In this document: piece by piece, positions 1-64,000 of the stretch
Layout of the letters: each line of letters starts with the position of its first letter
How positions within the stretch are numbered: position 1 is the first letter of the stretch
Assembly (NCBI GenBank): GCA_043802745.1
Contig: JAZDKU010000015.1
Coordinates: 1,358-65,357 of the forward strand
DNA length: 64,000 bases
Reading direction: 5' to 3'
Origin: a bacterium
GTDB lineage: Bacteria > Patescibacteriota > Minisyncoccia > Minisyncoccales > CG1-02-41-26
The notes under the pieces: generated by a model
The model's database searches: none
Told to the model about the DNA's origin: nothing
What the model saw: the letters and a program-made list of their open reading frames with translations, nothing else
Program-made: the position numbers and the translations under genes

Positions 1-435
1 GCCAAATTTTAATAATGGCTTCAAGCCAATGCCATCCATTAAAACAACGCCTGGTCTTCTTATGGACATAGCTTGAAAAGGATGGGCCGCAATTGCTAGC
101 CCACCCTGTTCGTGAATTTGACGAATTGTTTCTTGGACGGTTTGATGCGACTCAATGGTTTTGTTTAAAAATAAGCCAACAATGTGGCCTTCTTGTGAAT
201 TTATTTCTTCACCCACGATTAAGTCAAACCGATAGCCCATTCCTTGCCAAGCTTTTTTTACTTTTAGGGCATTGTCAATGGAATCGTGATCGGTTAGGGC
301 CACAACATCTAAATCAGTTTTTTCCTCAATATAGCTTAAAAGTTCTTTTGGGTCTCTTTCAATTAAATGCACATGCAAATCAGCTTTGCCCAGCCCAGCC
401 ATCTCTTCAATTTTTTTTAAACTAATCTTTGCCAT
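1..435 (-). CDS. PHP-domain metal-dependent phosphoesterase (start codon in window, C-terminus cut by window edge)
   Basis: Reverse strand translates from ATG (rc of 433-435) as MAKISLKKIEEMAGLGKADLHVHLIERD...VVALTDHDSIDN...LAIAAHPF; DLHVH / HD motifs typical of PHP family; absent from ORF track only because no stop lies in the window. Confidence 0.6.
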   Translation of the reverse strand, partial: MAKISLKKIEEMAGLGKADLHVHLIERDPKELLSYIEEKTDLDVVALTDHDSIDNALKVKKAWQGMGYRFDLIVGEEINSQEGHIVGLFLNKTIESHQTVQETIRQIHEQGGLAIAAHPFQAMSIRRPGVVLMDGIGLKPLLKFG

Positions 436-455
436 AATATAATAATATTATAGCA

Positions 456-1049
456 TTATTTGCCTAAATCACCGACATAATAGCCAGCCAAAAGACTGCT
501 GGCGTATTGTGAGTGAGGCAAGCCAATAAAAGCTTGGGTAGCTTCCTTGCCACAATATGGCGTAATGGTATTTCTTCCTCCAGGATGAGTGCTTAAATAA
601 TTAGCAATAGAATAAACTTTATTATTAATAATAATCCAGCAATCCCCGGCTGTATTGTGTTTGGCTATTTGAATAGTTGTTAGTGTAAGGTCTGCGGTCG
701 AAGTGGCATTAATAGCTGGAGACGGAATTTGTGGGTTCGGTGCATAGTATAAAAAAATACATAAAACCAAGATGGCTGTCCAAATAATTCCAGTTATTAT
801 TTTAAAACTTCTTTTATTAAGCGAGTTGTGCCGTGACAACAAACTTATCGTGCCAGTTAAAGAATGCAAGTAAAACAAAGGAACAAATAAAATTGGCGTT
901 AGCACTAAGTGGATATAACGGCTGGTTGAATAATCAAGCCAAGGGGTTAAAGAAAATTTAACCATTAAAAATCCAGACAACAAAAAAACCAAAGTGGTTA
1001 TTGTTAAAAGCCAGGCTGTAGCCCTTAAAATTTTATAAAAATTAAACAT
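456..1049 (-). CDS. membrane protein with C-terminal cytochrome b5-like heme-binding domain
   Basis: N-terminal ~4 hydrophobic helices; C-terminal DCWIIINNKVYSIANYLSTHPGG matches cyt-b5 HPGG heme-binding signature. Confidence 0.55.
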   Translation of the reverse strand: MFNFYKILRATAWLLTITTLVFLLSGFLMVKFSLTPWLDYSTSRYIHLVLTPILFVPLFYLHSLTGTISLLSRHNSLNKRSFKIITGIIWTAILVLCIFLYYAPNPQIPSPAINATSTADLTLTTIQIAKHNTAGDCWIIINNKVYSIANYLSTHPGGRNTITPYCGKEATQAFIGLPHSQYASSLLAGYYVGDLGK

Positions 1050-1659
1050 CCTTTTCTAATTTCTTGGCAATTCTTTTGGTAATTTCACGATAAAGCAACA
1101 CAGCCAAAAGCGCAGCTCCTAAAAAAATTAGCAACACATAGCCCTTATTGTTAGCATATTGACTAATTGCTGTATAACTAGACCCGAAAAAATATCCTAA
1201 AAAAATAAAAAATAGTGTTTTCGGTATGCTAATCAAAGATGCCACTTTAATAAATCTCTTAAAAGGAAACTTGCTATTGCCAACAATGGCAAGGGCTAGG
1301 GGAGAGGCCACTGGCGATATTTTTATAGCTAAAAGGACTTTTTTGCTATGTTTTTCTAAAAGTTTTTTTAATTTCTCTATTCTTTCCTCTGATAGTCCAA
1401 AATAATGGCCATATTTATTAATCACAGCCAGCCGAGTAAGATATCCTGTAAAATACCAAACAAAATCGCCAACAAGGTCGGCAGCGAAAGCTAGGGAAAA
1501 AATAACAAAAACATTTAAATAGCCCAGAGAAGAAGCAAATGCCGAAGCAATAGTAATGAGCGGGCCCTCAACAACCATTATTAAAAATATTAAAAAATAG
1601 CCATGATGAATGGCCCATTGCAAAGCAAGTGGAAATGTTTGGGGTAAAGTAAAAAACAT
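1042..1659 (-). CDS. DedA/VTT (SNARE-associated) family membrane protein
   Basis: Polytopic membrane protein with VTT-domain-like core (LGYLNVFVIFSLAFAADLVGDFVWYFTGY). Confidence 0.6.
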   Translation of the reverse strand: MFFTLPQTFPLALQWAIHHGYFLIFLIMVVEGPLITIASAFASSLGYLNVFVIFSLAFAADLVGDFVWYFTGYLTRLAVINKYGHYFGLSEERIEKLKKLLEKHSKKVLLAIKISPVASPLALAIVGNSKFPFKRFIKVASLISIPKTLFFIFLGYFFGSSYTAISQYANNKGYVLLIFLGAALLAVLLYREITKRIAKKLEKDV

Positions 1660-1671
1660 ATTGTATTTGCC

Positions 1672-2604
1672 TTAACGTTGCCTATATCTCAAATTTTCAA
1701 CTTTACTCGCCACAGCCACTTTTAGCTTGTGGCTTTCTTTTTTAATTTGATAATCAGCAGAGTCAATTTTTTTGTGAACAAAAGCTATTCTTTCTTGAGC
1801 CTTAGCATAAACAGATGGAGAAGAAATAAAGACAAGCAAAACAACTGAAACAATTAAAAGCGGTTCCAAAATTATTTGGCTAACACGGCTTTCCTTTCTT
1901 ATGGGCTTTAATTTATTAAAATTATTTCTTTTTAAAAAAACTCTTGAAAAAGTGGCCGGGCCATAGCGAAGAATCCAAGAAATTAGCCCATATTTAAATC
2001 CTCGCCCTGATGTTTTAACTAAAAAATAAGAGTCTAATTTTACTGTGCCGAATTCTTTTATTCGTTGAGAAATATCATGTTCCTCGTTTATTTGCAGGCT
2101 AATATTAAAACCGCCAGTTTTTAAAAAACAAGTTTTTCTAACTGCAAAATTAGTTCCAGCTAAATTCCAGCCATTGCTTAGAAATTTATCCAAACAATTA
2201 AAGGCGCGAATAGAAGAAAGAAACCCCATTCTTATAAGAAAAGGCCCGGATGATAAATTATAAAGCCCACCAAAAGCGGCTAAGTTTTTATCTTCTTCAA
2301 ACTCTGTTGCTATGGTCGAAAGCCAATTTTCTGGCACAATAGTGTCAGCGTCAGTGTAAGCAATAATCTCACCTAAAGAAGCAACGGCTCCGGCTTGACG
2401 CGCCGAGCCAGTCCCTCTTTTTGGTTCAAAAACAACTTTTACTCCTGCTTGTTTGGCAATTTGGCTGGTTTTGTCAGTACTATTATTATCAACAACAATT
2501 ATTTCAAAATCGCCTTTAAAATCTTGCTTTTTAAGCGAAGTTAAACAAGCAGGCAAATAATCTTCCTCATTGTAAGCTGGCACAACAACTGAAATTTTCA
2601 TCAT
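1672..2604 (-). CDS. family 2 glycosyltransferase
   Basis: ISVVVPAYNEEDYL...DADTIV motifs (GT-A fold, DXD); C-terminal TM helix. Confidence 0.75.
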   Translation of the reverse strand: MMKISVVVPAYNEEDYLPACLTSLKKQDFKGDFEIIVVDNNSTDKTSQIAKQAGVKVVFEPKRGTGSARQAGAVASLGEIIAYTDADTIVPENWLSTIATEFEEDKNLAAFGGLYNLSSGPFLIRMGFLSSIRAFNCLDKFLSNGWNLAGTNFAVRKTCFLKTGGFNISLQINEEHDISQRIKEFGTVKLDSYFLVKTSGRGFKYGLISWILRYGPATFSRVFLKRNNFNKLKPIRKESRVSQIILEPLLIVSVVLLVFISSPSVYAKAQERIAFVHKKIDSADYQIKKESHKLKVAVASKVENLRYRQR

Positions 2605-2610
2605 CCTGTA

Positions 2611-3690
2611 TTATACCTTATTTTCTGGCATTTTGATAATGTCATTGGGCCAGCCGTATTCAGTCGGGTCAAAACCTTGCCCACAAATCGTATCAATAAG
2701 AGCTACTGACACTTGATAAGGGTCAAAATTTGCAGCAGGTCGCCTATCTTCTAAATAGCCTTTGCCTTTGTTATTTGTTTCCATGGGAATACGGATAGAA
2801 GCGCCTCGGTCAGACACGCCATAGCGAAATTCGTAAATACTGCAAGTTTCATGCTTGCCAGTTAAGCGCTTGTCATTATCAGCGCCATAAACCTGAATAT
2901 GCTGATTATGAAATTTTTTTAATTTTTCACAAGCCTCTAAAATAATTTTAATGCCTCCCTCCTCACGCATAGCTTTGGTAGAAAAATTAGTGTGCCCGCC
3001 TGTGCCATTCCAGTCTCCGGCCATAGGTTTTGGGTCAAGCTTGGCATACATTTCAAAATCCTCCCCATGCCTATATAAAATCCAGCGAGCTAGCCATAAT
3101 TGGTCAGAAGATTCAAGTGGATTTAATGGGCCCACTTGAAACTCCCACTGAGCTGGCATAACTTCAGCGTTAATACCGCAAATAGCCAGGCCAGCTTTTA
3201 AGCAATCTTTCAAATGGGCTTCCACTAATTTTCGGCCATAAACCTCATCACAACCAACCCCGCAATAATAACGGCCCTGGGGGTGAGGAAACCCCTGGGA
3301 AGGCCAGCCAACTGGCCAGTCTTTGCGATAAAGCGTATACTCTTGCTCAAAGCCAAAAATTGGCTCTTGCACTTTATGCTTTTCATAAAGCTCAACCAAT
3401 TTTGAGCGGGTATTGGTTTTATGAGGCGTGCCATCAGGATTTAAAACCTCGCACATTACCAAAATATTATTTTCACCCCGAATTGGGTCAGGTATATAAT
3501 AAACTGGCTTTAAGATGCAATCGCTAAAGTGGCCTTGGGCCTGCTCGGTTGAAGAACCATCAAACCCCCACAAAGGCAAGTCAGCTAAAGATAAAACCGG
3601 ACCGTCAACAATTTTTGTTTTTGAACGAAGTTTGGCGGTTGGCTTTTTACCGTCCATCCAAATGTACTCAGCCATTATTTTGTTTGTCAT
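2611..3690 (-). CDS. glnII: glutamine synthetase, type II (eukaryote-like GSII)
   Basis: N-terminus MAEYIWMDGKKP... (classic GSII AEYIWIDG start), 359 aa, catalytic region conserved. Confidence 0.75.
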   Translation of the reverse strand: MTNKIMAEYIWMDGKKPTAKLRSKTKIVDGPVLSLADLPLWGFDGSSTEQAQGHFSDCILKPVYYIPDPIRGENNILVMCEVLNPDGTPHKTNTRSKLVELYEKHKVQEPIFGFEQEYTLYRKDWPVGWPSQGFPHPQGRYYCGVGCDEVYGRKLVEAHLKDCLKAGLAICGINAEVMPAQWEFQVGPLNPLESSDQLWLARWILYRHGEDFEMYAKLDPKPMAGDWNGTGGHTNFSTKAMREEGGIKIILEACEKLKKFHNQHIQVYGADNDKRLTGKHETCSIYEFRYGVSDRGASIRIPMETNNKGKGYLEDRRPAANFDPYQVSVALIDTICGQGFDPTEYGWPNDIIKMPENKV

Positions 3691-6227
3691 AAAGATAATT
3701 TTAGTTTATTTTTAAATAATTTCAACGCTTCAAACCAAATTAAACTTGCGAATACAGCTAAAATCACAAAAAGATAATCTTTTAAATGTAAGTAAGTTAA
3801 ATGGAAAATATTAGAAAGAAATGGGATATATAACACAGATAACATAGCAAGAAAAGTGCCACCCAAAACAACATACAAAGTTTTGTTTTTAGATGAAATA
3901 ATCTGGATAATATTTTTATTCCACGATAGATTTACAACAATAAGCATTATGTTTGACAGCACCAAAGATACAAACGCCAAAGAGCGAGCCTCAACTTCGG
4001 GCCTACCCGACTTAACAGCAAAGAAAAATACTAAAAACACAGCAACCAATATTCCCAACCCCTGTGCTATGCTTATAAGCACAGTTTTGCGATTAAATAT
4101 GGGCTGATGAATGCCCCTTGGTGGCCTGCTCATAATTTTTTTATCTTCTTTTTCTGCTTCAAAAACAGTTGAACAAGCAGGATCAATAATCAATTCCAAA
4201 AAGGCTACATGAATGGGCATTAAAACCACTGGAAAACCAAAAGCCAGCGGAAGTAGAGACATCCCAGCGATTGGCACATGAACAGCCAAGATATATCCCA
4301 TGGCTCTTTTTAAATTATCATATATTCTTCTGCCCAAACGCACTGCCACAACAATTGAAGAAAAATTATCATCCAGCAAAACCAATGAAGAAGCCTCTCT
4401 GGCCACATCTGTGCCCCGCTCGCCCATAGCAATTCCTATATGAGCGGCTTTTAGGGCAGGGGCGTCATTAACCCCATCGCCTGTCATAGCCACAACCTCG
4501 CCATTAGCCTTTAGCGCATTAACGATTAATAATTTTTGTTCTGGCGCCACTCTAGCAAATATATTATTTGTTTTTATTTTTTCTTTTAATTCATCGCCAC
4601 TCATTTTTTCTAATTCATCGCCACTTATATAATTGTCTGTATCTTTTATGCCTATTTCTTTAGCAATAAACTGGGCTGTTCCAGAATAATCCCCAGTTAT
4701 AACAATCACCCTCATTCCAGCGTTATATGCCTCTTTTACCGAAGCAAAAGCATCCGCTCTTGGGGGATCAATAAACCCAAAGAGCCCGGCAAACTCAAAA
4801 TTTAAATCGTGCTGATTTTTTGGTGGCTCGCCAGCTGAAAAATTTGCCCTAGCTCCCGCTAATATTCGCAAGCCATTTTGAGACATTTCTTTAACTATTT
4901 TTAAAGTTTCTGATTTTTCTTTTTCGCTTGCATGGCACAATTTTAAAATTGCTTCTGGAGCACCTTTCGAAGCAATAACAAAATTATTTTCTGATAGTTG
5001 CCAAACTTGGGAAAAAGCTAGCAAGTCCTTTGATAAAGGATACTCTTTTATTAATTTCCAGCCACTAATCGAGCACTGGCTGTCTTTTAAATGCAGGCCT
5101 TCTGCTCTGTGAAGCTCTTTTTCAATTGGGTCAAAGGGATCTTTTTGGCTTGCTAAAAAACCTACTTCTAAAAGATTGCTGAATTCCTCTGATAATTTGC
5201 TATTTTGAGCAAGCTCATCCACATCTAAAAAAGAACCTTGCGCGTGCAAACTAACAAGTTGCATTTTATTTAGCGTTAAAGTTCCAGTTTTGTCAGCGCA
5301 AAGAACAGTGGCGGCTCCCAAAGTTTCAATAACTGCCGAGCGCCTGGCTAAAACTTTTCTTTTGGAAATACGCCATGCCCCTAAAGTTAAAAATATCAAA
5401 AGCACCAGTGGAAATTCCTCAGGCAAAACTGCCATACCAAGCGTTAAGCCTGCTAAAAATCCCTGGACGATACTCCCCCTTGATAGAATATAAATTAACA
5501 CCACTAAAAGACAAAGAAAAAGAACTATTATGGCCACATAGCGCACTATTCTGGCCGTTTCTTTATGTAAAAGCGTGTCTTCATCTTTTATTGTTTCTAT
5601 GCTTTTACCAATTTTTCCCATTTCTGTATTTATTCCAACTGAAAAGACTTTAACGACCCCTCGGCCACTCACCACCAGCGAGCCAGAGTACACAAACGGC
5701 AAATCATCTCCCCCTGGCCTTTGGTGTTCAAGTTTTCCGTCCCATGGTATTTTTCTTACTGGCATTGACTCCCCGGTAAGAAGCGACTCATCTATTAAAA
5801 GATTTTCGCAAGACAAAACAACTGCGTCTGCTGGAACTCTATCGCCTTCACGAATAATAACAATGTCATTCCTAACCACCTCTCGCCCGGGAACCCTTAT
5901 TTGCTGGCCATCTCTTATTACCAATGCTCGGGGGCTTGATAAATGCTTTAAGGCATCAAGCGTTTTTTCAGTTTTTCGGCTTTGATAAAAAGTAATGCCA
6001 ATAATGACAAACACGCAAAATAAAAGCACCAGAGCATCTCTTGGCTCGCCCATAAAAAGATACACTGCTCCACAGCCAACCAATAATAAAAGCATGGGCT
6101 CTGAAAGAACCCTAACCAGCATAAAAAACCAGCTCTGTTTTTTTTGCGATGGCAACTCGTTGTAACCATCTAATAGCAGAGCTTTTTTTGCCTCCTCCCC
6201 CGAGAGACCTGCGATTTGCTTATCCAT
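3687..6227 (-). CDS. P-type cation-transporting ATPase (Ca2+/Mg2+ type II-like)
   Basis: DKTGTLT phosphorylation motif, TGDGVNDAPAL hinge motif, ~10 TM segments, 846 aa. Confidence 0.9.
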   Translation of the reverse strand: MDKQIAGLSGEEAKKALLLDGYNELPSQKKQSWFFMLVRVLSEPMLLLLVGCGAVYLFMGEPRDALVLLFCVFVIIGITFYQSRKTEKTLDALKHLSSPRALVIRDGQQIRVPGREVVRNDIVIIREGDRVPADAVVLSCENLLIDESLLTGESMPVRKIPWDGKLEHQRPGGDDLPFVYSGSLVVSGRGVVKVFSVGINTEMGKIGKSIETIKDEDTLLHKETARIVRYVAIIVLFLCLLVVLIYILSRGSIVQGFLAGLTLGMAVLPEEFPLVLLIFLTLGAWRISKRKVLARRSAVIETLGAATVLCADKTGTLTLNKMQLVSLHAQGSFLDVDELAQNSKLSEEFSNLLEVGFLASQKDPFDPIEKELHRAEGLHLKDSQCSISGWKLIKEYPLSKDLLAFSQVWQLSENNFVIASKGAPEAILKLCHASEKEKSETLKIVKEMSQNGLRILAGARANFSAGEPPKNQHDLNFEFAGLFGFIDPPRADAFASVKEAYNAGMRVIVITGDYSGTAQFIAKEIGIKDTDNYISGDELEKMSGDELKEKIKTNNIFARVAPEQKLLIVNALKANGEVVAMTGDGVNDAPALKAAHIGIAMGERGTDVAREASSLVLLDDNFSSIVVAVRLGRRIYDNLKRAMGYILAVHVPIAGMSLLPLAFGFPVVLMPIHVAFLELIIDPACSTVFEAEKEDKKIMSRPPRGIHQPIFNRKTVLISIAQGLGILVAVFLVFFFAVKSGRPEVEARSLAFVSLVLSNIMLIVVNLSWNKNIIQIISSKNKTLYVVLGGTFLAMLSVLYIPFLSNIFHLTYLHLKDYLFVILAVFASLIWFEALKLFKNKLKLSL

Positions 6228-6666
6228 AAACCTTATCCTTTAAGTAATTGTCTAAAATTTCAGCGCTTGGAAAAAACAATTTTTCTGGCAAGCTGGTTAG
6301 CTCAAACCATTGCCATTCTGTTATTTCATCTGGCTCCATTACTTTTGCCTCGCCTTGAAAATCTTGGCATAAAAATCCAAGGGTGACAAAATGGGCGTCT
6401 TCCACTCTATCGTTGGCAATACTGATAAATTTTAATGTGTCTTGATTTATAATAATGCTGGTTTCTTCTTCGGTTTCTCTAGCCACAGATTGCTCAAAAC
6501 TTTCTCCAAAATGCATTTTGCCTCCAGGCATTGTCCATGTGCCTTCCCCGTGCAATTCCGAGTCTGCTTTAGCGGCATCCTCGTGCCTCTTGCCCAAAAG
6601 CACTTTATTATTTTTTAAAATAAACACCCCGAACCCCACCCCCACTTTTTTATTTTGTTGCTCCAT
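6220..6666 (-). CDS. NUDIX hydrolase
   Basis: Nudix box GGKMHFGESFEQSVARETEEETS. Confidence 0.8.
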   Translation of the reverse strand: MEQQNKKVGVGFGVFILKNNKVLLGKRHEDAAKADSELHGEGTWTMPGGKMHFGESFEQSVARETEEETSIIINQDTLKFISIANDRVEDAHFVTLGFLCQDFQGEAKVMEPDEITEWQWFELTSLPEKLFFPSAEILDNYLKDKVYG

Positions 6667-6670
6667 ATGT

Positions 6671-7084
6671 TTAAAATAATTTAAAAGAATTATTATTTAA
6701 AATTTCTCTAAAATAAGAACATAAATCTTCCATGCCCCCTAACTCATCTATTGAAAGCCACTTAAATTCTGTGTTCTCGTTTTTATCTAGTTCAACTTGA
6801 CCATCAATTGTCCCAGCATACGTTAAACGCACTATATGCTTACCCGAAACCCTAAAAATATCCTGCGCTCCAATTAATTTTGGGATTTCTATTAAGTCAA
6901 GCTGGGTTTCCTCTTTTACCTCCCTTTTTAAGTTTTCAAATAAGCTTGTGCCTGGCTCAATGCGACCACCCACAATGTCCCAAACACCCGAAGCATTTGG
7001 ATACTTTTCCTTGGAGCGCTTTACTGCTAAATATTTCCCGTCTTTATTCTTTAATAAAATTTTAACGCCTACTTGTAATTCCAT
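6671..7084 (-). CDS. NUDIX hydrolase
   Basis: Nudix box GGRIEPGTSLFENLKREVKEETQL. Confidence 0.8.
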   Translation of the reverse strand: MELQVGVKILLKNKDGKYLAVKRSKEKYPNASGVWDIVGGRIEPGTSLFENLKREVKEETQLDLIEIPKLIGAQDIFRVSGKHIVRLTYAGTIDGQVELDKNENTEFKWLSIDELGGMEDLCSYFREILNNNSFKLF

Positions 7085-7088
7085 AATT

Positions 7089-7865
7089 TTATTTTACACA
7101 ATGAAATATTAAGCCAACTGGGTAGTCTAATTTTTCAGAAAATCTTGGCGCAGCTTTTAACAAAGCCTTTGTTATTTCTGGCTCAAGGACTTTTTTCACC
7201 ACAAAACCGCTTACGGTTAGCTGGTTAAAATAATCTGAAAAAGTTTTTTGAAAATGATCCACCTCAAAGGTTTTTTTATATTTTTCAGCCAACTCTGGCC
7301 TAGCTTTGTTATCAACGCCCATAACATATTTTACATGGCCTCGATAAAAATAATTTTTTAATCCTTTAAATTTTTTTGGCTCAACTCCTATCTGCTCTTG
7401 GGCAAAAGCAAACAAATTCCAAGATGGATGCACTATAGCAAAAGTGAAAATGCCTTTCTTTTTTAAAACTCGAAATGCTTCTTGGATTGGTGTTCTAATA
7501 TTCGCAACTTCATTTAGCATCATTACAGAATAAATAATATCAATAGAATTAGAATTTACCCTCCACTTTCTTGTTGCGTTTTGTTCTAAAAAAGTTATTC
7601 TTTTGTCAGAGCATTTCTCTTTAGCATAATTCAAATTATACTCCGATATGTCCATTAAAATAACTTTTTTAGGCTTTTGGTTAAGAAATTTTTTAGCCAA
7701 ATAGCCATTGCCACAGCCAAGCTCCAAAACAACCTTATTTTCTAAGCTTCCGATAAGCTTAAACATAGCTGGGTCCAAAGCAAACCTTTTATAAACCTCG
7801 CCCGAGTCCCCAGCCCTATCATTCCAATATTCTGCAAACTCCTTATTTTGATAAATCGATTTCAT
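7089..7865 (-). CDS. class I SAM-dependent methyltransferase
   Basis: Motif I VLELGCGNGYLAKKF. Confidence 0.75.
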   Translation of the reverse strand: MKSIYQNKEFAEYWNDRAGDSGEVYKRFALDPAMFKLIGSLENKVVLELGCGNGYLAKKFLNQKPKKVILMDISEYNLNYAKEKCSDKRITFLEQNATRKWRVNSNSIDIIYSVMMLNEVANIRTPIQEAFRVLKKKGIFTFAIVHPSWNLFAFAQEQIGVEPKKFKGLKNYFYRGHVKYVMGVDNKARPELAEKYKKTFEVDHFQKTFSDYFNQLTVSGFVVKKVLEPEITKALLKAAPRFSEKLDYPVGLIFHCVK

Positions 7866-7868
7866 ATT

Positions 7869-8726
7869 TTATAACTGAAAATAATTAAAAATGTCTAATA
7901 TGCCGTTTTCGTCAATATCGCGACCAATACAAGATTTTTCTTTGCCCTTAGTTAAAACTTTATTTTTTAATGCCAAAGAAGCATTGCCCATTGCCCCGCC
8001 ATAACCGCACAACTCGATAAACCCCCAGTCCAGAGGGCTGTCTCCACAACCCAAAATATTCTCCAGGTTAATTCCCAGACCGTCGCTAATATCCAAAGCC
8101 CCCTGTTTTTTATCAACTCCCTTGGCTGTTATTATAGCAAATTGCCAAGGCAAGGCTGAGGGGTGAATCGACCACTGCAAGCTTATAGAAAACATGAAAG
8201 GAAGTAAAACTTTCTCTACCTTGGCCTTGGCTCCTTCATTGGGAACAATAGGCATAATTTTGGTAATTTCGGAGGAGAAAACTTCTTCGGCTAAAGAAAC
8301 GACTATCCGAGGCTCTCTTTTCAAAACTTCTAAATGTTTTGAAAAGATATTCTGGTCCAAGCGATCTTTCTGAACTAAATATGTTTCGCCATCGTAAAAT
8401 TCTGTATAAATATGTTGTTCTAAAAGAGCTTGAATAACTTGAATGGCTATCTGGGTATCAATTAAATACTTGCGAAAAACATACTTACTTTTAGGATTAA
8501 AAATAAAAGCGCCCCCTTCGCTAATATGAATATTGTCTAAATTTGCTTCGTTAATGATTTTTTCTATAGCAAAATATGGCTTGGCTGTGCACAAGCTAAT
8601 TGGCGTGCCATTATTCCTAATCCTCCTTAAGGCCATTATTACCTCTGGATGCGGATCTGGAAAGTTAAAACCCTCCTTAGCCCCCACCAAAACCCCGTCA
8701 ACATCTAAAATTAAAGCTTTTATCAT
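7869..8726 (-). CDS. HAD-IIB (Cof-type) hydrolase/phosphatase
   Basis: N-terminal LILDVDGVLV HAD motif I, Cof-like cap region, C-terminal GDSPLD motif IV-like. Confidence 0.7.
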   Translation of the reverse strand: MIKALILDVDGVLVGAKEGFNFPDPHPEVIMALRRIRNNGTPISLCTAKPYFAIEKIINEANLDNIHISEGGAFIFNPKSKYVFRKYLIDTQIAIQVIQALLEQHIYTEFYDGETYLVQKDRLDQNIFSKHLEVLKREPRIVVSLAEEVFSSEITKIMPIVPNEGAKAKVEKVLLPFMFSISLQWSIHPSALPWQFAIITAKGVDKKQGALDISDGLGINLENILGCGDSPLDWGFIELCGYGGAMGNASLALKNKVLTKGKEKSCIGRDIDENGILDIFNYFQL

Positions 8727-8754
8727 AAATAAGATTAAATATTTGTGAGCCTAT

Positions 8755-9201
8755 CTATTTACTAACAACAATGCAAGAGTTGTTTTTAAATTTATTTATT
8801 TCAGCACAAGCTTCAGCGCTATTATCATAATGCAAATCAATATTATTCTTTTTTATTTCTCTTACTTTATATTCACCTTCTTTCTGCCAAAACTTCTTCC
8901 TAAAAATAACTTCGTCGTAATAATCAATATTATTTCTCTTTAAAAAATAATAGATTATCTTAGCACACCTTTGGTTAGTATAGGTTAAAATAATAATTTT
9001 ATTTCCCTCTATCCTTGACCGCTTCATTAGCTCTATTACCTTCTCATTTCTCTTACAAAAAAACGTATAAGTAAAAATGAACGTTTTAAAATTACTTAGA
9101 AAACAGAAAATGATGTAAAAAAACTTTTTTTTAATCATCTTTCCACCGGTCTTAAAAACAATAATAGTATCGTGCAAATCAAAGCTAATTATTTTGGCCA
9201 T
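8755..9201 (-). CDS. hypothetical protein (weak HAD-like N-terminus)
   Basis: ORF only; FDLHDTII at N-terminus, extremely AT-rich codon usage. Confidence 0.3.
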   Translation of the reverse strand: MAKIISFDLHDTIIVFKTGGKMIKKKFFYIIFCFLSNFKTFIFTYTFFCKRNEKVIELMKRSRIEGNKIIILTYTNQRCAKIIYYFLKRNNIDYYDEVIFRKKFWQKEGEYKVREIKKNNIDLHYDNSAEACAEINKFKNNSCIVVSK

Positions 9202-9216
9202 AAAATTATTAACGCT

Positions 9217-9534
9217 TTAAGCTAGCTCTAAAATAACTACGGAAATTATGCCAACAACAATGCCCGCTATCTGCATGGGGGATAAAGTTTCTTTGAAATA
9301 AAGCCAACTGGCAAAAGAAAGAAAAATTACATTAAAAATAACAATAATCACCGAGGCCACCACAATATTTTTAAATTTAAAGCTCTGGGCTAAAAAAGTT
9401 AGCCCGACCAAATAAGTAGCAAGCCCAATAAAATAAAAAAGATAGCCGTTGGTGCTTACCCATTTTTTCATCAAAATATCCCCAATGGTTAAAATAAGCC
9501 CGCCAATTAGTAAAAGCACAATTGCAATGCTCAT
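9217..9534 (-). CDS. small 4-TM membrane protein (SMR/EamA-like DMT superfamily)
   Basis: 105 aa, four hydrophobic helices, topology typical of small multidrug-resistance-like transporters. Confidence 0.45.
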   Translation of the reverse strand: MSIAIVLLLIGGLILTIGDILMKKWVSTNGYLFYFIGLATYLVGLTFLAQSFKFKNIVVASVIIVIFNVIFLSFASWLYFKETLSPMQIAGIVVGIISVVILELA

Positions 9535-9557
9535 ATGTTTTTAAAAATTTATCTTTG

Positions 9558-9965
9558 TCATTCTTTGATAAAGGGAGAAAAATCTAGTTGGTATTCGGGT
9601 ATGCCAAGCGAAAGCCCGTAGCTTTTTGCTTGGTTGTACTGCTCTTTGCTTGCTCTGTCTATATAAAAAACTTTATCACGAAAAACGATGTAGTGGTGAG
9701 TGTCGTTTTTAAAATCCGCATACCACGAACCCTCGTGGCTATAATCAAGCGATTTGCTAATTTTTTCAGCAACTTCTTTTGCTTTGTCCTCTGAAATTTC
9801 CACCTTATGGAGCGTCCACTGCAAAAGCCAAGGAGTTTTATGTTTCTCCACAACCTGCTCAACCTTAGTGCTTAAAATTTTTACATCCAAAAGCACGCTT
9901 TTATCCTCCAAACTTTCCTCAATAATTGTCCCTTGGTAGTTCATAGGTTTTTTAAAATTTTTCAA
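9558..9965 (-). CDS. hypothetical protein
   Basis: 135-aa ORF, no recognisable motif. Confidence 0.35.
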   Translation of the reverse strand: MKNFKKPMNYQGTIIEESLEDKSVLLDVKILSTKVEQVVEKHKTPWLLQWTLHKVEISEDKAKEVAEKISKSLDYSHEGSWYADFKNDTHHYIVFRDKVFYIDRASKEQYNQAKSYGLSLGIPEYQLDFSPFIKE

Positions 9966-10359
9966 GCGCTTCTATTGCTCCAATAATCCAACTGGTTCTT
10001 AGCTTATCTTTCATGGAATAAATCTCTTCTTTTGTAAACCACCCAACATCAAGTAACTCATCTTTAGGAAAATTTAACTCACCCCCGATTATTTTTGCTT
10101 CAAAAGCGTGCCTAACTGACTCTTTAATGCTGTCCTGCCAAATTCCGATTTTTCTAACTAACTCAACATCATACCCTGTTTCTTCCTTACCCTCTCTAAT
10201 AGCTGCCTCCTCAATAGTTTCGCCAACATCAACTTTGCCAGCCGGCCAATTCCAAAGACCGTACTGTGAGGGCATACTTTCTTGCACTAATAAATATTTA
10301 TCGTCTTGTTTAATTACAACCCCAGCAGCAACATATGTTTTCACAAATTCTTTTTCCAT
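9952..10359 (-). CDS. NUDIX hydrolase (start moved to internal Met MEKEFVK to avoid overlap with tRNA-Ser)
   Basis: Nudix box GKVDVGETIEEAAIREGKEETGYDVE; ORF-track N-terminal extension (to 10470) runs through the tRNA gene. Confidence 0.7.
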   Translation of the reverse strand: MEKEFVKTYVAAGVVIKQDDKYLLVQESMPSQYGLWNWPAGKVDVGETIEEAAIREGKEETGYDVELVRKIGIWQDSIKESVRHAFEAKIIGGELNFPKDELLDVGWFTKEEIYSMKDKLRTSWIIGAIEALEKF

Positions 10360-10382
10360 ATAGCTACTTATAAATTTCTGTG

Positions 10383-10468
10383 CGGAGAGGGGGAGATTCG
10401 AACTCCCGGTGCCTTGCGACACACACGCTTTCCAAGCGTGCGCACTAGACCAACTATGCGACCTCTCC
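10383..10468 (-). tRNA. tRNA-Ser (anticodon GGA), type II with long variable arm
   Basis: rc reads GGAGAGG-TC-GCA..TGC D-arm, anticodon stem CACGC/GCGTG with loop TTGGAAA (anticodon GGA), variable arm GTGTCGCAAGGCAC, T-arm GGGAG TTCGAAT CTCCC, acceptor CCTCTCC + G discriminator. Confidence 0.85.
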
Positions 10469-10496
10469 ATTTATCCAAATACTACTTTAAATTTTT

Positions 10497-10531
10497 AGGC
10501 CGCGCAAGTCCCACTAGAAACAGAGTTTCTA
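10497..10531. terminator. hairpin between htpX 3' end and tRNA-Ser (cccactagaaac-agag-gtttctaacggg)
   Basis: Inverted repeat seen in sequence; shares the GTTAGAAAC/GTTTCTAAC core with the inverted repeat at 50521-50625. Confidence 0.4.
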
Positions 10532-10548
10532 ACGGGATTCGTTCTGAC

Positions 10549-11454
10549 TTATTTGATATCCAGACCTCGTAAAGCAGATACTCTTTCTTCAACAGGAGGG
10601 TGAGTTAAGAATAACTTGGTTAACCAGTTGCCTGCTCGTTTGCCTTTAAACGGAGAATAAATAAATAAATGGGCAGTGGAGTTGTTGGCTTTTCTCATTG
10701 GGCTTGGGTCGCTTGCAATTTTTTCTAAAGCGCTGGCTAACCCCTCGGGGTATCTTGTTAAAAGCGCCCCCGAAGCATCCGCTAAAAACTCTCGCTTGCG
10801 AGAAATAGCCAATTGAATAAGAGTAGCGGCAATTGGCGCTAAAATAGCAGCCACCAAAGTTAAAACCAACATTATAGCTCCAATTTTTGAATCATCATTA
10901 TCTGAACGCAAACCCCCAAACATACTCATGCGCAAAAAGAAATCAGCCATTATAGCCACCACCCCAGCCAAAACCACAATCACGGTTTGTAGTAGCATAT
11001 CTTTATTTTTAATATGGCTTAATTCATGGGCGATAACTCCCTCAACCTCCACTTTATTTAATTTTTGCAACAAACCAGCTGTGACCACTACCACTGCGTG
11101 ATTATAATCCCGACCTGTGGCAAAAGCATTTGGCTGGGCTTCGGGCATGACATAAATTCTTGGCATAGGTAAACCACTAGCTATACAAAGATTTTCCACA
11201 ATATGAAAAAGCTCTCGATTGTCTGCTTCTTGGATTGGCTGGGACTTTGTCATGGCTAAAACTAATTTGTCGCTCCACCAATAACTACTAATGGAACTGA
11301 AAATGCTAAAAAACACAGCAAAATACAAAATGCCAGGGGCATTAAAATATCTTGATAATAACCAACCAAACCCAATTATCACAACCAAAAATACGGTTAT
11401 CAAAAACCAAGTTTTGCGAATATTTGAATCTGCTTGCGTGTATAAAGTAGACAT
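10549..11454 (-). CDS. htpX: HtpX-like M48 zinc metalloprotease
   Basis: HELSHIKNKD (HEXXH) zinc motif, N-terminal TM helices, typical HtpX length. Confidence 0.85.
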   Translation of the reverse strand: MSTLYTQADSNIRKTWFLITVFLVVIIGFGWLLSRYFNAPGILYFAVFFSIFSSISSYWWSDKLVLAMTKSQPIQEADNRELFHIVENLCIASGLPMPRIYVMPEAQPNAFATGRDYNHAVVVVTAGLLQKLNKVEVEGVIAHELSHIKNKDMLLQTVIVVLAGVVAIMADFFLRMSMFGGLRSDNDDSKIGAIMLVLTLVAAILAPIAATLIQLAISRKREFLADASGALLTRYPEGLASALEKIASDPSPMRKANNSTAHLFIYSPFKGKRAGNWLTKLFLTHPPVEERVSALRGLDIK

Positions 11455-11530
11455 AAAAAAGTGATTGAGTCATTGAGTGACTAAGTGATTAAATTACTTA
11501 ATCTCTTAATAACTTGATGACTAATTCTTA
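11449..11530. promoter_or_regulatory. 5' leader/promoter module of htpX; first 44 nt (including ATG TCT) identical to rsmI leader at 32351-32394
   Basis: agacataaaaaagtgattgagtcattgagtgactaagtgattaa identical at both loci; further ~40 nt diverged but homologous (cttaat..cttgatgact). Confidence 0.5.
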
Positions 11531-11537
11531 ACTTGTT

Positions 11538-13253
11538 TTACCATGAGCCTCCGCCTCCGCCACCGAAGCCACCTCCAGAAAAACCGCCACTAAATCCGCT
11601 ACCATCCTTTCCGCCCCCTGGCTGACTTGCTAAAGCTCCGCCAATACCAGCTAGGGATTTGTTTAAAGATTCTGAAAAGTTAACCGGACTAAAGTATGTT
11701 CCATAAACCGCGCCTTCATACCAAGTTGGCGGTGTTTTATAAATCCCTTCAAATGCTTTGGCCCATTTTTTTGTACAGCCAAATATAATGGCATAGGGCA
11801 AGAACTTTTCAAAAATATTTTCTTTTTCCTGAAATTGCGCCCGATATTTTTCTGCCCTGGTGATGTATTCTTTAAACCCTAAAATATGCCACATCATCTC
11901 TGTGCCCTTTTTACTCTTCTTTGGCATAAGGGCGCCAAATATAATAAATAAGAATGCGCAAGTTATTATAATAAAAGCATACCATCCATTTAAATTTCTT
12001 ACAAAAGGAATAAATATTGAAAGAACTTTAATAAGAATAAAAGATCCTATCAAAAGCCCCATACCAATTCCTATAAATGTTGATTTTGCCTTTTCTGGAT
12101 CAGAAACAAAATAATCGTCAAGCACCATTTCTGTTGAGACATTTTCTTTTATCTCTTTAAACTCCTCATAAAATTTTTGACGCAATGAAGAAACCGCCAC
12201 TTCGCTCTTTTGAACGAATAACTTAGAAAGCAAGGTCCATTCAAAAGGCTCTAGTGTTTTGTCCATTACATAATCTTTTTGTTTAATAAATGTCCAGTCC
12301 TTGGTTTTGCCAATAAATTTCTTTTGCTCTGTTTCTTTTATCTTTATGTATCCCTTAACCGCCAAATCAATAATTGTAGCCGACAAATCGATGTAGGTGG
12401 TTTTTTGTTTTAAAATATATGATACCTCTATTGGGCGGAGCTCGTTTGGCAAGTCATATTGCACCATAATAGATCTGTGCAACTTTATATCTCTACCCTT
12501 TTTCCACCAAACAGAAAATAAGTAAACAAACATTAAAACCGGTATAATAAGCGGCCAGTACTTTTTAGCAGAATCTGTTATTTTTTCTATTGTGCTTGGC
12601 GGGCTAACCACGCCCTTTGGCCAGCCGAATACCACGGTTAGACCCTCTCCTTCATCCAGCAAGCGAGTAGTTCGGAAATGAGCTGTTCCATCAAAAGAAT
12701 ATTGACAATCTTCTCTTGTTGAACCAAACTGCCCCACATAACATTTTAAATTTTTTTCTCCTAAAAAATCTTCTACTTGCGGAAAATTAATGTTTATCAA
12801 AACGCCTTCGATTGGCACAGGCCAATTATTGCCAGTTACATTCCAATAAAACTCGTCGTGGTCGGGCAAAAACTTTACAGCACCCTTAACTAAATAAGTG
12901 ATGATGTATTGATGCTCCCCAGTAATTGTTTGGTTGGCATCGCCGATTTTTACTCTAATATTATCGCCTGTTTTTGACAAATCGTATTTATACTTATTGC
13001 CATTTTCATCAACCACACTTTTCACATCAACGTTAATATCTTTTGTATAAATATCCCGGTAGATGCCGTGCCTGTACTCTGTGCCAAAATCATAAAAAAT
13101 ATCCTCGGTTATTAAAACCGAACTATTCTTCTGAATTTGCGCCTGCACATCATAGCTATTTATTTTTTCTTGTGCCAAAGCAAAGCTACCAATAAACAAA
13201 GCTATTAAAAAAATAAATAAAAATACTTTAACTTGAAAATTTCTTTTTACCAT
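11538..13253 (-). CDS. DUF2207-family membrane protein with Gly-rich C-terminal tail
   Basis: Signal peptide, large extracytoplasmic domain, TM helices near C-terminus, tail GGGKDGSGFSGGFSGGGFGGGGGGSW typical of DUF2207; start moved to MVKRNF because upstream ORF extension runs through terminator hairpin. Confidence 0.6.
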   Translation of the reverse strand: MVKRNFQVKVFLFIFLIALFIGSFALAQEKINSYDVQAQIQKNSSVLITEDIFYDFGTEYRHGIYRDIYTKDINVDVKSVVDENGNKYKYDLSKTGDNIRVKIGDANQTITGEHQYIITYLVKGAVKFLPDHDEFYWNVTGNNWPVPIEGVLININFPQVEDFLGEKNLKCYVGQFGSTREDCQYSFDGTAHFRTTRLLDEGEGLTVVFGWPKGVVSPPSTIEKITDSAKKYWPLIIPVLMFVYLFSVWWKKGRDIKLHRSIMVQYDLPNELRPIEVSYILKQKTTYIDLSATIIDLAVKGYIKIKETEQKKFIGKTKDWTFIKQKDYVMDKTLEPFEWTLLSKLFVQKSEVAVSSLRQKFYEEFKEIKENVSTEMVLDDYFVSDPEKAKSTFIGIGMGLLIGSFILIKVLSIFIPFVRNLNGWYAFIIITCAFLFIIFGALMPKKSKKGTEMMWHILGFKEYITRAEKYRAQFQEKENIFEKFLPYAIIFGCTKKWAKAFEGIYKTPPTWYEGAVYGTYFSPVNFSESLNKSLAGIGGALASQPGGGKDGSGFSGGFSGGGFGGGGGGSW

Positions 13254-13267
13254 AAGACGAAAACAGG

Positions 13268-13302
13268 CCCAACCTAACAGCTTGCTGGGTTGGGCCAAAG
13301 CG
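13268..13302 (-). terminator. rho-independent terminator of lemA
   Basis: ggcccaacc..ggttgggcc perfect stem immediately after lemA stop, followed (minus strand) by T-rich tract. Confidence 0.6.
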
Positions 13303-13311
13303 AGCTGTTAA

Positions 13312-13887
13312 TTAAAACTTAACTTGAGGGGCTTGTTTTTCGCTAGGTTCTTGTATTTCAAAAAGATCCATCTTTTTGAAGCCAAATATCTTGGCTGCAA
13401 TATTAGAAGGAAAACTCTCAATTTTAATGGCTAAGTCCCGCACATTAGCATTGTAAAACCTGCGAGCAGCCTGAACCTTATCTTCAGTATCAGTTAATTC
13501 TCTTTGTAATTCTAAAAAGTTAACTGAAGCCTTTAAGTCTGGATAATTTTCGGAAACAGCAAACAACGACTTTAAAGTGCCCGCCAAAACGTTTTCTGCT
13601 TGGGCTTTATCAGTCACACCTTGAGCGCCCATGGCATTTGCTCTAGCTTGAGTGACTTTTTCAAACAGCTCTCGCTCATGTGTGGCATAACCTTTAACTA
13701 TATTTACTAAGTTTGGAATCAAATCGTACCTTCTTTTTAACTGAACATCAATATCAGCCCAGGCCTCTTTGGCTCTGTTTTTTAAACTCACCAAGCTATT
13801 ATAGAAAACAACCATAATAGCTACGAACAACACAATAACACCTAAAATTATTAACATTGTCATACTTTTGTTAAAGCCCGAAACCAT
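13312..13887 (-). CDS. lemA: LemA family protein
   Basis: N-terminal TM then conserved LemA core (NSLVSLKNRAKEAWADIDVQLKRRYDLIPNLV). Confidence 0.8.
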   Translation of the reverse strand: MVSGFNKSMTMLIILGVIVLFVAIMVVFYNSLVSLKNRAKEAWADIDVQLKRRYDLIPNLVNIVKGYATHERELFEKVTQARANAMGAQGVTDKAQAENVLAGTLKSLFAVSENYPDLKASVNFLELQRELTDTEDKVQAARRFYNANVRDLAIKIESFPSNIAAKIFGFKKMDLFEIQEPSEKQAPQVKF

Positions 13888-13926
13888 AAACCAGAATGCC
13901 GAACAAATACAAAAATATTTAAGTAT

Positions 13927-13950
13927 TTTTCGGATTTCGGATTTCGGATT
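13927..13950. repeat. tandem heptamer (ATTTCGG)x3, intergenic
   Basis: tttcggatttcggatttcgg; same unit recurs at 16345-16372 and inside uvrA. Confidence 0.7.
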
Positions 13951-13957
13951 TTTTTAA

Positions 13958-14491
13958 TTATTTTGGTAAGTTGGCAATAAAGATTGCCAAGGCAGGGTGC
14001 TGAACCAATAACTTATCGTTGAATAATTTTACCACTGCCATAAAATCATCAACTTCTTCTTTAAACGTTTCCGGACCCACAAAAACTTCCCTGCCCTCTT
14101 GGGCCAAACTTCTTAAATAATGGCACAAAATTTCATCAGTTTTCTTTTGTTTTAAATAACTGATTATTTTTTTAAACTCTCCTCTGTCAAGAAAAACCCC
14201 GTGGCAAAAATCACAAATATCAACCTTTATTGTCGAATGGTTGTAATTTACCTCATAAAGCGGGACTGCATCAACCGGACAAATCTTAGCTGTTTTACCC
14301 ATATGAAATTTTGTGGCCTCGTTCCACAAATCAACATCAAGCCATTGCAATGATTTATCAGCTTGGTCTTTGGCTTGCCTTAGCTCATCTTCTGAAAACC
14401 AAACTCCCAAGCACCTTGAGCAATAGTCAACATTGATGTTATAAAACATCGCTTTTTTCATTTCTTCACCTTGATGCGTTGGACATTTCAT
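13958..14491 (-). CDS. double zinc-ribbon (zf-TFIIB-like) domain protein
   Basis: Two CPxx...CxxC modules (CPTHQ..CSRCLGVWF; CPVDA..CDFCHGVFLD) each followed by an acidic/helical segment. Confidence 0.45.
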   Translation of the reverse strand: MKCPTHQGEEMKKAMFYNINVDYCSRCLGVWFSEDELRQAKDQADKSLQWLDVDLWNEATKFHMGKTAKICPVDAVPLYEVNYNHSTIKVDICDFCHGVFLDRGEFKKIISYLKQKKTDEILCHYLRSLAQEGREVFVGPETFKEEVDDFMAVVKLFNDKLLVQHPALAIFIANLPK

Positions 14492-14536
14492 ACGATTGTA
14501 TTATAACAAAAAATTGTCTCAAAATCAATTGTAAAA

Positions 14537-14575
14537 CAAAACCGCTCCGACAAGCTTGTCGGAGCGGTTTTGTTT
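14537..14575. terminator. bidirectional rho-independent terminator downstream of groEL
   Basis: aaaaccgctccgacaagcttgtcggagcggtttt: 11-bp perfect stem flanked by A-run and T-run. Confidence 0.8.
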
Positions 14576-14582
14576 TGCTTGA

Positions 14583-14608
14583 TTCCTAATTCCTAATTCT
14601 TAATTCTT
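14583..14608. repeat. tandem heptamer (TAATTCY)x4 just 3' of groEL stop
   Basis: ttcctaattcctaattcttaattcttg. Confidence 0.7.
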
Positions 14609-14612
14609 GTGT

Positions 14613-16292
<1,680 letters not shown>

Positions 16293-16344
16293 CTAAACCA
16301 GAATTCCTAATAAATGCCTAAATGCCTAATTCCCAATTTTTCGG

Positions 16345-16372
16345 ATTTCGGATTTCGAGCTTCGGGTTTTAA
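16345..16372. repeat. tandem heptamer (ATTTCGG)x3 in groES-groEL spacer
   Basis: tttcggatttcggatttcgagcttcgg. Confidence 0.65.
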
Positions 16373-16377
16373 TGATT

Positions 16378-16668
16378 TTATTCTAAAATCGCCAAAATAT
16401 CTTCTTCTTTGACAATTAAACACTCCTTATCGCCAACTTTTATTTTTGTAATACCATAGGGCTTAGAAAATAAAATTTTGTCGCCTACTTTTACAGCCAC
16501 AGGGACTTTCTCGCCTTTTACTGTTTTTCCCGGGCCAACCGCCATAACTTTGGCTTCCTCTGGCCCTTCTCTGTCTGAATTTTGAGGCACAAAAAAACCA
16601 GAATCGGTTTTTTCTTTGGCCAAAACTGGCTCAATTAACACATGATCAGATAATGGTTTGATAGTCAT
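16378..16668 (-). CDS. groS: co-chaperonin GroES (Cpn10)
   Basis: 96 aa, MTIKPLSDHVLIEPV..., classic GroES. Confidence 0.95.
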   Translation of the reverse strand: MTIKPLSDHVLIEPVLAKEKTDSGFFVPQNSDREGPEEAKVMAVGPGKTVKGEKVPVAVKVGDKILFSKPYGITKIKVGDKECLIVKEEDILAILE

Positions 16669-16845
16669 ATTTTTTTAATTTTTTTCTTAGTATTTATATT
16701 CTACTCTAATCCCAGTCCTCGTCAATATCAATAGTTATTAAAATTAAGCGGAAAATCTTGACTTCACCAACTTTTTGTTTTTTAATAGTAGTCATAAATT
16801 TATTCCCTGCTTAATATGAACAGCTTACTCCTTCCCCAAATCTTG

Positions 16846-19722
16846 TCAACTCCCTGCGCTACCTCGCAAATATTTTCCTGTCCAGCTGGTTTTGTTTTGG
16901 CTAATTTGTGTTGGTGTGCCTTCAGCTACAATCTGTCCGCCTTTTTCTCCGCTATCTGGGCCCAAGTCAACAATCCAATCAGCCTGATTAGCCAAATCCA
17001 TATTATGTTCAATAATAATTACTGTATTACCCTTATCAACTAAGGCTTTTAAAACAAACAAAAGCTTGTTTGTATCGTCTGGATGCAAGCCAGTGGTTGG
17101 CTCATCAAGAATATATAATGTTTTACCCGTAGATTTCTTTGACAGCTCAGTGGCTAATTTTATCCTTTGCGCTTCCCCGCCCGACAAAGAAGTAGCTGAC
17201 TGGCCAAGCTCAACATAAGAAAGCCCAACCTCGCTTAATGTTTGTAATTTTTGACTTAAAACTGGTATGTTTTTGAAAAACTCCAAGGCCTCCTCAACTG
17301 TCATATTTAAAACATCAGCAATTGATTTTCCTTTGTAATCCACCTCCAAAGTCTCTCGATTATATCTTTTGCCATGGCATTCCTGACACTGCACAAAAAC
17401 ATCAGGCAAAAAATACATTTCAATCTTTTTTACGCCTTGGCCTTCACATGCCTCGCATCTACCACCCCTAACATTAAAACTAAACCTGCCCAATTTAAAA
17501 CCTCGAACTCTTGCTTCTTTTGTTTTAGCAAAAATATCTCTAATATAATTGAAAGCGCCCGTATAGGTGGCTGGATTGCTACGAGGCGTGCGACCAATCG
17601 GGGATTGGTCAACCAGAACAACTTTGTCTAAAAACTCTGTACCCAAAATGCTATCGTGCAGGCCAATAATATCTTTTGACCGATAAAACTTTTGATACAA
17701 GGCTTTAGCCAAAATATCATTAATCAAGCTACTCTTGCCAGACCCCGAAACCCCTGTCACGCAGACAAATTTACCAAGCGGAATTTTAACATCAATATTT
17801 TTTAAATTATTCTCCTTCGCCCCTTTTATTTCTAAGTATCTTTGTTTTGAAATTTGATTTTTTGAATTTTGGGTTTGTTTAGAGTTTAAGATTTCGGATT
17901 TAGAATTTCTGGCAGAAATTATTTTTCTGCCAGAGAGGTATTCACCTGTAAGAGTCCTCGAGCTTAACAATTGTTTCGGCGTTCCCTCAAAAATAACCCT
18001 ACCCCCGTGCTTGCCAGCTCCAGGGCCAATATCAATAATCCAATCAGCTGATTTAACTGTTAAAGGATCGTGCTCAACCACAATCACTGAATTACCAACA
18101 TCTCTTAATTCCTTTAAAGTTACAATTAGCTTACTCTGGTCTCTGGGGTGCAAGCCAACTGATGGCTCGTCTAAAATATATAAAACCCCAGTTAGTTTTG
18201 AACCAATTTGCGTGGCTAATCTTGCTCTTTGCTCTTCCCCGCCCGACAATGTTTCAGTTTCTCTGGATAGGGTTAAATAATCCAAGCCCACGGAAACCAA
18301 AAACCCCAAACGGCTAACGATTTCTTTAATTAAAGGCTGGGCTATTTTTAAATGTTCTTGAGAAAAGTTTTTTGTTAAATTTTCAAAAAACTTTTTAGCT
18401 TCAATTGACGGCATATCTGAAACATCAGCAACTGATTTACCAGCAATTTTTACGGCCAGAGATTCTTTGTTCAGGCGCTTGCCTTGACATTTTTCACACA
18501 CACGAGAAACCATGTAGCGCTGGATTTCTTCCTTAGCCCAATCAGAATCTGTTGCCCAATATCGCCTTTGCAAATTAGTGATTACTCCTTCAAACCCTTC
18601 GCTATTGCCGTATAAAATTAAATCCAAAATTTCTGGCCTTAAATTTTTAATTGGCTCATCAAGAGAAAATTTATACTCATCCGCCAAATCAGACAAAACA
18701 CTAAAATAATAACCCTGCCTGCCAACCTTATGGCTGGCTCTAGCCCAAGGAAAAATCGCACCCTCTGCAATAGAAAGATTCTTATTGGGAATAACTAAGT
18801 CTGGAGAAACTTCTAATTTTTTACCAAGTCCTTGGCAATTCTTGCAAGCTCCAAAAGGCGAGTTAAAAGAAAATAATCTTGGCTCAATTTCTGGCAAAGA
18901 AACTTCGCAATAATCGCAAGCAAAGTGTTCACTAAAGATTAAATCTGCTGATTTAATCTTTTGATTCATGGTTGATGATTCATGACTCACGATGACTGCT
19001 CCATTGCCAAGTCGCAAGGCAATTTCTAAAGAATCAACTAACCGAGATTTCTCTAAGTCTTTATCTAAAACTAATCTGTCAACCACGATTTCAATGCTGT
19101 GCTTTTTCTGCCTGTCCAAATCTCTTTCTACTGCTTCGTCTAATCGTTGAATAACTCCATCAATTCGCGCTCGCACAAACCCGGCTTTTTGCGCTTCTAC
19201 TAAAACTGCTTTGTGCTCGCCTTTTTTGGCTTTAACAGCCGGACCTAAAATATTAATTTCGCTGTTCTTTGGCAGGCTCAAAATATTTTTAACGATTTGG
19301 TCGATTGTTTGTTTTTTTACTTCACGGTTGCAATTTGGGCAATAGGGCGTGCCTACTCGACTAAACAAAACTCTCAAATAATCGTAAATTTCAGTCATTG
19401 TGCCCACTGTGGACCTTGGATTGTGAGATGATTTTCTTTGGTCTATAGAAATGGCTGGGGAGATGCCTTCTATTTTATCAACATCTGGTTTTTGCATCAC
19501 GCCTAAAAACTGGCGAGCATAAGAGGATAAACTTTCCACATATCTTCTTTGGCCTTCAGCATACAAAGTATCAAAAGCCAAACTGGATTTGCCCGAGCCA
19601 GAAACGCCAGTGATAACCACGAGCTTGTTTTTGGGAATGTCCAAATCAATATTTTTCAAATTGTGCACTCTCGCCCCGCGTATGGAAATATAATTTTGTG
19701 GATTTTTTATTTTTGTTGCCAT
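16846..19722 (-). CDS. uvrA: excinuclease ABC subunit A (UvrA)
   Basis: Two ABC ATPase halves (GVSGSGKSSL x2), zinc-finger CxxC modules, signature LSGGE; start taken at MATKIKNPQNYISIRGARVHNLKNI. Confidence 0.95.
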   Translation of the reverse strand: MATKIKNPQNYISIRGARVHNLKNIDLDIPKNKLVVITGVSGSGKSSLAFDTLYAEGQRRYVESLSSYARQFLGVMQKPDVDKIEGISPAISIDQRKSSHNPRSTVGTMTEIYDYLRVLFSRVGTPYCPNCNREVKKQTIDQIVKNILSLPKNSEINILGPAVKAKKGEHKAVLVEAQKAGFVRARIDGVIQRLDEAVERDLDRQKKHSIEIVVDRLVLDKDLEKSRLVDSLEIALRLGNGAVIVSHESSTMNQKIKSADLIFSEHFACDYCEVSLPEIEPRLFSFNSPFGACKNCQGLGKKLEVSPDLVIPNKNLSIAEGAIFPWARASHKVGRQGYYFSVLSDLADEYKFSLDEPIKNLRPEILDLILYGNSEGFEGVITNLQRRYWATDSDWAKEEIQRYMVSRVCEKCQGKRLNKESLAVKIAGKSVADVSDMPSIEAKKFFENLTKNFSQEHLKIAQPLIKEIVSRLGFLVSVGLDYLTLSRETETLSGGEEQRARLATQIGSKLTGVLYILDEPSVGLHPRDQSKLIVTLKELRDVGNSVIVVEHDPLTVKSADWIIDIGPGAGKHGGRVIFEGTPKQLLSSRTLTGEYLSGRKIISARNSKSEILNSKQTQNSKNQISKQRYLEIKGAKENNLKNIDVKIPLGKFVCVTGVSGSGKSSLINDILAKALYQKFYRSKDIIGLHDSILGTEFLDKVVLVDQSPIGRTPRSNPATYTGAFNYIRDIFAKTKEARVRGFKLGRFSFNVRGGRCEACEGQGVKKIEMYFLPDVFVQCQECHGKRYNRETLEVDYKGKSIADVLNMTVEEALEFFKNIPVLSQKLQTLSEVGLSYVELGQSATSLSGGEAQRIKLATELSKKSTGKTLYILDEPTTGLHPDDTNKLLFVLKALVDKGNTVIIIEHNMDLANQADWIVDLGPDSGEKGGQIVAEGTPTQISQNKTSWTGKYLRGSAGS
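17861..17935. repeat. in-frame insertion in uvrA inter-domain linker: degenerate TTTGAAA/GATTTCG heptamers plus 11-bp perfect hairpin (tctggcagaaa/tttctgccaga)
   Basis: Seen in sequence; encodes SKSEILNSKQTQNSKNQISKQ within UvrA. Confidence 0.6.
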
Positions 19723-19778
19723 AGAAATATGCATTATAACCCATTTTCACCCAAAAGAAAAGCAACCGGGGTGAACTC

Positions 19779-20288
19779 TTAATCCAGTTGCTTATTTCTT
19801 CCATTTATTTCGTCGAAAAATTCCCTAACTGATAAAAGAGTACAGTTAGACAATCTTTTCTTATTAATAAATCTCAATATGTTCATCCTTGCTTCTGAAT
19901 CATCAGTCACAAGGACCATATTTTTAAAATACCTTGCCCTCTTGAGAGCGTCTAACAAATAGCCGTCTGCTCCTGTTCTGCTCCCTCCATTTGGGCAGAA
20001 AACAAGAAAAAAACTTCCGTGTTTCTTTCTCTCTGTTTCAGTTACATTGCTTGAGTCAGCGGCAATTTCCACAAGAAAATCGCCATAAGCCGAGCTACTT
20101 ATGATTCTCTCTCCAAGAGAGTGTAGAGCTTCTGTTAAATGGCCGTTTTGCTCTCTAATCCTCCTATCTCTGAAAGCCACATTAAATGCGTCGACTATCA
20201 CTATCTCGTGGCAAACATCGGGATTAAATTTTCTCTTCTTTTTATCCAATAAAATCACCTCTCTCCTTATTGGATTTTTAATACGCAA
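19779..20288 (-). CDS. NYN/PIN-like nuclease domain protein (YacP/LabA-like)
   Basis: IVIVDAFNVAF... and acidic residues spaced as in NYN domains; weak. Confidence 0.4.
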   Translation of the reverse strand: MRIKNPIRREVILLDKKKRKFNPDVCHEIVIVDAFNVAFRDRRIREQNGHLTEALHSLGERIISSSAYGDFLVEIAADSSNVTETERKKHGSFFLVFCPNGGSRTGADGYLLDALKRARYFKNMVLVTDDSEARMNILRFINKKRLSNCTLLSVREFFDEINGRNKQLD

Positions 20289-20364
20289 TTAAAAAAAGAT
20301 TACTCCAAATATTAGAAAAATACAAGTTTTGGGAAAAATAAAGAAAGTATGATACATTAAATTT

Positions 20365-21252
20365 ATGGAGAGGTTTTTGAATAATTTTCCAATAGGACAG
20401 ATCGATATAAAAAATTCTTATTTTCCCAAGGCGTTGAGAAATTTAGCGGGAATGCCAGAGGTTTTATATTACAGGGGCAATATCAAAATTTTAAATGAAA
20501 AATGCTTTGCCATTGTGGGCACGAGAAAGCCAACAGATTATGGCAAATCAGTTGCTTTATCTTTTAGCAATGGGCTTGCTGAATCTGGACTAACAATTGT
20601 TTCTGGCCTGGCCTTGGGCATTGATAGCTTAGCTCACCAGTGCGCTATTGATAAAAATGCTTTAACCATAGCGGTTTTGGGCTCTGGTCTAGACGAGCCA
20701 TGCTTTTACCCTGCAGAAAACTTAAAATTAGCCAAACAAATTTTAGAAAAAAATGGCTGTTTAGTTTCAGAATATCCATCTGGCACAAAAGGCGCTCTCT
20801 ATACTTTCCCGCAAAGAAACCGTATAATAGCAGGGTTGTCACTTGGAGCCTTAGTGGTGGAAGCAAAAATAAAATCTGGTGCTTTGATTACAGCCAGCTA
20901 TGCCAAGCAATATAAAAAACCTGTTTTTGCCATACCAAATAGCATTTACACCCAAACTTCCAAGGGCTGTAATTTTTTAATAAAAAACGGAGCCAAGCTG
21001 GTTGAATCGCCAAATGAAATCCTAGAAGTCCTTGGTTTAAAACAAAAAATAGAAACACAAGACCTTTTTGGCACAAGCCAAGAAAAAATAATAGCTGAAG
21101 TTCTAAAAAACGGCCCCTTACACATTGACACTATAATTGAAAAAACAAAAATGCCATCTCAGGCAATATCTGGAATTATCTGTATAATGGAATTAGAAAA
21201 TAAAATTAAAAACCTAGGCGCAAACACATATGCAATCATTAATAATAGTTGA
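20365..21252 (+). CDS. dprA: DNA processing protein DprA (Smf)
   Basis: AIVGTRKPTDYGKSVALSFSNGLAESGLTIVSGLALGIDSLAHQ Rossmann-like DprA core. Confidence 0.9.
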   Translation: MERFLNNFPIGQIDIKNSYFPKALRNLAGMPEVLYYRGNIKILNEKCFAIVGTRKPTDYGKSVALSFSNGLAESGLTIVSGLALGIDSLAHQCAIDKNALTIAVLGSGLDEPCFYPAENLKLAKQILEKNGCLVSEYPSGTKGALYTFPQRNRIIAGLSLGALVVEAKIKSGALITASYAKQYKKPVFAIPNSIYTQTSKGCNFLIKNGAKLVESPNEILEVLGLKQKIETQDLFGTSQEKIIAEVLKNGPLHIDTIIEKTKMPSQAISGIICIMELENKIKNLGANTYAIINNS

Positions 21253-23380
21253 AAGCCCGACAAAGGCGAAAACCCTGCAAGGGTTTCTTGACAAAAATTA
21301 CAATGTTATCTCTTCTTTTGGTCATGTGAGAGATTTGCCAAAAAGTGTTTTGGGTGTGGATGTTGAAAAAAACTTTGAAGTGAAGTATATCGTGCCAATT
21401 AAAGCCAAACCAAAGGTGAAGATCTTAAAAGAAGAGGCTAAAAAATCTGATGAAATTATACTAGCAACCGACGAAGACCGCGAAGGAGAAGCAATTGCCT
21501 GGCACTTATCTGAAGTTTTAAAGCTAGAAAACCCAAAAAGAATTGCTTTTCACGAAATAACAAAAACAGCTATTGAAGAAGCGTTAAAAAACCCGCGAAA
21601 AATAGATATGAATTTAGTAAACGCCCAGCAATCAAGAAGAGTTTTGGACAGATTGGTTGGCTACAAGCTTTCTCCTTTTTTATGGAAAAAAATAATGCGA
21701 GGGTTGTCAGCGGGCCGAGTGCAGTCAGTGGCTATGCGCTTAATTTGCGCAAGAGAAGACGAAATCAAAAAATTTATCCCCCAAGAGTACTGGTCCATTG
21801 AGGCATTGCTTGACCGCTTCCGCCCCACCCCTCGGCCCCAAGCCGAGGAGTGGGGCGGTTTCCGAGCAAATTTGATTGGCGTTGAAATAAAAAACAAAGC
21901 TCAAGCTGATAAAATTTTGCAGGAATTAGATGGGGCGCAATACATTGTTGAAAGCATTGAGAAAAAAGAAACAATCAGAAACCCCCAAGCCCCCTTCACC
22001 ACCAGCACTCTCCAACAAACATCTTCAAGCAAGCTAGGCTATGGAGCAAAAAGAACCATGATGATTGCCCAAAAGCTTTATGAAAAAGGTCATATTACCT
22101 ATCATCGTACCGATTCCTTAAACCTAAATATGCAAAGCCAAGAAATAGCCAAGCAGTTTATAATTAACTCTTTTGGTGAAAAATATTGGCCAGGAGATTA
22201 TAGAAAGTTTAAAACAAAATCAAAATCAGCCCAAGAAGCCCATGAGGCCATCCGGCCAACTCATCCTGAAAACGATCCTGATAGCTTTAAAAAATCAGCT
22301 AAGCCAACCCCAGACGAATCAAAGCTTTACACTTTAATTTGGCAAAGATTTATAGCTAGTCAAATGAGCCAGGCTATTTTTGACACTTGCTCAATTGACA
22401 TAAAAGCCCATTCGGCAAGCTCAGGGCAGGCCCCTTCGAATTCCTCAGGACAGGCTTATACATTTAGGGCTAATGGCCAAACCTTAAAATTTGATGGGTT
22501 TTTGAAAGTTTATCCTGTTAAGTTTGAAGAAACAGATTTGCCCAACTTGGATAAGGGCGAAGTTCTTGAGTTAAAAGACTTACTCTCAAATCAACATTTT
22601 ACCCAACCCCCGGCCAGATATTCAGAAGCAACATTAATAAAAGTTTTAGAAAAAGAAGGCATTGGCCGACCATCAACATATGCCCCAACGCTAAGCACAA
22701 TTCAACAGAGAAACTACACCGAGAAAGACGAAAACAAAAAGCTAAAACCAACCCAAATTGGCATAATGGTTGACACGATGCTTTTAGCGAACTTTCCCCA
22801 GATTGTAGATATTCAATTTACTGCTAAAATGGAGAAAGAGTTCGATGAGGTAGCTAATGGAAAAGACACTTTTCAACAAACCTTAAAAGATTTTTATATG
22901 CCATTTGAAAAAATTTTAAAAGACAAAGAAAAAACCGTGGAAAAATTAGATCTCACAGAAAAAACCGATAAAATATGCCCAGAATGTAAAAACCCAATGG
23001 TGCTACGGATGGGCAGGTTTGGAAAGTTTTATGCGTGCAGTAAGTTTCCAGAGTGTAAACATACAGAGCCAATAAAAAAACCAACTCTTGGAATTGAGTG
23101 CCCAAAATGCGGTCTAGGTCAAATAACTGAAAAAACAACAAAAACCAAAAAAATATTTTACGGTTGCTCAAATTGGCCCAAGTGCGACTTTGCTTTATGG
23201 GATAAACCAGTTAATCAATTCTGCCCGGATTGCAAGTCTATAATGATAGAAACAAAACCTGCCCGCAATGCTTCCAGCATAGCTGATGCAGGCGGGAGTA
23301 AAGTAATAAAATGCCCAAGTAAAACCTGCCCATCAATTATCAATGCAAAAGAAAATAAAAAACTTAAAAAGGAAACTTAA
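21230..23380 (+). CDS. topA: DNA topoisomerase I
   Basis: MQSLIIVESPTKAKT..., TOPRIM, active-site Tyr region, C-terminal zinc ribbons (CPECKNPM.., CPKCG.., CPDCK..). Confidence 0.95.
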   Translation: MQSLIIVESPTKAKTLQGFLDKNYNVISSFGHVRDLPKSVLGVDVEKNFEVKYIVPIKAKPKVKILKEEAKKSDEIILATDEDREGEAIAWHLSEVLKLENPKRIAFHEITKTAIEEALKNPRKIDMNLVNAQQSRRVLDRLVGYKLSPFLWKKIMRGLSAGRVQSVAMRLICAREDEIKKFIPQEYWSIEALLDRFRPTPRPQAEEWGGFRANLIGVEIKNKAQADKILQELDGAQYIVESIEKKETIRNPQAPFTTSTLQQTSSSKLGYGAKRTMMIAQKLYEKGHITYHRTDSLNLNMQSQEIAKQFIINSFGEKYWPGDYRKFKTKSKSAQEAHEAIRPTHPENDPDSFKKSAKPTPDESKLYTLIWQRFIASQMSQAIFDTCSIDIKAHSASSGQAPSNSSGQAYTFRANGQTLKFDGFLKVYPVKFEETDLPNLDKGEVLELKDLLSNQHFTQPPARYSEATLIKVLEKEGIGRPSTYAPTLSTIQQRNYTEKDENKKLKPTQIGIMVDTMLLANFPQIVDIQFTAKMEKEFDEVANGKDTFQQTLKDFYMPFEKILKDKEKTVEKLDLTEKTDKICPECKNPMVLRMGRFGKFYACSKFPECKHTEPIKKPTLGIECPKCGLGQITEKTTKTKKIFYGCSNWPKCDFALWDKPVNQFCPDCKSIMIETKPARNASSIADAGGSKVIKCPSKTCPSIINAKENKKLKKET
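21820..21858. repeat. GC-rich near-palindromic element inserted in-frame in topA (encodes RPTPRPQAEEWGG)
   Basis: ccgccccacccctcggccccaagccgaggagtggggcgg; 35 nt identical to copy in metG (29873-29911). Confidence 0.85.
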
Positions 23381-25115
23381 CTCCCCGGAGTTATTTGAAG
23401 AAATAATTCAGCTTGCAAAAGAAGAAATTTTTAGGCCTATTTTAAGCGATGAAAAAATCGCTAAAAACAAGGCTTTTTTGTTTAACCATGCCATAAAAAC
23501 CGGGGAAATACTAAGCGAAATAAACTCATCAAAAGAAACTATTTTAGCTGGAATACTTTACCAGCTCAAAGATTTAGTTTTTCCAAAATCAATCACCCAA
23601 GAAAGCCAACAAAACGAAATCTTTGACATTATAACTTTAACAAAAAAGCTTAGAGATTCTTTTGGTTTTTTCAAAGAGCCAAAAATGAAATCTATTAAAG
23701 ACTGGCAAAAAGTTCTTTTTGATGAGCAATCAGAAAATTTAAGAAAGTCATTTTTTGCTTTAGCTAAAGACCTCCAACCCATCTTGGTTTTAATAGCCGA
23801 CTCTTTGGACGAAATAGAGAGTATGGCAAGATATTACAACAAAAACCAACAAAAAAACCAGGCCATCATTGCTTTGGAAATTATGGCGCCTTTATGCTAT
23901 GCCCTTGGTATGGAAAACTTGAAAGTAAGGTTTGAAGATGCTGCCTTTCCCATTCTCTATCCCAAAGAATACGGGTGGTTAATCAAAAACTTCACCGACG
24001 ACAGAACAGAAATAAGGGCCTACACTGAAAAGATAAAACCAAAAGTTAAAAAAATTCTTCAAGATAAAGGCCTAACAAAAGTTGAAATCTTTTCCCGAGC
24101 AAAGGGCTTATTTTCGCTTTATCAAAAACTCTTAAGACACGACATGGATTTTAGCCAAATTTACGACGTAGTGGCTGTTCGGGTTTTAGTTGAAACAGCG
24201 GACGATTGTTATAAAGCCTTGGGTTTTTTGCACCAAATTTTTCAGCCCCTACCAAACAGAACAAAAGACTATATTGGCAATCCAAAAAACAATGGCTATC
24301 GGGCAATCCACACCACTGTTACTGGCCCAGAAAATAAAACATTTGAAATCCAAATAAAAACAATGCAAATGCACCAAGAAGCTGAGTTTGGTATTGCTGC
24401 TCACTTGGGATATAAGGGAAAGATAAACTCAAAAGCTTATAAACAATTTTTTTGGCTTGATAAAATTCGCCAATGGAAGGCTGAAGCAACAACAATGGAT
24501 GGTCTTTCAAAAGATATTAAAAAGGGGTTGTTTAAAGATTTAATTTTTGTTTCAACGCCAAAAGGCGACCTTATCAACCTGCCAAAAGACGCAACCCCGG
24601 TTGACTTTGCCTATGCTGTTCATTCAGATATCGGCGACCATTGCGAAGGCGCCTTGGTTAATCAAAAAATGGTACCCTTAAATTATAAACTGCAAAACAA
24701 TGACCATATAGAAATTTTGACTAGCAAGAACCACTCTCCTTCAGAAAAATGGCTAAGTTTTGTTAAGACACAAAAAGCTAAAAGCAAAATCAGCAAATTT
24801 TTAGAGCAGTCATTGGGCCAACCCGCTCAATCAATGGCTAAGGCAACTGTTTCAGCTATTACAGAAAAGGTTAGCCTTATTAAAAAAATTATTCCTAGCC
24901 GCTTTATCAAGACACCAAAAATTTTAATTGGCGGAGAACAAGGGATTGCCTTTAAGCTAACTATGTGTTGCCACCCCAAACTAGGTGATAAAATTTCAGC
25001 TTTCATAACCCAGGGAGGAGGCGCTTCTGTTCATAAAGAAACCTGCTTTAACTTAATCGAATTAAAACAAAAATGGCCCGAACGAATCGTGCCAGCTTCT
25101 TGGGTTAGTTCTTGA
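23343..25115 (+). CDS. RelA/SpoT-family (p)ppGpp synthetase with TGS domain
   Basis: Synthetase motif YRAIHTTVTGPENKTFEIQIKTMQMH..AEFGIAAH; TGS segment IFVSTPKGDLINLPKDATPVDFAYAVHSDIG. Confidence 0.85.
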   Translation: MQKKIKNLKRKLNSPELFEEIIQLAKEEIFRPILSDEKIAKNKAFLFNHAIKTGEILSEINSSKETILAGILYQLKDLVFPKSITQESQQNEIFDIITLTKKLRDSFGFFKEPKMKSIKDWQKVLFDEQSENLRKSFFALAKDLQPILVLIADSLDEIESMARYYNKNQQKNQAIIALEIMAPLCYALGMENLKVRFEDAAFPILYPKEYGWLIKNFTDDRTEIRAYTEKIKPKVKKILQDKGLTKVEIFSRAKGLFSLYQKLLRHDMDFSQIYDVVAVRVLVETADDCYKALGFLHQIFQPLPNRTKDYIGNPKNNGYRAIHTTVTGPENKTFEIQIKTMQMHQEAEFGIAAHLGYKGKINSKAYKQFFWLDKIRQWKAEATTMDGLSKDIKKGLFKDLIFVSTPKGDLINLPKDATPVDFAYAVHSDIGDHCEGALVNQKMVPLNYKLQNNDHIEILTSKNHSPSEKWLSFVKTQKAKSKISKFLEQSLGQPAQSMAKATVSAITEKVSLIKKIIPSRFIKTPKILIGGEQGIAFKLTMCCHPKLGDKISAFITQGGGASVHKETCFNLIELKQKWPERIVPASWVSS

Positions 25116-25152
25116 AATTACCCCCAAAATCTGCAATACTAAAAAACAACAA

Positions 25153-25238
25153 GCCGAGGTGATGGAACTGGCTAGACATGTAGGTCTCAAAAACCTATGG
25201 CCGAAAGGCCGTGAGGGTTCGACTCCCTCTCTCGGCAC
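25153..25238 (+). tRNA. tRNA-Leu (anticodon CAA), type II
   Basis: Acceptor GCCGAGG/TCTCGGC, D-stem ATG/CAT, anticodon stem TAGGT/ACCTA loop CTCAAAA, variable arm GGCCGAAAGGCC, T-arm GAGGG TTCGACT CCCTC. Confidence 0.85.
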
Positions 25239-25255
25239 ATAAACAAAATAAAAAA

Positions 25256-25302
25256 GGGCAGACCTCCAAAAAACTTGAGCTCAGTTCTGGGGAGGTCTGC
25301 CC
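25256..25302. terminator. bidirectional terminator (gggcagacctcc ... ggaggtctgccc) between tRNA-Leu and convergent nucleotidyltransferase gene
   Basis: 12-bp perfect stem, A-run 5' and T-run 3'. Confidence 0.75.
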
Positions 25303-26055
25303 TTATTTATTTTGTTCGTTGAGGAAGTTTTCTACTTTGGCGATGTCGTCAGGGTTGCCAAAGTCTAGCCAATAATCCTCGAGCATTTTTACTTTTACTT
25401 TGCCCTCTTTTGCCAACAAAGTAACCGCGTCAGTTAACTCGTATTCTCCTCTTGGAGATAAACAAACTTGAGAAAGTTTTTCAAAAACTTCGGGCGTAAA
25501 CTTATAAATCCCCTTGTTAACCAAATTGCCAACATATTCTTTTGGCTTTTCTATAATCTCTTTTAAGTGGCCCTTGTCATCGATTATTAAAACCCCATAT
25601 TTTTCTGGATTTTCAGCCACAGAAGCGCCAATATAATTATAGACATCATCAATAGCCATTGATTTTAAATCGCGCACAGAAAATAAATTATCCCCATAAA
25701 TGGAAATAAAGCTTTCATTACCAACGAAATCTTTAATGCATTTCATTGGGCATAAAGTGCCATATTCTTTTTCTTTTGGGCCCAAAATCTTAAATTGATC
25801 AACCAGCTGGATTTTAATATCATTTTTATTATTACTAGAGCAATGCTCCAAATATTCCTTAGCAAACCTTTCCATTAATTCAGCAAAAAAGCCAACTACT
25901 AAGATAAAATCTTTGTAGCCAGCTTCAATTAAATTATCGAGCAAATAAGCCAAAAATGGCCTTTGCTTTACACAGATTAAGGACTTGGGCTTATCTTTGC
26001 AAAGCTCTTTCATCCTTGTGCCCTGGCCGGCTGCTGCAATAACAACTTTCATCAT
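25303..26055 (-). CDS. sugar-phosphate nucleotidyltransferase (NTP_transferase family)
   Basis: N-terminal AAGQGTRM (GxGTRx) motif. Confidence 0.75.
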   Translation of the reverse strand: MMKVVIAAAGQGTRMKELCKDKPKSLICVKQRPFLAYLLDNLIEAGYKDFILVVGFFAELMERFAKEYLEHCSSNNKNDIKIQLVDQFKILGPKEKEYGTLCPMKCIKDFVGNESFISIYGDNLFSVRDLKSMAIDDVYNYIGASVAENPEKYGVLIIDDKGHLKEIIEKPKEYVGNLVNKGIYKFTPEVFEKLSQVCLSPRGEYELTDAVTLLAKEGKVKVKMLEDYWLDFGNPDDIAKVENFLNEQNK

Positions 26056-26076
26056 ATGTTAGAACCCCTTAACGAG

Positions 26077-26106
26077 CCTGTATAATTTTTAATAAAATTA
26101 TACAGG
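26077..26106. promoter_or_regulatory. perfect 12-bp-arm palindrome containing TATAAT in both orientations, 22 nt upstream of nucleotidyltransferase start
   Basis: cctgtataattt-ttaata-aaattatacagg. Confidence 0.4.
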
Positions 26107-26237
26107 AGAGTTTAGGGGGTATTACACCCTGTGAAGTAAAATTTGAGTACAAATTTTAATTTTAAATTTATTAAAATTTAAAATTACTTCACGGGGTAGT
26201 GATTTTACTACTAAATTTTTGATTAGGCCTCAAAAAT

Positions 26238-28730
26238 TTATTGAAAATCTACTACGAAATTTATTAGTTTATTTTGCACGAAAACAACCTTTTTAATTGT
26301 TTGGCCTTTCAGCCATTTATTTATCTTTTCATCCTGTTTGGCAATTTCTAAAGCTTGCCCTTGACTTGCTTCTGCTTCAACTTCCACAACTCCTCTGGCT
26401 TTGCCATTGATTTGCACCACTATCTTCACCCTATCTTCAAAAAGCCACTCTTCTTCTGGTTTTGACCATTGTTCTAAAAATATACTATCATTATTTCCTA
26501 ACCGATGCCACAATTCCTCTGCTATATGGGGGGCAAACGGCGAAACAATAATCAAAAATCTTTCTAAATCTTTTTTAGACAGAAAACCTTCCTGCAAATC
26601 TTTTTGAGTCCACCATAATCCGATAAAACCCATCAAACAACTAATTGCCGTATTAAACTTCATTTGCTCAATGTCCTCTGAAACTTTTTTAATTCTCAAT
26701 TCAAGCGATACCTTCAGCTCTCTAAATTTTATTTCTTTGGGAAATTCTTTTGAAAGAGAGTCGTTAACCAACAACCATATTCTTTCTAAAAATTTTCGCG
26801 CACCAATTATAGCTTCTGTATTCCATGCGATTGCTTGGTCAAAGGGCCCCATAAACATTTCGTAAATTCTTAAAGTATCAGCTCCATATTCTTTCACAAT
26901 ATCATCAGGATTTATCACGTTGCCCTTACTCTTGCTCATTTTCACCCCCCCCTCCGCCAAAATTAACCCCACATTACGCAATTTTAAAAACGGCTCATCA
27001 AAACTAATTAAACCCTTTCTAAAAAGAGCTTTAGTAAAAAACCGAGCATATAAAAGATGCAAAACCGCATGCTCTGCTCCCCCCACATATAAATCTACTG
27101 GTAGCCAATATTTAATTTTTTCTAAGCCAGCAAACTCATTTTTATTTTGATAATCAAGATAACGAAAAAAATACCAAGACGAGCAAACAAAAGTGTCCAT
27201 TGTATCAGATTCTCGCTTTGCTTGTCCGCCGCATTGCGGGCATTTAACATTATGAAAATCCTTAGACTTTGTTAGGGGCGACTCGCCTGTTGGCACAAAA
27301 TCAACATCTGTTGGTAATAACACTGGCAAATCTTTTTCTAACACAGCTTGCTCCCCGCATTTGTCGCAATAAATAATAGGAATAGGGGCGCCCCAATATC
27401 TTTGCCTAGAAACCAGCCAATCCCGCATCCTATAATTTACTTTTTTCTCAGCTATTTTTTTACTAGCCAGCCACTGCCCAATACTTTCTATAGCTTCATT
27501 CGAGGCAATCCCATTAAATTGTTCTGAATTTGTTAAAATGCCTTCTTCTTCCCAACACTCTGCCTCTAATCTAACGCAATCCTTCTTACCCATAGCAAAA
27601 TCAACAGCATTAACTAAAGTAGCGCTCAACTCTGGTGGCAGAATAACCTTTGGACAGGGCAACCCATACTTTTTTGCAAACTCAAAGTCACGAGCGTCGT
27701 GAGCTGGCACAGCCATAATAGCGCCAGTGCCATAGCCAGACAAAACATAGTCAGCCACAAAAATCGGAATTTCTTTTCCATTGGCTGGGTTTATGGCCAT
27801 AATACCTTCTAGTTTTACACCTGTCTTATCCCTAACATCTGCCTGCCTATCTCTCTCGCTTTTTTTCTTTGCTACTTCAACATACTCTTTCACCTCCTTT
27901 AGATTTAAGATTTTAGATTTAAGATTTAAGATTATTTCATGTTCTGGAGCCACCACTAAATAAGTGCACCCGAATATAGTATCAATTCTTGTTGTGAACA
28001 CATTTATTTCAAATCTTGAATCATGAATCTTGAATCTTATTTCATGCCCAGTGCTTTTTCCAATCCAATTTTTTTGCATTATTTTAATTGGTTCTGGCCA
28101 ATCAATTTTGTCCAAGCCAGCCAAAAGCTCTTCGTTAAAATCCGTAATTTTAAAAAACCACTGCTCTAAATCTTTTTGGCTAACCTCGCTACTGCACCTT
28201 TCACACTTGCCATCTTGGGCTTGCTCATTAGCTAAAACTGTTTGGCAAGAATCGCACCAATTAACAGAGGCTTTGGCTTTATACGCCCAACCATTTTTAT
28301 AAAGAAAAAGAAAAAACCATTGTGTCCATTTGTAATATTCGGGACTTGAAGTGTCTATTTCTCTTTCCCAATCATAAGAAAATCCTAATGACTTAATTTG
28401 TTCTTTAAAATAAGCTATATTTTTGTGCGTGCTTTCGTTTGGGTGGACTTTAGTTTTAATAGCATAGTTTTCTGCTGGCAAGCCAAAAGCATCCCAACCA
28501 ATTGGATGGAGCACATTAAAACCGCTCATCCGCTTATATCGAGAAATAATATCAGTGGCTGTATATCCCTTTGGGTGGCCCACATGCAAACCAGCCCCGG
28601 AAGGATAGGGAAACATATCCAAACAATAAAACTTAGCTTTGTTGCCAAAATCCTCAGCCTTATTTAACCCTTGCTCTTCCCAAAACTTTTGCCATTTGGA
28701 TTCAATTTTATCTGGCTCGTAATTATTCAT
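26238..28730 (-). CDS. leuS: leucyl-tRNA synthetase
   Basis: HVGHPKGY (HIGH), KMSKSKGN, CP1 editing domain. Confidence 0.95.
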   Translation of the reverse strand: MNNYEPDKIESKWQKFWEEQGLNKAEDFGNKAKFYCLDMFPYPSGAGLHVGHPKGYTATDIISRYKRMSGFNVLHPIGWDAFGLPAENYAIKTKVHPNESTHKNIAYFKEQIKSLGFSYDWEREIDTSSPEYYKWTQWFFLFLYKNGWAYKAKASVNWCDSCQTVLANEQAQDGKCERCSSEVSQKDLEQWFFKITDFNEELLAGLDKIDWPEPIKIMQKNWIGKSTGHEIRFKIHDSRFEINVFTTRIDTIFGCTYLVVAPEHEIILNLKSKILNLKEVKEYVEVAKKKSERDRQADVRDKTGVKLEGIMAINPANGKEIPIFVADYVLSGYGTGAIMAVPAHDARDFEFAKKYGLPCPKVILPPELSATLVNAVDFAMGKKDCVRLEAECWEEEGILTNSEQFNGIASNEAIESIGQWLASKKIAEKKVNYRMRDWLVSRQRYWGAPIPIIYCDKCGEQAVLEKDLPVLLPTDVDFVPTGESPLTKSKDFHNVKCPQCGGQAKRESDTMDTFVCSSWYFFRYLDYQNKNEFAGLEKIKYWLPVDLYVGGAEHAVLHLLYARFFTKALFRKGLISFDEPFLKLRNVGLILAEGGVKMSKSKGNVINPDDIVKEYGADTLRIYEMFMGPFDQAIAWNTEAIIGARKFLERIWLLVNDSLSKEFPKEIKFRELKVSLELRIKKVSEDIEQMKFNTAISCLMGFIGLWWTQKDLQEGFLSKKDLERFLIIVSPFAPHIAEELWHRLGNNDSIFLEQWSKPEEEWLFEDRVKIVVQINGKARGVVEVEAEASQGQALEIAKQDEKINKWLKGQTIKKVVFVQNKLINFVVDFQ
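27901..27935. repeat. in-frame (AGATTTA)x5 heptamer array in leuS ending ...atttcatg
   Basis: Encodes HEIILNLKSKILNLKE. Confidence 0.8.
28012..28039. repeat. in-frame (AATCTTG)x4 heptamer array in leuS ending ...atttcatg
   Basis: Encodes HEIRFKIHDSRFEI; paralogous to the array at 27901. Confidence 0.8.
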
Positions 28731-29568
28731 AGTTCAATTTAAACAAATTTTTAGCGTTTTGGGTAGTGGTTTGAGCAATTTTCTCCAAACTTTCGCCTCT
28801 TATTTCGGCAATTTTTTGAGCAATGTATTTTACAAAAATCGGTTCATCGCGATCTTGCTGGCCGCCTTCGCCTTGCGGGCTAAGGCGTGCAGAAGGCGGG
28901 CAAAGAAACGGGCAATCTGTTTCCAAAAGCATTCTTTCCAGAGGCATTTTTTTAATTGTTTCTGCTAAATCCATTTTGAAAATAATTCCATTAAAGCCTA
29001 AATAAAAGCCGAGCCCCATATACTGTTGTGCCTCCTCCCAGCTCCCTGTAAAACAATGCACTACACCCCTCCCCCCTCCTAATTCATAATTCTTAATTCT
29101 TAATTCTTCTAGCAGGTCTTGATGGGCTTTTCGGCAATGTAGGATTACAGGCAAATTTAATTCTTTTGCCAAATCTAATTGTTTTAAAAAAACTTGTTTT
29201 TGCTTGTCTTTAAAAATTCTGGCCTTTTCTTTTCCTTTTGGCTCGTTCCAATAATCCAAACCAATTTCTCCTATAGCCACCACTCCCTTTTCTTTGGCTA
29301 ACTCTCTGTATTTTTCAATATCTAATTCTTCTAGTCTATCCTCGTCTAATTGACTTAAGTCAATAACGCAATTGATTGGATGCAAGCCAACAGAAGCAAA
29401 AACACCCTCTTTATGTTGTTGGGCTATTTTCACGGCTAATTGCGAGGTTTTATAGTTTGAGGAAGCGTTTATTATCCAAGTATCTTGCTCTAGGCTTTTT
29501 TTTATAACCTCATCCCTGTCCTCGTCAAACGCCTTAAAATTCAAATGGCTGTGGGTATCAATTAGCAT
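28723..29568 (-). CDS. tatD: TatD-family metal-dependent hydrolase/DNase
   Basis: MLIDTHSHLNF..., conserved His/Glu/Asp metal ligands. Confidence 0.85.
   Translation of the reverse strand: MLIDTHSHLNFKAFDEDRDEVIKKSLEQDTWIINASSNYKTSQLAVKIAQQHKEGVFASVGLHPINCVIDLSQLDEDRLEELDIEKYRELAKEKGVVAIGEIGLDYWNEPKGKEKARIFKDKQKQVFLKQLDLAKELNLPVILHCRKAHQDLLEELRIKNYELGGGRGVVHCFTGSWEEAQQYMGLGFYLGFNGIIFKMDLAETIKKMPLERMLLETDCPFLCPPSARLSPQGEGGQQDRDEPIFVKYIAQKIAEIRGESLEKIAQTTTQNAKNLFKLNYE
29078..29108. repeat. 31-nt element cctaattcataattcttaattcttaattctt in-frame in tatD (encodes ELRIKNYELG); identical copy in ileS at 43119-43149
   Basis: Exact identity seen in sequence. Confidence 0.85.
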
Positions 29569-29569
29569 A

Positions 29570-31015
29570 TTAGGCTAGTCTTGGAAACAAAGGTTCGCTT
29601 TTGTTGGTTTTTATTTGTTCTAAAATTTTCTCTGAAGTTTGGGGCATAAAGGGCGCAAGCATCTCAGCGATGCTACAAATAACAAATAACAAATAACAAA
29701 TAACTTTTTCATTTTTAGTTTTTAGTTTTTCATTTCCTTCTTCCCATGGCTTTTCTGTGGCCATTATTTTATCGCAAACCCCGATCAACTCCCAAACAGC
29801 TCCCAAGGCCTCGTCAATTTTTAAATCTTTAAGCGCTATATTGTACTTATCTTTTGCCTGTTTCACCTCGCTTCCGCCCCACTCCTCGGCTTGGGGCCGA
29901 GGGGTGGGACGTAGTGCCTTGTATTTACTTGCAAGAGTTACAACTCTAGCAACCAAATTACCAAGGCCGCTAGCCAAGTCTGAATTATATTTTTCATCCA
30001 AGCGAACAAGCGAAACATCTCCGTCATTGCCAAAGGGAAATTGGGTTAAAAGTAAATACCTAGTAGCATCAACACCATATTTGTCTATTAAATCATTGGG
30101 GTCAACCACATTGCCGATTGTTTTGGACATTTTTTGGCCATCAATAGTGAAATAACCATGGCAAAAAACCTGTTTTGGCAACTGGTCAACAGCGTCTTCG
30201 CCATAATAAGCTAGCAACAAGGCTGGCCACATAATACAATGAAATTTTAGAATATCACGGCCGACTAATTGCAAGTCCATTGGCCAAAATTCAGTTTTGC
30301 CTAAATTCTGCAGAGCAGTCCAATAATTAAGCAAAGCGTCTACCCACACATAAATTGTCTGGCTTTCCTCCCATGGCAACTTAATGCCCCAAGAAACGCT
30401 TTTACGAGAAATAGAAATATCGTCAAGCCCCTGCTTTATCACGCCCAAAACCTCGCTTTTAGCATTTTCTGGCATTATTAAAATTTTATCTTGTTCTATT
30501 AGTTCTTGAATCTTTGGCAATAATTGCCTTAACTTAAAAAACCAATTCTCTTCAGCCACGTCTTGGGGCTCACATTTATGGTCTGGGCATTTGCCCTCAA
30601 CCAGATCTTTATCAGTCACAAACTTTTCACAACCCACACAATACTTGCCCGCATACTCGCCCTCATAAACAAAACCATTATTTTTTAATACTGTTAAAAA
30701 TTCCTGCACTTTTTCCTCGTGCGGTTTGTCCGTGGTGCGAATAAAGTATGAGTAGTCAATGTTTAAATTTTCCCAAGCTTTTTTAAATAAATCTGAAACT
30801 TCATCGCAAAATTCTTTTGGGGTTTTGTTGGCTTTTTGGCTAGCTTCAAAAATTTTAGCCCCATGCTCATCAGTGCCTGTTAGGAAAAAGACCTCTTTAC
30901 CGCCTATCTTATGATAGCGAGTCAAAACATCAACTGCCAAAGTAGTATAGGCATGGCCCAGATGTGGGCGTGAGTTCACATAATATATTGGGGTGGTTAA
31001 GTAAATTTTATTCAT
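29570..31015 (-). CDS. metG: methionyl-tRNA synthetase
   Basis: PIYYVNSRPHLGHAYTT (HIGH region), KMSKT, zinc-knuckle CVGCEKF..CPDHKC. Confidence 0.95.
   Translation of the reverse strand: MNKIYLTTPIYYVNSRPHLGHAYTTLAVDVLTRYHKIGGKEVFFLTGTDEHGAKIFEASQKANKTPKEFCDEVSDLFKKAWENLNIDYSYFIRTTDKPHEEKVQEFLTVLKNNGFVYEGEYAGKYCVGCEKFVTDKDLVEGKCPDHKCEPQDVAEENWFFKLRQLLPKIQELIEQDKILIMPENAKSEVLGVIKQGLDDISISRKSVSWGIKLPWEESQTIYVWVDALLNYWTALQNLGKTEFWPMDLQLVGRDILKFHCIMWPALLLAYYGEDAVDQLPKQVFCHGYFTIDGQKMSKTIGNVVDPNDLIDKYGVDATRYLLLTQFPFGNDGDVSLVRLDEKYNSDLASGLGNLVARVVTLASKYKALRPTPRPQAEEWGGSEVKQAKDKYNIALKDLKIDEALGAVWELIGVCDKIMATEKPWEEGNEKLKTKNEKVICYLLFVICSIAEMLAPFMPQTSEKILEQIKTNKSEPLFPRLA
29674..29732. repeat. adjacent in-frame heptamer arrays (CAAATAA)x4 and (TTTTTAG/TTTTTCA)x4 in metG C-terminal region
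   Basis: Encodes KLKTKNEKVICYLLFVICSI. Confidence 0.75.
29873..29911. repeat. GC-rich near-palindromic element in-frame in metG (encodes RPTPRPQAEEWGG), same coding orientation as topA copy
   Basis: rc reads cgtcccacccctcggccccaagccgaggagtggggcgg. Confidence 0.85.
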
Positions 31016-31137
31016 AAATCTACTCTACCACACTTCTCCCCAAATTTTAACCTTGACAAACCCACTAATAATTGTGTAGTATTAAATAATTTTAAAACTC
31101 TCTACCAAATATTTTTTATTTACAGGAGGTTTCGAAA

Positions 31138-31572
31138 ATGTCAAAAAAACTTTTTGTTCTTTTTTTATTTTTCTTTATCTCTTCTACAACGGTCCAACCC
31201 CTAGCTCTAAAGGATTTTAATAGGCTCCCCGAGAATAAAAAAGCAGAAGCTTATTCAAAGTTATCTTTTAAGGACAGAGCGATCGCCTATGAAAAATGGT
31301 TAGGGGAATTAAAGTCCAAAATATCTTACGAAGGCGACCTTCCCTTAACCCCAGTTTCCTTAGTAGAAAAAACAGAGAAAAAAAAGACGGGAGTAAGCGA
31401 AGAAAGGGTGGAAGCAAGCATAATTCCTATAATGCCTGCCCCATCTTCCGCGGACAGCTCCGAGAGCCCCCTTATTTTATACCTCGTTGTATTAATATTC
31501 CTTCTCGCCATGACCATATCTATGGGCACATGGATAAGAAGGAGGTTCTGGGTTGGCTACCATAGGAGATGA
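31138..31572 (+). CDS. hypothetical secreted/membrane-anchored protein (signal peptide, C-terminal TM + RRR tail)
   Basis: Good RBS aggaggt 8 nt upstream; MSKKLFVLFLFFFISSTTV signal; GC-richer than surroundings. Confidence 0.5.
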   Translation: MSKKLFVLFLFFFISSTTVQPLALKDFNRLPENKKAEAYSKLSFKDRAIAYEKWLGELKSKISYEGDLPLTPVSLVEKTEKKKTGVSEERVEASIIPIMPAPSSADSSESPLILYLVVLIFLLAMTISMGTWIRRRFWVGYHRR

Positions 31573-31585
31573 CCCAGAAAAAACA

Positions 31586-31650
31586 GCAATTCAGCGGTCG
31601 ATTATTTCACAGGTAATCTACTAATCGATTGCTGTTTTGCTTTTTTACAG
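31586..31650. terminator. bidirectional stem-loop terminator between convergent genes
   Basis: aaaacagcaat..tcgatt / aatcga ttgctgtttt followed by gctttttt. Confidence 0.5.
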
Positions 31651-31657
31651 AACAATT

Positions 31658-32356
31658 TTATGCGCTAATTTTATTAACTGCTACGACGAATTCTCCTTTT
31701 AGGGGGGATTTTTTTATTGCTTCAATAACTTCGTTGAGAGAGCCGCGGTAGATGGTTTCAAACTTTTTAGTTAGTTCTCTACCCACCACTATTTGCGTTT
31801 TATCTTCTATTCCTGATTCCTGAACCATAAATCCTAATTCATTGAGCGTCTTTATGATGCGATAAGGAGATTCAAAAAATATCACTGAGTGCTTTGAGTT
31901 TATAATTTCTTCAAAAAATTGCTTTCTTTTTTTCTTAATTGGCGGAAAGCCTAGAAACAAAAACTTGTCCATAGGAAACCCGCAAACACTAGCTATAGCT
32001 GTTAATGCCGACGGTCCGGGAATTGGCTCTATTCTAACTTTATCACTCAATGACTTAATGACTTCCCCAACAAGCTGACTGCCTGGGTCAGATATTCCCG
32101 GCGTGCCAGCATCTGAAATTAAAGCTAGATTTTTCCCGTCTTGTAACAAACCTAAAATATAATCAACCTTATCTAACTTAGAATGCTGATGATAAGAAAT
32201 CATTGGCTTTTTAATGCCAAAACGAGTGAGCATTTTTTGGCTCACCCGCGTGTCTTCACATAAAATATAATCAACAGATTTTAAGGTATCCAAGACCCTT
32301 TGGGAAATATCGCTTAAATTCCCAATAGGCGTTCCCACCACATACAAAACAGACAT
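31658..32356 (-). CDS. rsmI: 16S rRNA (cytidine1402-2'-O)-methyltransferase RsmI
   Basis: MSVLYVVGTPIGNLSDIS..., tetrapyrrole-methylase fold. Confidence 0.85.
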   Translation of the reverse strand: MSVLYVVGTPIGNLSDISQRVLDTLKSVDYILCEDTRVSQKMLTRFGIKKPMISYHQHSKLDKVDYILGLLQDGKNLALISDAGTPGISDPGSQLVGEVIKSLSDKVRIEPIPGPSALTAIASVCGFPMDKFLFLGFPPIKKKRKQFFEEIINSKHSVIFFESPYRIIKTLNELGFMVQESGIEDKTQIVVGRELTKKFETIYRGSLNEVIEAIKKSPLKGEFVVAVNKISA

Positions 32357-32430
32357 AAAAAAGTGATTGAGTCATTGAGTGACTAAGTGATTAAGCTTCT
32401 TAATCACTTGATGACTTGATGACTTAGTGA
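32351..32430. promoter_or_regulatory. 5' leader/promoter module of rsmI, 44 nt identical to htpX leader
   Basis: See 11449-11530. Confidence 0.5.
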
Positions 32431-33474
32431 CTACCCCTCAGCTTGTTCTGGTAACTCGTGCCTTTGGCGTTTTAATAAATAATCTTTAACAATTTCAAAA
32501 ACCACCCCAGCCAAAGGAATACCAAGTATTGCCCCAGCCGCCCCCCATAACTCCCCGCCAATAGCAAAGGCCACCAACACCAAAACAGGAGACAAACCAA
32601 TAAGTTTTTTAAATATAATAGGAAATAAAATATGGTTTTCTATTTGCTGAATAATAAAGAAGGCTAAAATCACAAAAACTGCCTGGGGAAAAGAAATTAA
32701 AGAAACAACCGAGAATAAAGCAACCCCAGCCACCAATGGCCCGATAAACGGTAGCAAATCCAACACCCCAGCAATAAGGGCTAAAATAAAAGCATACTTT
32801 ACATTTAAAATCATTAAAATAACATACATACCCACCCCAACAAAAGCAATGCCAATCAAGCGGGTAACAAACCAGCCGCTTACTTTCTTTTTTGAGCGCC
32901 TCCACAAGCCAAATAAGTATTCTTTGTATTGGGGGGGTGAAAAAGCGCTAAGAATCTTTTCCACAAAATGCCGCTCTAAAGATATAAAAAATGCCATGGC
33001 CACCACCAGAGCTGTTGAGGCTGCCCCGCCAAAAATACTGGCCAACGCATTGGTAAAGCTCCCCCCAGCGCTGCTTAAGCTTGTTTGCAGGCTACCCATA
33101 AAAACCTTGCTGTTTTTGAAAGAAGTAATCCCCAATTTTTCGAAAAACGGCGAGATCTTTTTTAAGTAAGCTGGCAAATTAGCCACAAACTCTTGAATTT
33201 CATAAAGTAAAATAGGGGCTGTTTTATAAATAAAAAACCCAAGCAAAGCAAAAAACCCAAGGTATAAAACACTGGTAGAAACAATGCGAGGCACCTTTCT
33301 TTTTTGCAAGCCATCAATAGCAAAATTAAACAAAATAGAAATAACCAAGGCAAAAATAAACCAAATAATAATATCTTTCAATATATACAAGACATACAAA
33401 CCCACCACCAAAAGCGTGAGCTTGGCAGCTGATTGCCAATCTAAATGCAAATTGTAAATTTCTTTTTCTTTCAT
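32431..33474 (-). CDS. AI-2E family transporter (PerM/UPF0118 permease)
   Basis: ~8 TM, 347 aa, conserved C-terminal GIPLAGVVF region. Confidence 0.7.
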   Translation of the reverse strand: MKEKEIYNLHLDWQSAAKLTLLVVGLYVLYILKDIIIWFIFALVISILFNFAIDGLQKRKVPRIVSTSVLYLGFFALLGFFIYKTAPILLYEIQEFVANLPAYLKKISPFFEKLGITSFKNSKVFMGSLQTSLSSAGGSFTNALASIFGGAASTALVVAMAFFISLERHFVEKILSAFSPPQYKEYLFGLWRRSKKKVSGWFVTRLIGIAFVGVGMYVILMILNVKYAFILALIAGVLDLLPFIGPLVAGVALFSVVSLISFPQAVFVILAFFIIQQIENHILFPIIFKKLIGLSPVLVLVAFAIGGELWGAAGAILGIPLAGVVFEIVKDYLLKRQRHELPEQAEG

Positions 33475-34766
33475 ACTCTCATTAACTTTTGCAATTGGTT
33501 TTCGTTTTTATGCGGACCAATAATTGATAGATTTAAGCTTTGTTTCTTGAAGATTTCTTTGGCTAGAGCCCTAACTTCGCTTGCTTTTACTTTATCAATT
33601 TTGGCACACTCATCTTTTAATGTCAAAATCTTGCCCGTTAAAAGTTCTTGGCCAGCATAAAAAGAAGCTAGAGCATCCGAACTCTCCAAGCTCAAAGTTA
33701 AATTTCCTTTTAAATAATCTTTGGCTTTTTTAAGCTCGCTTTCTGCCACAGTTACTTGAGCTAAATTTTTATATTCTTTTAAAATCATGGCAATAGCTTT
33801 AGCTAAAGCAGTGTGGGGCACTCCAGCTTGAGTAACCAAATAACCGCTATCAGTAAAACTTTCCGCATCTGTTTTAATATAATAAGCCAATCCATTTTTT
33901 TCCCGCACCTTAATGAAAAGTCGAGAGCTCATATTGCCCCCCAAGATAGTGGCCAATACTTCTTGCACATAAATTTTAGGACTAAACAAATCAAAAGCCC
34001 TAACCCCTAAGCAAAAATGAGTTTGGTCTGTTTCTTTAAACTTTAAATGCATTTGTGGCTCTTTTTGCCCCTCAACAACCCTTATTTTCCCTTCTGGTCT
34101 TTGCTTGTTGATAACTCTAAACTTTCTTTTGATGTCTTCTGTCATTTTAACTTGGTTAAAATTACCAGAAACGCAAACAATTGTATTGCTGGCAGAATAA
34201 TGGTTTTTAATATAATCAATAAAATCTTTTCTTTGAACTTTTTTTAAATTATCTTTAGTACCTATAATTTCCCAGCCAGCTGGCTGGTCACCATACAAGA
34301 GCGTTTCAAATAAATCTCTTATATGCCTCACTGGCGTATCTAAATACATATTTAACTCTTCAATAATAACGCCTCGCTCTTTCTCTATTTCTTTGCTATC
34401 AATTTTAGAGTTTAAAAAAATATCTGAAACCCAATCCAAGGCCAAATCAGTATGTTTGGAATCAACTTTAGCAAAATAGCCAGTGTATTCTTTGCTGGTA
34501 AAAGCATTGTAAAAACCGCCCACCCTATCTAAGGTTTCAGAAATTGCCAAAGTGTTTGGCCTTTTTTTTGTGCCTTTAAAAAACATATGCTCCACAAAAT
34601 GAGAAATGCCATTATTCTTCTTATTTTCATACTTACTGCCAGCCCCTACCACAGCCAAAACCGTAACAGCTTGAGTGTTTTTATTGGGCACCAACATTAT
34701 ACGCAAACCATTATCTAAAATTATTTTTTTATACATAGAATTAATTTTCAATTTACGAATTTTCAA
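33471..34766 (-). CDS. M16-family (insulinase/pitrilysin-like) zinc peptidase
   Basis: Inverted zinc motif HFVEHMFFKGT (HxxEH). Confidence 0.85.
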   Translation of the reverse strand: MKIRKLKINSMYKKIILDNGLRIMLVPNKNTQAVTVLAVVGAGSKYENKKNNGISHFVEHMFFKGTKKRPNTLAISETLDRVGGFYNAFTSKEYTGYFAKVDSKHTDLALDWVSDIFLNSKIDSKEIEKERGVIIEELNMYLDTPVRHIRDLFETLLYGDQPAGWEIIGTKDNLKKVQRKDFIDYIKNHYSASNTIVCVSGNFNQVKMTEDIKRKFRVINKQRPEGKIRVVEGQKEPQMHLKFKETDQTHFCLGVRAFDLFSPKIYVQEVLATILGGNMSSRLFIKVREKNGLAYYIKTDAESFTDSGYLVTQAGVPHTALAKAIAMILKEYKNLAQVTVAESELKKAKDYLKGNLTLSLESSDALASFYAGQELLTGKILTLKDECAKIDKVKASEVRALAKEIFKKQSLNLSIIGPHKNENQLQKLMRV

Positions 34767-34776
34767 TTTTCAAATA
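34744..34776. repeat. AATTTTC heptamer element at prmC 3' end / M16 peptidase 5' end; near-identical to element inside recO (41930-41976)
   Basis: aattttcaatttacgaattttcaattttcaaa vs recO aattttcaatttacaattttcaattttcaaa. Confidence 0.7.
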
Positions 34777-35502
34777 TCGCCATTTGCCGAATTGGTCCTT
34801 GTTAAAATTATATTTCTGGTACCCAAATTTCTTTAAAAGTTTTTCAATCTCTTTTTTTTGATTATAGCCAAATTCTAAATAAATAACACCTTCTGGGGCT
34901 AAATAATTTTTAGCTTGGCTTAAAAACTTTTTTATAAAAAATAAACCTCTATCTTTTGCGAATAAGGCCTGCTTTGGTTCAAAATTCAAAACCGACTTCT
35001 GCACTTTACTCTTCTCGCCAAGCCCAATATACGGAGGATTAGCTAAAATTACATCATATTTGCTGCTGAAGTTTGACTTCAGCAGCCCTTCAAAGACATT
35101 GGATTTTATAACACGGTACCTTTTTTTATCAATTCCATTCAGTTTTAAATTAAACCGAATTTGCTTTAAACAATTATCATCAATATCCGCAAAATCGCAA
35201 TGGCTATTAGGAGCATTCTTTAAAACCGCAATCCCACAACACCCAGAACCCGCGAATATATCTAAATATTTACACCGGTCTGACCGGTGTAAACTTATCG
35301 CTTCGCCAACCCAGTACTCTGTCTCATCTCTTGGGATAAGTGGCTTGTAGCGCAAATCAATTTTACAAGCCAAAAAATTCTTGTGGCTAATCACATAATC
35401 CACTGGTTCACCTTTTTCCAACCGAGTTATATCCTTTTTCGCCTTATCCGTCAACCGCCCCCCATATTTCTCATTTAACAGCCAAACCACCTCTTGTTTC
35501 AT
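34753..35502 (-). CDS. prmC: release-factor glutamine N5-methyltransferase PrmC (HemK)
   Basis: NPPY motif (ILANPPYIG), SAM-binding motif I. Confidence 0.85.
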   Translation of the reverse strand: MKQEVVWLLNEKYGGRLTDKAKKDITRLEKGEPVDYVISHKNFLACKIDLRYKPLIPRDETEYWVGEAISLHRSDRCKYLDIFAGSGCCGIAVLKNAPNSHCDFADIDDNCLKQIRFNLKLNGIDKKRYRVIKSNVFEGLLKSNFSSKYDVILANPPYIGLGEKSKVQKSVLNFEPKQALFAKDRGLFFIKKFLSQAKNYLAPEGVIYLEFGYNQKKEIEKLLKKFGYQKYNFNKDQFGKWRYLKIENS

Positions 35503-36236
35503 AGTTTTTTAGATATAAACCAAAACCATTTTTTGAAGCTTTCGGATAAATCCTTATCTTTCAAAATAAAAATAGTAGCATCATCTTTCATTTTTGCCAA
35601 TGTAACTCCCGAAAACATAACCGTATAACTGCCAAATATTAATAGGGCAGAATTAGTAGAACACTCCTTCGGAAAAAACTTATGTGGCAAAGAATAATAT
35701 TTCAAAATATCTTGCCCCTTGCTCCTCACTTCAATATCAAAAATACAATGGAATTTAATGCCCTTTATTTTCGCTTCCTTAAAAAATTGCTCGCTAAACA
35801 GCCTGATTCGCTGGTCAAACCATATTAATTTTCCACCGATGAAGTAAACATCTTCACCCAACCTTAAAATTTCCCTCATATAATTTTTTAACCCATTGAT
35901 ACCCCTGTAAATATACGCTCCCTGGCCCTCTTTTCTAGACTGATATTTTTCTTTCAATGTCGGCAAAATATTTAATAATTTTACCTCTTTTTCTTTCATA
36001 ATCTCAACAAGCCTGTCGGGATTTATCGGACAGTAAACGCTTTCCTTATCGCTTAGTATAGAAAAAACAAAGCCCTTTTCGTTAAGGCGTTTAATTGCGT
36101 CGTAAACATTTCGCCTATGAATGCTAGTTTTATTGGTTATTGCGCTTACCCCAGCCTCTCCCAACTCCAAAAGAGCCTCGTATATCTTTGCTTCGTTTGA
36201 TGACAAACCAAATTCTTGTAAAATTTTTGTAACCAT
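35499..36236 (-). CDS. TrmB-like HTH transcriptional regulator
   Basis: N-terminal winged helix LSSNEAKIYEALLELGEAGVSAITNKTSIHRRNVYDAIKRLNEKGFV. Confidence 0.65.
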   Translation of the reverse strand: MVTKILQEFGLSSNEAKIYEALLELGEAGVSAITNKTSIHRRNVYDAIKRLNEKGFVFSILSDKESVYCPINPDRLVEIMKEKEVKLLNILPTLKEKYQSRKEGQGAYIYRGINGLKNYMREILRLGEDVYFIGGKLIWFDQRIRLFSEQFFKEAKIKGIKFHCIFDIEVRSKGQDILKYYSLPHKFFPKECSTNSALLIFGSYTVMFSGVTLAKMKDDATIFILKDKDLSESFKKWFWFISKKL

Positions 36237-36402
36237 AAATAAATTTTTAATTCAAGCAAAGCATACACCCTTACCCAAAAACCGTCAAGGTAGCTACCGT
36301 CACCACAGGGCTTTCTTGACTACTCTAAAAACCGAAGCGTAAGCTTGGAGTTGATACAGATGTTTAAAAACTAAATTTCTAAAACACAATGGAGGTAAAA
36401 AA

Positions 36403-37536
36403 ATGAATAACCCTTTATCAGTAAAAATTGAGAACAGGATATTTGTGACCGACTCATCGGAATCGAACGACGAAAAGTATGAGAAACCATTACTAAAGCT
36501 TTTTGAAGATATTAATACAGATATTTGCGAGGGGTCACATCTTTTACGACTAGATCCAGAGAACGCGGATAATCAATCTATTTATAAAGCCTATGGGATA
36601 GACATTGATTATCTGCAAACTAAAACCCACGAGTTTGAAAAGTGGGTTTTTAATGCTGTTTTTTGCTCCATAGTTGCCAGTTCAAGTGGAAAAAAAGCCA
36701 AAAATAACATCAGCAACCCACAAAAAATGCTGACTATGGAATTGATTAAGACAGACCTTCCAAGATTAGACAATAATCAGTTCATAATGTTAGGCTACCA
36801 ACAAAGCCAAAAAATACCAAAAGAGCTAATAACCGATTTACAACAGCAGTATAAAAACGCTGTTAACCATATGGTAAGAATGTGGATGATGTGGCTAGAA
36901 AAGCTAGTGGAAGCAAAGCACATCGGATTAACTCAATGGCCACACAAAGATTCAGCCTCTTGCCTTTTTTATTTTTTCCGTAAATCTCAAGGGGAAAAAA
37001 CCAGTGAAGTAGAGAAAAAAACTACTCTCAAATCAGTAGTCAAGGAAGAAGTTTCAAAGACTATAAATACTACTTCCATAATTAATGAAAGGCATGTACA
37101 TCATCTGGTTGAGGCAAAAATCTCAAGCTTGTCGGATTACCAGAAAATACCGAGATTTGTAAGATTTTTTTTGAATTCTACCCCAAAGTGGATCAAAAAA
37201 TACCTTATGGTTATAGATGGAGTGGCAACAATGGAAGAAATAGACAAAATTGAGAACATAGGCGAAATCTCTGAAGTTGTTGTCAACCGCAAAAGGTCTC
37301 TGTTTCTGCCCGACCCTGCCGTTACATTTGGCCCTTTCGTATTGACAGCTTGGAATTCAAAAGATTTTAAGGAAGAGCCACACGATCCATTTCCTATCCA
37401 CTTTGTCAATGTCAAGCTACGAAAAAGATTGGTGTATTTCCTTACATTACCACTCTCTTTTATCTTTTTAGCGTTAACTATTTTATCACTTGTATACCCA
37501 GCAATACCCCAATGGATAATTGAGTTATTCCGCTAA
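36403..37536 (+). CDS. hypothetical protein with C-terminal TM helix (orphan)
   Basis: Strong RBS ggaggt; 377 aa; no recognisable motif; one of few plus-strand genes. Confidence 0.5.
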   Translation: MNNPLSVKIENRIFVTDSSESNDEKYEKPLLKLFEDINTDICEGSHLLRLDPENADNQSIYKAYGIDIDYLQTKTHEFEKWVFNAVFCSIVASSSGKKAKNNISNPQKMLTMELIKTDLPRLDNNQFIMLGYQQSQKIPKELITDLQQQYKNAVNHMVRMWMMWLEKLVEAKHIGLTQWPHKDSASCLFYFFRKSQGEKTSEVEKKTTLKSVVKEEVSKTINTTSIINERHVHHLVEAKISSLSDYQKIPRFVRFFLNSTPKWIKKYLMVIDGVATMEEIDKIENIGEISEVVVNRKRSLFLPDPAVTFGPFVLTAWNSKDFKEEPHDPFPIHFVNVKLRKRLVYFLTLPLSFIFLALTILSLVYPAIPQWIIELFR

Positions 37537-37540
37537 TTTA

Positions 37541-37581
37541 AATTCCCGCAACTATTAGAACTATTAGTAGTTACGGGAATT
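37541..37581 (+). terminator. hairpin downstream of 36403-37536 (aattcccgcaa ... ttacgggaatt) with 24-nt loop carrying direct repeat actattag x2
   Basis: Seen in sequence, followed by ttctatt. Confidence 0.4.
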
Positions 37582-37711
37582 TTCTATTAGTAAAAGATAA
37601 AAATACTAGAACAAATTATTCAATTCTGAGACGGTCGTCGCAAAAGTGAATAAAATTAATACACATTAAAATCAAAAATCCTCCCTCGATAATCTTAGGA
37701 GAATTCTTGAT

Positions 37712-37810
37712 GCGGAGGTCGGTGGAGTCGGACCACATCCCGCAAAGCGGGACCAATCGGTTATCAATCGATGATCAGATCCGTCTGATTTCGGCCTCCC
37801 GCACCTCCGC
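37712..37810. ncRNA. candidate structured RNA of unknown identity (GC-rich closed stem gcggaggt...acctccgc, internal hairpin cccgc-aaa-gcggg)
   Basis: GC-rich island in AT-rich 400-nt convergent intergenic gap; no match I can recognise to SRP, RNase P or 6S consensus. Confidence 0.3.
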
Positions 37811-37836
37811 AATTTAATTTTATATTTTTTAAAAAC

Positions 37837-37872
37837 AAAAGCAACATCTTCATTTCTGCAGATGTTGCTTTT
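37837..37872. terminator. bidirectional terminator (aaaagcaacatc ... gatgttgctttt)
   Basis: 9-bp stem flanked by A- and T-runs; terminates rlmE (minus) side. Confidence 0.6.
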
Positions 37873-37939
37873 GGTTCCGTTAACGGGTATGTGACATCGA
37901 TTGATAACCATTTACATTATAGCAAAAATATCAATTGTG

Positions 37940-38545
37940 TCAAGATTTTCGCTGTGGAGAAAAGCCTTTGGCGATGAGGTAAAATTCTTTGCTACCGCGC
38001 CGGACGGCTTGGGGGCGGTATCTTTTGACCATTTGAAAATGTTTTTTTACTTCTTTAACAAAATTATCAGTACCCGGCCCCTCAAAAATCTTGCAAACAA
38101 AATTGCCATTTTTCGCTAAAACTTTTATAGCAATCTCCAAAGCTCTTTGGGTTAGCTCCAAACAATTAGCCACATCTAATTCTAAAAGCCCAGTAGTGTT
38201 TGGAGCCATATCCGAAACCACTGCATTATATTTATCCTTTAAAAAATCGCTATCAAAAAAATCTTCAGCTAAAACATCTTTTTTAATAAAAATAGTATTG
38301 TTTAATGGCTTGGTGTTTAAATCTAAAATATCTACAGCCACCAGCCTGCCAGTCATTGAAATTTTATTACCAATATACAAAAGCCAAGAACCCGGAGCCG
38401 CTCCCAAATCTAAAACAAAAAAGCCTTTTTGTAAAAGCTTAAACTTTTCATCTACCTCTTTTAGCTTGTATACCGAACGAGCTGGATAACCCTCTTCCCT
38501 AGCTTTTTGCGTTAAAAAATCTTTTTTGCTAAATTCTCTTTTCAT
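37940..38545 (-). CDS. rlmE: 23S rRNA (uridine2552-2'-O)-methyltransferase RlmE/FtsJ
   Basis: RSVYKLKEVDEKFKLLQKGFFVLDLGAAPGSW. Confidence 0.85.
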   Translation of the reverse strand: MKREFSKKDFLTQKAREEGYPARSVYKLKEVDEKFKLLQKGFFVLDLGAAPGSWLLYIGNKISMTGRLVAVDILDLNTKPLNNTIFIKKDVLAEDFFDSDFLKDKYNAVVSDMAPNTTGLLELDVANCLELTQRALEIAIKVLAKNGNFVCKIFEGPGTDNFVKEVKKHFQMVKRYRPQAVRRGSKEFYLIAKGFSPQRKS

Positions 38546-38548
38546 CTA

Positions 38549-39925
38549 TTACTTTAATTTATCTTGCAAGATATTTTTTATCTCGCTAATTTTTATTCTT
38601 TCTTGTTTCATGGTATCTCTATCGCGCAAAGTTACAGTGTCATCTGCGAGAGTATCAAAATCAATTGTTAGGCAAAATGGCGTTCCCACCTCATCTTGCC
38701 TTCTATATCTTTTGCCAATGTTTCCCGAATCATCAAATTCAACCATAAAATCTTTTTTCAATTCATTAAAAATAATTTTGGCTTTTTCAACCAATTCTGG
38801 CTTATTGGCTAATAACGGAAAAATGGCAGCTTTAATAGGCGCTAACTTAGCTGGAAATTTTAAAACTGTTCGAATTTCTCCGGCCTCTGTTTGCTCTTCA
38901 TTATAAACTTCGGTTAAAACAGCTAGCATTGTTCGGCCCACCCCAACAGAGGACTCAATAATATGGGGCACATATTTTTCTTTAGTTTTTGGGTCAGTAT
39001 AATCCAATATTACACCAGAAAATTTGCTATGCTGGGATAAATCATAATCGCTTCTAGCGTGAATGCCTTCTAATTCTTTAAAGCCGAATGGAAAATTATA
39101 CTCAATATCATAAGCCTCTTTAGCGTAAAAAACTAGATTTTCGTGCTTGTGCCATTTTAAATTTTTCTCGCTAATGCCAAGATTTAAATAATACTGCCAC
39201 CTAACCTGCCTTAATTTTTCATACTCCTCCATCTCGCCTTTTGGTGAGCAAAAATACTGCATTTCCATTTGTTCAAACTCGCGAGTGCGAAAAATAAACT
39301 GGCGGGCAGTTATTTCATTACGAAAAGCCTTGCCAATTTGGGCAATGCCAAAAGGAATTTGCACTCTGGCTGAATCTAAAACGTTTAAATAGTTAACATA
39401 AATTCCCTGGCAAGTTTCACCTCGCAAATAAACGGGTTCGCGAGTCCAGTCATCGGTAAAATTTCCCAAATTAGCTTTAACCAACAAATTAAACTTTCTA
39501 ACTTTTGTCCAGTCGATCTTTTGGCAGTTCGGGCATTTTATTTTGGCTTTGTGCTCGTCAAATAGTTTGTTAATTTCTTCTTCTGTCATTTTCTCATCAG
39601 CAAAAACATCAATACTTTCAAGCAAGTGGTCCACCCTCAAACGGCTGTGGCACTTTTTACATTCAGTTAACGGGTCAGCAAACCCGCCCACATGGCCAGA
39701 GGCTTCCCAAATTTTTGGATGCATAAAAATAGCAGAGTCAAGCCCAACAATATCCTCTCTTTCTTGAACCATGGCTTTCCACCATTCTTTCTTTATATTA
39801 TTGGCTAGCTCAACACCATACGGCCCTAAGTCATAAATAGCTGAAAATCCTCCGTAAATTTCCGAGCTAGCAAAAATAAAACCCCGCCTCTTGCACAAAG
39901 ATATAATATTTTGCATTAAATCCAT
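38549..39925 (-). CDS. glyQS: glycyl-tRNA synthetase, homodimeric (eukaryote/archaeal-like class II)
   Basis: MDLMQNIISLCKRRGFIFASSEIYGGFSAIYDLGPYGVELANN..., class II motifs 1-3. Confidence 0.9.
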   Translation of the reverse strand: MDLMQNIISLCKRRGFIFASSEIYGGFSAIYDLGPYGVELANNIKKEWWKAMVQEREDIVGLDSAIFMHPKIWEASGHVGGFADPLTECKKCHSRLRVDHLLESIDVFADEKMTEEEINKLFDEHKAKIKCPNCQKIDWTKVRKFNLLVKANLGNFTDDWTREPVYLRGETCQGIYVNYLNVLDSARVQIPFGIAQIGKAFRNEITARQFIFRTREFEQMEMQYFCSPKGEMEEYEKLRQVRWQYYLNLGISEKNLKWHKHENLVFYAKEAYDIEYNFPFGFKELEGIHARSDYDLSQHSKFSGVILDYTDPKTKEKYVPHIIESSVGVGRTMLAVLTEVYNEEQTEAGEIRTVLKFPAKLAPIKAAIFPLLANKPELVEKAKIIFNELKKDFMVEFDDSGNIGKRYRRQDEVGTPFCLTIDFDTLADDTVTLRDRDTMKQERIKISEIKNILQDKLK

Positions 39926-39929
39926 AGTT

Positions 39930-41579
39930 TTATTTTACTATTCCGCTATCGCCATCAACTGAATCGTCGTGGGGCAAGGAAGTATCTTCTGCTTCTGATC
40001 TTTCTGCTATAGCATTGCCAGCAAAACTATCTTCAGCTGTTAACTGGGCTTCGCCAATTAGCAAAGCCACCGAGCCAACCTGTGAGCTATCGGGAACTAA
40101 TTCGATTTGAAAAGCCAAAGTATAGGGAGAATCAAACCCTTGAAAAGCTCTTATGTCGCCTATTGACCAAACTACCTCTCGAGAAGCTGAGTCAAAAGTA
40201 AAAGAAGCTCCTTGTGGATTTGTTTGGCCGGTCAGCCTAACATTAGCTGGCAAAACTGCTTTTACTTTTGCGTTAGTCAAACCATTCCAATAATTTTTAA
40301 TTTGCCAGAAAACAGTGTAGTCCGTGCTTGTGCCAACTTGCGGAGGAATTGGCCCTTTGGCGGTAAAAGCATCGTCTTGATACATAACTTTTTGACTAAA
40401 GTCTATTTTGCCTTGCAGTTTTGTTTCAAAAGCTTTTTCCACTCCGCTTAAAGAAACAGTGTTTCTCAAAATAGGGCTTTCAACCCTTCGGCTAAAAGAA
40501 GTGTCTTTTGTTTTTACCCAAAACTCTACTTTGCCCTCCTCGCTAGCATCTAAAAATCTTAAGCTTTGCACATCTTGCCAATCAAAGATAATCGAGTTGT
40601 CTCCTTGGCCAATGCTTCCGTTTTCTGTTTTTAAGCTATTAAGATCAAAAAAATCGCTGTTTAATTTTACTAAAAGAAATTTTTTCTCCAAAGCAGTTGC
40701 CCCAATATTTTTAAAATAAACTTCATAATGAAGCAAACTTCCAACCCTCATAGATCCGGCTTGGGAGCCATTAACCATTTGAGATATGAAAACAGACGGC
40801 TCGGAAATTTCTATAGACCCTGTCACTTCTTTTAAGGCCATGAAGCCCTTGTCTTTTATAATGCCAATTTGGGCTTTAAAAATTTTTCGCTCGCCTTGCG
40901 TTCCGTTCAACAATCCTTGAATGTTAACCCTGCCACCATTAGCTTGCGTTAGGGTGGGCAAAGACCACTCGGCCACATCCATGCCTTTTGGCTTAGCACT
41001 TTGAAAGGTAAAGCCCGAAGGATAAAACATCTTTAGCCTTAAATTTTCTAAAGGAAAGTTAATATTGGAAAAATAGTTAACTGTAAAACCCAAATCTCCC
41101 CCTTGCTCGGCCTTAACTGGCAAATCAAATTCTAAGGTTAAGGGCACAAAACTTATCTTAGTTGTTAGGTTGGTGTTTGACTCGTATCTTGATTTTAAAT
41201 TTTTAGGGTTATAAAAAAGAGATGCTTTAGCCTGAAGTGTATCATTTTCTTTGCCAATAACTATGGCTTTAAACACTGCTGTTCGCTCTTCTCCGGGATA
41301 AATATCTTCTAGTTTTTTAGTAATTCTTTGTTCAGTATCTTCAATGGGGGAAGCATTGCCCGGATATTCAAAAATAAGCTCAGCTGACTCAAGCCTTACT
41401 TTGCCATTATTTTTAAATTTAACTGTGTAATCAATTTCATCGCCAGCTTGAACTTGTTCTGGACCCAAAATTTCAAGCTTTAAAGCTTCTTTGGAATAGA
41501 TGTTTCCTCGCCAATACCAAAAAGCAATGGCTGCCAAAAAAGCCATGGCTAAAAGAAAAAAGGTTAAGAATTTCCTCAT
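39930..41579 (-). CDS. hypothetical membrane-anchored extracellular protein (repeated beta-sandwich-like segments)
   Basis: N-terminal TM MRKFLTFFLLAMAFLAAIAFWYW, 549 aa. Confidence 0.45.
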   Translation of the reverse strand: MRKFLTFFLLAMAFLAAIAFWYWRGNIYSKEALKLEILGPEQVQAGDEIDYTVKFKNNGKVRLESAELIFEYPGNASPIEDTEQRITKKLEDIYPGEERTAVFKAIVIGKENDTLQAKASLFYNPKNLKSRYESNTNLTTKISFVPLTLEFDLPVKAEQGGDLGFTVNYFSNINFPLENLRLKMFYPSGFTFQSAKPKGMDVAEWSLPTLTQANGGRVNIQGLLNGTQGERKIFKAQIGIIKDKGFMALKEVTGSIEISEPSVFISQMVNGSQAGSMRVGSLLHYEVYFKNIGATALEKKFLLVKLNSDFFDLNSLKTENGSIGQGDNSIIFDWQDVQSLRFLDASEEGKVEFWVKTKDTSFSRRVESPILRNTVSLSGVEKAFETKLQGKIDFSQKVMYQDDAFTAKGPIPPQVGTSTDYTVFWQIKNYWNGLTNAKVKAVLPANVRLTGQTNPQGASFTFDSASREVVWSIGDIRAFQGFDSPYTLAFQIELVPDSSQVGSVALLIGEAQLTAEDSFAGNAIAERSEAEDTSLPHDDSVDGDSGIVK

Positions 41580-41608
41580 ATTTTATAAAAATTATTTATG
41601 CTTCTATA

Positions 41609-42331
41609 TTACCCTTTTTCCACTAAAAAATCAAAGTATGCAGTAAAAGCCTGGTTTAGATTTTGCAAATCTTTTTCCAAAATATTTAATCTCTCTACTT
41701 TCTCAATTGGCTCTTTGATAAAAAATCTTATAAGCTTCACCGCCCCCACTGTGATTTCCTGAGCAGGAAAATCACAGCACTTCCCGCATATCACTCCTCC
41801 GTGCTCTGGTGATAAAAAAAATATCTCTGGCAAAAGTTTTTTAGCGCAAACAGGGCAAGTGTAGAGCTCAGGAGAATAACCTAAAATCGCCAATAGGTTC
41901 CAGGCAAAGTGGTAATAAATAATTTTCAATTTACAATTTTCAATTTTCAAACAATTTTCAATTTTTTGAAATACTCCAAACAGTAAATTCCAAACGTTTT
42001 CATCGCTTTGTTCTTTTATTGTCAAGCGACACATGATTTCAGAGATTTTAATTATCAAAGAAAGCGCTCCTGGATTTTTTCTTGTTTCTGAAAACTTGTC
42101 AGTTATAATGGCATCAGTTAGAGTTTTTTGTTTTTTGCCTTGGATAAATTCGAGTTCAATAAAATAAAAAACATCAATGCCTGCTCTTAATTTTGATGTT
42201 ATTTTACGAATTGCCCTACCAACCACTTCTATCTTGCCAAAGTCCTGTGTGTATAAAATAAAAATCTGGTCTGCCTCCCCAGAATCTCTTTTAGATAAAA
42301 CAATTCCTTTTGTTCGATAATGCTGATGCAT
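41609..42331 (-). CDS. recO: DNA repair protein RecO
   Basis: N-terminal OB fold (TKGIVLSKRDSGEADQIFILYT), C-terminal CxxC...CxxC zinc finger. Confidence 0.8.
   Translation of the reverse strand: MHQHYRTKGIVLSKRDSGEADQIFILYTQDFGKIEVVGRAIRKITSKLRAGIDVFYFIELEFIQGKKQKTLTDAIITDKFSETRKNPGALSLIIKISEIMCRLTIKEQSDENVWNLLFGVFQKIENCLKIENCKLKIIYYHFAWNLLAILGYSPELYTCPVCAKKLLPEIFFLSPEHGGVICGKCCDFPAQEITVGAVKLIRFFIKEPIEKVERLNILEKDLQNLNQAFTAYFDFLVEKG
41930..41976. repeat. in-frame (AATTTTC)n heptamer array in recO (encodes KIENCLKIENCKLKII)
   Basis: Seen in sequence. Confidence 0.75.
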
Positions 42332-42332
42332 A

Positions 42333-42752
42333 CTAAAGGCCTGTTTTCTTTTTTAAATAATTATATTTCTGCAGAGCGTCAAACTTTTCTTGCGAGGGCT
42401 TGTAGGCCTTGCCTTTTTGCTCTAAATCGCGCATTGTTTCTTGCAGAGCTTTTCTACTAACATACTCGCCAAATTTTTCTTTAGGAAAAAGACTCTCAGC
42501 CAAAGCTTTTCTTTTGGCTCGGCTTGAATAGCTACCTCGAATGCCCGCCTTCCAGCCAGTTTGAGGAATTCTATCTTTATCAAGAGTGATTTTTTTAACC
42601 AAATCATTCCGCTTAACAAAATCCCTTCTACCTGAAAAAAATATTTTTTTATCAAGCTTTTTAAAACCAACCCTCTTGGGTCTTGCTTCCCCAGTTGAAC
42701 TTAAACCAAAAAATTTAGGAATTCTATCTAATATAGACATAGCGCTAACCAA
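42333..42752 (-). CDS. hypothetical basic protein
   Basis: 139 aa, Lys/Arg-rich, no motif recognised; overlaps ileS 3' end by 25 nt. Confidence 0.4.
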   Translation of the reverse strand: MVSAMSILDRIPKFFGLSSTGEARPKRVGFKKLDKKIFFSGRRDFVKRNDLVKKITLDKDRIPQTGWKAGIRGSYSSRAKRKALAESLFPKEKFGEYVSRKALQETMRDLEQKGKAYKPSQEKFDALQKYNYLKKKTGL

Positions 42753-45673
42753 ATTACTTTCCCATCTATTTTAAATTCTGACTGGGCTAAGAATTCTCCT
42801 TCTTTATTTTTGTTTTCTTTTATTTCTTTTGAGCGAGTGGTTGATAAAATTTCGGCTTTGTTTTTATCAAAAATTTTCTCTAAACTCTTTTCAGCAGAGT
42901 AACTAATAACAATATTTGTGTCGTTTGGCGTTAGCCCGGCTTGTTTGCGCAAGCTTTGGATATTTCTAATAATTTCCCGCACTGTGCCCTCTTCTTTTAA
43001 CTCCTCGGTCATAGTAGTGTCCAGCTCAACCCCACCAGTAATATCATCGCTAAACAAAACCTCTTTAACATTGACCTCATCTTTAATTAATTCCAAAAAT
43101 TCTTTTTTCCCCTTTATTCCTAATTCATAATTCTTAATTCTTAATTCTTTTAAGGCTTGTCTCACCCCAATACCAAGCTCGGCTCTTTTGGCCAAAACCA
43201 AAGAAACAACATCCCTAACCTCCTGCATATCTTTTTCTAATTTTTCATCAATAAGTTTCTTATCCACTTTAGGCCAATCGCACAGATGAACCGACCGAGG
43301 GCAGCCCTCGGGGTAGCACCCCGAGGGCTGCCCTCGGGACACTAACTGCTGATAAATATCTTCAGCTAAAAATGGCATAAAAGGAGTGGTAAGTTTGGCA
43401 ATAGTTATTAAAACATCATAAAAAGTTTGCTCTGCTTCTTGAAATCTTTTGCGCGATCTTCGCACATACCAAAGCGACAAATCATTAATCCAAAAATTTT
43501 CAATAGCCAACGTGGCTTTCATTACGTCAAATTTATCTAAGCTATCTGTTGCCTCTTTTATTAAATTATTTAATTTTGAAATTATCCATCTATCTAAAAC
43601 ATTCTTGATTCTTGATTCTTGATTCTTGATTCTTGATTCTGACGCGTATGTTAAAAAGAAGGTTACGCAATTTGTTAAAGTTAAGATTTTTCTTTCAGTT
43701 TCTTTGGCCACATTATAGCCAAACCTCATATTGTTGGCTGGATTTTGTACCACATACATCCATCTCATCACGTCAGCTCCGATTTTTTCTACTGCCTCGT
43801 CAAACCAAATAGCATTGCCTTTTGACTTGTGCATTTCCTCGCCCTTTTCATCCACTACTGAAGCAAACCCTAATAAATTCTTAAACGGCATTTCATTTTC
43901 CAAAACTTGGCTCATCACCAACAAAACATAAAACCAATTTTTAAATTGACCGGGAAAACTCTCGCACACTAAATCAGCTGGGAACCATTTGTCCCACTCT
44001 CCTTTATTATTATGAAAATAGCCGGGAATGGTTGAAAATGGCACAATACCCGCATCCAGCCATGGAGTACCAACATCTAAAATTCTTGGCACAACTTCAC
44101 TGCACTTTGAGCATTTTATCTTTACTGAATCAATCCAAGGCCGATGAAGTGAATTTCCCTCGAATTCTTTCCAACCCTCCACTGCCCTTTCTTTTAATTC
44201 TCCCATTGAGCCAATAACATCAAAATTTTTACACTTAGAGCATTCATAAATCGGCAGGGCCAAACCCCAATATCTTTTTTTAGATATTAGCCAATCGCGC
44301 ATATTCAGGAGCCAATCAAGCTCTCTTTCTAAGCAAAAACCAGGAACCCAGTTTATTTTTCTGGCAATAGTCATTAGTGGTGCTTTTAGATAATCCATAG
44401 CAATATACCACTCATCAACCAAGCGAAAAATTAACTCACTTTTACATCTCCAGCAAGTTGGATACCTGTGTTTATAATCTTCTATTTTATAAACTAAGTT
44501 ATTGGTTTTTAATCTTTCAAAAATAAGCTCACGAACAAACTCTTCGCCCACAAAATGCCCGGTTAAAGCATCAAAGCCTTCGGCGTATTTACTTTCATCG
44601 TTAGTTGGATTAACAACTGGCAAGCCTTGTTCTTTCCCTAAAGCAAAATCTTCCTGGCCACACCCTGGGGCAGAGTGCACAACTCCAGTGCCCTCTTCTT
44701 GCGTTACATCTTTCCATAAAATAACTTTGTGCTCATAACTTTTTAAAGCCTCCCTTACAGCGGGCAATTCATCAAAAAGCCCAGTATATCTCTTGCCTTC
44801 AAGCGCCCTACCTTCAAATACTTCCAAAATTTGACCATTTTCAATTAAACTAGCTTTGTCTTTTAATAAGATATAAATTTCGCCAGTTTTTGGGTCAGCT
44901 ACTTTAGCATAAATCAAATCCGGATGAACTGATAAAAAAACATTGGCCACTAATGTCCATGGAGTGGTTGTCCAGGCTAAAAAATATGTTTCATTTTCGC
45001 CCATAACTGGCAGTTTAAAATAAATAGCCTTATGGGTTATTTCTTTATATTCCTCAGTTAAAATTTCGTGCTGGGAAATAGCAGTGCCACATCTCGGACA
45101 CCAAGGCACCACATCATGGCCTTTGTATAAAAGCCCTTTTTCTTTACACCTCTTCAGGAAATGCCAAATAGCGTAATTATTTTCTGGGGACATTGTGTAA
45201 TACGAATGGCTTTGCTCCATCCACTCGCCTTTTTCATCAAAATCTGTTTGCCAGTTGCCCCAATCCCGCAACATGCCCAATCTTATGGACTGCTCGGTTT
45301 GGATTTTTGAATATTTATGCACCCGCTCCTTACATTTGTTGACAAAATTAGCAATGCCGTATCTTTCAATGTCCTTTTTGTTGCGAAAGCCAAGTTCTTT
45401 TTCCACTTCTACTTCCACCCAAAGCCCTTGGCAATCAAAACCATTTTGGAAGCGCTCGCTATAGCCTTGCATGGCCCTATACCGCTGAAATAAGTCTTTG
45501 TAAGTCCTGCCCCAAGCATGATGAACGCCCATGGGGTTATTAGCAGTTATCGGACCATCTAAAAAACTCCAAGGCTTTCCTTTTTTATTTTTCTCTTTCA
45601 GTTTTTCTAAAAGTTTTATATCCTCCCAAAACTTTAAAGTTTCCTTTTCTTTTTTTACAAAATCATTTTCCAT
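42728..45673 (-). CDS. ileS: isoleucyl-tRNA synthetase
   Basis: HIGH-region (PITANNPMGVHHAWGRTYKD), KMSKSKGN, CP1 editing domain, 981 aa. Confidence 0.95.
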   Translation of the reverse strand: MENDFVKKEKETLKFWEDIKLLEKLKEKNKKGKPWSFLDGPITANNPMGVHHAWGRTYKDLFQRYRAMQGYSERFQNGFDCQGLWVEVEVEKELGFRNKKDIERYGIANFVNKCKERVHKYSKIQTEQSIRLGMLRDWGNWQTDFDEKGEWMEQSHSYYTMSPENNYAIWHFLKRCKEKGLLYKGHDVVPWCPRCGTAISQHEILTEEYKEITHKAIYFKLPVMGENETYFLAWTTTPWTLVANVFLSVHPDLIYAKVADPKTGEIYILLKDKASLIENGQILEVFEGRALEGKRYTGLFDELPAVREALKSYEHKVILWKDVTQEEGTGVVHSAPGCGQEDFALGKEQGLPVVNPTNDESKYAEGFDALTGHFVGEEFVRELIFERLKTNNLVYKIEDYKHRYPTCWRCKSELIFRLVDEWYIAMDYLKAPLMTIARKINWVPGFCLERELDWLLNMRDWLISKKRYWGLALPIYECSKCKNFDVIGSMGELKERAVEGWKEFEGNSLHRPWIDSVKIKCSKCSEVVPRILDVGTPWLDAGIVPFSTIPGYFHNNKGEWDKWFPADLVCESFPGQFKNWFYVLLVMSQVLENEMPFKNLLGFASVVDEKGEEMHKSKGNAIWFDEAVEKIGADVMRWMYVVQNPANNMRFGYNVAKETERKILTLTNCVTFFLTYASESRIKNQESRIKNVLDRWIISKLNNLIKEATDSLDKFDVMKATLAIENFWINDLSLWYVRRSRKRFQEAEQTFYDVLITIAKLTTPFMPFLAEDIYQQLVSRGQPSGCYPEGCPRSVHLCDWPKVDKKLIDEKLEKDMQEVRDVVSLVLAKRAELGIGVRQALKELRIKNYELGIKGKKEFLELIKDEVNVKEVLFSDDITGGVELDTTMTEELKEEGTVREIIRNIQSLRKQAGLTPNDTNIVISYSAEKSLEKIFDKNKAEILSTTRSKEIKENKNKEGEFLAQSEFKIDGKVIWLALCLY
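43119..43149. repeat. 31-nt element identical to tatD copy, in-frame in ileS (ELRIKNYELG)
   Basis: cctaattcataattcttaattcttaattctt. Confidence 0.85.
43295..43337. repeat. 43-nt GC-rich perfect palindrome (20-bp arms, 3-nt loop; each arm itself a hairpin) in-frame in ileS
   Basis: ccgagggcagccctcggggt-agc-accccgagggctgccctcgg; encodes SRGQPSGCYPEGCPRSV. Confidence 0.85.
43603..43642. repeat. in-frame (TTGATTC)x6 heptamer array in ileS (encodes ESRIKNQESRIKN)
   Basis: Seen in sequence. Confidence 0.8.
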
Positions 45674-45686
45674 GAATTTTACTTTA

Positions 45687-46283
45687 TCACTTTACGAACG
45701 GATTTTCCATATCAAAAATAATAAGCGGAGTCTGGTTGTTAATTTTTGCTTCATCAATGCCATATTCGCCATACTTTTTTGTATAAATCAGACTAACAGC
45801 GCAAAATAACGCTTGCGAATAGTCAAAGCCTAATTTTTCTGAAACTTCTTTGGTTTCTTGTTCGCTTGGGCCTTCAACTTCCACAAACGGCTCTAAAAAT
45901 GGCCATTCATCAATACAAATTTCAGTTTCAGCCATCTGCCAAACTTCTCTTTTGCTTTCTTGACGAGCTTTTTCCTTGCAGCCCAATTCTTTTAAAAACT
46001 CAACTCCATTTTCAAGGCTATCAATTTTTAAACAAATTTCTTTTTGCTCATCTATTTTTATAGCTCCGCCCCGCCCAACAATTTTAAAACTCATGGTAAT
46101 TTTATCGCCCTCATCTCTAACCCTAGCAAAAGCTCCTGGCCTATCATATCCTTCGGGCAAATGAAAAACGCACCGCTTCATTACAACTTCTGGCTTAACC
46201 AAAACCGCCCCAACCTGTTTGAGTTTTTCTCTAACCTCATCCTTATTAATATTTACGAATGTCGCCTCATACTCCGTCTGCAT
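45687..46283 (-). CDS. CYTH-domain protein (CyaB/thiamine-triphosphatase-like)
   Basis: N-terminal EYEATF (ExExK-like), RVRDEGD, paired EVEGP acidic motifs. Confidence 0.55.
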   Translation of the reverse strand: MQTEYEATFVNINKDEVREKLKQVGAVLVKPEVVMKRCVFHLPEGYDRPGAFARVRDEGDKITMSFKIVGRGGAIKIDEQKEICLKIDSLENGVEFLKELGCKEKARQESKREVWQMAETEICIDEWPFLEPFVEVEGPSEQETKEVSEKLGFDYSQALFCAVSLIYTKKYGEYGIDEAKINNQTPLIIFDMENPFVK

Positions 46284-46287
46284 AAAT

Positions 46288-47046
46288 TTATTTTAATTTA
46301 AAAATAAAACCGTTACGACTCCAAAACCATAGGGGTGGGTGCAGATCGATAGGGGCAATGCCGCTACCAGCCAACAGCTCGCGCCATTTCTGGGAAATTT
46401 GGTCTTTAGAGAGTTTTTTCGCTTCATCTTCGGTTATAACCCCAAGTATAATTGAGCATTTCGTGATGTGGGTATCAGGGGCTATTTCGATAAACTCTTT
46501 ATTTTTTAAATCAATTCCACCATAAGTGCTCATTACAAAACCCCAATAATTAAAAATTTTCGGACCAGACAAATATGGAAAATCTTTTTTAAATCTTCCT
46601 TGGATTATATTCTTAACTTCTGAAAAATCATTATTAGCCCCCTGAAAAAAATCTATAAACGATCCCCAGTTTTTAAAAATTGTTTGGCTAATTTTTTGCC
46701 AAATCTCTGGGTGCTTGTTAGGTTGTAAGGCTAATTTATGCTTTATCAAATTTTCTCGCAAATCCGCTTGACTCATTGCTGCAACTCTAGCCAAAGAAAA
46801 AACTTTTTTTGTTGCTTCATCATTATAAGTTATCAGGGCTGCCTGCCAAAGCTTATAACTATCTCTTTGATAATTCAGGGCCATTGGCAAAGTAAAGTAT
46901 GCTAATTTTTCCTCTGTTTGATTTTTTGAAAAACCAGGATTTGTGTCTTCTGGCATTATTGTTTGCCCTAGCCTGCCATCTCTATACGCCTCCAACAAAA
47001 TCCTGCAATTGCCCACAACTCTTTCTTTTTTAAAAACATTTCTCAT
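46288..47046 (-). CDS. hypothetical protein (possibly AGOG-like DNA glycosylase; weak)
   Basis: 252 aa, helical; impression only. Confidence 0.3.
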   Translation of the reverse strand: MRNVFKKERVVGNCRILLEAYRDGRLGQTIMPEDTNPGFSKNQTEEKLAYFTLPMALNYQRDSYKLWQAALITYNDEATKKVFSLARVAAMSQADLRENLIKHKLALQPNKHPEIWQKISQTIFKNWGSFIDFFQGANNDFSEVKNIIQGRFKKDFPYLSGPKIFNYWGFVMSTYGGIDLKNKEFIEIAPDTHITKCSIILGVITEDEAKKLSKDQISQKWRELLAGSGIAPIDLHPPLWFWSRNGFIFKLK

Positions 47047-47053
47047 TTAAAAA

Positions 47054-47635
47054 TTATTCTAAAGAAGCATTGGTTACGCTCACTAATTCAAATTTATCTC
47101 CTGTTTTCTCAATTTCAAATAAAGCGCAATCGCGTAGCTCTTTTATTTCTCCCCATTTAAAAAACTCTCTAAACAAGCACCTAATTGGCCCGCCATGGCT
47201 AACCACAGCAATAACATCATAATTTCGGTTGGCAAGCTCTAAAAAAGCATTTGTGATTCTTTCTGTGAAATGTTCGTAGGTTTCTGCCCCCTCGATAGTA
47301 TTTTTATAGCTTTTTAACAGCTCCGCTTCTTGCGGATATTTTTCTCTTGCTTCGCTTTTTAACATGCCTGTCAAAATACCATAAGTGTTCCTTTCTCTTA
47401 TATTATTTATAACCTCTATCTCGCAACTTAAAGAATTTGTTAGTATTTCAGAAGTTTCCTTGGCTCTATTCAAAGAGCTTGAAAAAATTATCTCTATACT
47501 TTTCCCCTCCAGTTTACTGGCTAAGGTTTTGGCTTGCTCTGCTCCCTTCTCTGTCAAACTATCATTATAATCACCCCCATATCTATCTTCAACGTCTCCA
47601 ATTGTTTGGCCATGCCGGCATAAAAATATTCTCAT
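47054..47635 (-). CDS. histidine phosphatase family protein (phosphoglycerate-mutase-like)
   Basis: MRIFLCRHGQT RHG catalytic motif. Confidence 0.8.
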   Translation of the reverse strand: MRIFLCRHGQTIGDVEDRYGGDYNDSLTEKGAEQAKTLASKLEGKSIEIIFSSSLNRAKETSEILTNSLSCEIEVINNIRERNTYGILTGMLKSEAREKYPQEAELLKSYKNTIEGAETYEHFTERITNAFLELANRNYDVIAVVSHGGPIRCLFREFFKWGEIKELRDCALFEIEKTGDKFELVSVTNASLE

Positions 47636-47639
47636 AAAT

Positions 47640-49292
47640 TTACATTTTAGTAGGGGATTCGATGCCTAGGATAGTTAGGCTGTTTTTTATTACGTAGCCA
47701 ACAGCGGACGTTAAGGCCAAGCGGAATTGTTTTTGTTCTTTGGTGTCTGCTTTTAAAATTGAAATTTCATTATAAAACAAATTAAAGCTTTGCGATAAGT
47801 CAAAAGCATAATTGCAAATAAGATTAGGTGAAAAAGTAACAACAGCCTGCTCAATTATTTCTTGAAAATGTAAAAGCTTTTTCAAGAGTATTTTCTCAAT
47901 TTCCTGCAAGCCACTAAAATCAATTTTGGTAATTTTGACAGTAGTCGGGCTACCGTTATATTTTTCCAAAACGCTTTGGGTACGAGCAAAAGCATATTGC
48001 AAATATGGCCCGGAATTGCCCTTTAAGTTTAAAATTTTATCCCAGTCAAAAACAATATCTCTTGAATGGTGCTGGCTTAAATCATTGTATTTAACCGCCC
48101 CAATGCCAACTTGTTTGGCTAGCTCTTTGTTTTTTTCACCAGAAAGATCTTCGGCTTTGTCGATAGCCTCTTGCAAAACATCTTCTAGGTGCACGGTATC
48201 GCCTCGCCGAGTTGAAAACTTGCCAGTCTTACTGCGCATCAAACCGTGGACAATATGCTCAAATTTCACATCTTGAATCCAACCAAGTAAATCAACTGTT
48301 TTAAATAACTGCTTAAAATAAAGCGACTGGTCAACTCCAACCTCGTAGGCAATAATATTGGGCTTCCATTTTTCTAATCTGTATTTAATAGTGGCCAAGT
48401 CTCTTAAAAAATAAGTAGTGGCACCATCGGATTTCATCAGCACCAAACCTGGAAAAACATTATTTTCAAATTCCACTACCCAAGCGCCCTCGCTCTGCTT
48501 TGTTAAATTTTTCTTTTTCATTTCTTCAAAAATACTTTGCATTTTATCTAAATAAAAACTTTCGCCCAAAGCATTATCAATTTTAACACCAAGCAAATTA
48601 TAAATTCTATCAAACTCTTTTAAAGAAATTTCCTTGCAAGCCTGCCAAATTTCTTTAGCTTTTTTATCACCGTCTTCTAATTTTTTAAACCAAGCCCGAG
48701 CCTCGTCATTCAGAGCTGGGTTTATTTCTGCCTCTTTATGAAACTCTACATAAAGCTGTTCTAATTTTTCTATATTTAACTCCCCAATTCTTAATTCTTG
48801 ATTCTTAATTCCTAATTCTATTTTATAAATCAGTTTCCCGAATTGTGTGCCCCAATCTCCCAAATGGTTATCGCCAATAGTTTTATAGCCCAAAAATTTA
48901 TATAAATTATAAATCGCTTGGCCAATAATCGTGGAGCGCAAGTGGCCAATGCCAAATGGCTTGGCAATATTTGGACCAGAATAATCAATAACAATAGTTT
49001 TGCCATGGCCGACTTGCGAGGAGCCGTATTTCTCTTTTTGTTTTAAAATCTGCTTTAAATTTTCCAAAAAATACTCTGGCTTTAAGAAAAAATTTATAAA
49101 CCCATTGACAACTTCTACTTTTTCGAATAAAGGGCTTGCTTTTAATTTATCAGCAATTTCTTGGCTGTTTAACTTTTCTTTAATTGCCACATTAGTAGAA
49201 AAATCTCCAAAACTAAAATTATCCGGCATATCCACCACCGCTTTTTTATTGATTGTCTTTTCAATTAAATTTTCTATCTCTTGTTTTAACAT
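47640..49292 (-). CDS. argS: arginyl-tRNA synthetase
   Basis: PNIAKPFGIGHLRS (HIGH-like), C-terminal DALR anticodon-binding domain. Confidence 0.9.
   Translation of the reverse strand: MLKQEIENLIEKTINKKAVVDMPDNFSFGDFSTNVAIKEKLNSQEIADKLKASPLFEKVEVVNGFINFFLKPEYFLENLKQILKQKEKYGSSQVGHGKTIVIDYSGPNIAKPFGIGHLRSTIIGQAIYNLYKFLGYKTIGDNHLGDWGTQFGKLIYKIELGIKNQELRIGELNIEKLEQLYVEFHKEAEINPALNDEARAWFKKLEDGDKKAKEIWQACKEISLKEFDRIYNLLGVKIDNALGESFYLDKMQSIFEEMKKKNLTKQSEGAWVVEFENNVFPGLVLMKSDGATTYFLRDLATIKYRLEKWKPNIIAYEVGVDQSLYFKQLFKTVDLLGWIQDVKFEHIVHGLMRSKTGKFSTRRGDTVHLEDVLQEAIDKAEDLSGEKNKELAKQVGIGAVKYNDLSQHHSRDIVFDWDKILNLKGNSGPYLQYAFARTQSVLEKYNGSPTTVKITKIDFSGLQEIEKILLKKLLHFQEIIEQAVVTFSPNLICNYAFDLSQSFNLFYNEISILKADTKEQKQFRLALTSAVGYVIKNSLTILGIESPTKM
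48786..48820. repeat. in-frame (TAATTCT)x5 heptamer array in argS
   Basis: caattcttaattcttgattcttaattcctaattct encodes KNQELRIGELN. Confidence 0.8.
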
Positions 49293-49355
49293 ACTTGTGC
49301 TGAGCTTGCCGAAGCATTCTTTATATTATCGTATTTTCTGCTAAAATCAAAGAAT

Positions 49356-49802
49356 ATGGAACAAACATTGGCAGAAAATAGAAAAGCGTTTTTTGACTAT
49401 GAAATAATAGAAAAGTATCAAGCAGGCATTATTTTAAACGGTCAAGAAGTGAAGTCGATTAAAAACGGACGAATTAGCTTGGCAGGAAGTTTTGTTGTTT
49501 TAAAAGATAACGAGGTTTTTTTATTAAACGCTGATGTGCCACCTTACCAGCCAAACAATATCTATGGAGAATACGAAGCAAAACGCTCTCGCAAACTGCT
49601 TTTGCAAAAATCAGAAATAAATGAACTTGTTGGCAAAACCAAGCAAAAAGGGTTGACTATGGTGCCCCTAAAAGTGTATAATCACAAGGGTAAAGTAAAG
49701 ATAGAGTTTGCCCTATGTAAGGGCAAGCGCAAAGCCGACAAGCGAGAAAAAATAAAGACCAGGGAAGCTGATAGAGAAATACAAAGAGTGTTAAAATATT
49801 AA
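49356..49802 (+). CDS. smpB: SsrA-binding protein SmpB
   Basis: NRKAFFDYEIIEKYQAGIILNGQEVKSIKNG aligns with SmpB core (NKRARHEYFIEE..GWEVKSLRAGK). Confidence 0.9.
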   Translation: MEQTLAENRKAFFDYEIIEKYQAGIILNGQEVKSIKNGRISLAGSFVVLKDNEVFLLNADVPPYQPNNIYGEYEAKRSRKLLLQKSEINELVGKTKQKGLTMVPLKVYNHKGKVKIEFALCKGKRKADKREKIKTREADREIQRVLKY

Positions 49803-49806
49803 GAGT

Positions 49807-50058
49807 ATGTTTTACACTTATGTAATAAAAAGTAAAAAAGATAGTAAATTATATGTTGGGCATACAAACGACTTAGTAGCGAGAATAAAAGAACATAATA
49901 ATGGATTTGTTAAGTCAACGAAATCGAGAAAACCTTTCAAGCTACTTTACTATGAAGCTTGTAATATTTTAGAGGACGCAATAAAAAGAGAAAAATCATT
50001 AAAAACTGGATTTGGAAGAAGATATCTTAAACAAAGATTAAGTGATATAAATGTTTAA
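49807..50058 (+). CDS. GIY-YIG nuclease family protein
   Basis: YTYVIKS..LYVGHTNDLVARIKEHN (GIY-YIG). Confidence 0.8.
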   Translation: MFYTYVIKSKKDSKLYVGHTNDLVARIKEHNNGFVKSTKSRKPFKLLYYEACNILEDAIKREKSLKTGFGRRYLKQRLSDINV

Positions 50059-50103
50059 GCTTCGCCCATAGCATTTCGCTTGAAAAAAGCTACCTCGTCG
50101 TAA

Positions 50104-50161
50104 GCGGGCCCGCCCGCATCGCTACGCGAGCAAGCTCGCTTGCGAAGCGTTGCGGGCGGGG
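50104..50161. repeat. GC-rich hairpin (cccgcccgca ... tgcgggcggg) abutting tmRNA 5' end
   Basis: 10-bp stem enclosing GC-rich loop; terminator of GIY-YIG gene or member of GC-palindrome family. Confidence 0.5.
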
Positions 50162-50523
50162 ATGACAGCTTTGACAATTATGGCTTATTTAATAAGCAAG
50201 CCGAGCTCCAAAATCTCGCAAAACTTTTGGAAAACCATAAGTGCTACATACACCTATGAACCAGCTTACGCATTAGCATAAGCCTGTCTAGCCTTTAAGG
50301 CTGGGCCATCTCGCCTGTTGATTCCTAATAAACAGGACGGGGTGACAAATTATTAGGATTGGCAAATAGCCCTCCCAAACTATTTGCTGAAAAATTTGGG
50401 ATCGAAGCTTAAAATTTTTGTTATTTTTATATTTTGGGCTTTTAAACTTTTAAAATAACTAAGCTTGTAGTATTGTTAAGTAAATCGTTTTTGGACGAGA
50501 GTTCAATCTCTCCATCTCCACCC
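50158..50523 (+). ncRNA. ssrA: tmRNA (ssrA), predicted tag (A)ATYTYEPAYALA*
   Basis: 5' GGGGATG pairs with 3' CATCTCC; 3' end GGACGAGAGTTCAATCTCTC-CATCTCC-A matches tmRNA T-arm/acceptor; 5' ACAGCTTTGAC resembles conserved D-analog UUCGAC; in-frame GCT(50243)...GCA TTA GCA TAA(50279-81) ~86 nt from 5' end; smpB immediately upstream. Confidence 0.6.
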
Positions 50524-50625
50524 CGTTAGAAACTGCTATTTATTTATAACAGTTTGTAAAAATAGAAAAATTAAGCAACTCCGAAACGAAACTAGAAATC
50601 CATACAGTTTCTAACGGGGTCCACC
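50521..50625 (+). promoter_or_regulatory. 15-bp perfect long-range inverted repeat (ccccgttagaaactg ... cagtttctaacgggg) enclosing ~75 nt of infC leader; candidate L20/IF3 autoregulatory leader
   Basis: 3' arm contains the only G-rich SD-like sequence (acgggg) upstream of infC start. Confidence 0.4.
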
Positions 50626-50637
50626 ACAATAAATTTC

Positions 50638-51150
50638 TTGCAAAAAAGAATTTTAATCAACAATCAAATAAAAGCTCCTAATGTTCGTTTGATTAACGAA
50701 AAAGGAGAAATGCTTGGCATTGTTACCTTGCAGCAGGCATTAATAAAAGCCCATGAGGCAAATCTGGATTTAATAGAAATATCGGAAAAAACTGTTCCGC
50801 CAATTTGCAAAATTTCTGATTATGGAAAATTTTCCTATCAGCAAGGCAAAAAAGAAAAAAAAATGAGCAAGGGCCAAAAAGCTGGGGAGATAAAGGGCAT
50901 AAGGCTAAGCTTTGCCATTTCACCCCATGATATAGAAACAAGATCAAAAGCTGTTGAAAAATTTTTAAAAACCGGGTATAAAGTAAGAGTTGAAATGGTG
51001 CTACGGGGCAGAGAAAAGGGCTTGGCTGAATTTGCCAAACAAAAATTATTAAAATTTTTAGATGTTCTTCGGGCCACCACTCCTATTAAAATTGAAAGGG
51101 AGTTAAAGATGGAGGCAAGAGGATGGACGATGATTATTACAAAACTATGA
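50638..51150 (+). CDS. infC: translation initiation factor IF-3 (non-AUG start: TTG at 50638 or ATA at 50629)
   Basis: INNQIKAPNVRLINEKGEMLGIV..DLIEIS..PPICKI..KVRVEMVLRGRE matches IF3; no in-frame ATG after upstream TAG at 50593. Confidence 0.9.
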   Translation: MQKRILINNQIKAPNVRLINEKGEMLGIVTLQQALIKAHEANLDLIEISEKTVPPICKISDYGKFSYQQGKKEKKMSKGQKAGEIKGIRLSFAISPHDIETRSKAVEKFLKTGYKVRVEMVLRGREKGLAEFAKQKLLKFLDVLRATTPIKIERELKMEARGWTMIITKL

Positions 51151-51338
51151 AAACAAGAAAGGCCTTGATGAAGAGGTTTAAAATTACGAAAAACGGAAAG
51201 GTTTTAAGAAAGGTTGGTGGACAAAATCACTACCGAGCTAAAAAAACCGGCAAACAAATTCGCCAAAAGCGAAACTGGATTGCGTTGCACCCAAGTATTG
51301 TGAAAAGAATAAAGAAGGCCGGGCTTAAATTAAGATAA
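51147..51338 (+). CDS. rpmI: 50S ribosomal protein L35
   Basis: [43 protein letters not shown]; start at internal Met overlapping infC stop (ATGA). Confidence 0.85.
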
Positions 51339-51342
51339 ATTT

Positions 51343-51690
51343 ATGGTAAGAATAAAAAGAGGAACAATCGCCCATAAGCGCAGACGACATTTGTTGGAAA
51401 ATACAAAGGGTTTTAAATGGGGTAGAAAATCAAAATTCAGCCAGGCCAAACAAGCCATGCAAAAGGCCTGGACTTATGCCTATCGAGATAGAAAGAAAAA
51501 CAAATCCAACCGCCGGGCTTTGTGGCAAATAAACATTAACGCAGCTGTTAGGCATTTTGGCCTTTCATACAGCAAGTTTATTGCTGGCCTAAAAAAGAAT
51601 GGCATTGAGCTTGATAGAAAGGTTTTAGCCCAACTAGCCAAAGACCAACCTGAAATTTTTGAAAAAATCGTTGAGAAAGCTAAATCCTAG
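51343..51690 (+). CDS. rplT: 50S ribosomal protein L20
   Basis: [32 protein letters not shown]... Confidence 0.9.
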
Positions 51691-51724
51691 ATTTACGATT
51701 CAAGATTCATGATTCAAGAATAGA
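51691..51724. repeat. intergenic (GATTCAW)x4 heptamer array
   Basis: gatttacgattcaagattcatgattcaagaatag. Confidence 0.65.
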
Positions 51725-51740
51725 AAATTATAATTAAAAG

Positions 51741-51777
51741 CTCCCCGGCCCATCCGCCAACTGGCGGAGCCAGGGAG
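51741..51777 (+). terminator. rho-independent terminator of infC-rpmI-rplT operon
   Basis: ctccccggcccatccgccaactggcggagccagggag followed by tttt; core ccgccaactggcgg recurs at 59521-59540. Confidence 0.7.
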
Positions 51778-51822
51778 TTTTAGTTTAAGTTATTTAGTAA
51801 ATTTAAAAGTTGCCAAAATTTA

Positions 51823-52758
51823 TTATTGAAATGGCATCGTAAATTTAAAAGAATCGACCATACTTTGAAAAACTTTTTTCGCTTGCGTGCCGTTATAGGT
51901 TATACAAAACAATAAATATTTATTGCCATCAAAAAAGCAATAACCTCCGTCTGGCCCGCCTAAATCAGCCCAGCCCCCTATTTTCACCGCATCAAAGCCA
52001 GCCACAGCGTAGTCACGGGTTATCTGTATGCCGCCGAGATATTTTACAGCGTCTGATAGTGAAGAAGTGGCGTTTAATGTCCTTATATAATATCCAGAAA
52101 CGACAATAGTATTTTCCAAGCTATCGCTTGGAGTAAAAATGGTTTTATAAGATGATATTTGAGCGCTTGGATCATCGACTCTGTTAATATCATACAGCCT
52201 CCAAGTAGTGGGAAAATTAATGCTAAAATTATAGTTTTTGTTATCATACGCTAACCAGCCCTCAGAGTACTTGCTGGTGGTGTATGTTGTACAATCTTTC
52301 GGGCAATTGCACTGATTTTCGCCCTTGCCACAGACCCCATTACCACAAGCCGCACAAGTATTTTTCACTGGATCCATCGCCAAACTACTCAAGAAGTCTG
52401 GTAGACAACTATAACTAATTGAACCATCTGCATTTTTCCATATATCATAACCAGATACGATTAAATTTAACCCTGAACAGCAAATAGAACCGTCTTTCCA
52501 TCTCTCTCCCTCTTTTACGCAATTGCCTTGGCTTACGGCGTTATCGGATTGATCATTTTTTTGAAGCATTTGTTTCTGCAACGAAGTTATTTGCTGTTGC
52601 AAAGAATCGGCTATTTGATTGGCAGTATTCCTTTGCCACAATAAAACACCAACTAATGCGATTACTAAAACTAACAAGATAACTGGCCAAAGGGGCTTGA
52701 TGCTTTTTTGGCTTAGCTGTTGAGCCGAACTTGGCTGACTAAAATTTTGTTGGTCCAT
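51823..52758 (-). CDS. hypothetical Cys-rich membrane-anchored extracellular protein
   Basis: Start moved to MDQQNF (upstream ORF extension overlaps neighbour); N-terminal TM PLWPVILLVLVIALVGVLLW; CxxCGNGxC motifs resembling giant protein 55219-59481. Confidence 0.5.
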   Translation of the reverse strand: MDQQNFSQPSSAQQLSQKSIKPLWPVILLVLVIALVGVLLWQRNTANQIADSLQQQITSLQKQMLQKNDQSDNAVSQGNCVKEGERWKDGSICCSGLNLIVSGYDIWKNADGSISYSCLPDFLSSLAMDPVKNTCAACGNGVCGKGENQCNCPKDCTTYTTSKYSEGWLAYDNKNYNFSINFPTTWRLYDINRVDDPSAQISSYKTIFTPSDSLENTIVVSGYYIRTLNATSSLSDAVKYLGGIQITRDYAVAGFDAVKIGGWADLGGPDGGYCFFDGNKYLLFCITYNGTQAKKVFQSMVDSFKFTMPFQ

Positions 52759-52774
52759 ATGATTTGATTGCTTG

Positions 52775-53563
52775 TTAAAACGCCCTAAAAGAAAGAAGAA
52801 TTTTTTGCAATAATTTATCAGCATCAATATCAGAAATCGCATTTGGGCCTGTTGGGTCAGTCCGTAAGTAGCCTAAATAAAAATTATTATTATTCATTGT
52901 TGGCATACTAAAGCATGCGTAACGGATTCCGTCCGAACATCGGTCTAACAATGGCTTCGGATGAGATCTTTTATACTCAGAGGCACATTGATCATCTTGC
53001 CTAATAGCAGAAGTAATTTTTGAGCCATCGCCATTAATTTTATAATCTATATTACAGTATTCCATGCCAAATCCTAAGGGATTAGCATACAAAACAAATT
53101 TTATTTGGCTTGTTGGAAAAGAGTTATTAAAAAATTCTATATTTTGAAACGCAATAGTATCTTGCGTGGTTGTTGGCAGGGTATTCTTTATACCCCACTG
53201 CTCGGGGTAACTTATTTCAAAACCGTAAGCTTCATTTCTGTAAGTCTGGGTAAGGGGATACTTTTCCTCCTTGTCTTGCACGGTAATCTTGATTTCTTTG
53301 CTTTTAATGAGAGTACTTACCTGATTCGCAACGTAAGCAATTTTTCCTTGGAGTTTGCTAATTATTGAACCAGATGACTTATTTTGCCAAAAGTAAACTC
53401 CTCCCCCAACAATTATAGCTGTAAAAATCATTAGCATCACCACCCAAAATGGTCGCACACCTGTTCTGTTTGGTTCGGAATTTATAATAACATTCGGCTG
53501 TTCTTCTTCTAGATGCTCCGCATCTAATTGATCAGTAAATTGATTTTCAAACCTTTGTCCCAT
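52775..53563 (-). CDS. hypothetical single-pass membrane-anchored extracellular protein
   Basis: TM FWVVMLMIFTAIIVGGGVYFW after acidic cytoplasmic N-tail. Confidence 0.5.
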   Translation of the reverse strand: MGQRFENQFTDQLDAEHLEEEQPNVIINSEPNRTGVRPFWVVMLMIFTAIIVGGGVYFWQNKSSGSIISKLQGKIAYVANQVSTLIKSKEIKITVQDKEEKYPLTQTYRNEAYGFEISYPEQWGIKNTLPTTTQDTIAFQNIEFFNNSFPTSQIKFVLYANPLGFGMEYCNIDYKINGDGSKITSAIRQDDQCASEYKRSHPKPLLDRCSDGIRYACFSMPTMNNNNFYLGYLRTDPTGPNAISDIDADKLLQKILLSFRAF

Positions 53564-53568
53564 ATGAT

Positions 53569-54576
53569 TTATTCCACTACCAGCTCTGGCTGGTAGTATT
53601 TATTTAATCTTACTTTTTCTAACACAACATTGTCAATTTTTTTATTTTTTATTTCTACTCGCAAAAGCCCGCCTTCCATTGTTTCTTTAGAAAAATACTG
53701 GTCAAAAACAAAATTGCCCAAAGAATAAGCAATCCAACCATTATTATATTTTTCTAATGGCTCAACCACATGCGGATGATGACCAATTATTAAATCCGCT
53801 CCTGAATCAATGGCCATTTTACCAAACTCTTTTTGAAAAGCGTTAGACAATGGCTGATATTCTGTTCCTGCGTGAATTGAAACAGCCAAAATATCAACCT
53901 GCTTTTTACTTTGGCTAATTATCTCTTTTATTTTAGAAAAATCTTCACCAACCCAAGCCATGCCAATTTTGCCGTCCCCAACTTTCCAGCTATTTGGGCT
54001 AAAATTTTCAAACCCTAAAAAACCAACTTTAGTTCCTTGAATTTCTTTTATTCTCAAACTAAATGCTTCCTGCTCGTTTAGCCCTGCCCCAACATAGTCA
54101 ATGCCAGCTTTTTGCAAATTAGCCATTGTATCAGCTAGAGCCACAGCTTGATAATCAAACATATGATTATTAGCAATTGACAAAATATCAAAGCCAGCAT
54201 TTTTTAAAGCCAAAGTTGAAGTTGGAGAAAATCGAAAAGAATAAATACTGCCAACCTTAATACCACGGCTTGAAATTGGCCCCTCTAAATTGCCAAAAAG
54301 AATATCAGCCTGACTTAAATAATCTTTTATATTAGCAAAAGCAAAGTTAAAATCACCTTTACCATATTTATCAATCATATACTTAACAGCCCTCTCAAGC
54401 ATAATATCCCCCACAGCCATTAAAATAATCGGCTGGGTATCTTTTGCGAGGCCAGCGGGACTAATATTTGCAGACAAAATAGAAACTTCTGATTTTTTTG
54501 CATAAATAAAAAAACCAGCCACCAAAAAACACGCTCCAAATAGAATCCAAAATATTAGGGCTAAAAATCTTTTCAT
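53569..54576 (-). CDS. CapA/PgsA-family metallophosphatase (poly-gamma-glutamate capsule biosynthesis-like)
   Basis: N-terminal TM, calcineurin-like phosphoesterase motifs (GDIMLER, NLEGP, GHHPH). Confidence 0.75.
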   Translation of the reverse strand: MKRFLALIFWILFGACFLVAGFFIYAKKSEVSILSANISPAGLAKDTQPIILMAVGDIMLERAVKYMIDKYGKGDFNFAFANIKDYLSQADILFGNLEGPISSRGIKVGSIYSFRFSPTSTLALKNAGFDILSIANNHMFDYQAVALADTMANLQKAGIDYVGAGLNEQEAFSLRIKEIQGTKVGFLGFENFSPNSWKVGDGKIGMAWVGEDFSKIKEIISQSKKQVDILAVSIHAGTEYQPLSNAFQKEFGKMAIDSGADLIIGHHPHVVEPLEKYNNGWIAYSLGNFVFDQYFSKETMEGGLLRVEIKNKKIDNVVLEKVRLNKYYQPELVVE

Positions 54577-54721
54577 TAAAACACTTTAGAAGAAATAAAC
54601 CACATAAGCAATATGCCCCCAATACCAATAAGCACCCAAGTCAAGCTAATCTTTTGAGGTGGCTCTACTGGAATTGGCGTTTGCTCTTGAGTGGGCGGTT
54701 GATTTGTGTTTTGTTCTGCTG

Positions 54722-55222
54722 TTACCATAAAAATGATTTTAAAATAGAAATAAATGCCTTAGCAAATAAGAAAATGGCTAAGCCAATGGAGGCCCAAATA
54801 ATTATTTGCTTGCCTTTGGTTGACCTTTTTGAGTCCCCGGCCGCCGTGAGCATATAAAACGCGCCAAGTAAAATCATCAAAGGCGCCACCACCAAGGCTA
54901 TAACCAATGCCCAATTTGAAACTTTATTAACAAGGTCTTTAATTTCTTTATTAGAAGAAAAAGAACAATAAGTAATTTTATTAGGATCTTTGCATTGACC
55001 ATAGTCACCCGAAAAGATCGGCTTGTCATCCGTGCCACCTTGTTTGCATGGATTATCACCATCGCTTTTGGACCCCACACAATCAGCACCACTTATGCAG
55101 TTAGTTTTTACACAACAAGGATAGCAAATCCCCTGATTTCCAGCTTTGGCAAAATTAGACCAAAAGCTAAAAACTAAAACTGCTAATAAAATTACTGAAT
55201 AAAATTTTAGTACTTTTTTCAT
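54722..55222 (-). CDS. small secreted Cys-rich protein with conserved C-terminal two-helix membrane module (paralogous to C-terminus of 55219-59481)
   Basis: Signal peptide; 12 Cys in ~90 aa; C-terminal LVIALVVAPLMILLGAFYMLTAAGDSKRSTKGKQIIIWASIGLAIFLFAKAFISIL. Confidence 0.6.
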   Translation of the reverse strand: MKKVLKFYSVILLAVLVFSFWSNFAKAGNQGICYPCCVKTNCISGADCVGSKSDGDNPCKQGGTDDKPIFSGDYGQCKDPNKITYCSFSSNKEIKDLVNKVSNWALVIALVVAPLMILLGAFYMLTAAGDSKRSTKGKQIIIWASIGLAIFLFAKAFISILKSFLW

Positions 55223-58200
55223 TTTAGGACCGAGGTGATGATAGAGATAAACGCTTTAGCAGTTAAAATAACAGCCAAGCCAATTATTGCCCAAGTAAGA
55301 ATTGTCTTGCCTTTAGTTGAGCGAGCTGGCTCCCCGGCGGCTGTTAACATATAAAACCCACCAAGCAAAATCATTAACGGCGCAATAACCAAAGCCAGAT
55401 AAAACAACCACTTTGCTAAAGAATTAATCAAGCACTCAAAGCTAGTGTGAGTTGTTATTGGGCAAAAAGCAATCTGCCCAATTGGCATACACTGCCCAGA
55501 AGCAGGCTCTGTTTTGTTTGAACACTCTAACGAGGCATTACATTGATCCTTAGGCGTTGCAGTATCCTTGCATGGACCACAAAACTCCATCTCCTTCGGC
55601 GCTGAATCACACTCATCTTTTTTTGCCGGAAGAACATCGCCATCAGCGGCTATGGCCACATTTGAGAAGTGGGTGGTTTGGGCAGTGAGGGTTTGGGTTG
55701 TTGGGTTCACAACAGTGTCTTTTAAAATTTCGTAGTTATTAGTAATGGCGCTGAAAAGAACAATGCGCAAGGCCTTTTCCTGCTCATCATTTAAACCCAA
55801 ACCGCTTTTGCTATATTTTGTAACAACTGTAATTTGCTTGGAAAAGTTATGAATTTCCTCGCCCTTGAGCGTCTTAATAGAAACATGAAACATAAAAGGG
55901 CCTAGCAAATTTGTATTGCTTGATGATTGCACCGAGAAAAACGGCGCTTTGTTAGCAAAATCAGGATCATTTTTTGGCATTGACTCTATGGCCACAGCCA
56001 CGTCTTCGGTAAAAGTGTTTGGGCTTATGATTAATTTTATACTCAAATTTGTTTTACTCATTTCCACTGTACCCCCTTCAGCTGGCTTTATAATCTTCCC
56101 GCTAGGAACCGGGGTGATCGGTGTAATTGGGATAACTGGAGTTGAACAATCTCCGGGCACAAATGTTTTCTTATTGCATTGAGCCATACATGCATTGGCA
56201 TAAACTACGCCATCACTCCCGCATACTTTGTCACTGCCCGAACAAGCAAACTCGCATTGAGCTTTATTAAAACAATTATTGCCAAAAACACCAAGAAATC
56301 CTTTGGTAAAAATACAATCCGGACCAAAAGCAAGGCATTCTTTTTCATCACAAACATTCAAAATTCCGTTTCCGCAATCCAAGCAAGTAGCTGTTGCACA
56401 TTTGCATTGGCCATCACTCCCGCACACTTGCTTCTGGCCACTCGCACACATGGGTGTACAATCTGCATCACTAGAACATTTATAAGGTAACACCGACCCC
56501 CCTTGGCACTCACATTGCTGTTTATAACATGTTGGATTCTTGCCCCCAGAGCAAGGAAAACTTGCACATTCTTTGTTTTGTTTGCAAGTAACAACATCTT
56601 TGGAGCTACTTAACAAATGAAAATTAGCGGATACATCATAAACATTGCTTCGAGAAGCCAACTTTATTTCAGCATCTTTATAGCCAGACGCCCCCCTAAC
56701 AACCGCTGTATAGCTATGCTCTGGAGAAAAGGTTAGAGCCGGTATAGTACATTTTCCTCGCGGGTCGCTGGTTACACAGCTTGCCACTTGACTGCCTTTG
56801 TCAAGAATAGAAACCGAAATTCCTGGCAAGTCCTCGCTAGTATAATTATCATCAACATGAACAAGAATTCTTTTTTGTAATGTATTATTTAAGCAAAAAC
56901 ATTCTTTTGGTTTTATGGTTGTGCCATAGATATCTTTTACTTCGCAAATTGGTGTTTGGTCTGCTTGGCAAGTTATTGTTTTAGTGCATTCTGAATCTTG
57001 AGAGCAAGTTAAATTTTTACAAAAACATTTTTTATCAGCGCCACAAGCTGGCTCTGTTATTTTTGTTTCATTGTTTGGACAGGTTGTGAGATAACCACAG
57101 TCATCTTTTGTGTTGCAGGGTTTGGCGCAAAAAACGCAATAATTACCGCCTTGCTTATCGCAAAAAGAATCACTTAAAAATTGATGCGAAACTTTATCAG
57201 CTTGGCCACAAACCGTGTCAAGACCGTCTTCTTTGGCGCAAAAACCGCCAAAAGTAGAGGACATATTAGGACAATTAATTAAACAAGCGCCATCATAACA
57301 ACCAGCTGGGCAAGCAGTTACCTTTGGCCAGCCATTACAATCATATTGCGCCACAGATGGTCCTTCTAATGAGGGAATATAAGAGAAAGAGGCATTAGTT
57401 ATACAATGGTCAATTATTGAGTTAAACCCGCCAGTAGCTAGCGCCGTTATATACCTTACCGCCCCCTTGGTATATTCATCTCCTCCATCAGTTCGCGAGC
57501 AATAAGGCGAGGGGCTCCCCTGCACTTTTGTCATTTTAGCCACTAATTTAACTGTGACATCACTATTATTTATTTCAAAGTCAGTAAAACATCCTCCAGG
57601 CTCATCCCAGCAAAACTGATAATCAATTATATAGGCTCGGTATTCTCCGTTTGGCAGTGAAAAAACGCATTTTTGAGGCGGGTTAATGGCAAAGCATTCT
57701 TGTTGAGGCAAGGCCTGGCTTTCGCCTTTTTTAACAATACCCACACGAACTCCCCAAGAATCATTCAAATCAATAGTTGCCTTAAATGCTGTTTGCGTGT
57801 TTTTATAAAGCGCTATTTGCACAGGAGCCATATTTAAAACAGCATCAAAATTTACTGTATTGTTTGTAAAAAATCCTTGAGCAGAAACTTGGGTAGAGTA
57901 ATTTTGCGTAGGAAAAGCTTCTGTATTATAGCCAAGGGGTATTAATTCATTAGTAAGGCAAGAGCCGTTTTGGTCAGTCACGCAAGAACCAACTTGCTTT
58001 TGCTGGCTGTCAAAAACTTTTATATTTGCTTGAGAAACTGCTTGGCCATTATCAGTTGTAATTTTAAAAGAAATTTTTTGCTCGGTGACAGCTGGAACAC
58101 AAGAGCAAGTGCGTTTTTGCTTATCGCACTTAGCAAGATAATCACTGCTTGCGCAACCATTAGTAGTGGCGCACTCTTGGTCATTGGCACAACCACCAGG

Positions 58201-59481
58201 AGAACATTTCCCGCCAACTATGTAAGAGCTAAAAAGACAGTGTGGGTCTATAGCAAAGCACTCATTTTTATCGCAAAGATTAAAAATTCCATTGCCACAG
58301 TCCGGACATTTTTTTATTTGCGCTAGAGCAGGCACCACATTAAAATATCCGTCGCTTATATCTTTGCCGGCCTGGCCACCAAACTGCGTTGTCTCGGTGA
58401 TGATAATTCTTAAATTGTCCGTTGGTTTCCAAATGCCGTTTGATGTAAAAAAATCGCTTTGTATTTCCCATGGGTAGGACATACTTGTGCCTCCTTGGTC
58501 TAGGGCGCCTTTTACTGGCTTATTGCTGTTTGTGGCTATAATTTTATAGGCCTGGGGAGATGTTTGGTCAACATAATCATAATTCCAAATGGCAATACTA
58601 ATTAAACTGTCAGGATTTTGAGTTTTCCATTTGATTTGATACAACTGACCTGCTTGCCAGCTTTCCCCGCCATTAGGAGATGAAACTGTAAGTCCAGCAG
58701 AAGGAACAAATTCCCCTCCCGAGCCTCCTCCTAGATTACCGCTAGGCAATGGCAGGCCACAAGCACTTTGTTTATAAATTAATGTATCAAAAGGCGGACA
58801 ATTGCCCGAACAACATTGGCTATGAGAGCTACAAAAAGTACCAAGCCCTAAGCATGGTTTACAAAAATAATTAACACAAACATTGGGCGAGCAACAATCA
58901 GAGCTAAGCACACAAGAATCATTGGCAACCTTGCAACCTGAAATTATGGGGTCTGGCTTGCAGATATTATCCTTTGGGTCGCAAATATATGGCGAGCAAC
59001 AATTATTTTTTATATCACCAGGGACACAGCCCTGACCAATATTAAAACATACCTTTGAATCTGGACATTGAGGTGGCACAGATGGCCCGCTATCAACACA
59101 CTTATTGCCACAACAATTTTTTGACGCGCATTGCGCGCTCTCTGTGCAATAATCCCCCAAAACAAACTCGCCTGGCTTGTTTTTAACGCAACGGTATTCG
59201 TTTGGAGTGCCGATGAAAAGGTATTCATAACCACAGCATGTATTAAACCCGTGTAAATAAGATTCCCCTGGAATAGTGTCACAACATTTTTTAATAGTAT
59301 TATCTCCGAAGACTAAACATCTATCTGATGTGTTGCAACAACTATTAGAGTCTAAACAAGCTTCTCCTTTTGCTACACAATTAGATTGAGCTTTAACAGT
59401 AAATCCGTGGGCTAAATAAAAAGCTGAACCTAAAAAAATTAGTCCAGCGATAATTAAAAACCATTTTTGTTTTTGCGCCAT
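55219..59481 (-). CDS. giant (1420 aa) secreted Cys-rich multidomain surface protein with Kazal-like domain and C-terminal two-helix membrane module
   Basis: Start taken at MAQKQKW (signal peptide; upstream extension runs through terminator hairpin); >120 Cys; CGSDGVVYANACMAQC Kazal signature; SSPNGGESWQAGQLYQIKW beta-sandwich motif; CarbopepD_reg-like ISFKITTDNGQAVSQANIKVFD; C-terminal LVIAPLMILLGGFYMLTAAGEPARSTKGKTILTWAIIGLAVILTAKAFISII. Confidence 0.7.
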   Translation of the reverse strand: MAQKQKWFLIIAGLIFLGSAFYLAHGFTVKAQSNCVAKGEACLDSNSCCNTSDRCLVFGDNTIKKCCDTIPGESYLHGFNTCCGYEYLFIGTPNEYRCVKNKPGEFVLGDYCTESAQCASKNCCGNKCVDSGPSVPPQCPDSKVCFNIGQGCVPGDIKNNCCSPYICDPKDNICKPDPIISGCKVANDSCVLSSDCCSPNVCVNYFCKPCLGLGTFCSSHSQCCSGNCPPFDTLIYKQSACGLPLPSGNLGGGSGGEFVPSAGLTVSSPNGGESWQAGQLYQIKWKTQNPDSLISIAIWNYDYVDQTSPQAYKIIATNSNKPVKGALDQGGTSMSYPWEIQSDFFTSNGIWKPTDNLRIIITETTQFGGQAGKDISDGYFNVVPALAQIKKCPDCGNGIFNLCDKNECFAIDPHCLFSSYIVGGKCSPGGCANDQECATTNGCASSDYLAKCDKQKRTCSCVPAVTEQKISFKITTDNGQAVSQANIKVFDSQQKQVGSCVTDQNGSCLTNELIPLGYNTEAFPTQNYSTQVSAQGFFTNNTVNFDAVLNMAPVQIALYKNTQTAFKATIDLNDSWGVRVGIVKKGESQALPQQECFAINPPQKCVFSLPNGEYRAYIIDYQFCWDEPGGCFTDFEINNSDVTVKLVAKMTKVQGSPSPYCSRTDGGDEYTKGAVRYITALATGGFNSIIDHCITNASFSYIPSLEGPSVAQYDCNGWPKVTACPAGCYDGACLINCPNMSSTFGGFCAKEDGLDTVCGQADKVSHQFLSDSFCDKQGGNYCVFCAKPCNTKDDCGYLTTCPNNETKITEPACGADKKCFCKNLTCSQDSECTKTITCQADQTPICEVKDIYGTTIKPKECFCLNNTLQKRILVHVDDNYTSEDLPGISVSILDKGSQVASCVTSDPRGKCTIPALTFSPEHSYTAVVRGASGYKDAEIKLASRSNVYDVSANFHLLSSSKDVVTCKQNKECASFPCSGGKNPTCYKQQCECQGGSVLPYKCSSDADCTPMCASGQKQVCGSDGQCKCATATCLDCGNGILNVCDEKECLAFGPDCIFTKGFLGVFGNNCFNKAQCEFACSGSDKVCGSDGVVYANACMAQCNKKTFVPGDCSTPVIPITPITPVPSGKIIKPAEGGTVEMSKTNLSIKLIISPNTFTEDVAVAIESMPKNDPDFANKAPFFSVQSSSNTNLLGPFMFHVSIKTLKGEEIHNFSKQITVVTKYSKSGLGLNDEQEKALRIVLFSAITNNYEILKDTVVNPTTQTLTAQTTHFSNVAIAADGDVLPAKKDECDSAPKEMEFCGPCKDTATPKDQCNASLECSNKTEPASGQCMPIGQIAFCPITTHTSFECLINSLAKWLFYLALVIAPLMILLGGFYMLTAAGEPARSTKGKTILTWAIIGLAVILTAKAFISIITSVLK

Positions 59482-59505
59482 ATTTTTTAAAAAATTATTC
59501 CCACA

Positions 59506-59555
59506 GACCCCACTCCTCCGCTCCGCCAACTGGCGGACGGCGGAGGGGTGGGGTC
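59506..59555 (-). terminator. GC-rich hairpin terminator after methyltransferase gene (gaccccactcctccgc ... gcggaggggtggggtc)
   Basis: 16-bp stem abutting stop codon; shares CCCCACYCCTC core with topA/metG in-frame element. Confidence 0.6.
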
Positions 59556-60084
59556 AAGTGCTGTTTATAAACAAAAGCCCGTAGTGATAACCGCTAGTTT
59601 CAATTTTTTTCTCCAAAACAAAATCTTGTTCTTCGGCAATCTCTTGAACGCGACCCGCAGAAACACGGCTTTCTTGCATGGGTCCAAAAGGCGATTCCAT
59701 ATCCCACTCAATTACTAAAACTTTTCCGCTTTGTTTTAAAACTCTTTTTGCTTCTTTAAAAACCGCGCTTTTGTCATCAATTTGAAATAAAAGATTTGTC
59801 ATTAGCACAATATCACAAGAATTATTTTCTATTTGCTTTATGCCTCTTTCAATATCAGCTAAAACTTTTTTAATATTATTTATGCCTTGCAGGTTCGCCT
59901 TGCTCATCAATGCTGACAATGCGTTTTCTTGCACATCAACAGCATAGACAACACCGTCTTCTAATTTGCTGGCCAAAGGAATCACCCATCCGCCCGAGCC
60001 ACAACCAAAATCAGCTGCTATCATATCTTTTTCAAGCGCTAATTGATTTAAAATTTCATTTGGATCTAAAAACCCTGTTGGCAT
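59554..60084 (-). CDS. class I SAM-dependent methyltransferase
   Basis: DFGCGSGGWVIPLA motif I. Confidence 0.75.
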   Translation of the reverse strand: MPTGFLDPNEILNQLALEKDMIAADFGCGSGGWVIPLASKLEDGVVYAVDVQENALSALMSKANLQGINNIKKVLADIERGIKQIENNSCDIVLMTNLLFQIDDKSAVFKEAKRVLKQSGKVLVIEWDMESPFGPMQESRVSAGRVQEIAEEQDFVLEKKIETSGYHYGLLFINST

Positions 60085-60086
60085 AA

Positions 60087-62570
60087 TTATTCTTCTTCTT
60101 TTTCATCGTTTAGGCAGATGGCCGAGGCAACTTTGTCGCCTGATTTTAATTTCATTATTCTCACCCCAGAGGAAGCCCGACCAATAACGGAAATGGTTTT
60201 TATCTCGCTCTTAATTACTTGGCCCTTAGTTGAAATAACAATTAAGTCAGCATCTTCTTCAGATAAAACTTTTGAAAAAACAATGTTTCCATTTTTTTCT
60301 GTTATTTTAGCGGCCTTTATGCCCGAGCCACCTCTTTTTTGCAATCTATATTCTTCAAGTTTTGTTCTCTTGCCATAACCGTTTTCAGTAATTATTAAAA
60401 GATGGTTTTTCCCATCAATTTTTGGCTTTATATCGTCCATAACAATAATTTCGTCGTTCTTACCAAGCCTCATGCCATGCACCCCAGAGGAGCCCCTGCC
60501 CATTGGCCGAACATCCGCATTTTTAAATCTAATTGATTGACCCAATTTAGAAATCATTATTATCTCGTCATTTTTATCAATAATCTTAGCGGATTTTAAA
60601 GAATCGCCTGGCTGTAATTTAATAGCCAAAAGCCCATTCTTTCTTACATTTTTAAAAGCAGACAACTCTGTCTTTTTTATTATACCATTTTTTGTAGCCA
60701 TTACTAAAAACTTTCCCGTGTCCACCTCATCTTGCTTGCTATATGGAATAAGGCTTAAAATTTTCTCATTTTGCGATATTTCCAAAAAGTTTAAAAGCCC
60801 CCTGCCTTTTGTAGCCCGACCCATTTCTGGAATTTCCCAAACAAAACACTGGAAAACCTTCCCAGAATCGGAAAAAAATAAAAGCTTGTCTAGGGTATTG
60901 CCGGTGGTAAGGTGGTCAACAGTGTCTTCGTCAGACACGTCAATGCCAGTAACCCCTTGCCCGCCTCGTTTCTGAATTTTATAAACAGACGGCTTAAACC
61001 GTTTTATAAACCCCCCTTGGGTTAAAATAATAATCGCCTCCTCTTTGGGAATTAAATCCTCGTCGCCAATCTCGCCCAACTTGCCTGCCACAACTTTTGT
61101 TCTTCTTGCGTCTTGGTGCTTTTCTAGAACTTCTTTTAACTCTTTTTTAACAACTTCTTTTAATTTTTTTGGGTTTTCTAAAATAACTAAAAGCTCTTTT
61201 ATTTTTTCTTCAATAGCTTTTAGCTCTTGCTCAACTTTATCTCTTTCAAGCTTGGCTAAACTTTGCAAACGCATTTCCAAAATAGCGGTTGCTTGAATGG
61301 CTGACAATTTAAATTTTTTTTGTAAATTTATATGAGCTGCATCTTTACTTTCTGACTGCCTGATTGTTTTTATAACCTCATCAATGTTTTTTAAGGCAAT
61401 CATCAAACCCTCTAAAATATGGGCTCTTTCCTTGGCTTTAGCTAAGTCAAACTTTGTGCGCCTAATAACCACTTCTTGCTTGTGCTTTAGGTAAAAAGAC
61501 AAAACATCAGCCAATGATAAAACTCTTGGCTGAATCCCATCCACCAAAGCCAGCATATTTAAATGAAATGTTTTTTGCAGGTCAGTGTATTTATATAAAG
61601 CATTCAAAACTTTATTAGGAAAAGCTTCTTTTTTTAAATCAATAACAATGCGCATGCCTTCTCGGTCAGACTCGTCTCTGATGTCTTTAACTCCGTCTAT
61701 TCTTTTATCTTCAACCAACTTAGCAAACTGGATGACCAGAGAAGATTTTTGCACTTGATAAGGAATCTCGGTGATAACAATTTGTGAAGCGCCTTTTTTA
61801 TTCTCAATAATTTCCGCCTTGCCTCGCGTTAAAATTGGCCCCTTACCTTGAGAGTAAGCGGAAATAATTTCTTTTTTACTATAAATAATTCCACCAGTTG
61901 GAAAATCAGGGCCTTTAACAAATTGAAATAAATCTTCAGTTGTGGCCTCTGGATTATCAACTAAATGAATTGTGGCCTCCAAAACTTCTCCGGCATTGTG
62001 GGGCGGAATACTCGTGGCCATGCCAACCGCAATTCCAAAAGAACCGTTTAATAAAAGTTGAGGCACAGGAGATGGCAAAACAGCTGGCTCTTTTCTGGTG
62101 GCATCGTAGTTTGAAACAAAATTAACTGTTTCTTTTTCAATATCATTTAGCATTTCCTCTCCCGCCGAAGAAAGCTTACACTCTGTGTATCGCATGGCAG
62201 CCGCTCCATCACCATCAATACTGCCCCAATTCCCTTGGCCTTTAACTAATGTATAGCGCAAAGAAAAATCTTGGGCCATTCTTACTAAAGAATCATACAC
62301 TGCCACATCCCCATGCGGGTGGTATTTTCCCAAAACTTCTCCCACAACCGTGGCCGACTTTCTAAATTTTGCCGTGGACCGTAAACCCATATCGTACATA
62401 GCAAACAAAATCCTTCGGTGAACCGGTTTTAAGCCGTCCCGCACATCGGGCAAAGCCCGGGAAACAATAACCGACATTGCATAATCCAAATAGCAATTTT
62501 TTATTTCTTCGGTAATTTCTCGGTCTTTGATATATCCAATTTCTTGCAATGGTTGTTCTTTTTCTGGCAT
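60087..62570 (-). CDS. gyrA: DNA gyrase subunit A
   Basis: [33 protein letters not shown], active-site Tyr region, C-terminal beta-pinwheel repeats. Confidence 0.95.
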
Positions 62571-62594
62571 GAATTAAAAGTTTATAGTTTATAG

Positions 62595-62891
62595 TTAGTA
62601 GTTAATAGTAGACGAAGCAGTAGAAGTTGAAATTGTCTCGTCTAAAGTGGTTGTGCCAACTAGGCTTTCTATCATTTGGGTTATTTCTTGATTTGTTTGG
62701 TCAGTTATTTGCGTTGCCTCTTTGGCTTTATCAATAGCGCCCAAAGTATTTAGCCCCAAACCAACGTCAATGCCCTGACTAGCAAACTTATCCATTCTTG
62801 CTCTGGCATTATGACCAATAATAAAAGCCAACGGCACAGCAATTGCCATCAAAACCACCCCTGTTAAAATTATTTTCCAAATTTTTTCCAT
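62595..62891 (-). CDS. hypothetical small membrane-anchored protein
   Basis: 98 aa, N-terminal TM ILTGVVLMAIAVPLAFIIG. Confidence 0.4.
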   Translation of the reverse strand: MEKIWKIILTGVVLMAIAVPLAFIIGHNARARMDKFASQGIDVGLGLNTLGAIDKAKEATQITDQTNQEITQMIESLVGTTTLDETISTSTASSTINY

Positions 62892-62893
62892 AA

Positions 62894-63556
62894 TTACGGA
62901 GCAAGTAAAATAATCTTCATTTCGTCGTCTTCGCTTGGTAGGTCTTTTTGGGTTATTTTTGCTTTTGGCAAAGGCTCGATGGCTTCACTGCCCATTTCTT
63001 TTAAAAATTTAGAAACATCATCTAACTCAACTTTTAGGCCCGGTATTTTATAATGCATTGGAATAACAATGCCTGGCTCTATTTGAGCAATAATTTCAGT
63101 GGCGTCTTTAGCATTAATAGTGTAAGTGCCACCAACCGGAATTATTAAAATATCAACATTGCCCAAATCCTCAACCTGCTGACTTGTTAATTCTTTCTGC
63201 CCCAAGTCGCTTAAAAATCCAATCTTCATTCCTTCTGCCATAATAGTGAACATTATCACCGACCCCCTTTCTTTGCCATTAGCGTTGTCGTGAAAAGCGG
63301 GAATAGCTTTGATAAAAGCATCTTTTATTTCATATTCTCCAGGAGTGTCAACAACAAAAGGACTTCCTCCCACAGCCCTGTGGTTTGAGTGATCTTTGTG
63401 GCCGTGACTGATCAAAACAACATCCCCCTCGGTTTTAGGAAATTTTAAGCCAATAAAGTCTGCTTCAAAGGGGTCAATAATAACTTTGGTTTCCCCGTCT
63501 TTACGGTTTTTAACTATAATTTCAAAAAAAGATTGTCCGTGCCAAGTAATATTCAT
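62894..63556 (-). CDS. MBL-fold metallo-hydrolase
   Basis: VLISHGHKDHSNH (HxHxDH) motif. Confidence 0.8.
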   Translation of the reverse strand: MNITWHGQSFFEIIVKNRKDGETKVIIDPFEADFIGLKFPKTEGDVVLISHGHKDHSNHRAVGGSPFVVDTPGEYEIKDAFIKAIPAFHDNANGKERGSVIMFTIMAEGMKIGFLSDLGQKELTSQQVEDLGNVDILIIPVGGTYTINAKDATEIIAQIEPGIVIPMHYKIPGLKVELDDVSKFLKEMGSEAIEPLPKAKITQKDLPSEDDEMKIILLAP

Positions 63557-63667
63557 AAATTATTTATTTATATTATCAAAATACAATCACTCTTGCAACA
63601 ATGTAAGTTTTCGGGTATATTAAACAAGACGCGAAAGCGTTTCGGAAAAAGAATAGTTAATTATTTA

Positions 63668-64000
63668 TGATAGCGAAAACAATAAAAAAGATAAAAACAG
63701 AAATTATCTGCCCGCCAAAAGTAGGGGAAATTGTTGATGGCACAATTATCAACCGAGCCAAAAGCGCCCTATATGTCGACTTAGGCTCAAAAGGAATCGG
63801 CGTTATTTATGGTAAAGAGTTTTTTGACTCAAAGGCAGCTTTAAAAAACTTAAAACCAGGCGACGCAATTTCCACCAAGTTGATTGGCCTGGAAACAGAA
63901 GATGGCCTAAGAGAACTCTCAATGGTAGGAGCCAACCAAGAAATGGCTTGGAAAGAATTAGAAGAAGCAAAAGAAAAGCAAAGTATTTTTGAGGCAACCA
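63668..64000 (+). CDS. rpsA: 30S ribosomal protein S1 (N-terminal part; continues past window end)
   Basis: MIAKTIKKIKTEIICPPKVGEIVDGTIINRAKSALYVDLGSKGIGVIYGKEF.. S1-domain pattern; not in ORF track (no stop). Confidence 0.55.

What the first reader, a model, noticed from the sequence alone, without database searches (positions are those of the whole stretch)
29078..29108. Exact 31-nt element shared by tatD and ileS, encoding the same decapeptide ELRIKNYELG
cctaattcataattcttaattcttaattctt is identical at 29078-29108 (tatD) and 43119-43149 (ileS), in frame in both, giving both unrelated enzymes the peptide ELRIKNYELG. argS carries a close relative (48786-48820) and groEL has one immediately after its stop codon (14583-14608). 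Identity between loci is direct evidence of recent copy-paste spread rather than convergent slippage.
Basis: seen in the sequence. Interest (0 to 1): 0.58.

Follow-up and report, generated by a model that had tools for sequence, protein, structure and literature searches.

The report
In-frame 7-base tandem repeats, CPR genome
The identical 31 bases in tatD and ileS are two old copies of a short 7-base tandem repeat, one of many scattered through this tiny-genome (Patescibacteria) bacterium and even written into essential genes, and not a freshly pasted mobile element.

Summary
The identity is in fact 32 nt (29077-29108 = 43118-43149), in frame in TatD and IleS, and encodes ELRIKNYELG in both. 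Close relatives lie in ArgS and just after the groEL stop codon.

The element is a heptanucleotide tandem array on the coding strand: (AAGAATT)3-ATGAATT-AGG. It is one of about 18 period-7 arrays in the window. Ten are exact, against 0.07 expected from shuffles. A perfect array would put TAA in frame at every third unit. The variant unit (TAT here, CAA in ArgS) removes that stop.

Sister Patescibacteria genomes (77-86% nt identity) carry the arrays at the same codons, 1-4 nt different. Solved homologues show no real insertion. Exact identity in this genome comes from two derived changes, both towards the AAGAATT consensus.

Copying between arrays is nevertheless real in this clade. One relative has a 54-nt IleS/MetRS pair. 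Another has a 24-nt net insertion in LeuS identical to a nearby array. In this window a perfect GTTATTT array overwrites a conserved MetRS helix without changing its length.

The closest known class is heptamer direct repeats (cyanobacterial STRR, TAACTGA, GGGAATC). I rate it a new variant of a known kind, of moderate interest.

The parts
29077..29108 (-). TatD array: (AAGAATT)3-ATGAATT-AGGA on the coding strand, encoding ELRIKNYELG (aa 154-163). It covers the last turn of helix 149-158 and the loop before strand 168-170.
43112..43149 (-). IleS C-terminal-site array: (AAGAATT)3-ATGAATT-AGGAATA-AAG. The core 43118-43149 is identical to the TatD array. Encodes ELRIKNYELGIK.
43601..43640 (-). IleS mid-site array: GAATCAA x5.7, perfect. 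This unit has no stop codon in any frame. Encodes ESRIKNQESRIKN. Absent in the sister L001; L126 has AAATCAA x7 here.
48786..48820 (-). ArgS array: GAATTAG-GAATTAA-GAATCAA-GAATTAA-GAATTGG (ELGIKNQELRIG). The in-frame TAA is avoided by CAA.
14578..14608 (-). Non-coding array AAGAATT-AAGAATT-AGGAATT-AGGAATC-AAG, 4 nt downstream of the groEL stop codon and upstream of a terminator-like hairpin. It matches the IleS array at 26 of 27 nt.
28012..28038 (-). LeuS site-1 array, AAGATTC type (RFKIHDSRF). 23 nt are identical to the array downstream of rplT. Each relative carries a different array at this site, always the same length.
27898..27933 (-). LeuS site-2 array, AATCTTA type (ILNLKSKILNLK). The sister has AAGAATY units (KNQELGIKNYE) at the same codons.
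29675..29704 (-). MetRS: perfect GTTATTT x4.3 array overwriting a conserved helix (VICYLLFVICSI in place of VIKDLLVVLGEI). Same length; specific to this genome.
29705..29735 (-). MetRS array AAAMTRA (NEKLKTKNEK), shared with the sister and many orthologues.
41921..41965 (-). RecO internal array, GAAAATT type (KIENCLKIENCKLKI). 33 nt are 97% identical to the array upstream of the M16 peptidase gene.
34743..34773 (-). GAAAATT array at the methyltransferase/M16-peptidase junction, ending 6 nt upstream of the conserved M16 ATG. L398 and L001 carry shorter and longer arrays here. It is identical in L401.
51689..51719 (+). AAGATTC-type array overlapping the rplT stop codon and running downstream of it.
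13928..13951 (-). Intergenic TCCGAAA x3.4 array. Shares 22 nt with the array at 16336-16357.
16339..16357 (-). Intergenic TCCGAAA x2.7 array between groES and groEL.
62574..62609 (-). CTATWAA-type array ending 3 nt upstream of the gyrA start codon.

Best explanation
The 31-mer is the core of two in-frame heptanucleotide tandem arrays, (AAGAATT)3-ATGAATT-AGG on the coding strand. They belong to a genome-wide population of period-7 simple-sequence arrays in a Patescibacteria (CPR) genome.

The arrays are a DNA-level phenomenon. Each 7-nt unit is read in all three frames, which gives a peptide with a 7-residue period. The same units also occur in non-coding DNA. Selection only edits them: an in-frame TAA at every third AAGAATT junction is removed by a variant unit (TAT in TatD and IleS, CAA in ArgS), and arrays are tolerated in surface loops, helix ends and gene termini.

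Inferred mechanism. Arrays are born and maintained by repeat-templated copying, meaning slippage or conversion between neighbouring units and occasionally copying from another array. This usually overwrites existing sequence without changing its length, and sometimes adds a few units. Arrays are then inherited vertically.

For this pair. Both arrays predate the split from the sister genomes. Their perfect identity here is the end state of two similar old arrays, read in the same frame, each homogenised towards the AAGAATT consensus while the one stop-avoiding unit is kept. It is not a recent insertion.

Shown: array nature, period-7 excess, shared frame, stop editing, orthologous presence, no real insertion, and copying between arrays in relatives. 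Inferred: the homogenising mechanism, and whether it acted within each array or between the two.
For: - Period-7 excess: 10 exact arrays of at least 2.5 units against 0.07 expected (maximum 1) in 100 dinucleotide shuffles; periods 9-12 give none. TRF lists about 18 period-7 arrays.
- Location: 11 arrays are inside ORFs and 7 are intergenic or at gene ends, although ORFs cover about 93% of the window.
- Stop editing: units without stops (GAATCAA, GTTATTT) are perfect, while AAGAATT arrays are always interrupted at the frame-critical unit.
- No real insertion: the TatD, IleS and ArgS arrays align with segments of nearly the same length in solved structures (TatD +2, IleS C-site 0, ArgS +3 to +5 residues). 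The LeuS arrays do too.
- Structure: in the AF2 TatD model (pLDDT 88) the array sits at a helix end plus a low-confidence loop.
- Ancestral presence: TatD in L004 (1 nt different) and L002 (3/32); IleS in L001 (4/32) and L125 (3/32), at identical codons.
- Polarity: ATG at TatD unit 3 is shared by L004 and L002, and AATC at IleS unit 3 is shared by L001 and L125. Both changes in the window are therefore derived and go towards AAGAATT.
- Other arrays at the same sites: more distant orthologues carry different heptamer arrays there, for example AACTAYA x4 in TatD of L399 and L400, and AAATYCG in IleS of L126.
- Length-neutral overwriting seen directly: the MetRS GTTATTT array replaces a helix conserved in 21 orthologues, with 10 changes in 28 nt.
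- Copying between arrays: L401 IleS/MetRS 54 nt at 96% (E=1e-19); L401 LeuS 28-nt pair; sister LeuS 25-nt pair with a net 24-nt insertion; window pairs of 23, 22 and 33 nt.
- Recurrence elsewhere: the 24-mer AAGAATTAAGAATTATGAATTAGG is in frame in AlaRS, the ArgRS N-domain, glycosyltransferases, RluA, L3 and others in 42 metagenome contigs. AAGAATT x3 occurs in more than 120 stretches from many phyla.
- Literature: heptamer SSRs are reported as the most abundant long-SSR class in bacteria, with a polymerase-slippage hypothesis (PMC4692102, PMC4679880).
Against: - Simple unit-by-unit slippage cannot build arrays inside essential genes, because +/-7 nt shifts the frame. The length-neutral overwriting therefore needs a conversion-like step that I infer but cannot demonstrate.
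- Two changes that both increase identity, with no other changes in 64 nt, fit direct conversion between the two arrays equally well. A local copy event in this lineage is not excluded.
- Some arrays are conserved more strongly than neutral DNA should be. The M16-upstream array plus start region is identical in L401, and the TatD and IleS arrays show about 9% divergence against 18-22% for the genes. This hints at function.
- AT-rich AAGAATT arrays occur in genomes of up to 69% GC, often as inverted pairs. A purely local slippage origin does not explain that well.
- Only about 64 kb of the source genome and a handful of relatives were available.
Confidence: 0.68

Rival explanations
1. Ectopic short-tract gene conversion or template switching directly between the TatD and IleS arrays (or from a third AAGAATT array) in the window's own lineage. 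This would be a real local copy event, but one acting on pre-existing arrays and not an insertion.
For: Both derived changes make the two arrays more alike, and no other change accumulated in 2 x 32 nt while the genes diverged 18-22%. Inter-locus copies with shared irregularities exist in relatives and in the window. 32 nt of identity is near the minimum length for homologous exchange (general knowledge).
Against: A single conversion tract in either direction predicts a different result: AAGAATC in both, or ATGAATT at unit 3 in both. At least one extra point change is needed. Both changes are also towards each array's own majority unit, so within-array homogenisation explains them equally well. 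The sister genome shows no such homogenisation (6/32 differences).
Confidence: 0.2
2. One reading: a small mobile 31-nt element recently inserted by copy-paste into tatD, ileS, argS and downstream of groEL.
For: Exact 32-nt identity that never arises by chance in shuffles. Several related copies in the window. The same 24-mer in many unrelated genomes, including GC-rich ones. One real net insertion of an array copy in the sister's LeuS.
Against: Orthologous arrays at the same codons in genomes only 77-86% identical. No real insertion relative to solved homologues. I saw no flanking repeats or target-site duplication in the flanks. 31 nt is not a multiple of 3, so it could not be inserted in frame as a unit. 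Identity is reached by two separate point-like changes.
Confidence: 0.04
3. The arrays are selected functional motifs: binding sites on RNA or DNA for a protein that recognises heptamers (cold-shock or S1-like, as proposed for TAACTGA repeats), or a useful amphipathic peptide module. Identity would then reflect purifying selection on an optimal sequence.
For: Arrays sit 3-6 nt upstream of the start codons of gyrA and the M16 peptidase gene. The M16 array plus start region is identical in L401 despite about 20% genomic divergence. Array positions are conserved across genomes. In Chloroflexia and others the same heptamer forms inverted pairs in the intergenic gaps of a gene row. MacGregor 2015 (PMC4679880) proposes a translational role for heptamer repeats.
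Against: Unit sequence and even orientation differ between orthologues at the same coding site: LeuS site 1 has three different units in three genomes, and IleS and TatD sites also differ. The coding arrays sit in structurally unrelated contexts. There is no Rfam family and no significant structure for the LeuS array pair (z = -0.96). A function for 5'-UTR arrays would not explain the arrays inside TatD and IleS.
Confidence: 0.08

Closest known systems
Heptanucleotide direct repeats of Beggiatoaceae, Cyanobacteria and Bacteroidetes (TAACTGA repeats; MacGregor 2015, PMC4679880)
   Same: Tandem 7-nt units of 2-6 or more copies dispersed at many loci. Many lie a few nt upstream of start codons or overlap stop codons. 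Some lie inside ORFs, read as 7-residue periodic peptides (LSVISYQ). The forward orientation has stops in all frames. The same unit is found in distant phyla with no known transfer mechanism.
   Different: Here there are several AT-rich unit families (AAGAATT, AAGATTC, GAAAATT, TCCGAAA and others) in a CPR genome. Most arrays are internal to essential housekeeping enzymes and not at protein ends or in hypothetical proteins. In-frame stops are edited out. Coding arrays are conserved in position and neutral in length across relatives.
STRR (short tandemly repeated repetitive) heptamers of heterocystous cyanobacteria, and GGGAATC / GGGGAYT heptamer SSRs of Xanthomonas and Nostoc (Rehm et al. 2015, PMC4692102)
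   Same: Period 7. Over-represented relative to other unit lengths. [quoted passage not shown] Inverted pairs occur. The units share a GAAT(C/T) core with those seen here.
   Different: Those repeats are G-rich, mostly intergenic, and discussed as G-quadruplex formers. The arrays here are AT-rich, mostly coding, and have no G4 potential.
Phase-variable contingency loci with heptanucleotide coding repeats (for example neuO of E. coli K1, HMW1A of Haemophilus; PMC13001214, PMC8262952 from search results)
   Same: 7-nt units inside or next to coding sequence. Only copy numbers that keep the frame give a full-length protein.
   Different: Those loci are in surface or virulence genes, and copy number switches between strains. 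Here the arrays are in tRNA synthetases, TatD and RecO, with the same unit number in genomes 15-25% diverged. No evidence of on/off switching was found.
REP / MITE-like miniature mobile repeats
   Same: Short identical sequences at many loci, including occasional insertions inside genes. Relatives of this genome carry such an insert at the IleS mid-site (CHSE...LRMT), and the window has a GC-rich 35-mer in TopA and MetRS.
   Different: The heptamer arrays have no palindromic ends and no target duplication. They usually add no length and are present at orthologous sites.
Borg tandem repeats (Schoelmerich et al. 2023, PMC9879509)
   Same: Nucleotide-level perfect tandem repeats that create new peptide segments inside ORFs and arise independently at many loci. 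This comparison rests on the abstract seen.
   Different: Here the unit is 7 nt, is read in three frames, and mostly replaces sequence without adding any.

Membership tests
Heptanucleotide tandem (STRR/TAACTGA-type) simple-sequence repeats | Unit length of exactly 7 nt, head-to-tail, at least 3 copies | tested here: met
   TRF gives period 7 with 4.1 copies (29080-29108) and 5.4 copies (43112-43149). Units read off directly.
Heptanucleotide tandem (STRR/TAACTGA-type) simple-sequence repeats | Many dispersed arrays per genome; period 7 over-represented against other periods and against chance | tested here: met
   10 exact arrays against 0.07 expected; periods 5, 6 and 8-12 give 1, 3, 1, 0, 0, 0, 0. 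About 18 TRF arrays. Relatives L001, L002, L126 and L401 also carry many.
Heptanucleotide tandem (STRR/TAACTGA-type) simple-sequence repeats | Present in non-coding DNA as well, often next to start or stop codons | tested here: met
   Arrays 4 nt after the groEL stop, overlapping the rplT stop, and 3 and 6 nt upstream of the gyrA and M16 starts.
Heptanucleotide tandem (STRR/TAACTGA-type) simple-sequence repeats | Same intergenic position in related genomes, with variation in length and sequence | tested here: met
   The M16-upstream array has about 4 units in the window, with a shorter array in L398 and a longer one in L001. The rplT-downstream array differs in the sister.
Heptanucleotide tandem (STRR/TAACTGA-type) simple-sequence repeats | Predominantly intergenic location (as described for STRR, TAACTGA and GGGAATC) | tested here: not met
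   11 of 18 arrays are internal to ORFs, including essential genes. Per base, non-coding DNA is still about 6-fold enriched.
Miniature mobile element (MITE/REP-like insertion) | Presence/absence polymorphism: an insertion relative to orthologues, with an empty site | tested here: not met
   Arrays are present at the same codons in L001, L002, L004 and L125. No real insertion relative to PDB homologues.
Miniature mobile element (MITE/REP-like insertion) | Terminal inverted repeats and/or target-site duplication | tested here: not met
   The flanks of the two copies are unrelated and contain no duplication: CTGCTAG|...|AGGGGGG against GCCTTAA|...|AATAAAG.
Phase-variable contingency locus | Copy number differs between close relatives, switching the reading frame | tested here: inconclusive
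   Unit number is the same in the window, L001/L002, L004 and L125 for the TatD, IleS and ArgS arrays. No strain-level or read-level data were available; L002 and L003 are identical.
Phase-variable contingency locus | Located in surface, virulence or otherwise dispensable genes | tested here: not met
   The hosts are TatD, IleS, ArgS, LeuS, MetRS and RecO.
Known structured RNA family | Match to an Rfam covariance model | tested here: not met
   Only a tmRNA and two tRNAs reach gathering score in the window. Nothing lies at any array.

The most novel reading that the evidence does not exclude
CPR/Patescibacteria genomes harbour an active, repeat-templated 'overwriting' process. This would be short-tract conversion or template switching seeded by weak 7-nt periodicity. 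It rewrites stretches of essential genes into heptamer arrays without changing their length, copies array variants between loci, and leaves 7-residue periodic peptides in the loops and helices of tRNA synthetases and other core enzymes. Arrays placed just upstream of start codons may additionally have been recruited as translation-initiation signals.
Probability: 0.3. Interest if true: 0.7.

Novelty: new variant of a known kind. Interest (0 to 1): 0.48.

Why it matters
Tandem repeats whose unit is not a multiple of three are expected to be excluded from essential genes, because each slippage step shifts the reading frame. Here 7-nt arrays sit inside four tRNA synthetases, TatD and RecO. They are conserved in position for long evolutionary times. 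In one case (MetRS) an array has visibly overwritten a conserved helix with no length change.

If the process is a conversion-like overwriting, it would be an unrecognised mutational force shaping protein sequence in reduced CPR genomes. It would also be a source of spurious low-complexity "motifs" shared by unrelated proteins.

There is a practical point as well. Identical short nucleotide strings in unrelated genes of such genomes should not be read as mobile elements or recent transfer without checking orthologues.

Tried and rejected
1. Exact-protein look-ups of the window's own TatD, GroEL and IleS found nothing on record.

2. I tested whether AAGAATT is a specially favoured heptamer. In viral contigs AAGAATT x3 gives 58 stretches, against 33, 49, 44 and 45 for four same-composition control heptamers. 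There is no strong specificity, so I dropped the idea of an AAGAATT-specific enzyme. This control covers viral DNA only.

3. I tested a hairpin between the two oppositely oriented LeuS arrays (27890-28050). The DNA fold is -12.6 kcal/mol with z = -0.96, which is not significant.

4. The Rfam scan of the whole window found no family at any array.

5. I looked for strain-level copy-number polymorphism. L002 and L003 proved identical over 11.6 kb, so this was uninformative.

6. I asked whether the window's RecO array was replaced by a copy of the M16-upstream array. L126 and L401 show that the GAAAATT type is ancestral in RecO, so it is not a recent replacement.

7. Literature searches for heptamer repeats in CPR/Patescibacteria found nothing specific.

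8. I considered and rejected three other readings. An assembly artefact is unlikely because the arrays are in frame, conserved at orthologous sites and seen in independent assemblies. A diversity-generating retroelement does not fit because the targets are housekeeping genes and the pattern is periodic, not adenine-specific. A programmed-frameshift slippery heptamer does not fit because there is no X XXY YYZ pattern and no second frame.
Full report
**1. The observation**

The 31-mer occurs exactly twice, at 29078-29108 and 43119-43149. There are no further matches at up to 3 mismatches and none in 100 dinucleotide shuffles. The identity is really 32 nt: 29077-29108 = 43118-43149.

Both copies lie in minus-strand genes. 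ORF 28723-29568 is a TatD-family hydrolase (PDB TatD hits at E=3e-44; PF01026). ORF 42728-45673 is IleS. Both read the segment in the same frame as ELRIKNYELG.

The ArgS relative at 48786-48820 (ELGIKNQELRIGEL) is real. So is the array at 14578-14608, which ends 4 nt after the groEL stop codon. IleS holds a second, perfect array at 43601-43640 (GAATCAA x5.7).

**2. What the element is**

On the coding strand the sequence is (AAGAATT)3-ATGAATT-AGG, a tandem heptanucleotide array (TRF period 7). Because 7 and 3 share no factor, each unit is read in all three frames, and the peptide repeats every 7 residues (ELRIKN+Y).

A perfect AAGAATT array puts TAA in frame at every third unit junction. The single variant unit, ATGAATT, turns that TAA into TAT. 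ArgS uses CAA at the equivalent place. Units with no stop in any frame (GAATCAA in IleS, GTTATTT in MetRS) occur as perfect arrays.

The window holds about 18 period-7 arrays. Ten are exact at 2.5 units or more, against 0.07 expected (maximum 1) in 100 dinucleotide shuffles. Periods 9-12 give none. Eleven arrays are inside ORFs and seven are intergenic or at gene ends, although ORFs cover about 93% of the window.

The unit families are:
- AAGAATT/C, 5 arrays
- AAGATTC, 3 arrays including its reverse-complement form
- GAAAATT, 2 arrays
- TCCGAAA, 2 arrays
- several single arrays of other units

**3. Source and relatives**

The window's IleS, TatD and MetRS each match at 100% a protein from a 67,490-nt contig annotated "MAG... 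[bacterium]". The next relatives are Patescibacteria (Pacebacteria and Gribaldobacteria are among the named ones).

I fetched syntenic loci from five relatives:
- sister GCA_030648255.1 (L001, L002)
- GCA_964494705.1 (L125)
- GCA_028718785.1 (L126)
- GCA_038056385.1 (L398)
- GCA_964948515.1 (L401)

I also fetched single TatD contigs L004, L399 and L400.

**4. Is it a recent insertion?**

No, for four reasons.

(a) Solved homologues show no real insertion.
- TatD LEELRIKNYELGGGRGVVH aligns with Thermotoga YEILRTES--LPEKRGVIH.
- IleS LKELRIKNYELGIKGKKEF aligns without any gap to LQSLSLVVTEEDVEWK-AY of 8c8w.
- The ArgS array is 3-5 residues longer than in the E. coli and Neisseria enzymes.
- In an AlphaFold model of TatD (pLDDT 88) the array encodes the last turn of helix 149-158 and the low-confidence loop before strand 168-170. 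This is the alpha-to-beta loop face of the barrel, away from the catalytic end (the barrel geometry is general knowledge).

(b) Orthologues carry the arrays at the same codons.
- TatD, window: AAGAATT AAGAATT AAGAATT ATGAATT AGGA
- TatD, L004: AAGAATT AAGAATT ATGAATT ATGAATT AGGA
- TatD, L002: AGGAATT AAGAGTT ATGAATT ATGAATT AGGA
- IleS, window: identical to the TatD window array
- IleS, L001: AAGAATT AAGGATT AGGAATC ATGAATT AAGA
- IleS, L125: ATGAATT AAGAATT AAGAATC ATGAATC AGGA

The genes themselves are 77-86% identical in nucleotides.

(c) By parsimony the ancestors of the two arrays differed at about two positions. In the window lineage TatD changed ATG to AAG and IleS changed AATC to AATT. 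Both changes go towards the AAGAATT consensus and towards each other. In the sister genome the two arrays differ at 6 of 32 positions.

(d) The flanks show no duplication or inverted ends. A 31-nt unit also could not be inserted in frame.

**5. Is identity proof of a local copy?**

Not by itself. The 24-mer AAGAATTAAGAATTATGAATTAGG occurs in 42 metagenome contigs with 32-67% GC. It is often in frame as (E)LRIKNYELG in unrelated proteins: AlaRS, the ArgRS N-domain, two glycosyltransferase groups, RluA, ribosomal protein L3, a TPR membrane protein, and a large protein whose C-terminus I read as resembling a T9SS sorting domain (not scanned).

AAGAATT x3 occurs in more than 120 stretches of GTDB genomes. 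These span Cyanobacteria, Bacteroidota, Ignavibacteria, Treponema, Chloroflexia, Acidobacteriota, Patescibacteria and others. ATGAATT is the commonest variant unit even in those non-coding arrays.

In viral contigs AAGAATT x3 (58 stretches) is not much commoner than four same-composition control heptamers (33-49). The unit as such is not special there.

**6. Copying between arrays does occur in this clade**

- In L401 the IleS C-site and a MetRS site share 54 nt at 96% identity, including an irregular interior AAAACCAYAATT (E=1e-19; peptides KLKIKNEKIKTIIKNEKL and KLKIKNEKLKTTIKNEKL). Two LeuS sites there share a perfect 28-nt TTTCCAA array in different frames.
- In the sister, LeuS has an 8-9-residue net insertion (GIKNQELGIKREG) relative to the window and to T. 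thermophilus LeuRS. Its DNA is identical over 25 nt to the array 1.25 kb upstream in the same gene.
- L126 IleS has an extra insertion sharing 22 nt with its own mid-site array.
- In the window, further array pairs share 23 nt (LeuS site 1 and rplT-downstream, including the ATGATTC variant), 22 nt (the two TCCGAAA arrays), 33 nt at 97% (RecO and M16-upstream, a pair also present in L401) and 27 nt with one mismatch (IleS and groEL-downstream).

**7. Overwriting without length change**

MetRS of the window carries a perfect GTTATTT x4.3 array at 29675-29704, encoding VICYLLFVICSI. All 21 aligned orthologues instead have a conserved helix of the form VI.DLL.VL.EIA. The sister DNA is GTTATTAAAGATTTATTAGTAGTTTTGG. 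That makes 10 differences in 28 nt, every one towards the periodic state, at the same length.

LeuS site 1 is AAGATTC in the window, AGGAATC in the sister and TTTCCAA in L401. It is always 15 residues, as in T. thermophilus. ArgS in L001 has AAATTAA where the window and L125 have GAATTAA, with a different stop-avoiding base.

TatD in L399 and L400 has AACTAYA x4 at the same site, and L401's TatD has no array there. Tolerant sites are thus repeatedly rewritten by arrays of different units. This looks like concerted, templated change, not accumulated point mutation.

Intergenic arrays, which are free of frame constraint, do vary in unit number: the M16-upstream array has about 4 units in the window, with a shorter array in L398 and a longer one in L001.

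**8. Most likely mechanism**

Shown:
- The arrays are DNA-level period-7 repeats.
- They are filtered for open frames and tolerable peptides.
- They are inherited vertically at the two loci in question.
- They are occasionally copied between loci.

Inferred:
- Neighbouring units, and sometimes distant arrays, act as templates in misaligned replication or repair (slipped heteroduplex correction, template switching or short-tract conversion). This homogenises units and extends arrays over weakly periodic flanks.
- Inside essential genes, only outcomes that keep the length or change it by 21 nt survive.
- The TatD and IleS arrays share unit, length and frame, so they converge on the same stable state: AAGAATT units plus one TAT unit.

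I cannot separate within-array homogenisation from direct conversion between the two arrays. I give the latter about 0.2. The polymerase-footprint slippage hypothesis for heptamer excess is from Mrazek et al. 2007, as summarised in PMC4692102 and PMC4679880.

**9. Comparison with known systems**

The closest known class is bacterial heptamer direct repeats:
- cyanobacterial STRR
- TAACTGA repeats of Beggiatoaceae, Cyanobacteria and Bacteroidetes (mostly intergenic, often just upstream of start codons, a few inside ORFs near protein ends; PMC4679880)
- GGGAATC and GGGGAYT repeats of Xanthomonas and Nostoc (PMC4692102)

The window's arrays meet the defining features: a 7-nt unit, tandem arrangement, dispersal, over-representation, non-coding members next to start and stop codons, and positional conservation with variation.

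They differ in four ways:
- they occur in a CPR genome
- they are mostly internal to essential enzymes
- they show systematic stop editing
- they replace sequence without changing its length

They fail the tests for a MITE/REP-type mobile element and for a contingency locus. I found no paper describing this in CPR, but the library is incomplete.

**10. Verdict**

- Novelty: a new variant of a known kind.
- Interest: moderate (0.48). The 31-mer itself is explained. The length-neutral overwriting of essential genes and the inter-locus copies are the parts worth following.

Noticed in passing
window 29675-29704 (MetRS, minus strand): A perfect GTTATTT x4.3 array replaces a helix conserved in 21 orthologues (VI.DLL.VL.EIA becomes VICYLLFVICSI). 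There are 10 nt changes in 28 nt and no length change. It is specific to this genome.
   Followed up: yes
window 21824-21858 (TopA, +) and 29874-29908 (MetRS, -): An exact 35-nt GC-rich palindromic element (CCCACCCCTCGGCCCCAAGCCGAGGAGTGGGGCGG) lies in the sense orientation of both genes and encodes RPTPRPQAEEWGG in both. In MetRS it occupies a site where orthologues carry heptamer arrays. This is a second class of sequence shared between genes, possibly a real mini-insertion.
   Followed up: partly
window ~28825-28914 (TatD) and 43295-43337 (IleS): GC-rich hairpin-like coding inserts. TatD PPSARLSPQGEGGQQDR is present only patchily in orthologues and has low pLDDT at residues 230-237. IleS SRGQPSGCYPEGCPRS contains a 20-nt perfect inverted repeat and is about 6 residues longer than in T. 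thermophilus.
   Followed up: partly
window 11449-11522 and 32351-32424: A 74-nt element, 92% identical between the two copies with a 44-nt exact core. It is built from 8-nt tandem units in inverted arrangement and ends 5 nt upstream of the start codons of two unrelated genes (ORFs 10549-11454 and 31658-32356).
   Followed up: partly
window 62574-62609 and 34743-34773; L401 6740-6790: Heptamer arrays end 3 and 6 nt upstream of the gyrA and M16-peptidase start codons, where a ribosome-binding site would be expected. The M16 array plus start region is identical over about 50 nt in L401, despite about 20% divergence elsewhere. This may indicate a translational role, as proposed for TAACTGA repeats.
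   Followed up: partly
L401 239-292 and 11159-11212; 13790-13817 and 14893-14920: A relative's IleS and MetRS share a 54-nt irregular array segment at 96% identity. Its LeuS has the same perfect 28-nt TTTCCAA array at two sites in different reading frames.
   Followed up: yes
L002 ~12900-12960 (sister LeuS) and ~11673: An 8-9-residue net insertion (GIKNQELGIKREG) relative to the window and to T. thermophilus LeuRS. Its DNA is identical over 25 nt to another array 1.25 kb upstream in the same gene. This is a duplicative array insertion.
   Followed up: yes
L027 3034-3116, 3934-3998, 4793-4865, 5617-5713 (Chloroflexia MAG, 58% GC); also L042, L046, L150, L158, L167: The four inspected intergenic gaps of a gene row each hold an inverted pair, (AATTCTT)n, then a loop of about 20 nt, then (AAGAATT)n. 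This is an AT-rich inverted pair with arms of up to about 35 nt, made of the same heptamer as the window's element. Similar pairs occur in other GC-rich genomes. Function unknown.
   Followed up: partly
L125 IleS mid-site; proteins P0012, P0014, P0024: At the site where the window's IleS has GAATCAA x5.7, some orthologues carry a 25-40-residue insert (…CHSE..EESQRSFG..LRMT…). I read this as the translation of a widespread miniature repeat element. The site is a hot spot for several kinds of insert.
   Followed up: no
window 50158-50523, 10383-10468, 25153-25237: A tmRNA gene (Rfam RF00023, 139.6 bits) lies next to smpB, and there are two tRNA genes. These are ordinary features, recorded for completeness.
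   Followed up: no
window ~27400-27650 (LeuS aa ~360-412): The window's LeuS is 53 residues longer than the sister's in the region after the editing domain (…CPKVILPPELSATLVNAVDFAMGKKDCVRLEAECWEEEGILTNSEQFNGIASNEAIESIGQWL…). I did not determine which state is derived.
   Followed up: no

What the first reader, a model, noticed from the sequence alone, without database searches (positions are those of the whole stretch)
43295..43337. 43-nt perfect GC-rich palindrome (nested hairpins) translated inside ileS
ccgagggcagccctcggggt-agc-accccgagggctgccctcgg has 20-bp perfectly complementary arms, and each arm is itself a hairpin (ccgagggc-N-gccctcgg), so the sequence can form a cruciform. It lies in frame in isoleucyl-tRNA synthetase and contributes ~SRGQPSGCYPEGCPRSV to the protein. 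Perfect long palindromes are unstable in bacteria, so perfection implies very recent insertion or active maintenance. It is a second family of GC-rich intragenic elements, distinct from the topA/metG one.
Basis: seen in the sequence. Interest (0 to 1): 0.62.

Follow-up and report, generated by a model that had tools for sequence, protein, structure and literature searches.

The report
In-frame REPIN-like palindrome inside ileS
The perfect 43-base palindrome in the isoleucyl-tRNA synthetase gene is real. It is one copy of a small hairpin repeat that is scattered through the genomes of ultra-small Patescibacteria and sits next to a REP-type tyrosine transposase gene in related genomes. Unusually for such repeats, it often lands inside genes, in frame, and is translated as an extra surface loop.

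Summary
Window 43295-43337 is a perfect 20+3+20 palindrome inside an intact ileS gene (42728-45673, minus strand). With 5 adjacent bases it replaces the 21-nt loop found in 106 of 120 orthologues, a net gain of 9 residues. AlphaFold2 places it in a coil that includes the longest very-low-confidence stretch of the model.

It is not a one-off. It is an inverted doublet of a 17-nt palindromic unit with core GAGGGCWGCCCTC. Doublets of the wider core GAGG[G/T]C[A/T]G[A/C]CCTC occur in more than 112 genome stretches, mostly Patescibacteria. Of 100 low-GC doublets, 83 are inverted, with perfect arms of 13-29 nt. Spacers differ between copies, and 62% lie in frame in housekeeping genes.

In related genomes the same units directly flank a gene for an HUH/Tyr Y1 transposase. 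Its closest solved relative is E. coli TnpA-REP, though the match is weak. Related units sit at exactly the same ileS junction in at least 4-5 separate lineages.

Best reading: a miniature REPIN-like element, carried as a translated passenger. It departs from classical REPs in being intragenic, very short, without a GTAG/CGTC head, and paired with a longer, divergent transposase. No transposase gene lies in this window, and mobility is inferred, not shown.

The parts
43295..43337 (.). Perfect 43-nt palindrome, read here as an inverted doublet of two REP-like units (REPIN-like)
   Evidence: Arms are 20/20 complementary with a 3-nt loop. The arm length sits near the middle of the range (13-29 nt) seen in 83 inverted doublets of the family.
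43295..43311 (.). Unit 1, CCGAGGGCAGCCCTCGG (17-nt palindrome; 7-bp stem with a CAG loop)
   Evidence: The core GAGGGCAGCCCTC differs by one base from the GAGGGCAGACCTC units that flank a Y1 transposase gene in L023.
43312..43320 (.). Spacer GGTAGCACC. GGT pairs with ACC and the central AGC is unpaired.
   Evidence: In relatives, spacers differ between copies but still pair. The same is reported for REPINs (PMC3337134).
43321..43337 (.). Unit 2, CCGAGGGCTGCCCTCGG, the reverse complement of unit 1
43295..43342 (-). The whole 48-nt lineage-specific segment (GTGTC plus the palindrome on the coding strand). It encodes IleRS residues 778-793, VSRGQPSGCYPEGCPR, and replaces the 21-nt loop KGKDMPE of the closest orthologue.
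   Evidence: In the AlphaFold2 model it is coil after helix 767-779; residues 781-790 have a mean pLDDT of 47.
42728..45673 (-). Host gene ileS (981 aa), intact
   Evidence: Pfam families precomputed for the identical database protein: tRNA-synt_1, Anticodon_1 and DUF5915. It is 80% identical to P0002.
25242..25316 (.). Intergenic hairpin of the same superfamily, after tRNA-Leu. Arms are AAGGGCAGACCTCC / GGAGGTCTGCCCTT and the loop is AAAAAACTTGAGCTCAGTTCTGG.
   Evidence: The same arm-and-loop design occurs in L001 (after ileS), L051, L114 and several Gribaldobacteria loci.

Best explanation
The palindrome is a miniature REPIN-like element: two inverted copies of a short REP-like palindromic unit. 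It belongs to a repeat superfamily with core GAGG-K-CWG-M-CCTC that is dispersed through Patescibacteria genomes.

Shown here:
- The units are multi-copy in related genomes.
- They occur mostly as inverted doublets that form perfect hairpins, with spacers that are specific to each copy.
- They directly flank genes for an HUH/Tyr Y1 transposase whose nearest characterised relatives are REP-associated tyrosine transposases (RAYTs).

Inferred:
- That enzyme, acting on the hairpin in single-stranded DNA as IS200/IS605 and RAYT enzymes do, disperses the units. No target-site duplication is made.
- The element landed directly after the Leu777 codon of ileS. Related units hit the same junction independently in other lineages.
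- The copy survived because it keeps the reading frame, has no stop codon, and sits in a disordered surface loop between the anticodon-binding helices and the C-terminal domain.
- The ribosome reads through a roughly -48 kcal/mol mRNA hairpin and adds 9 net residues. The peptide is a by-product with no function of its own.
- Perfection of the arms reflects youth and turnover. It does not reflect selection on IleRS.
For: (a) Indel. The closest orthologue (L001, 80% identity) has 21 nt where the window has 48 nt. In 106 of 120 orthologues the aligned segment spanning this loop has the standard length.

(b) Family. A scan of one genome per species found more than 112 stretches with doublets of the core. 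Most hits are Patescibacteria, with at least 4-9 doublets in single MAGs.

(c) REPIN-like anatomy. Of 100 low-GC doublets, 83 are inverted, 16 direct and 1 neither. Arms are perfect for 13-29 nt, well beyond the 13 nt the search pattern required. Within one genome the unit is constant while spacers differ. PMC3337134 reports the same for REPINs.

(d) Transposase link. A 241-aa PF01797 Y1_Tnp gene lies beside ileS in L137 and is flanked on both sides by hairpin units. Homologues occur in 10 of the doublet-selected loci. In L023, L100, L056, L059 and L044 they are bracketed on both sides by the core units, and in L026 a doublet lies at one side. All 11 proteins keep the HUH motif (PNH[I/F]H) and a Y-x-x-x-N motif (Y[I/V]HxNP in most). 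The best NCBIfam hit is REP_Tyr_transpos. The best solved structure is 4er8, TnpA-REP. The family has 6681 members with E<=1e-10, and the few named members are annotated as transposase, including from Patescibacteria. One member sits at the same locus in all 8 contigs shown, of 24 read, with its own flanking palindromes.

(e) Same junction, separate lineages. Units follow the Leu codon directly in the window, L002, L003, L004 and L135. L002 and L135 keep the host AAA codon right after a 21-nt unit. The carriers are polyphyletic in the IleRS tree.

(f) Passenger peptide. All three reading frames are used across host genes (RGQTS/GGLTS, EVRPL, RSDL). In the AlphaFold2 model the insert is low-confidence coil. 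Degenerate copies exist in L002 and L004.

(g) No target-site duplication, as expected for Y1/HUH elements.
Against: - No Y1 transposase gene lies in the 64-kb window. The rest of this genome could not be read, so the link is by family, not by genome.
- Only one doublet and one related hairpin were found in the window. No exact copy of this unit's doublet was found in JGI metagenomes.
- The transposase family scores below NCBIfam's RAYT cut-off (48.8 versus 80 bits). The PDB match is weak (E = 0.013).
- Classical REP features are missing. GTAG/CGTC heads are not enriched. The elements are not extragenic: 62% lie in ORF context, against 77% for random positions.
- The ileS copy replaces host sequence rather than inserting cleanly.
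- No conserved flanking target motif was found across the family.
- Transposition of REPINs by RAYTs has, to my knowledge, never been shown directly, even in model bacteria.
Confidence: 0.62

Rival explanations
1. The hairpin family is real but spreads without a transposase. Existing copies act as donors for ectopic gene conversion or replication template switching, at sites with short similarity such as Pro/Gly codons (CCTCC/GGAGG). This overwrites host codons. The neighbouring Y1 genes are then just another place where the hairpins accumulate.
For: - The ileS copy replaces 21 nt rather than inserting cleanly.
- In LepA (L104) the doublet-encoded EVRPPAGGLTS overlays the conserved IPPPxGD motif, with a net gain of only 2 residues.
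- There is no target-site duplication and no common flanking motif.
- A second hairpin family varies between 1, 2 and 3 tandem copies among near-identical strains, which shows recombination or slippage dynamics.
Against: - The units bracket Y1 genes tightly on both sides in five loci of different lineages, with a doublet at one side in a sixth. Unit variants are specific to each genome. That is the REP/RAYT signature.
- L002 and L135 show clean 21-nt unit insertions at one phosphodiester bond.
- The 83:16 bias towards inverted doublets is not predicted by simple conversion.
Confidence: 0.15
2. The hairpin is a functional cis-element kept by selection. It could be an mRNA structure that pauses ribosomes or sets mRNA stability. 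It could also be a double palindromic binding site for a conserved dimeric DNA-binding protein, possibly the domesticated Y1 protein itself.
For: - The core is conserved across many Patescibacteria classes, while the outer stem co-varies and stays paired.
- The core reads as two half-sites, GAGGNC-W-GNCCTC.
- Gains recur at the same ileS and TopA loops.
- PMC3337134 discusses co-option of REPINs and RAYTs.
Against: - In 106 of 120 IleRS orthologues, including the closest one, the aligned segment around this loop has the standard length and carries no insert.
- Copies decay in L002 and L004.
- Host genes, positions and reading frames are heterogeneous.
- There is no U-tract, so the element is not a terminator.
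Confidence: 0.1
3. The palindrome arose on the spot, by fold-back or template-switch synthesis, and has no relation to other loci. Alternatively, it is an assembly or chimera artefact.
For: Only one copy of this exact sequence is known. Read-level data were not available.
Against: - The same core occurs in more than 100 independent assemblies and at the same ileS junction in four other MAGs.
- The gene stays in frame. Lengths are multiples of three in all eight filled or empty sites examined.
- The identical protein carries two NCBI accessions.
Confidence: 0.04
4. The inserted peptide is the selected product, for example a Cys-x4-Cys metal or redox site (GCYPEGC) added to IleRS.
For: The insert encodes two cysteines in a protein family that uses zinc-binding cysteine clusters.
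Against: - The cysteines simply follow from reading GGGTGCTACCCCGAGGGCTGC in this frame.
- Related inserts at the same site encode unrelated peptides: CGGQPSAKMKEGSPPQ, YGGQTSVSFTEGRPP, APRGLTPGDCR.
- The segment is low-confidence coil in the model.
Confidence: 0.03

Closest known systems
REPINs (REP doublets forming hairpins) and their RAYT transposases (Bertels & Rainey 2011, PMC3116915, PMC3337134; E. coli TnpA-REP, PDB 4er8)
   Same: - Two short palindromic units lie in inverted orientation and form a near-perfect hairpin.
- Spacers are unique to each copy but still pair.
- The unit sequence is specific to each genome.
- A Y1 HUH transposase gene with conserved HUH and Tyr motifs is flanked by the units.
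- The one transposase gene checked sits at a fixed locus.
- There is no target-site duplication.
   Different: - Size is 43 nt here, against about 90 nt in Pseudomonas.
- GTAG/CGTC heads are not enriched.
- The elements are not extragenic. About 62% lie in frame inside housekeeping genes, close to the 77% expected at random.
- The transposase is longer (200-257 aa), scores below NCBI's RAYT equivalog cut-off, and is only weakly similar to 4er8.
- The host phylum is Patescibacteria. No REPIN/RAYT report for it was found in the searchable literature.
Rickettsia palindromic elements (RPEs; Ogata et al. 2000, recalled from memory; cited in the MITE review PMC10969869)
   Same: Palindromic selfish repeats are inserted in frame into essential protein genes of a reduced, AT-rich genome. 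They are translated and tolerated at surface positions.
   Different: RPEs are about 100-150 bp, are not built as doublets of a 13-17-nt palindromic unit, have no known associated transposase, and are confined to Rickettsia. No sequence comparison was made here.
IS200/IS605-derived miniature elements, with TnpA acting on subterminal hairpins (IS608; ISDra2, PDB 2xm3)
   Same: The enzyme is of the Y1 HUH type. Hairpins are the recognised structures. There is no target-site duplication. In ileS the left junction is fixed, with units always directly 3' of the Leu codon CTT/TTA.
   Different: No general 4-5-nt target motif was found. The two hairpins are inverted copies of one palindrome rather than distinct left and right ends. 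The enzyme aligns slightly better with TnpA-REP than with ISDra2 TnpA.
Mobile GC clusters of yeast mitochondria and double-hairpin elements of Allomyces mitochondrial DNA (recalled from memory)
   Same: Short GC-rich palindromic or double-hairpin elements, 30-80 nt long, occur in a very AT-rich genome. They are optional between strains and are sometimes in frame inside protein genes (var1).
   Different: These are organellar systems with no associated Y1 transposase and unrelated sequences. This is an analogy only.

Membership tests
REP/REPIN-RAYT system | A short palindromic unit repeated many times in the genome | tested here: inconclusive
   Related MAGs carry at least 4-9 doublets each. 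In the window's own 64 kb there is only one doublet plus one related hairpin. The rest of the genome was not available.
REP/REPIN-RAYT system | [quoted passage not shown] | tested here: met
   The window has 20/20 complementary arms and a 3-nt loop. In the family, 83 doublets are inverted, 16 direct and 1 neither.
REP/REPIN-RAYT system | The spacer differs between copies but keeps the hairpin | tested here: met
   In Chersky_89 and WC_15 the unit is constant while every spacer differs, and the arms extend beyond the 13-nt core. PMC3337134 states the same for REPINs.
REP/REPIN-RAYT system | A Y1 (HUH plus Tyr) transposase gene flanked by the cognate units | tested here: met
   Met in relatives: L137, L023, L100, L056, L059, L044 and L139 have units on both sides, and L026 on one side. 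Not found in the window and not testable for the rest of this genome.
REP/REPIN-RAYT system | The transposase qualifies as a RAYT by the curated model NF047646 | tested here: not met
   The score is 48.8 bits against a cut-off of 80. Pfam Y1_Tnp passes, at 32.2 against 23. The best PDB match is 4er8 TnpA-REP, at only E = 0.013.
REP/REPIN-RAYT system | Predominantly extragenic location | tested here: not met
   Of 99 doublets, 61.6% lie in a stop-free frame with at least 150 flanking codons. The figure for random positions in the same loci is 77.0%. The window copy is inside ileS.
REP superfamilies of Di Nocera et al. 2013 (PMC3733652) | An unpaired GTAG or CGTC head at one end of the unit | tested here: not met
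   GTAG/CTAC occurs within 12 nt of 7.7% of units, against 6.9% at control positions. CGTC/GACG occurs at 2.9%, against 9.6%.
RAYT (as opposed to a multi-copy IS200) | Single copy at a fixed locus | tested here: inconclusive
   P0339 lies in the same gene neighbourhood in all 8 contigs shown, of 24 read. These come from one population. Copy number within a genome was not measurable.
IS200/IS605-type miniature element | Insertion without target-site duplication, 3' of a conserved 4-5-nt target | tested here: inconclusive
   There is no duplication: the observed distribution equals the shuffled expectation. The left junction in ileS always follows CTT/TTA. No family-wide flank motif was found.
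Rickettsia palindromic elements | A 100-150-bp palindromic repeat of the RPE sequence families, in frame in protein genes | tested here: not met
   In-frame residence is shared. However, the element is 43 nt long and is built from a 17-nt unit. Sequence similarity to RPEs was not tested.
Rfam RNA families | A match at gathering score | tested here: not met
   Only tmRNA and two tRNAs were found in the window.

The most novel reading that the evidence does not exclude
Patescibacteria carry a phylum-wide, previously undescribed REPIN/RAYT-like system whose units are inserted with site precision into coding DNA. The same phosphodiester bond, directly after the Leu777 codon of ileS, was hit in at least 4-5 lineages, and one TopA loop was hit in at least two. 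On this reading the Y1 enzyme recognises particular host sequences or structures, as IS200/IS605 enzymes recognise their target. The system would then be a major, ongoing source of the lineage-specific loops that pepper the housekeeping proteins of these bacteria. This would be more than random insertion filtered by tolerance.
Probability: 0.25. Interest if true: 0.8.

Novelty: new variant of a known kind. Interest (0 to 1): 0.62.

Why it matters
REPs and REPINs are defined as extragenic and are known mainly from Proteobacteria. Here a REPIN-like repeat, with a large and divergent Y1 transposase family (6681 database proteins), is found across Patescibacteria. It is split between coding and non-coding DNA at a ratio not far from random.

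If this holds, three things follow.
- It explains many of the odd GC-rich, Gly/Pro/Arg/Ser-rich insertions in the proteins of these organisms.
- It gives a second example, with a candidate enzyme attached, of selfish DNA written into proteins. Rickettsia palindromic elements are the first.
- It offers a small and tractable enzyme-substrate pair (a Y1 protein and a 17-21-nt hairpin) for testing how REPINs actually move, which is still unproven.

There are practical consequences too. These hairpins break assemblies, because many Y1 genes sit on 1-3 kb contigs. They also inflate apparent protein divergence in phylogenomic markers such as IleRS and TopA.

Tried and rejected
- **Target-site duplications.** The observed length distribution equals the shuffled expectation.
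- **Conserved flanking target motif.** None found.
- **GTAG/CGTC heads.** Not enriched.
- **First transposase search.** The family was only found by chance, beside ileS in L137.
- **Rfam at gathering score.** No family covers the element.
- **Viral contigs.** One hit only.
- **JGI metagenomes.** The exact doublet gave 0 hits. The 19-nt unit gave 16 hits, of which 13 are in GC-rich contigs and probably chance or terminators. Three are in low-GC contigs, one of them in frame in an RsmI-like ORF.
- **Intrinsic terminator.** No T-run follows the ileS copy. T-runs flank only 7 of 29 non-coding and 5 of 54 coding inverted doublets.
- **DNA-uptake sequence.** Rejected because the density is far too low, about 2 elements per 64 kb.
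- **RNA-level removal (bulge-helix-bulge intron or translational bypass).** Rejected because all eight filled or empty ileS sites differ by multiples of 3 and carry no stop codon.
- **Helical phasing of the two units.** Centre-to-centre spacing ranges from 17 to 43 with no single mode, although the three ileS doublets are all 26.
- **Locating the window's own contig.** Look-up of P0001 is not on record, and neither is P0401.
- **Literature.** No paper contains the core sequences. None links RAYT or REPIN with Patescibacteria, or describes intragenic hairpins there.
Full report
**1.

Window 43295-43337 reads CCGAGGGCAGCCCTCGGGGT-AGC-ACCCCGAGGGCTGCCCTCGG. It has 20-nt arms that are 100% complementary and a 3-nt spacer. 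No dinucleotide-preserving shuffle of the window, out of 100, produced a match to the arm. The 83-nt surrounding stretch folds at -53.7 kcal/mol as RNA (z = -8.85) and -30.3 kcal/mol as DNA (z = -8.76). The window is 37.5% GC, and this is one of about a dozen short islands of at least 70% GC.

Each arm is itself a palindrome, CCGAGGG-CWG-CCCTCGG. The element can therefore be described in two equivalent ways. It is a nested hairpin, or it is two copies of one 17-nt palindromic unit that differ only at the central base.

**2. Host gene and the indel**

The element lies in a 981-aa ORF at 42728-45673 on the minus strand. That ORF is IleRS. It is 100% identical to an NCBI MAG protein, and its next relative is 80% identical. 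Named relatives belong to Patescibacteria (Pacebacteria, Gribaldobacteria, Nealsonbacteria).

- On the coding strand the window has CAG CAG TTA | GTGTC + palindrome (48 nt) | TCG GTT CAT.
- The closest orthologue (L001) has CAG CAG TTA | AAA GGT AAA GAT ATG CCA GAG (21 nt) | TCC GTA CAT.

So 48 nt replace 21 nt, and VSRGQPSGCYPEGCPR (residues 778-793) replaces KGKDMPE. This is not a clean insertion.

In 106 of 120 orthologues the aligned segment spanning this loop has the standard length, and about ten carry something extra there. An AlphaFold2 model (mean pLDDT 84) places the insert in coil after helix 767-779. Residues 781-790 have a mean pLDDT of 47, the lowest ten-residue block in the model, and 782-786 fall below 50. 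Across 125 diverse IleRS representatives this loop ranges from 4 to 37 residues, so it is a tolerant site.

**3. The same junction is occupied by related units in other lineages**

DNA of the orthologues that carry extra residues shows the following.

| Locus (protein) | Sequence after the Leu codon |
|---|---|
| L002 (P0013) | CTT \| TGCGGAGGGCAGCCCTCCGCA \| AAA ATG AAG \| GAAGGCAGCCCTCCGCAA \| GAT TAT CCG GAA |
| L003 (P0014) | perfect 26-nt tandem CTTTACGGAGGGCAGACCTCCGTCAG, two copies |
| L004 (P0017) | TTA \| GCGCC-CCGAGGTCTGACCCCGGGG... |
| L135 (P0022) | CTT \| TACAGGGGTCTGACCCCTGTA \| AAA ... |

In all five cases, counting the window, the left junction is directly after the Leu codon. 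L002 and L135 keep the host AAA codon right after a 21-nt unit. That is a clean single-unit insertion in frame. All filled sites differ from the empty site by multiples of three.

In a neighbour-joining tree of IleRS the carriers are polyphyletic.
- P0001 is sister to the insert-free P0002.
- P0013 is sister to the insert-free P0009 and P0011.
- P0014, P0017 and P0018 form one clade.
- P0022 and P0032 stand apart.

That means at least 4-5 gains, or lateral replacement, at one junction. Degenerate copies (the second unit in L002, and L004) show that the elements decay at this site.

**4. It is a member of a dispersed superfamily**

I scanned one genome per species with the pattern GAGGKCWGMCCTC-N(3-30)-GAGGKCWGMCCTC. 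Most are Patescibacteria: Gribaldobacteria, Paceibacterota, Nealson-, Kaiser-, Doudna-, Portnoy-, Taga- and Nomurabacteria, and Saccharibacteria. Several loci per MAG were hit, including two in the window's closest relative. A minority are GC-rich actinobacteria and are probably unrelated.

Among 100 low-GC doublets:
- 83 are inverted, 16 direct and 1 neither.
- Perfect arms run 13-29 nt, with one outlier of 60. The window's 20 is near the middle of that range.
- Within one genome the unit is constant while every spacer differs. Examples are TGCAGAGGTCWGACCTCTGCA in Chersky_89 and TTGGAGGTCWGACCTCCAA in WC_15.
- Of the 99 in fetched loci, 61 lie in a stop-free frame with at least 150 flanking codons. 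The figure for random positions in the same loci is 77%.

Host genes include TopA (the same loop in two MAGs), GuaA, UvrD, GatB, LigA, UvrC, LepA, MiaB, Tgt, CysRS and GatA. All three reading frames are used, giving RGQTS/GGLTS, EVRPL/P and RSDL, so the peptides are by-products. No target-site duplication and no common flank motif were found.

**5. A candidate enzyme**

While I was fetching another orthologue, a 241-aa PF01797 (Y1_Tnp) gene turned up directly upstream of ileS in L137. It is bracketed by hairpin units.
- ACAGGGGATGGACCCCCGT ends a few bases before its ATG.
- TACGGGGGTCTATCCCCTGTA and TACAGGGGTCCATCCCCTGTA lie after its stop codon.
- These are nearly the same unit as the ileS insert of L135.

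Homologues occur in 10 of the loci that had been fetched only because they contain doublets. In L023, L100, L056, L059 and L044 the gene is bracketed on both sides by the core units, and in L026 a doublet lies at one side. The L023 unit, CGAGGGCAGACCTCG, differs from the window's by one base.

Properties of the proteins:
- All 11 keep the HUH motif (PNH[I/F]H) and a Y-x-x-x-N motif (Y[I/V]HxNP in most).
- Pfam Y1_Tnp passes its cut-off.
- The only NCBIfam hit is REP-associated tyrosine transposase, but below its cut-off (48.8 against 80 bits).
- A profile of ten of them finds E. coli TnpA-REP (4er8) as the best solved structure, ahead of ISDra2 TnpA. Both matches are weak (E = 0.013 and 0.016). 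They align across the HUH motif, and the TnpA-REP alignment also covers the Tyr motif.
- The family has 6681 database members at E<=1e-10. Most are unnamed; the few named members are called transposase or putative transposase, including one from Patescibacteria.
- One member sits in the same gene neighbourhood in all 8 contigs shown, of 24 read. Its own palindromes abut the start and stop codons.

This is the arrangement described for REPs and REPINs with their RAYTs. The description includes genome-specific unit types and spacers that vary but still form hairpins (PMC3337134).

**6. Interpretation**

The most economical reading is that the ileS palindrome is a miniature REPIN-like doublet.

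Shown:
- the anatomy of the element;
- its membership of the family;
- the link to a transposase in relatives;
- recurrence at one junction;
- in-frame residence in a disordered loop.

Inferred:
- that the Y1 enzyme moves the units through single-stranded hairpins;
- that this genome has such an enzyme;
- that the copy is young and neutral.

The element departs from classical REPs in several tested respects.
- It is intragenic.
- It is about half the usual size.
- GTAG/CGTC heads are not enriched.
- The enzyme is longer and divergent.

I therefore file it as a new variant of a known kind, and I do not file it as a member of the classical REP families.

Replacement of host codons, seen in ileS and LepA, keeps a rival alive in which conversion or template switching spreads the hairpins. 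A selected cis-function is unlikely at this site, because most orthologues lack the element and copies decay. An artefact is unlikely given the many independent assemblies that carry the family.

This rests on general knowledge and was not tested here.

**7. Literature**

No paper in the searchable library contains the core sequences. None links RAYT or REPIN with Patescibacteria, or describes intragenic hairpin repeats there. The closest precedents for in-frame palindromic selfish DNA are the Rickettsia palindromic elements and the mitochondrial GC clusters and double-hairpin elements. These are recalled from memory.

Noticed in passing
window 21820-21858 (topA), 29875-29915 (metG), 59505-59556 (5' end of the 1436-aa ORF / intergenic): A separate GC-rich hairpin family with arms CCCCAC[C/T]CCTC[G/C]GC. 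Two copies lie in frame in TopA and MetRS.
   Followed up: partly
window 50109-50160 (abutting the 5' end of tmRNA at 50158-50522) and 23258-23296 (topA C-terminus); L004 4236-4271 and 4596-4667: A third hairpin family, CC[C/T]GCCCGCA-AYGCT...GCGGGCGGG, about 36 nt or 12 codons. In Gribaldobacteria IleRS it encodes PARNASRSDAGG. Near-identical strains carry 1, 2 or 3 tandem copies, and an 85%-identical relative carries none. This is a copy-number polymorphism of an in-frame hairpin.
   Followed up: partly
window 22415-22456 (topA): ASSGQAPSNSSGQA is encoded by two degenerate TCAGG[G/A]CAGGC repeats. They lie in the same TopA loop where two other MAGs (L036, L080) carry intact GAGGTCWGACCTC doublets. 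This may be a decayed doublet.
   Followed up: partly
window 25242-25316; L001 12952-13003; L051, L114, L019, L040, L068, L113: An intergenic long-loop subfamily. The arms are GAGG[G/T]CAGACCTCC and the conserved loop is about AAAACTG[A/G]GCTC[A/C]AG. In Gribaldobacteria it is embedded in a larger palindromic repeat of about 110 nt, present in at least 5 near-identical copies. It is not in Rfam.
   Followed up: partly
window 51736-51780 and 59515-59535: Both GC-rich hairpins contain the same inner palindrome TCCGCCAACTGGCGGA. This may be yet another small repeat.
   Followed up: no
window 14533-14576: A perfect 44-nt palindrome with no spacer (AAAACAAAACCGCTCCGACAAG / CTTGTCGGAGCGGTTTTGTTTT), between a zinc-ribbon protein gene and groEL. 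It looks like a bidirectional terminator.
   Followed up: no
L104 4264-4295 (LepA of a Nealsonbacteria MAG): The doublet-encoded EVRPPAGGLTS aligns over the conserved IPPPxGD motif of LepA, with a net gain of only 2 residues. The hairpin has overwritten, and partly mimics, conserved Pro/Gly codons.
   Followed up: partly
P0123 / P0124 (Gribaldobacteria MAG, COZ78_02605 and COZ78_02600): In one MAG, IleRS is called as two ORFs of 460 and 478 aa that break near residue 580. This is a frameshift or an assembly problem in an otherwise identical gene. A 10-aa DGESEVLEHK indel is also polymorphic among the near-identical strains.
   Followed up: no
L007, L015, L024, L029, L064, L076, L116 ('uncultured Gammaproteobacteria' MAGs, GC 0.34-0.41) and L100 ('Thermotogae' MAG): The same doublets occur in low-GC MAGs labelled as other phyla. 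In L024 and L100 the Y1 gene is present too. These are either mislabelled bins or evidence of spread beyond Patescibacteria.
   Followed up: no
window 20365-23380: dprA, the recombination mediator of natural transformation, lies immediately upstream of topA and overlaps it. The window is otherwise made up of housekeeping genes (UvrA, GroEL, LeuRS, MetRS, RelA/SpoT, TatD). No mobile-element gene was found among the ORFs scanned.
   Followed up: partly

Follow-up and report, generated by a model that had tools for sequence, protein, structure and literature searches.

At the locus considered here, the window (the whole 64-kb stretch of DNA that was analysed) carries six tightly packed open reading frames (ORFs) on the minus strand, the strand on which all features below lie. 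The original prediction described five genes, all of which exist at the positions it assigned, but overlooked the sixth, an ORF of 50 amino acids (aa). Between a methyltransferase gene and the gene for a giant protein lies a GC-rich hairpin followed by a U-run (59489..59560). It folds with -46.9 kcal/mol (z -7.33), a stability reached by none of 200 shuffled sequences, and occurs once within the window; it is probably an intrinsic terminator and the 5' boundary of the unit. A TTG codon at 59529 sits within the hairpin and is a spurious start, the ATG at 59481 being the plausible start of the giant; it yields 1420 aa, in agreement with the length originally given.

The giant gene (55219..59481) encodes 110 cysteine residues (7.7%), rather than the more than 120 reported earlier. 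Its stop overlaps by 4 nt the start of a small pilin gene (54722..55222; 166 aa). The unannotated 50-aa ORF (54576..54728), with a single transmembrane (TM) segment, overlaps both the small pilin stop and the ATG (TAATG) of a gene encoding a CapA/PGA_cap-family protein of metallophosphatase fold (53569..54576). The assignment of the latter to the CapA/PgsA family holds (PGA_cap, E 7.8e-71), and hydropathy indicates an N-terminal signal or anchor. The last two genes encode a 262-aa ectoprotein with a weak PsbP_2-like domain (52775..53563) and a 339-aa ectoprotein with 13 Cys (51823..52842), for which a start at M29 (nt 52758, 311 aa), avoiding the overlap with the upstream gene, seems more likely. 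Hydropathy finds one TM segment in each, in keeping with the proposed single-pass anchoring, and the two are 27% identical across the TM and juxtamembrane region. The broader view of the products as secreted or membrane-anchored, from a Patescibacteria-type organism, is supported.

Pilin domains of the giant and small proteins

The small pilin comprises a signal peptide, an 8-Cys knob and a VirB2-like helical hairpin, modelled by AF2 as helices H94-126 and H131-165 with a pLDDT of about 80. The giant ends in a Cys-rich knob with 7 Cys (aa 1289-1346; 55444..55617), a homologue of the small pilin's N-domain, and a VirB2-like pilin hairpin (aa 1347-1420; 55222..55443); its C-terminus thus amounts to a complete small-pilin unit. 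That the two proteins have a common anchor had been recognized, and their C-termini, each with two helices, are indeed 55% identical over 91 aa. The anchor, described as unusual, is not an uncharacterised one: it is PF18895 (T4SS_pilin), a known family of VirB2-like pilins. This profile scores above its cut-off in both proteins (E 8e-12 and 2.4e-10), giving 40.8-47.1 bits for the giant hairpin against a cut-off of 26.6 and E 7.9e-12 for the small pilin. The latter also matches an NCBIfam pilin-like conjugal transfer protein (E 1.1e-5, under the cut-off) and TrbC (E 0.027), and is 100% identical to P0020, which NCBI already names 'MAG: pilin'. A further protein, P0035, shares 80% identity with the giant over its C-terminal 133 aa and aligns with the small pilins.

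Positional orthologues of the giant in the relatives L001-L004 measure 1285-1719 aa. The hairpin is 70-78% identical in L002-L004, as against 8-62% for regions of the ectodomain, so that in these alignments the ectodomain diverges much faster than the hairpin; for the neighbouring CapA, identity is 71-79%. The pairing with a small pilin gene is conserved, recurring in L001-L004, L085 and L086/87, and also in L082, where the genomic surroundings differ; in L083 the giant is present and the small pilin absent. A search with the pilin module returned 6729 cluster representatives at E<=1e-3, with a median length of 184 aa; among the best 150 of these, 7 are at least 1200 aa long and carry the pilin domain at the C-terminus.

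At its heart the locus is a pilin module of two VirB2-like (PF18895) genes from a Paceibacteria-type Patescibacterium, and not an island centred on CapA. In CPR, PF18895 has already been the subject of a survey of VirB2-like pilin arrays (Quinonero-Coronel et al. 2025, PMC12102498). The present pair resembles the arrays described in Patescibacteria (PMC12102498; Wang et al. 2023, PMC10633639) in Pfam family, with scores above the cut-off, in the combination of signal peptide and two-helix hairpin, and in its occurrence in Paceibacteria-type MAGs; two adjacent, divergent paralogues (55% identical) fit the described arrays of 2-11 genes. Unlike the described pilins, which are treated as small, one member here has an N-terminal extension of ~1270 aa with a GAIN/ZU5-like domain, and no virB4 lies near the locus. 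Long pilin fusions are not mentioned in PMC12102498 or PMC10633639, as searched.

Architecture of the giant protein

From the N-terminus, the giant consists of a signal peptide, a modular Cys-rich and Ig-like ectodomain, a MAIN-like domain, the Cys knob and the pilin hairpin, with the signal peptide and both C-terminal helices also evident from hydropathy. The signal peptide (aa 1-32, MAQKQKWFLIIAGLIFLGSAFYLAHGFTVKAQ; 59386..59481) is conserved in P0001. The ectodomain is a mosaic of ~1100 aa in which disulfide-rich modules (knottin-like, Kazal-like) occur together with Ig- or prealbumin-like β-sandwiches. Four putative knottin-like modules with 34 Cys (aa 33-245; 58747..59385) follow the pattern C-x6-C-x5-6-CC-x-C, and faint PDB sequence matches to spider ICK toxins (E 0.011-0.06) hint at this assignment. 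The Kre9/KNH motif noted originally corresponds to an Ig-like domain (aa 268-385; 58327..58680) that stays under the Pfam cut-off (E 5.8e-4; 6e-4 to 4e-3 for Kre9_KNH), but proteins bearing PF10342 do match the giant through this region, with E down to 2e-19. The CarboxypepD_reg-like segment proved to be two β-sandwich copies, which reach 32.4 bits together against a cut-off of 32.3: copy 1 at aa 470-560 (57802..58074) and copy 2 at aa 872-958 (56608..56868; E 0.002-0.003 on segments), the latter 62% identical to the L004 orthologue.

The Kazal signature is a real six-Cys module (aa 1075-1112, CEFACSGSDKVCGSDGVVYANACMAQC...C; 56146..56259), but its score is borderline: Kazal_2 gives 29.2 bits on the isolated segment and 22.4 bits within a 220-aa segment (cut-off 22.8), and no match in a scan of the whole protein. 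The best PDB sequence matches are non-classical Kazal inhibitors, LDTI among them at E 0.003; over LDTI, infestin, dipetalin and elastase inhibitor the matches span E 0.003-0.08. With LDTI (1an1/1ldt), infestin and dipetalin the module shares the six-Cys spacing and the core VCGSDG-x-x-YAN-x-C. It differs from LDTI in a C2-C3 reactive loop one residue shorter, with Gly at the predicted P1, and from the non-classical inhibitors generally in being embedded in a 1420-aa protein and in not being conserved among orthologues: P0001 and P0002 have it, L003 has a Kazal-like version, and the orthologues in L002 and L004 lack it. Its absence there and the Gly at P1 leave the proposed protease inhibition unsupported.

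Between ectodomain and knob lies a Cys-free GAIN_B/ZU5-like (MAIN-like) β-sandwich (aa 1128-1282; 55636..56100). In the AF2 model (pLDDT 84.3), a structure predicted from a 9-sequence alignment, this domain matches the ZU5/GAIN fold; no sequence-level match was obtained in Pfam ZU5/GPS, NCBIfam or the PDB. The motif H1271-F1272-S1273 (55663-55671) occupies the turn between its last two strands and is a predicted autoproteolytic site, with scission at F|S. This domain, the most informative part of the locus, was overlooked in the original prediction. It is also found in the L002-L004 giants, whereas the L005 giant has neither a pilin domain nor a detectable MAIN-like domain. In B. subtilis YfkN, composed of signal peptide, adhesion domains, MAIN and anchor, F|S cleavage of HFS was shown experimentally (Brogan & Rudner 2026, preprint 10.64898/2026.05.12.724683). 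As in MAIN domains, the autoproteolytic GAIN-like domains of microbes, and eukaryotic GAIN/ZU5/FIIND, H-F-S precedes the last strand in the giant, and the protein, like MAIN proteins, is about 150 kDa. The likeness is one of predicted structure, without a sequence-level match; the giant is anchored by a VirB2-like pilin hairpin instead of a sortase signal, SLH or wall-binding domain, and Patescibacteria are not among the phyla named for MAIN domains (10.64898/2026.05.12.724683).

The attachment role suggested earlier is supported in that the giant has the look of a rapidly evolving protein for attachment to a host or neighbour; a word-indexed search of 5.8 billion proteins returned only two near homologues. 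By description, it resembles the large Cys-rich extracellular proteins of Peribacteria (PMC4736985), which have a signal peptide, more than 1000 aa and about 7% Cys, are strain-variable and have a proposed role in attachment. The published description of those proteins defines neither an anchor nor a processing domain. No description of a Cys-rich giant combined with a GAIN/ZU5-like domain and a VirB2-like pilin was found in the full-text literature searched.

Anchoring, predicted cleavage and the neighbouring CapA gene

The explanation we favour, with moderate confidence, is a membrane-anchored, self-cleaving adhesin carried on a pilin-like hairpin and paired with the small pilin. After export, the hairpin would enter the membrane with the N-terminus outside, and the MAIN-like domain would cut itself between F1272 and S1273. 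The ectodomain of ~1240 aa, adhesin-like, would then be held non-covalently, hydrogen-bonded to the last β-strand of a 148-aa pilin-like C-terminal fragment. This fragment would be anchored in the membrane and probably associate with the mature small pilin (139 aa), while the ectodomain may bind the surface of a host or neighbour and could be shed under mechanical load.

Alternatively, a T4SS encoded elsewhere could extract the cleaved fragment as a true pilin and polymerise it with the small pilin. The resulting conjugative-type pilus would display the ectodomain, either on the filament or at its tip, and serve to capture a host through a link that force can release. Such pilus display is consistent with the similar size of the predicted fragment and the mature small pilin (148 and 139 aa, 8 Cys each), the almost invariable pairing with the paralogous gene, and a conservation of the hairpin, loop included, far beyond what a passive anchor would require. 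Arrays of VirB2-like pilins occur widely across CPR and, along with the T4SS, are essential in Southlakia (PMC12102498, PMC10633639), and ~40% of CPR assemblies having pilins place them away from virB4. We nevertheless consider it unlikely. Scans of 49 ORFs in the window and of the sequence up to 10 kb from the giants in L082-L087 found neither VirB4 nor another T4SS gene, and no CPR T4SS pilus has been visualised in the literature examined. The link from PF18895 to genuine VirB2 is weak in sequence (TrbC, E 0.027) and not significant in structure (no PDB profile match; Foldseek not significant). Moreover, loading every subunit with a 1240-aa passenger is sterically implausible, so the giant could only be a minor subunit. 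A pilin bearing a bulky adhesive module is known in concept from modular type IV pilins such as Streptococcus sanguinis PilB/PilC. Their fold and machinery are unrelated (T4P, not VirB2/T4SS), and their adhesive module follows the pilin domain and is not freed by autoproteolysis.

It is equally doubtful that the ZU5-like domain is only structural or a binding domain, as in ankyrin, with the giant covalently intact and the hairpin a two-pass anchor. The lack of sequence-level matches to autoproteolytic families favours such a scaffold, but the motif reads HFS, HFT, HLT or SFS in all ten homologues: His and Ser/Thr are kept at the same turn in nine, and the tenth has the NLRP1-type SFS, despite overall identities of 20-31%. 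The domain is, furthermore, confined to long fusions, occurring among the best 150 of the 6729 matches in all single-pilin-domain proteins of at least 823 aa and in no shorter ones, and it sits between a large adhesion-type ectodomain and a surface anchor, exactly as MAIN/GAIN domains do.

Very improbable is the original reading of five genes as one island, with CapA producing or decorating a surface layer of anionic polymer or protein, the Cys-rich proteins as components of that layer, and the Kazal module, for all its match to inhibitors, acting on host proteases. The genes are co-oriented and tightly packed or overlapping, consistent with a single transcript, and CapA adjoins the pilin pair in the window, L002-L005, L083 (without the small pilin) and L086/87. 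This adjacency is uninformative, however, because those genomes are collinear all the way from gyrA to argS. Synteny of CapA with the giant and its small paralogue fails in L085 and L082, where CapA is not beside the pair; none of 75 more distant CapA loci has a pilin gene nearby; and the 49 ORFs scanned in the window include no PgsB or PgsC. The 262-aa and 339-aa genes are missing or variable among relatives, with no homologue of the former detected in L002-L004 and homologues of the latter in L002 only. CapA is a neighbour, probably co-transcribed, and looks like a bystander; it belongs to a collinear housekeeping block, as do the 50-aa ORF and both single-pass proteins. The 50-aa ORF is conserved in L001-L005: it directly precedes CapA in L002-L005 and follows the small pilin gene in L001.

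Gene organisation and the pilin anchor

The five consecutive minus-strand ORFs of the original prediction are present as listed, and the signal and anchor segments proposed for their products are consistent with hydropathy. The giant protein (nt 55219-59481) is indeed Cys-rich, with 110 cysteines rather than the more than 120 first counted. ATG 59481 is the plausible start and yields 1420 aa, and TTG 59529, the start chosen by the ORF finder, was rejected because it lies inside a very stable hairpin (59489-59560, minus strand; -46.9 kcal/mol, z -7.3) with a GC-rich stem of ~24 bp. The hairpin, which is followed by a U-run, separates the stop codon of the preceding methyltransferase gene from the giant's ATG and leaves only ~7 nt in front of this start codon. 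It is unique in the window, and its interpretation as a repeated element was discarded. A sixth gene, overlooked previously, encodes a 50-aa single-TM protein (MVTAEQ...LLMWFISSKVF; 54576-54728, minus strand). Its ORF overlaps the stop codon of the gene for the 166-aa protein (nt 54722-55222) and the ATG of the CapA gene, and is translationally coupled to both. Among the loci examined in relatives' genomes (L001-L087, the first four of which hold positional orthologues of the giant), the 50-aa ORF is kept in L001-L005 and has no match in the more distant CapA loci.

The C-terminal two-helix segment is common to the giant and the 166-aa protein (55% identity over 91 aa), as first proposed. The accompanying view that this anchor lacks a characterised homologue does not hold, as the segment matches Pfam PF18895 (T4SS_pilin) in both proteins, with 45.5 bits for the 166-aa protein and 40.8 bits for the giant (47.1 bits for its C-terminal segment) against a curated cut-off of 26.6 bits. 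An NCBI protein identical to the 166-aa protein (P0020) is already named 'pilin'. Matches to PF04956 (TrbC/VirB2; E 0.027, 15.1 bits against a cut-off of 27.9) and to the NCBIfam pilin-like conjugal-transfer family are weak, and a PDB profile search with the alignment of this small pilin matched no pilin. In the small pilin, the hydropathy profile shows a signal peptide and then two hydrophobic helices, and the AF2 model forms a helical hairpin (residues 94-126 and 131-165, pLDDT ~80). The short basic loop between the helices is conserved as TAAGD/E-x-x-R/K-S-T-K-G-K. Foldseek comparison of this model returned only non-significant helical hairpins, with the archaeal conjugation pilin 8dfu in fourth place (E 1.3).

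Among 3,035 Patescibacteria genomes surveyed in an earlier study, 1,948 assemblies encoded VirB2-like pilins, and 441 arrays were recorded, each of 2-11 divergent pilin genes (PMC12102498). Because the PF18895 family has been surveyed as arrays of this kind in CPR bacteria, the anchor can be assigned to a known family, and the genes of the giant and the small pilin make up a minimal pilin array. The pair, two adjacent divergent genes, is kept in L001-L004, L082, L085 and L086/87.

The ectodomain and the predicted autoproteolytic domain

The domain map of the giant was derived by scanning its segments against Pfam, by matching regular expressions and by searching PDB sequences. A signal peptide (aa 1-32) precedes four knottin-like Cys modules (aa 33-245), for which the evidence is weak, and a Kre9/KNH-like Ig domain (aa 268-385). 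Two CxDCGNG Cys modules (aa 391-466 and 962-1074) and two CarboxypepD_reg-like sandwiches (aa 470-560 and 872-958) follow, then a Kazal-like six-Cys module (aa 1075-1112), a Pro-rich linker (aa 1113-1127), a Cys-free β-domain (aa 1128-1282), a Cys knob (aa 1289-1346) and the pilin hairpin (aa 1347-1420). Despite the lack of internal repeats in a blastp self-comparison at E<=0.01, the two CxDCGNG modules and the two CarboxypepD_reg-like copies are visible as repeats. Membership of the giant in a single known adhesin family was rejected, since a word-indexed search found only two near homologues and the other matches were confined to the Kre9-like domain.

The Kazal signature noted in the original prediction is borderline: the whole protein gave no match at E<=1, and independent support was obtained from its segments. 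The Kazal_2 model reaches 29.2 bits with a 50-aa segment taken alone and 22.4 bits with a 220-aa segment (cut-off 22.8), and the best PDB sequence matches are LDTI, an elastase inhibitor, infestin and dipetalin. The six-Cys framework (C1076, C1080, C1087, C1098, C1102 and C1112) and the core C3-GSDG-x-x-Y-x-N-x-C4 are present. Relative to LDTI, the loop C-S-G-S-D-K-V-C lacks one residue and places Gly at the aligned P1. Because of this Gly, and because the module is missing from the L002 and L004 orthologues, protease inhibition is a conjecture. A more distant orthologue of the giant, P0072 (L083 10001-14590), has a weak Antistasin match and no Kazal match; this may point to another kind of protease-inhibitor-like Cys module at this locus, or simply mirror a Cys-rich composition.

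The β-domain was detected by aligning the C-terminal 320 aa of long pilin-domain proteins. It is a conserved Cys-free domain of ~150 aa with the terminal motif T-A-Q-T-x-H-F-S, the last three residues of which read HFS in six of 10 homologues, HFT in two, and HLT and SFS in one each. Apart from the near-identical P0001, these homologues are 20-31% identical to the domain of the giant. Pfam at E<=10 (nine homologues scanned) and NCBIfam gave no match to the domain, a PDB sequence search gave no relevant match, and a homologue search with the domain alone found nothing. AF2, supplied with a nine-sequence alignment, confidently predicts a β-sandwich (pLDDT 84.3, pTM 0.80) of the GAIN_B/ZU5 type, in which H1271-F-S1273 occupies the turn that joins the final two strands (model residues 137-144 and 147-153). 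The fold-match list comprises Ankyrin ZU5 (11.0), CD97 GAIN (10.3), CELSR1 GAIN (8.8), UNC5B (8.4), BAI3 GAIN (7.8), CARD8 FIIND (7.5) and NLRP1 FIIND (6.7). As the sequence-profile searches gave no relevant match, the predicted placement of the domain with the GAIN/ZU5-like domains is based on modelled fold and motif. The possibility that the ZU5-like domain marks a polymorphic toxin was dismissed, since the protein lacks RHS repeats and ends in a pilin, not in a toxin.

Microbial GAIN-like 'MAIN' domains have been defined by their fold and the motif HX(S/T), usually HFS; YfkN is cleaved between F and S, as determined by Edman sequencing, and the typical architecture consists of a signal peptide, adhesion or enzyme domains, the MAIN domain and a surface anchor (10.64898/2026.05.12.724683). 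Autopeptidases of the ZU5 superfamily in large bacterial surface proteins had been noted in 2012 by Zhang et al. (PMC3482391). The giant matches the architecture of MAIN proteins in every respect tested. In contrast to their sortase, SLH or wall-binding anchors, its anchor is a pilin hairpin, and its domain is without detected sequence-level homology to theirs. The finding thereby adds both a phylum and a type of anchor to the recently described MAIN architecture; the preprint mentions neither Patescibacteria nor pilins. A partial ORF (L074 2-1270, plus strand) from a MAG labelled Gammaproteobacteria that encodes a CapA relative also contains this MAIN-like domain, its motif being S-F-S (TSDSFSIFGLF). 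By eye, a peptidoglycan-binding-like C-terminus follows the domain, which would be the canonical layout of MAIN plus wall anchor.

Giant pilins and their possible mode of action

With the C-terminal 134 aa of the giant as query, an exhaustive HMMER search retrieved 6729 cluster representatives (E<=1e-3), the best 150 of which have a median length of 184 aa. Within these best 150, an HMM of the β-domain matches all single-pilin-domain proteins of at least 823 aa and no shorter ones; it also matches the L002-L004 giants. The MAIN-like domain therefore occurs together with a large passenger, the same pattern as in MAIN proteins. The fragment expected after cleavage (148 aa, 8 Cys) resembles the mature small pilin (139 aa, 8 Cys), and P0035, a 211-aa relative, has the giant-type pilin module and no ectodomain.

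Two variants of pilin organisation were also observed. Poly-pilins, exemplified by P0045 (820 aa), P0046 (606 aa), P0059, P0127, P0150 and P0153, carry 5-8 tandem VirB2-like pilin domains per polypeptide, several of them with almost no Cys. At L005 (24-3952), in a relative whose CapA is 58% identical, a protein of >1151 aa that is rich in Cys, with similar modules and dockerin-like DxNxDG repeats ends without a pilin or a detectable MAIN-like domain and is directly followed by a separate 165-aa pilin gene, which looks like a fission/fusion variant of the giant locus.

Identity between the window and L002-L004 is 70-78% in the pilin hairpin, 24-30% in the MAIN-like domain and 8-62% (most values 12-41%) in the ectodomain regions, the modules of which are shuffled. 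Such a contrast between hairpin and ectodomain is typical of surface proteins exposed to diversifying pressure, and it also shows that the hairpin is under tighter constraint than a passive anchor would need.

The data establish the domain architecture, the fold match, the conservation of the motif, the pairing with a small pilin gene and the difference in divergence rate. From these, we lean towards the reading that the giant is a self-cleaving, pilin-anchored adhesin. Self-cleavage would take place at F1272|S1273, the ectodomain would be retained non-covalently and shed under force, and the pilin fragment would associate with the small pilin. A scaffold of the same architecture that does not cleave is considered unlikely; it accords with the lack of detected homology to MAIN proteins at the sequence level, and is to be weighed against the conservation of the motif and its position between the last two strands. 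Similarly doubtful is display on a pilus, in which a distant T4SS would polymerise the pilin fragments instead of their staying in the membrane. Both the T4SS and the pilin array are essential in Southlakia (PMC10633639), and the predicted fragment has the size of a normal pilin; VirB4, VirB6, VirB3/PrgI and TrsD were absent from the 49 ORFs scanned in the 64-kb window, and no T4SS machinery genes were present within 10 kb in L082-L087.

Somewhat less probable again is a wider proposal, that the T4SS-type pili of Patescibacteria are adhesion organelles: a subset of the VirB2-like pilins would be produced as giant precursors, cut by GAIN-like autoproteolysis to normal-sized pilins and co-polymerised with the small pilin, and the hypervariable host-binding ectodomain of ~1240 aa would be kept non-covalently as a force-sensitive, releasable tether for host capture. 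If true, it would provide the first case of a pilin maturing through a GAIN/ZU5-type domain, as well as the first function proposed for the pilin arrays of CPR bacteria. The sole genetically tractable Patescibacterium cannot live as an epibiont without its VirB2-like pilins and T4SS, the role of which has been described as completely unknown (PMC11665869, PMC12857230). The recurrent giant pilins, with fast-evolving adhesin-like passengers behind a predicted self-cleaving domain, point to host attachment or release as one job of these pilins.

Both parts of the proposed self-cleaving adhesin are of known kinds, namely the VirB2-like pilins of CPR bacteria and the MAIN/GAIN-like autoproteolytic surface proteins, and large Cys-rich CPR ectoproteins have been described (PMC4736985). 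No description of their fusion was found in the searchable literature, nor any paper pairing 'GAIN domain' with Patescibacteria in the full texts searched; the fusion recurs across a clade.

Genomic context and the CapA gene

The CapA-family assignment was confirmed (PGA_cap, E 7.8e-71). The original prediction's reading of the five genes as one island in which CapA serves to build or decorate a surface layer is very improbable, as the pilin-CapA adjacency lies within a collinear block and the pilin pair also occurs without CapA; PgsB (Mur-ligase-like) and PgsC were not found among the 49 window ORFs scanned. Among CapA loci fetched from 80 GTDB genomes, pilin-domain ORFs flank CapA only in the four closest relatives, L002-L004 (CapA 71-79% identical) and L005 (58%); 75 more distant loci have no pilin ORF.

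L002-L004 are collinear with the window in the order MBL, gyrA, methyltransferase, giant, small pilin, CapA, rplT/rpmI/infC, smpB and argS, a block that L083 and L086/87 also share. Since the entire stretch is collinear, the adjacency of CapA and pilin genes is uninformative in these genomes. L085 retains the block and the pilin pair with PolX in place of CapA, and L082 has the pair without CapA in a different context. CapA adjacency in compact, collinear CPR genomes should not be read as a functional link. The genes for the 339-aa and 262-aa single-pass ectoproteins are absent or variable in relatives.

Pairs of HigB-like and AbiEii/DUF6922 toxin-antitoxin genes are located between CapA and rplT in L086 (4140-4421 and 17120-17997) and L087 (13598-14475), which indicates that this interval accepts insertions. 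A ~210-aa multi-TM MFS_1-like protein is encoded after the pilin gene(s) in L003 (8863-9504), L083 (14601-15233) and L085 (7370-8005); its gene is absent from the window. A stand-alone 83-aa GIY-YIG ORF (49807-50058, plus strand) between smpB and infC may be a small mobile nuclease, and a similar 85-aa gene occurs near the giant in L082. Elsewhere in the window, another probable surface protein (549 aa; 39930-41579, minus strand), which carries DUF11 and DUF7619 repeats, is encoded between tRNA-synthetase and recO genes.
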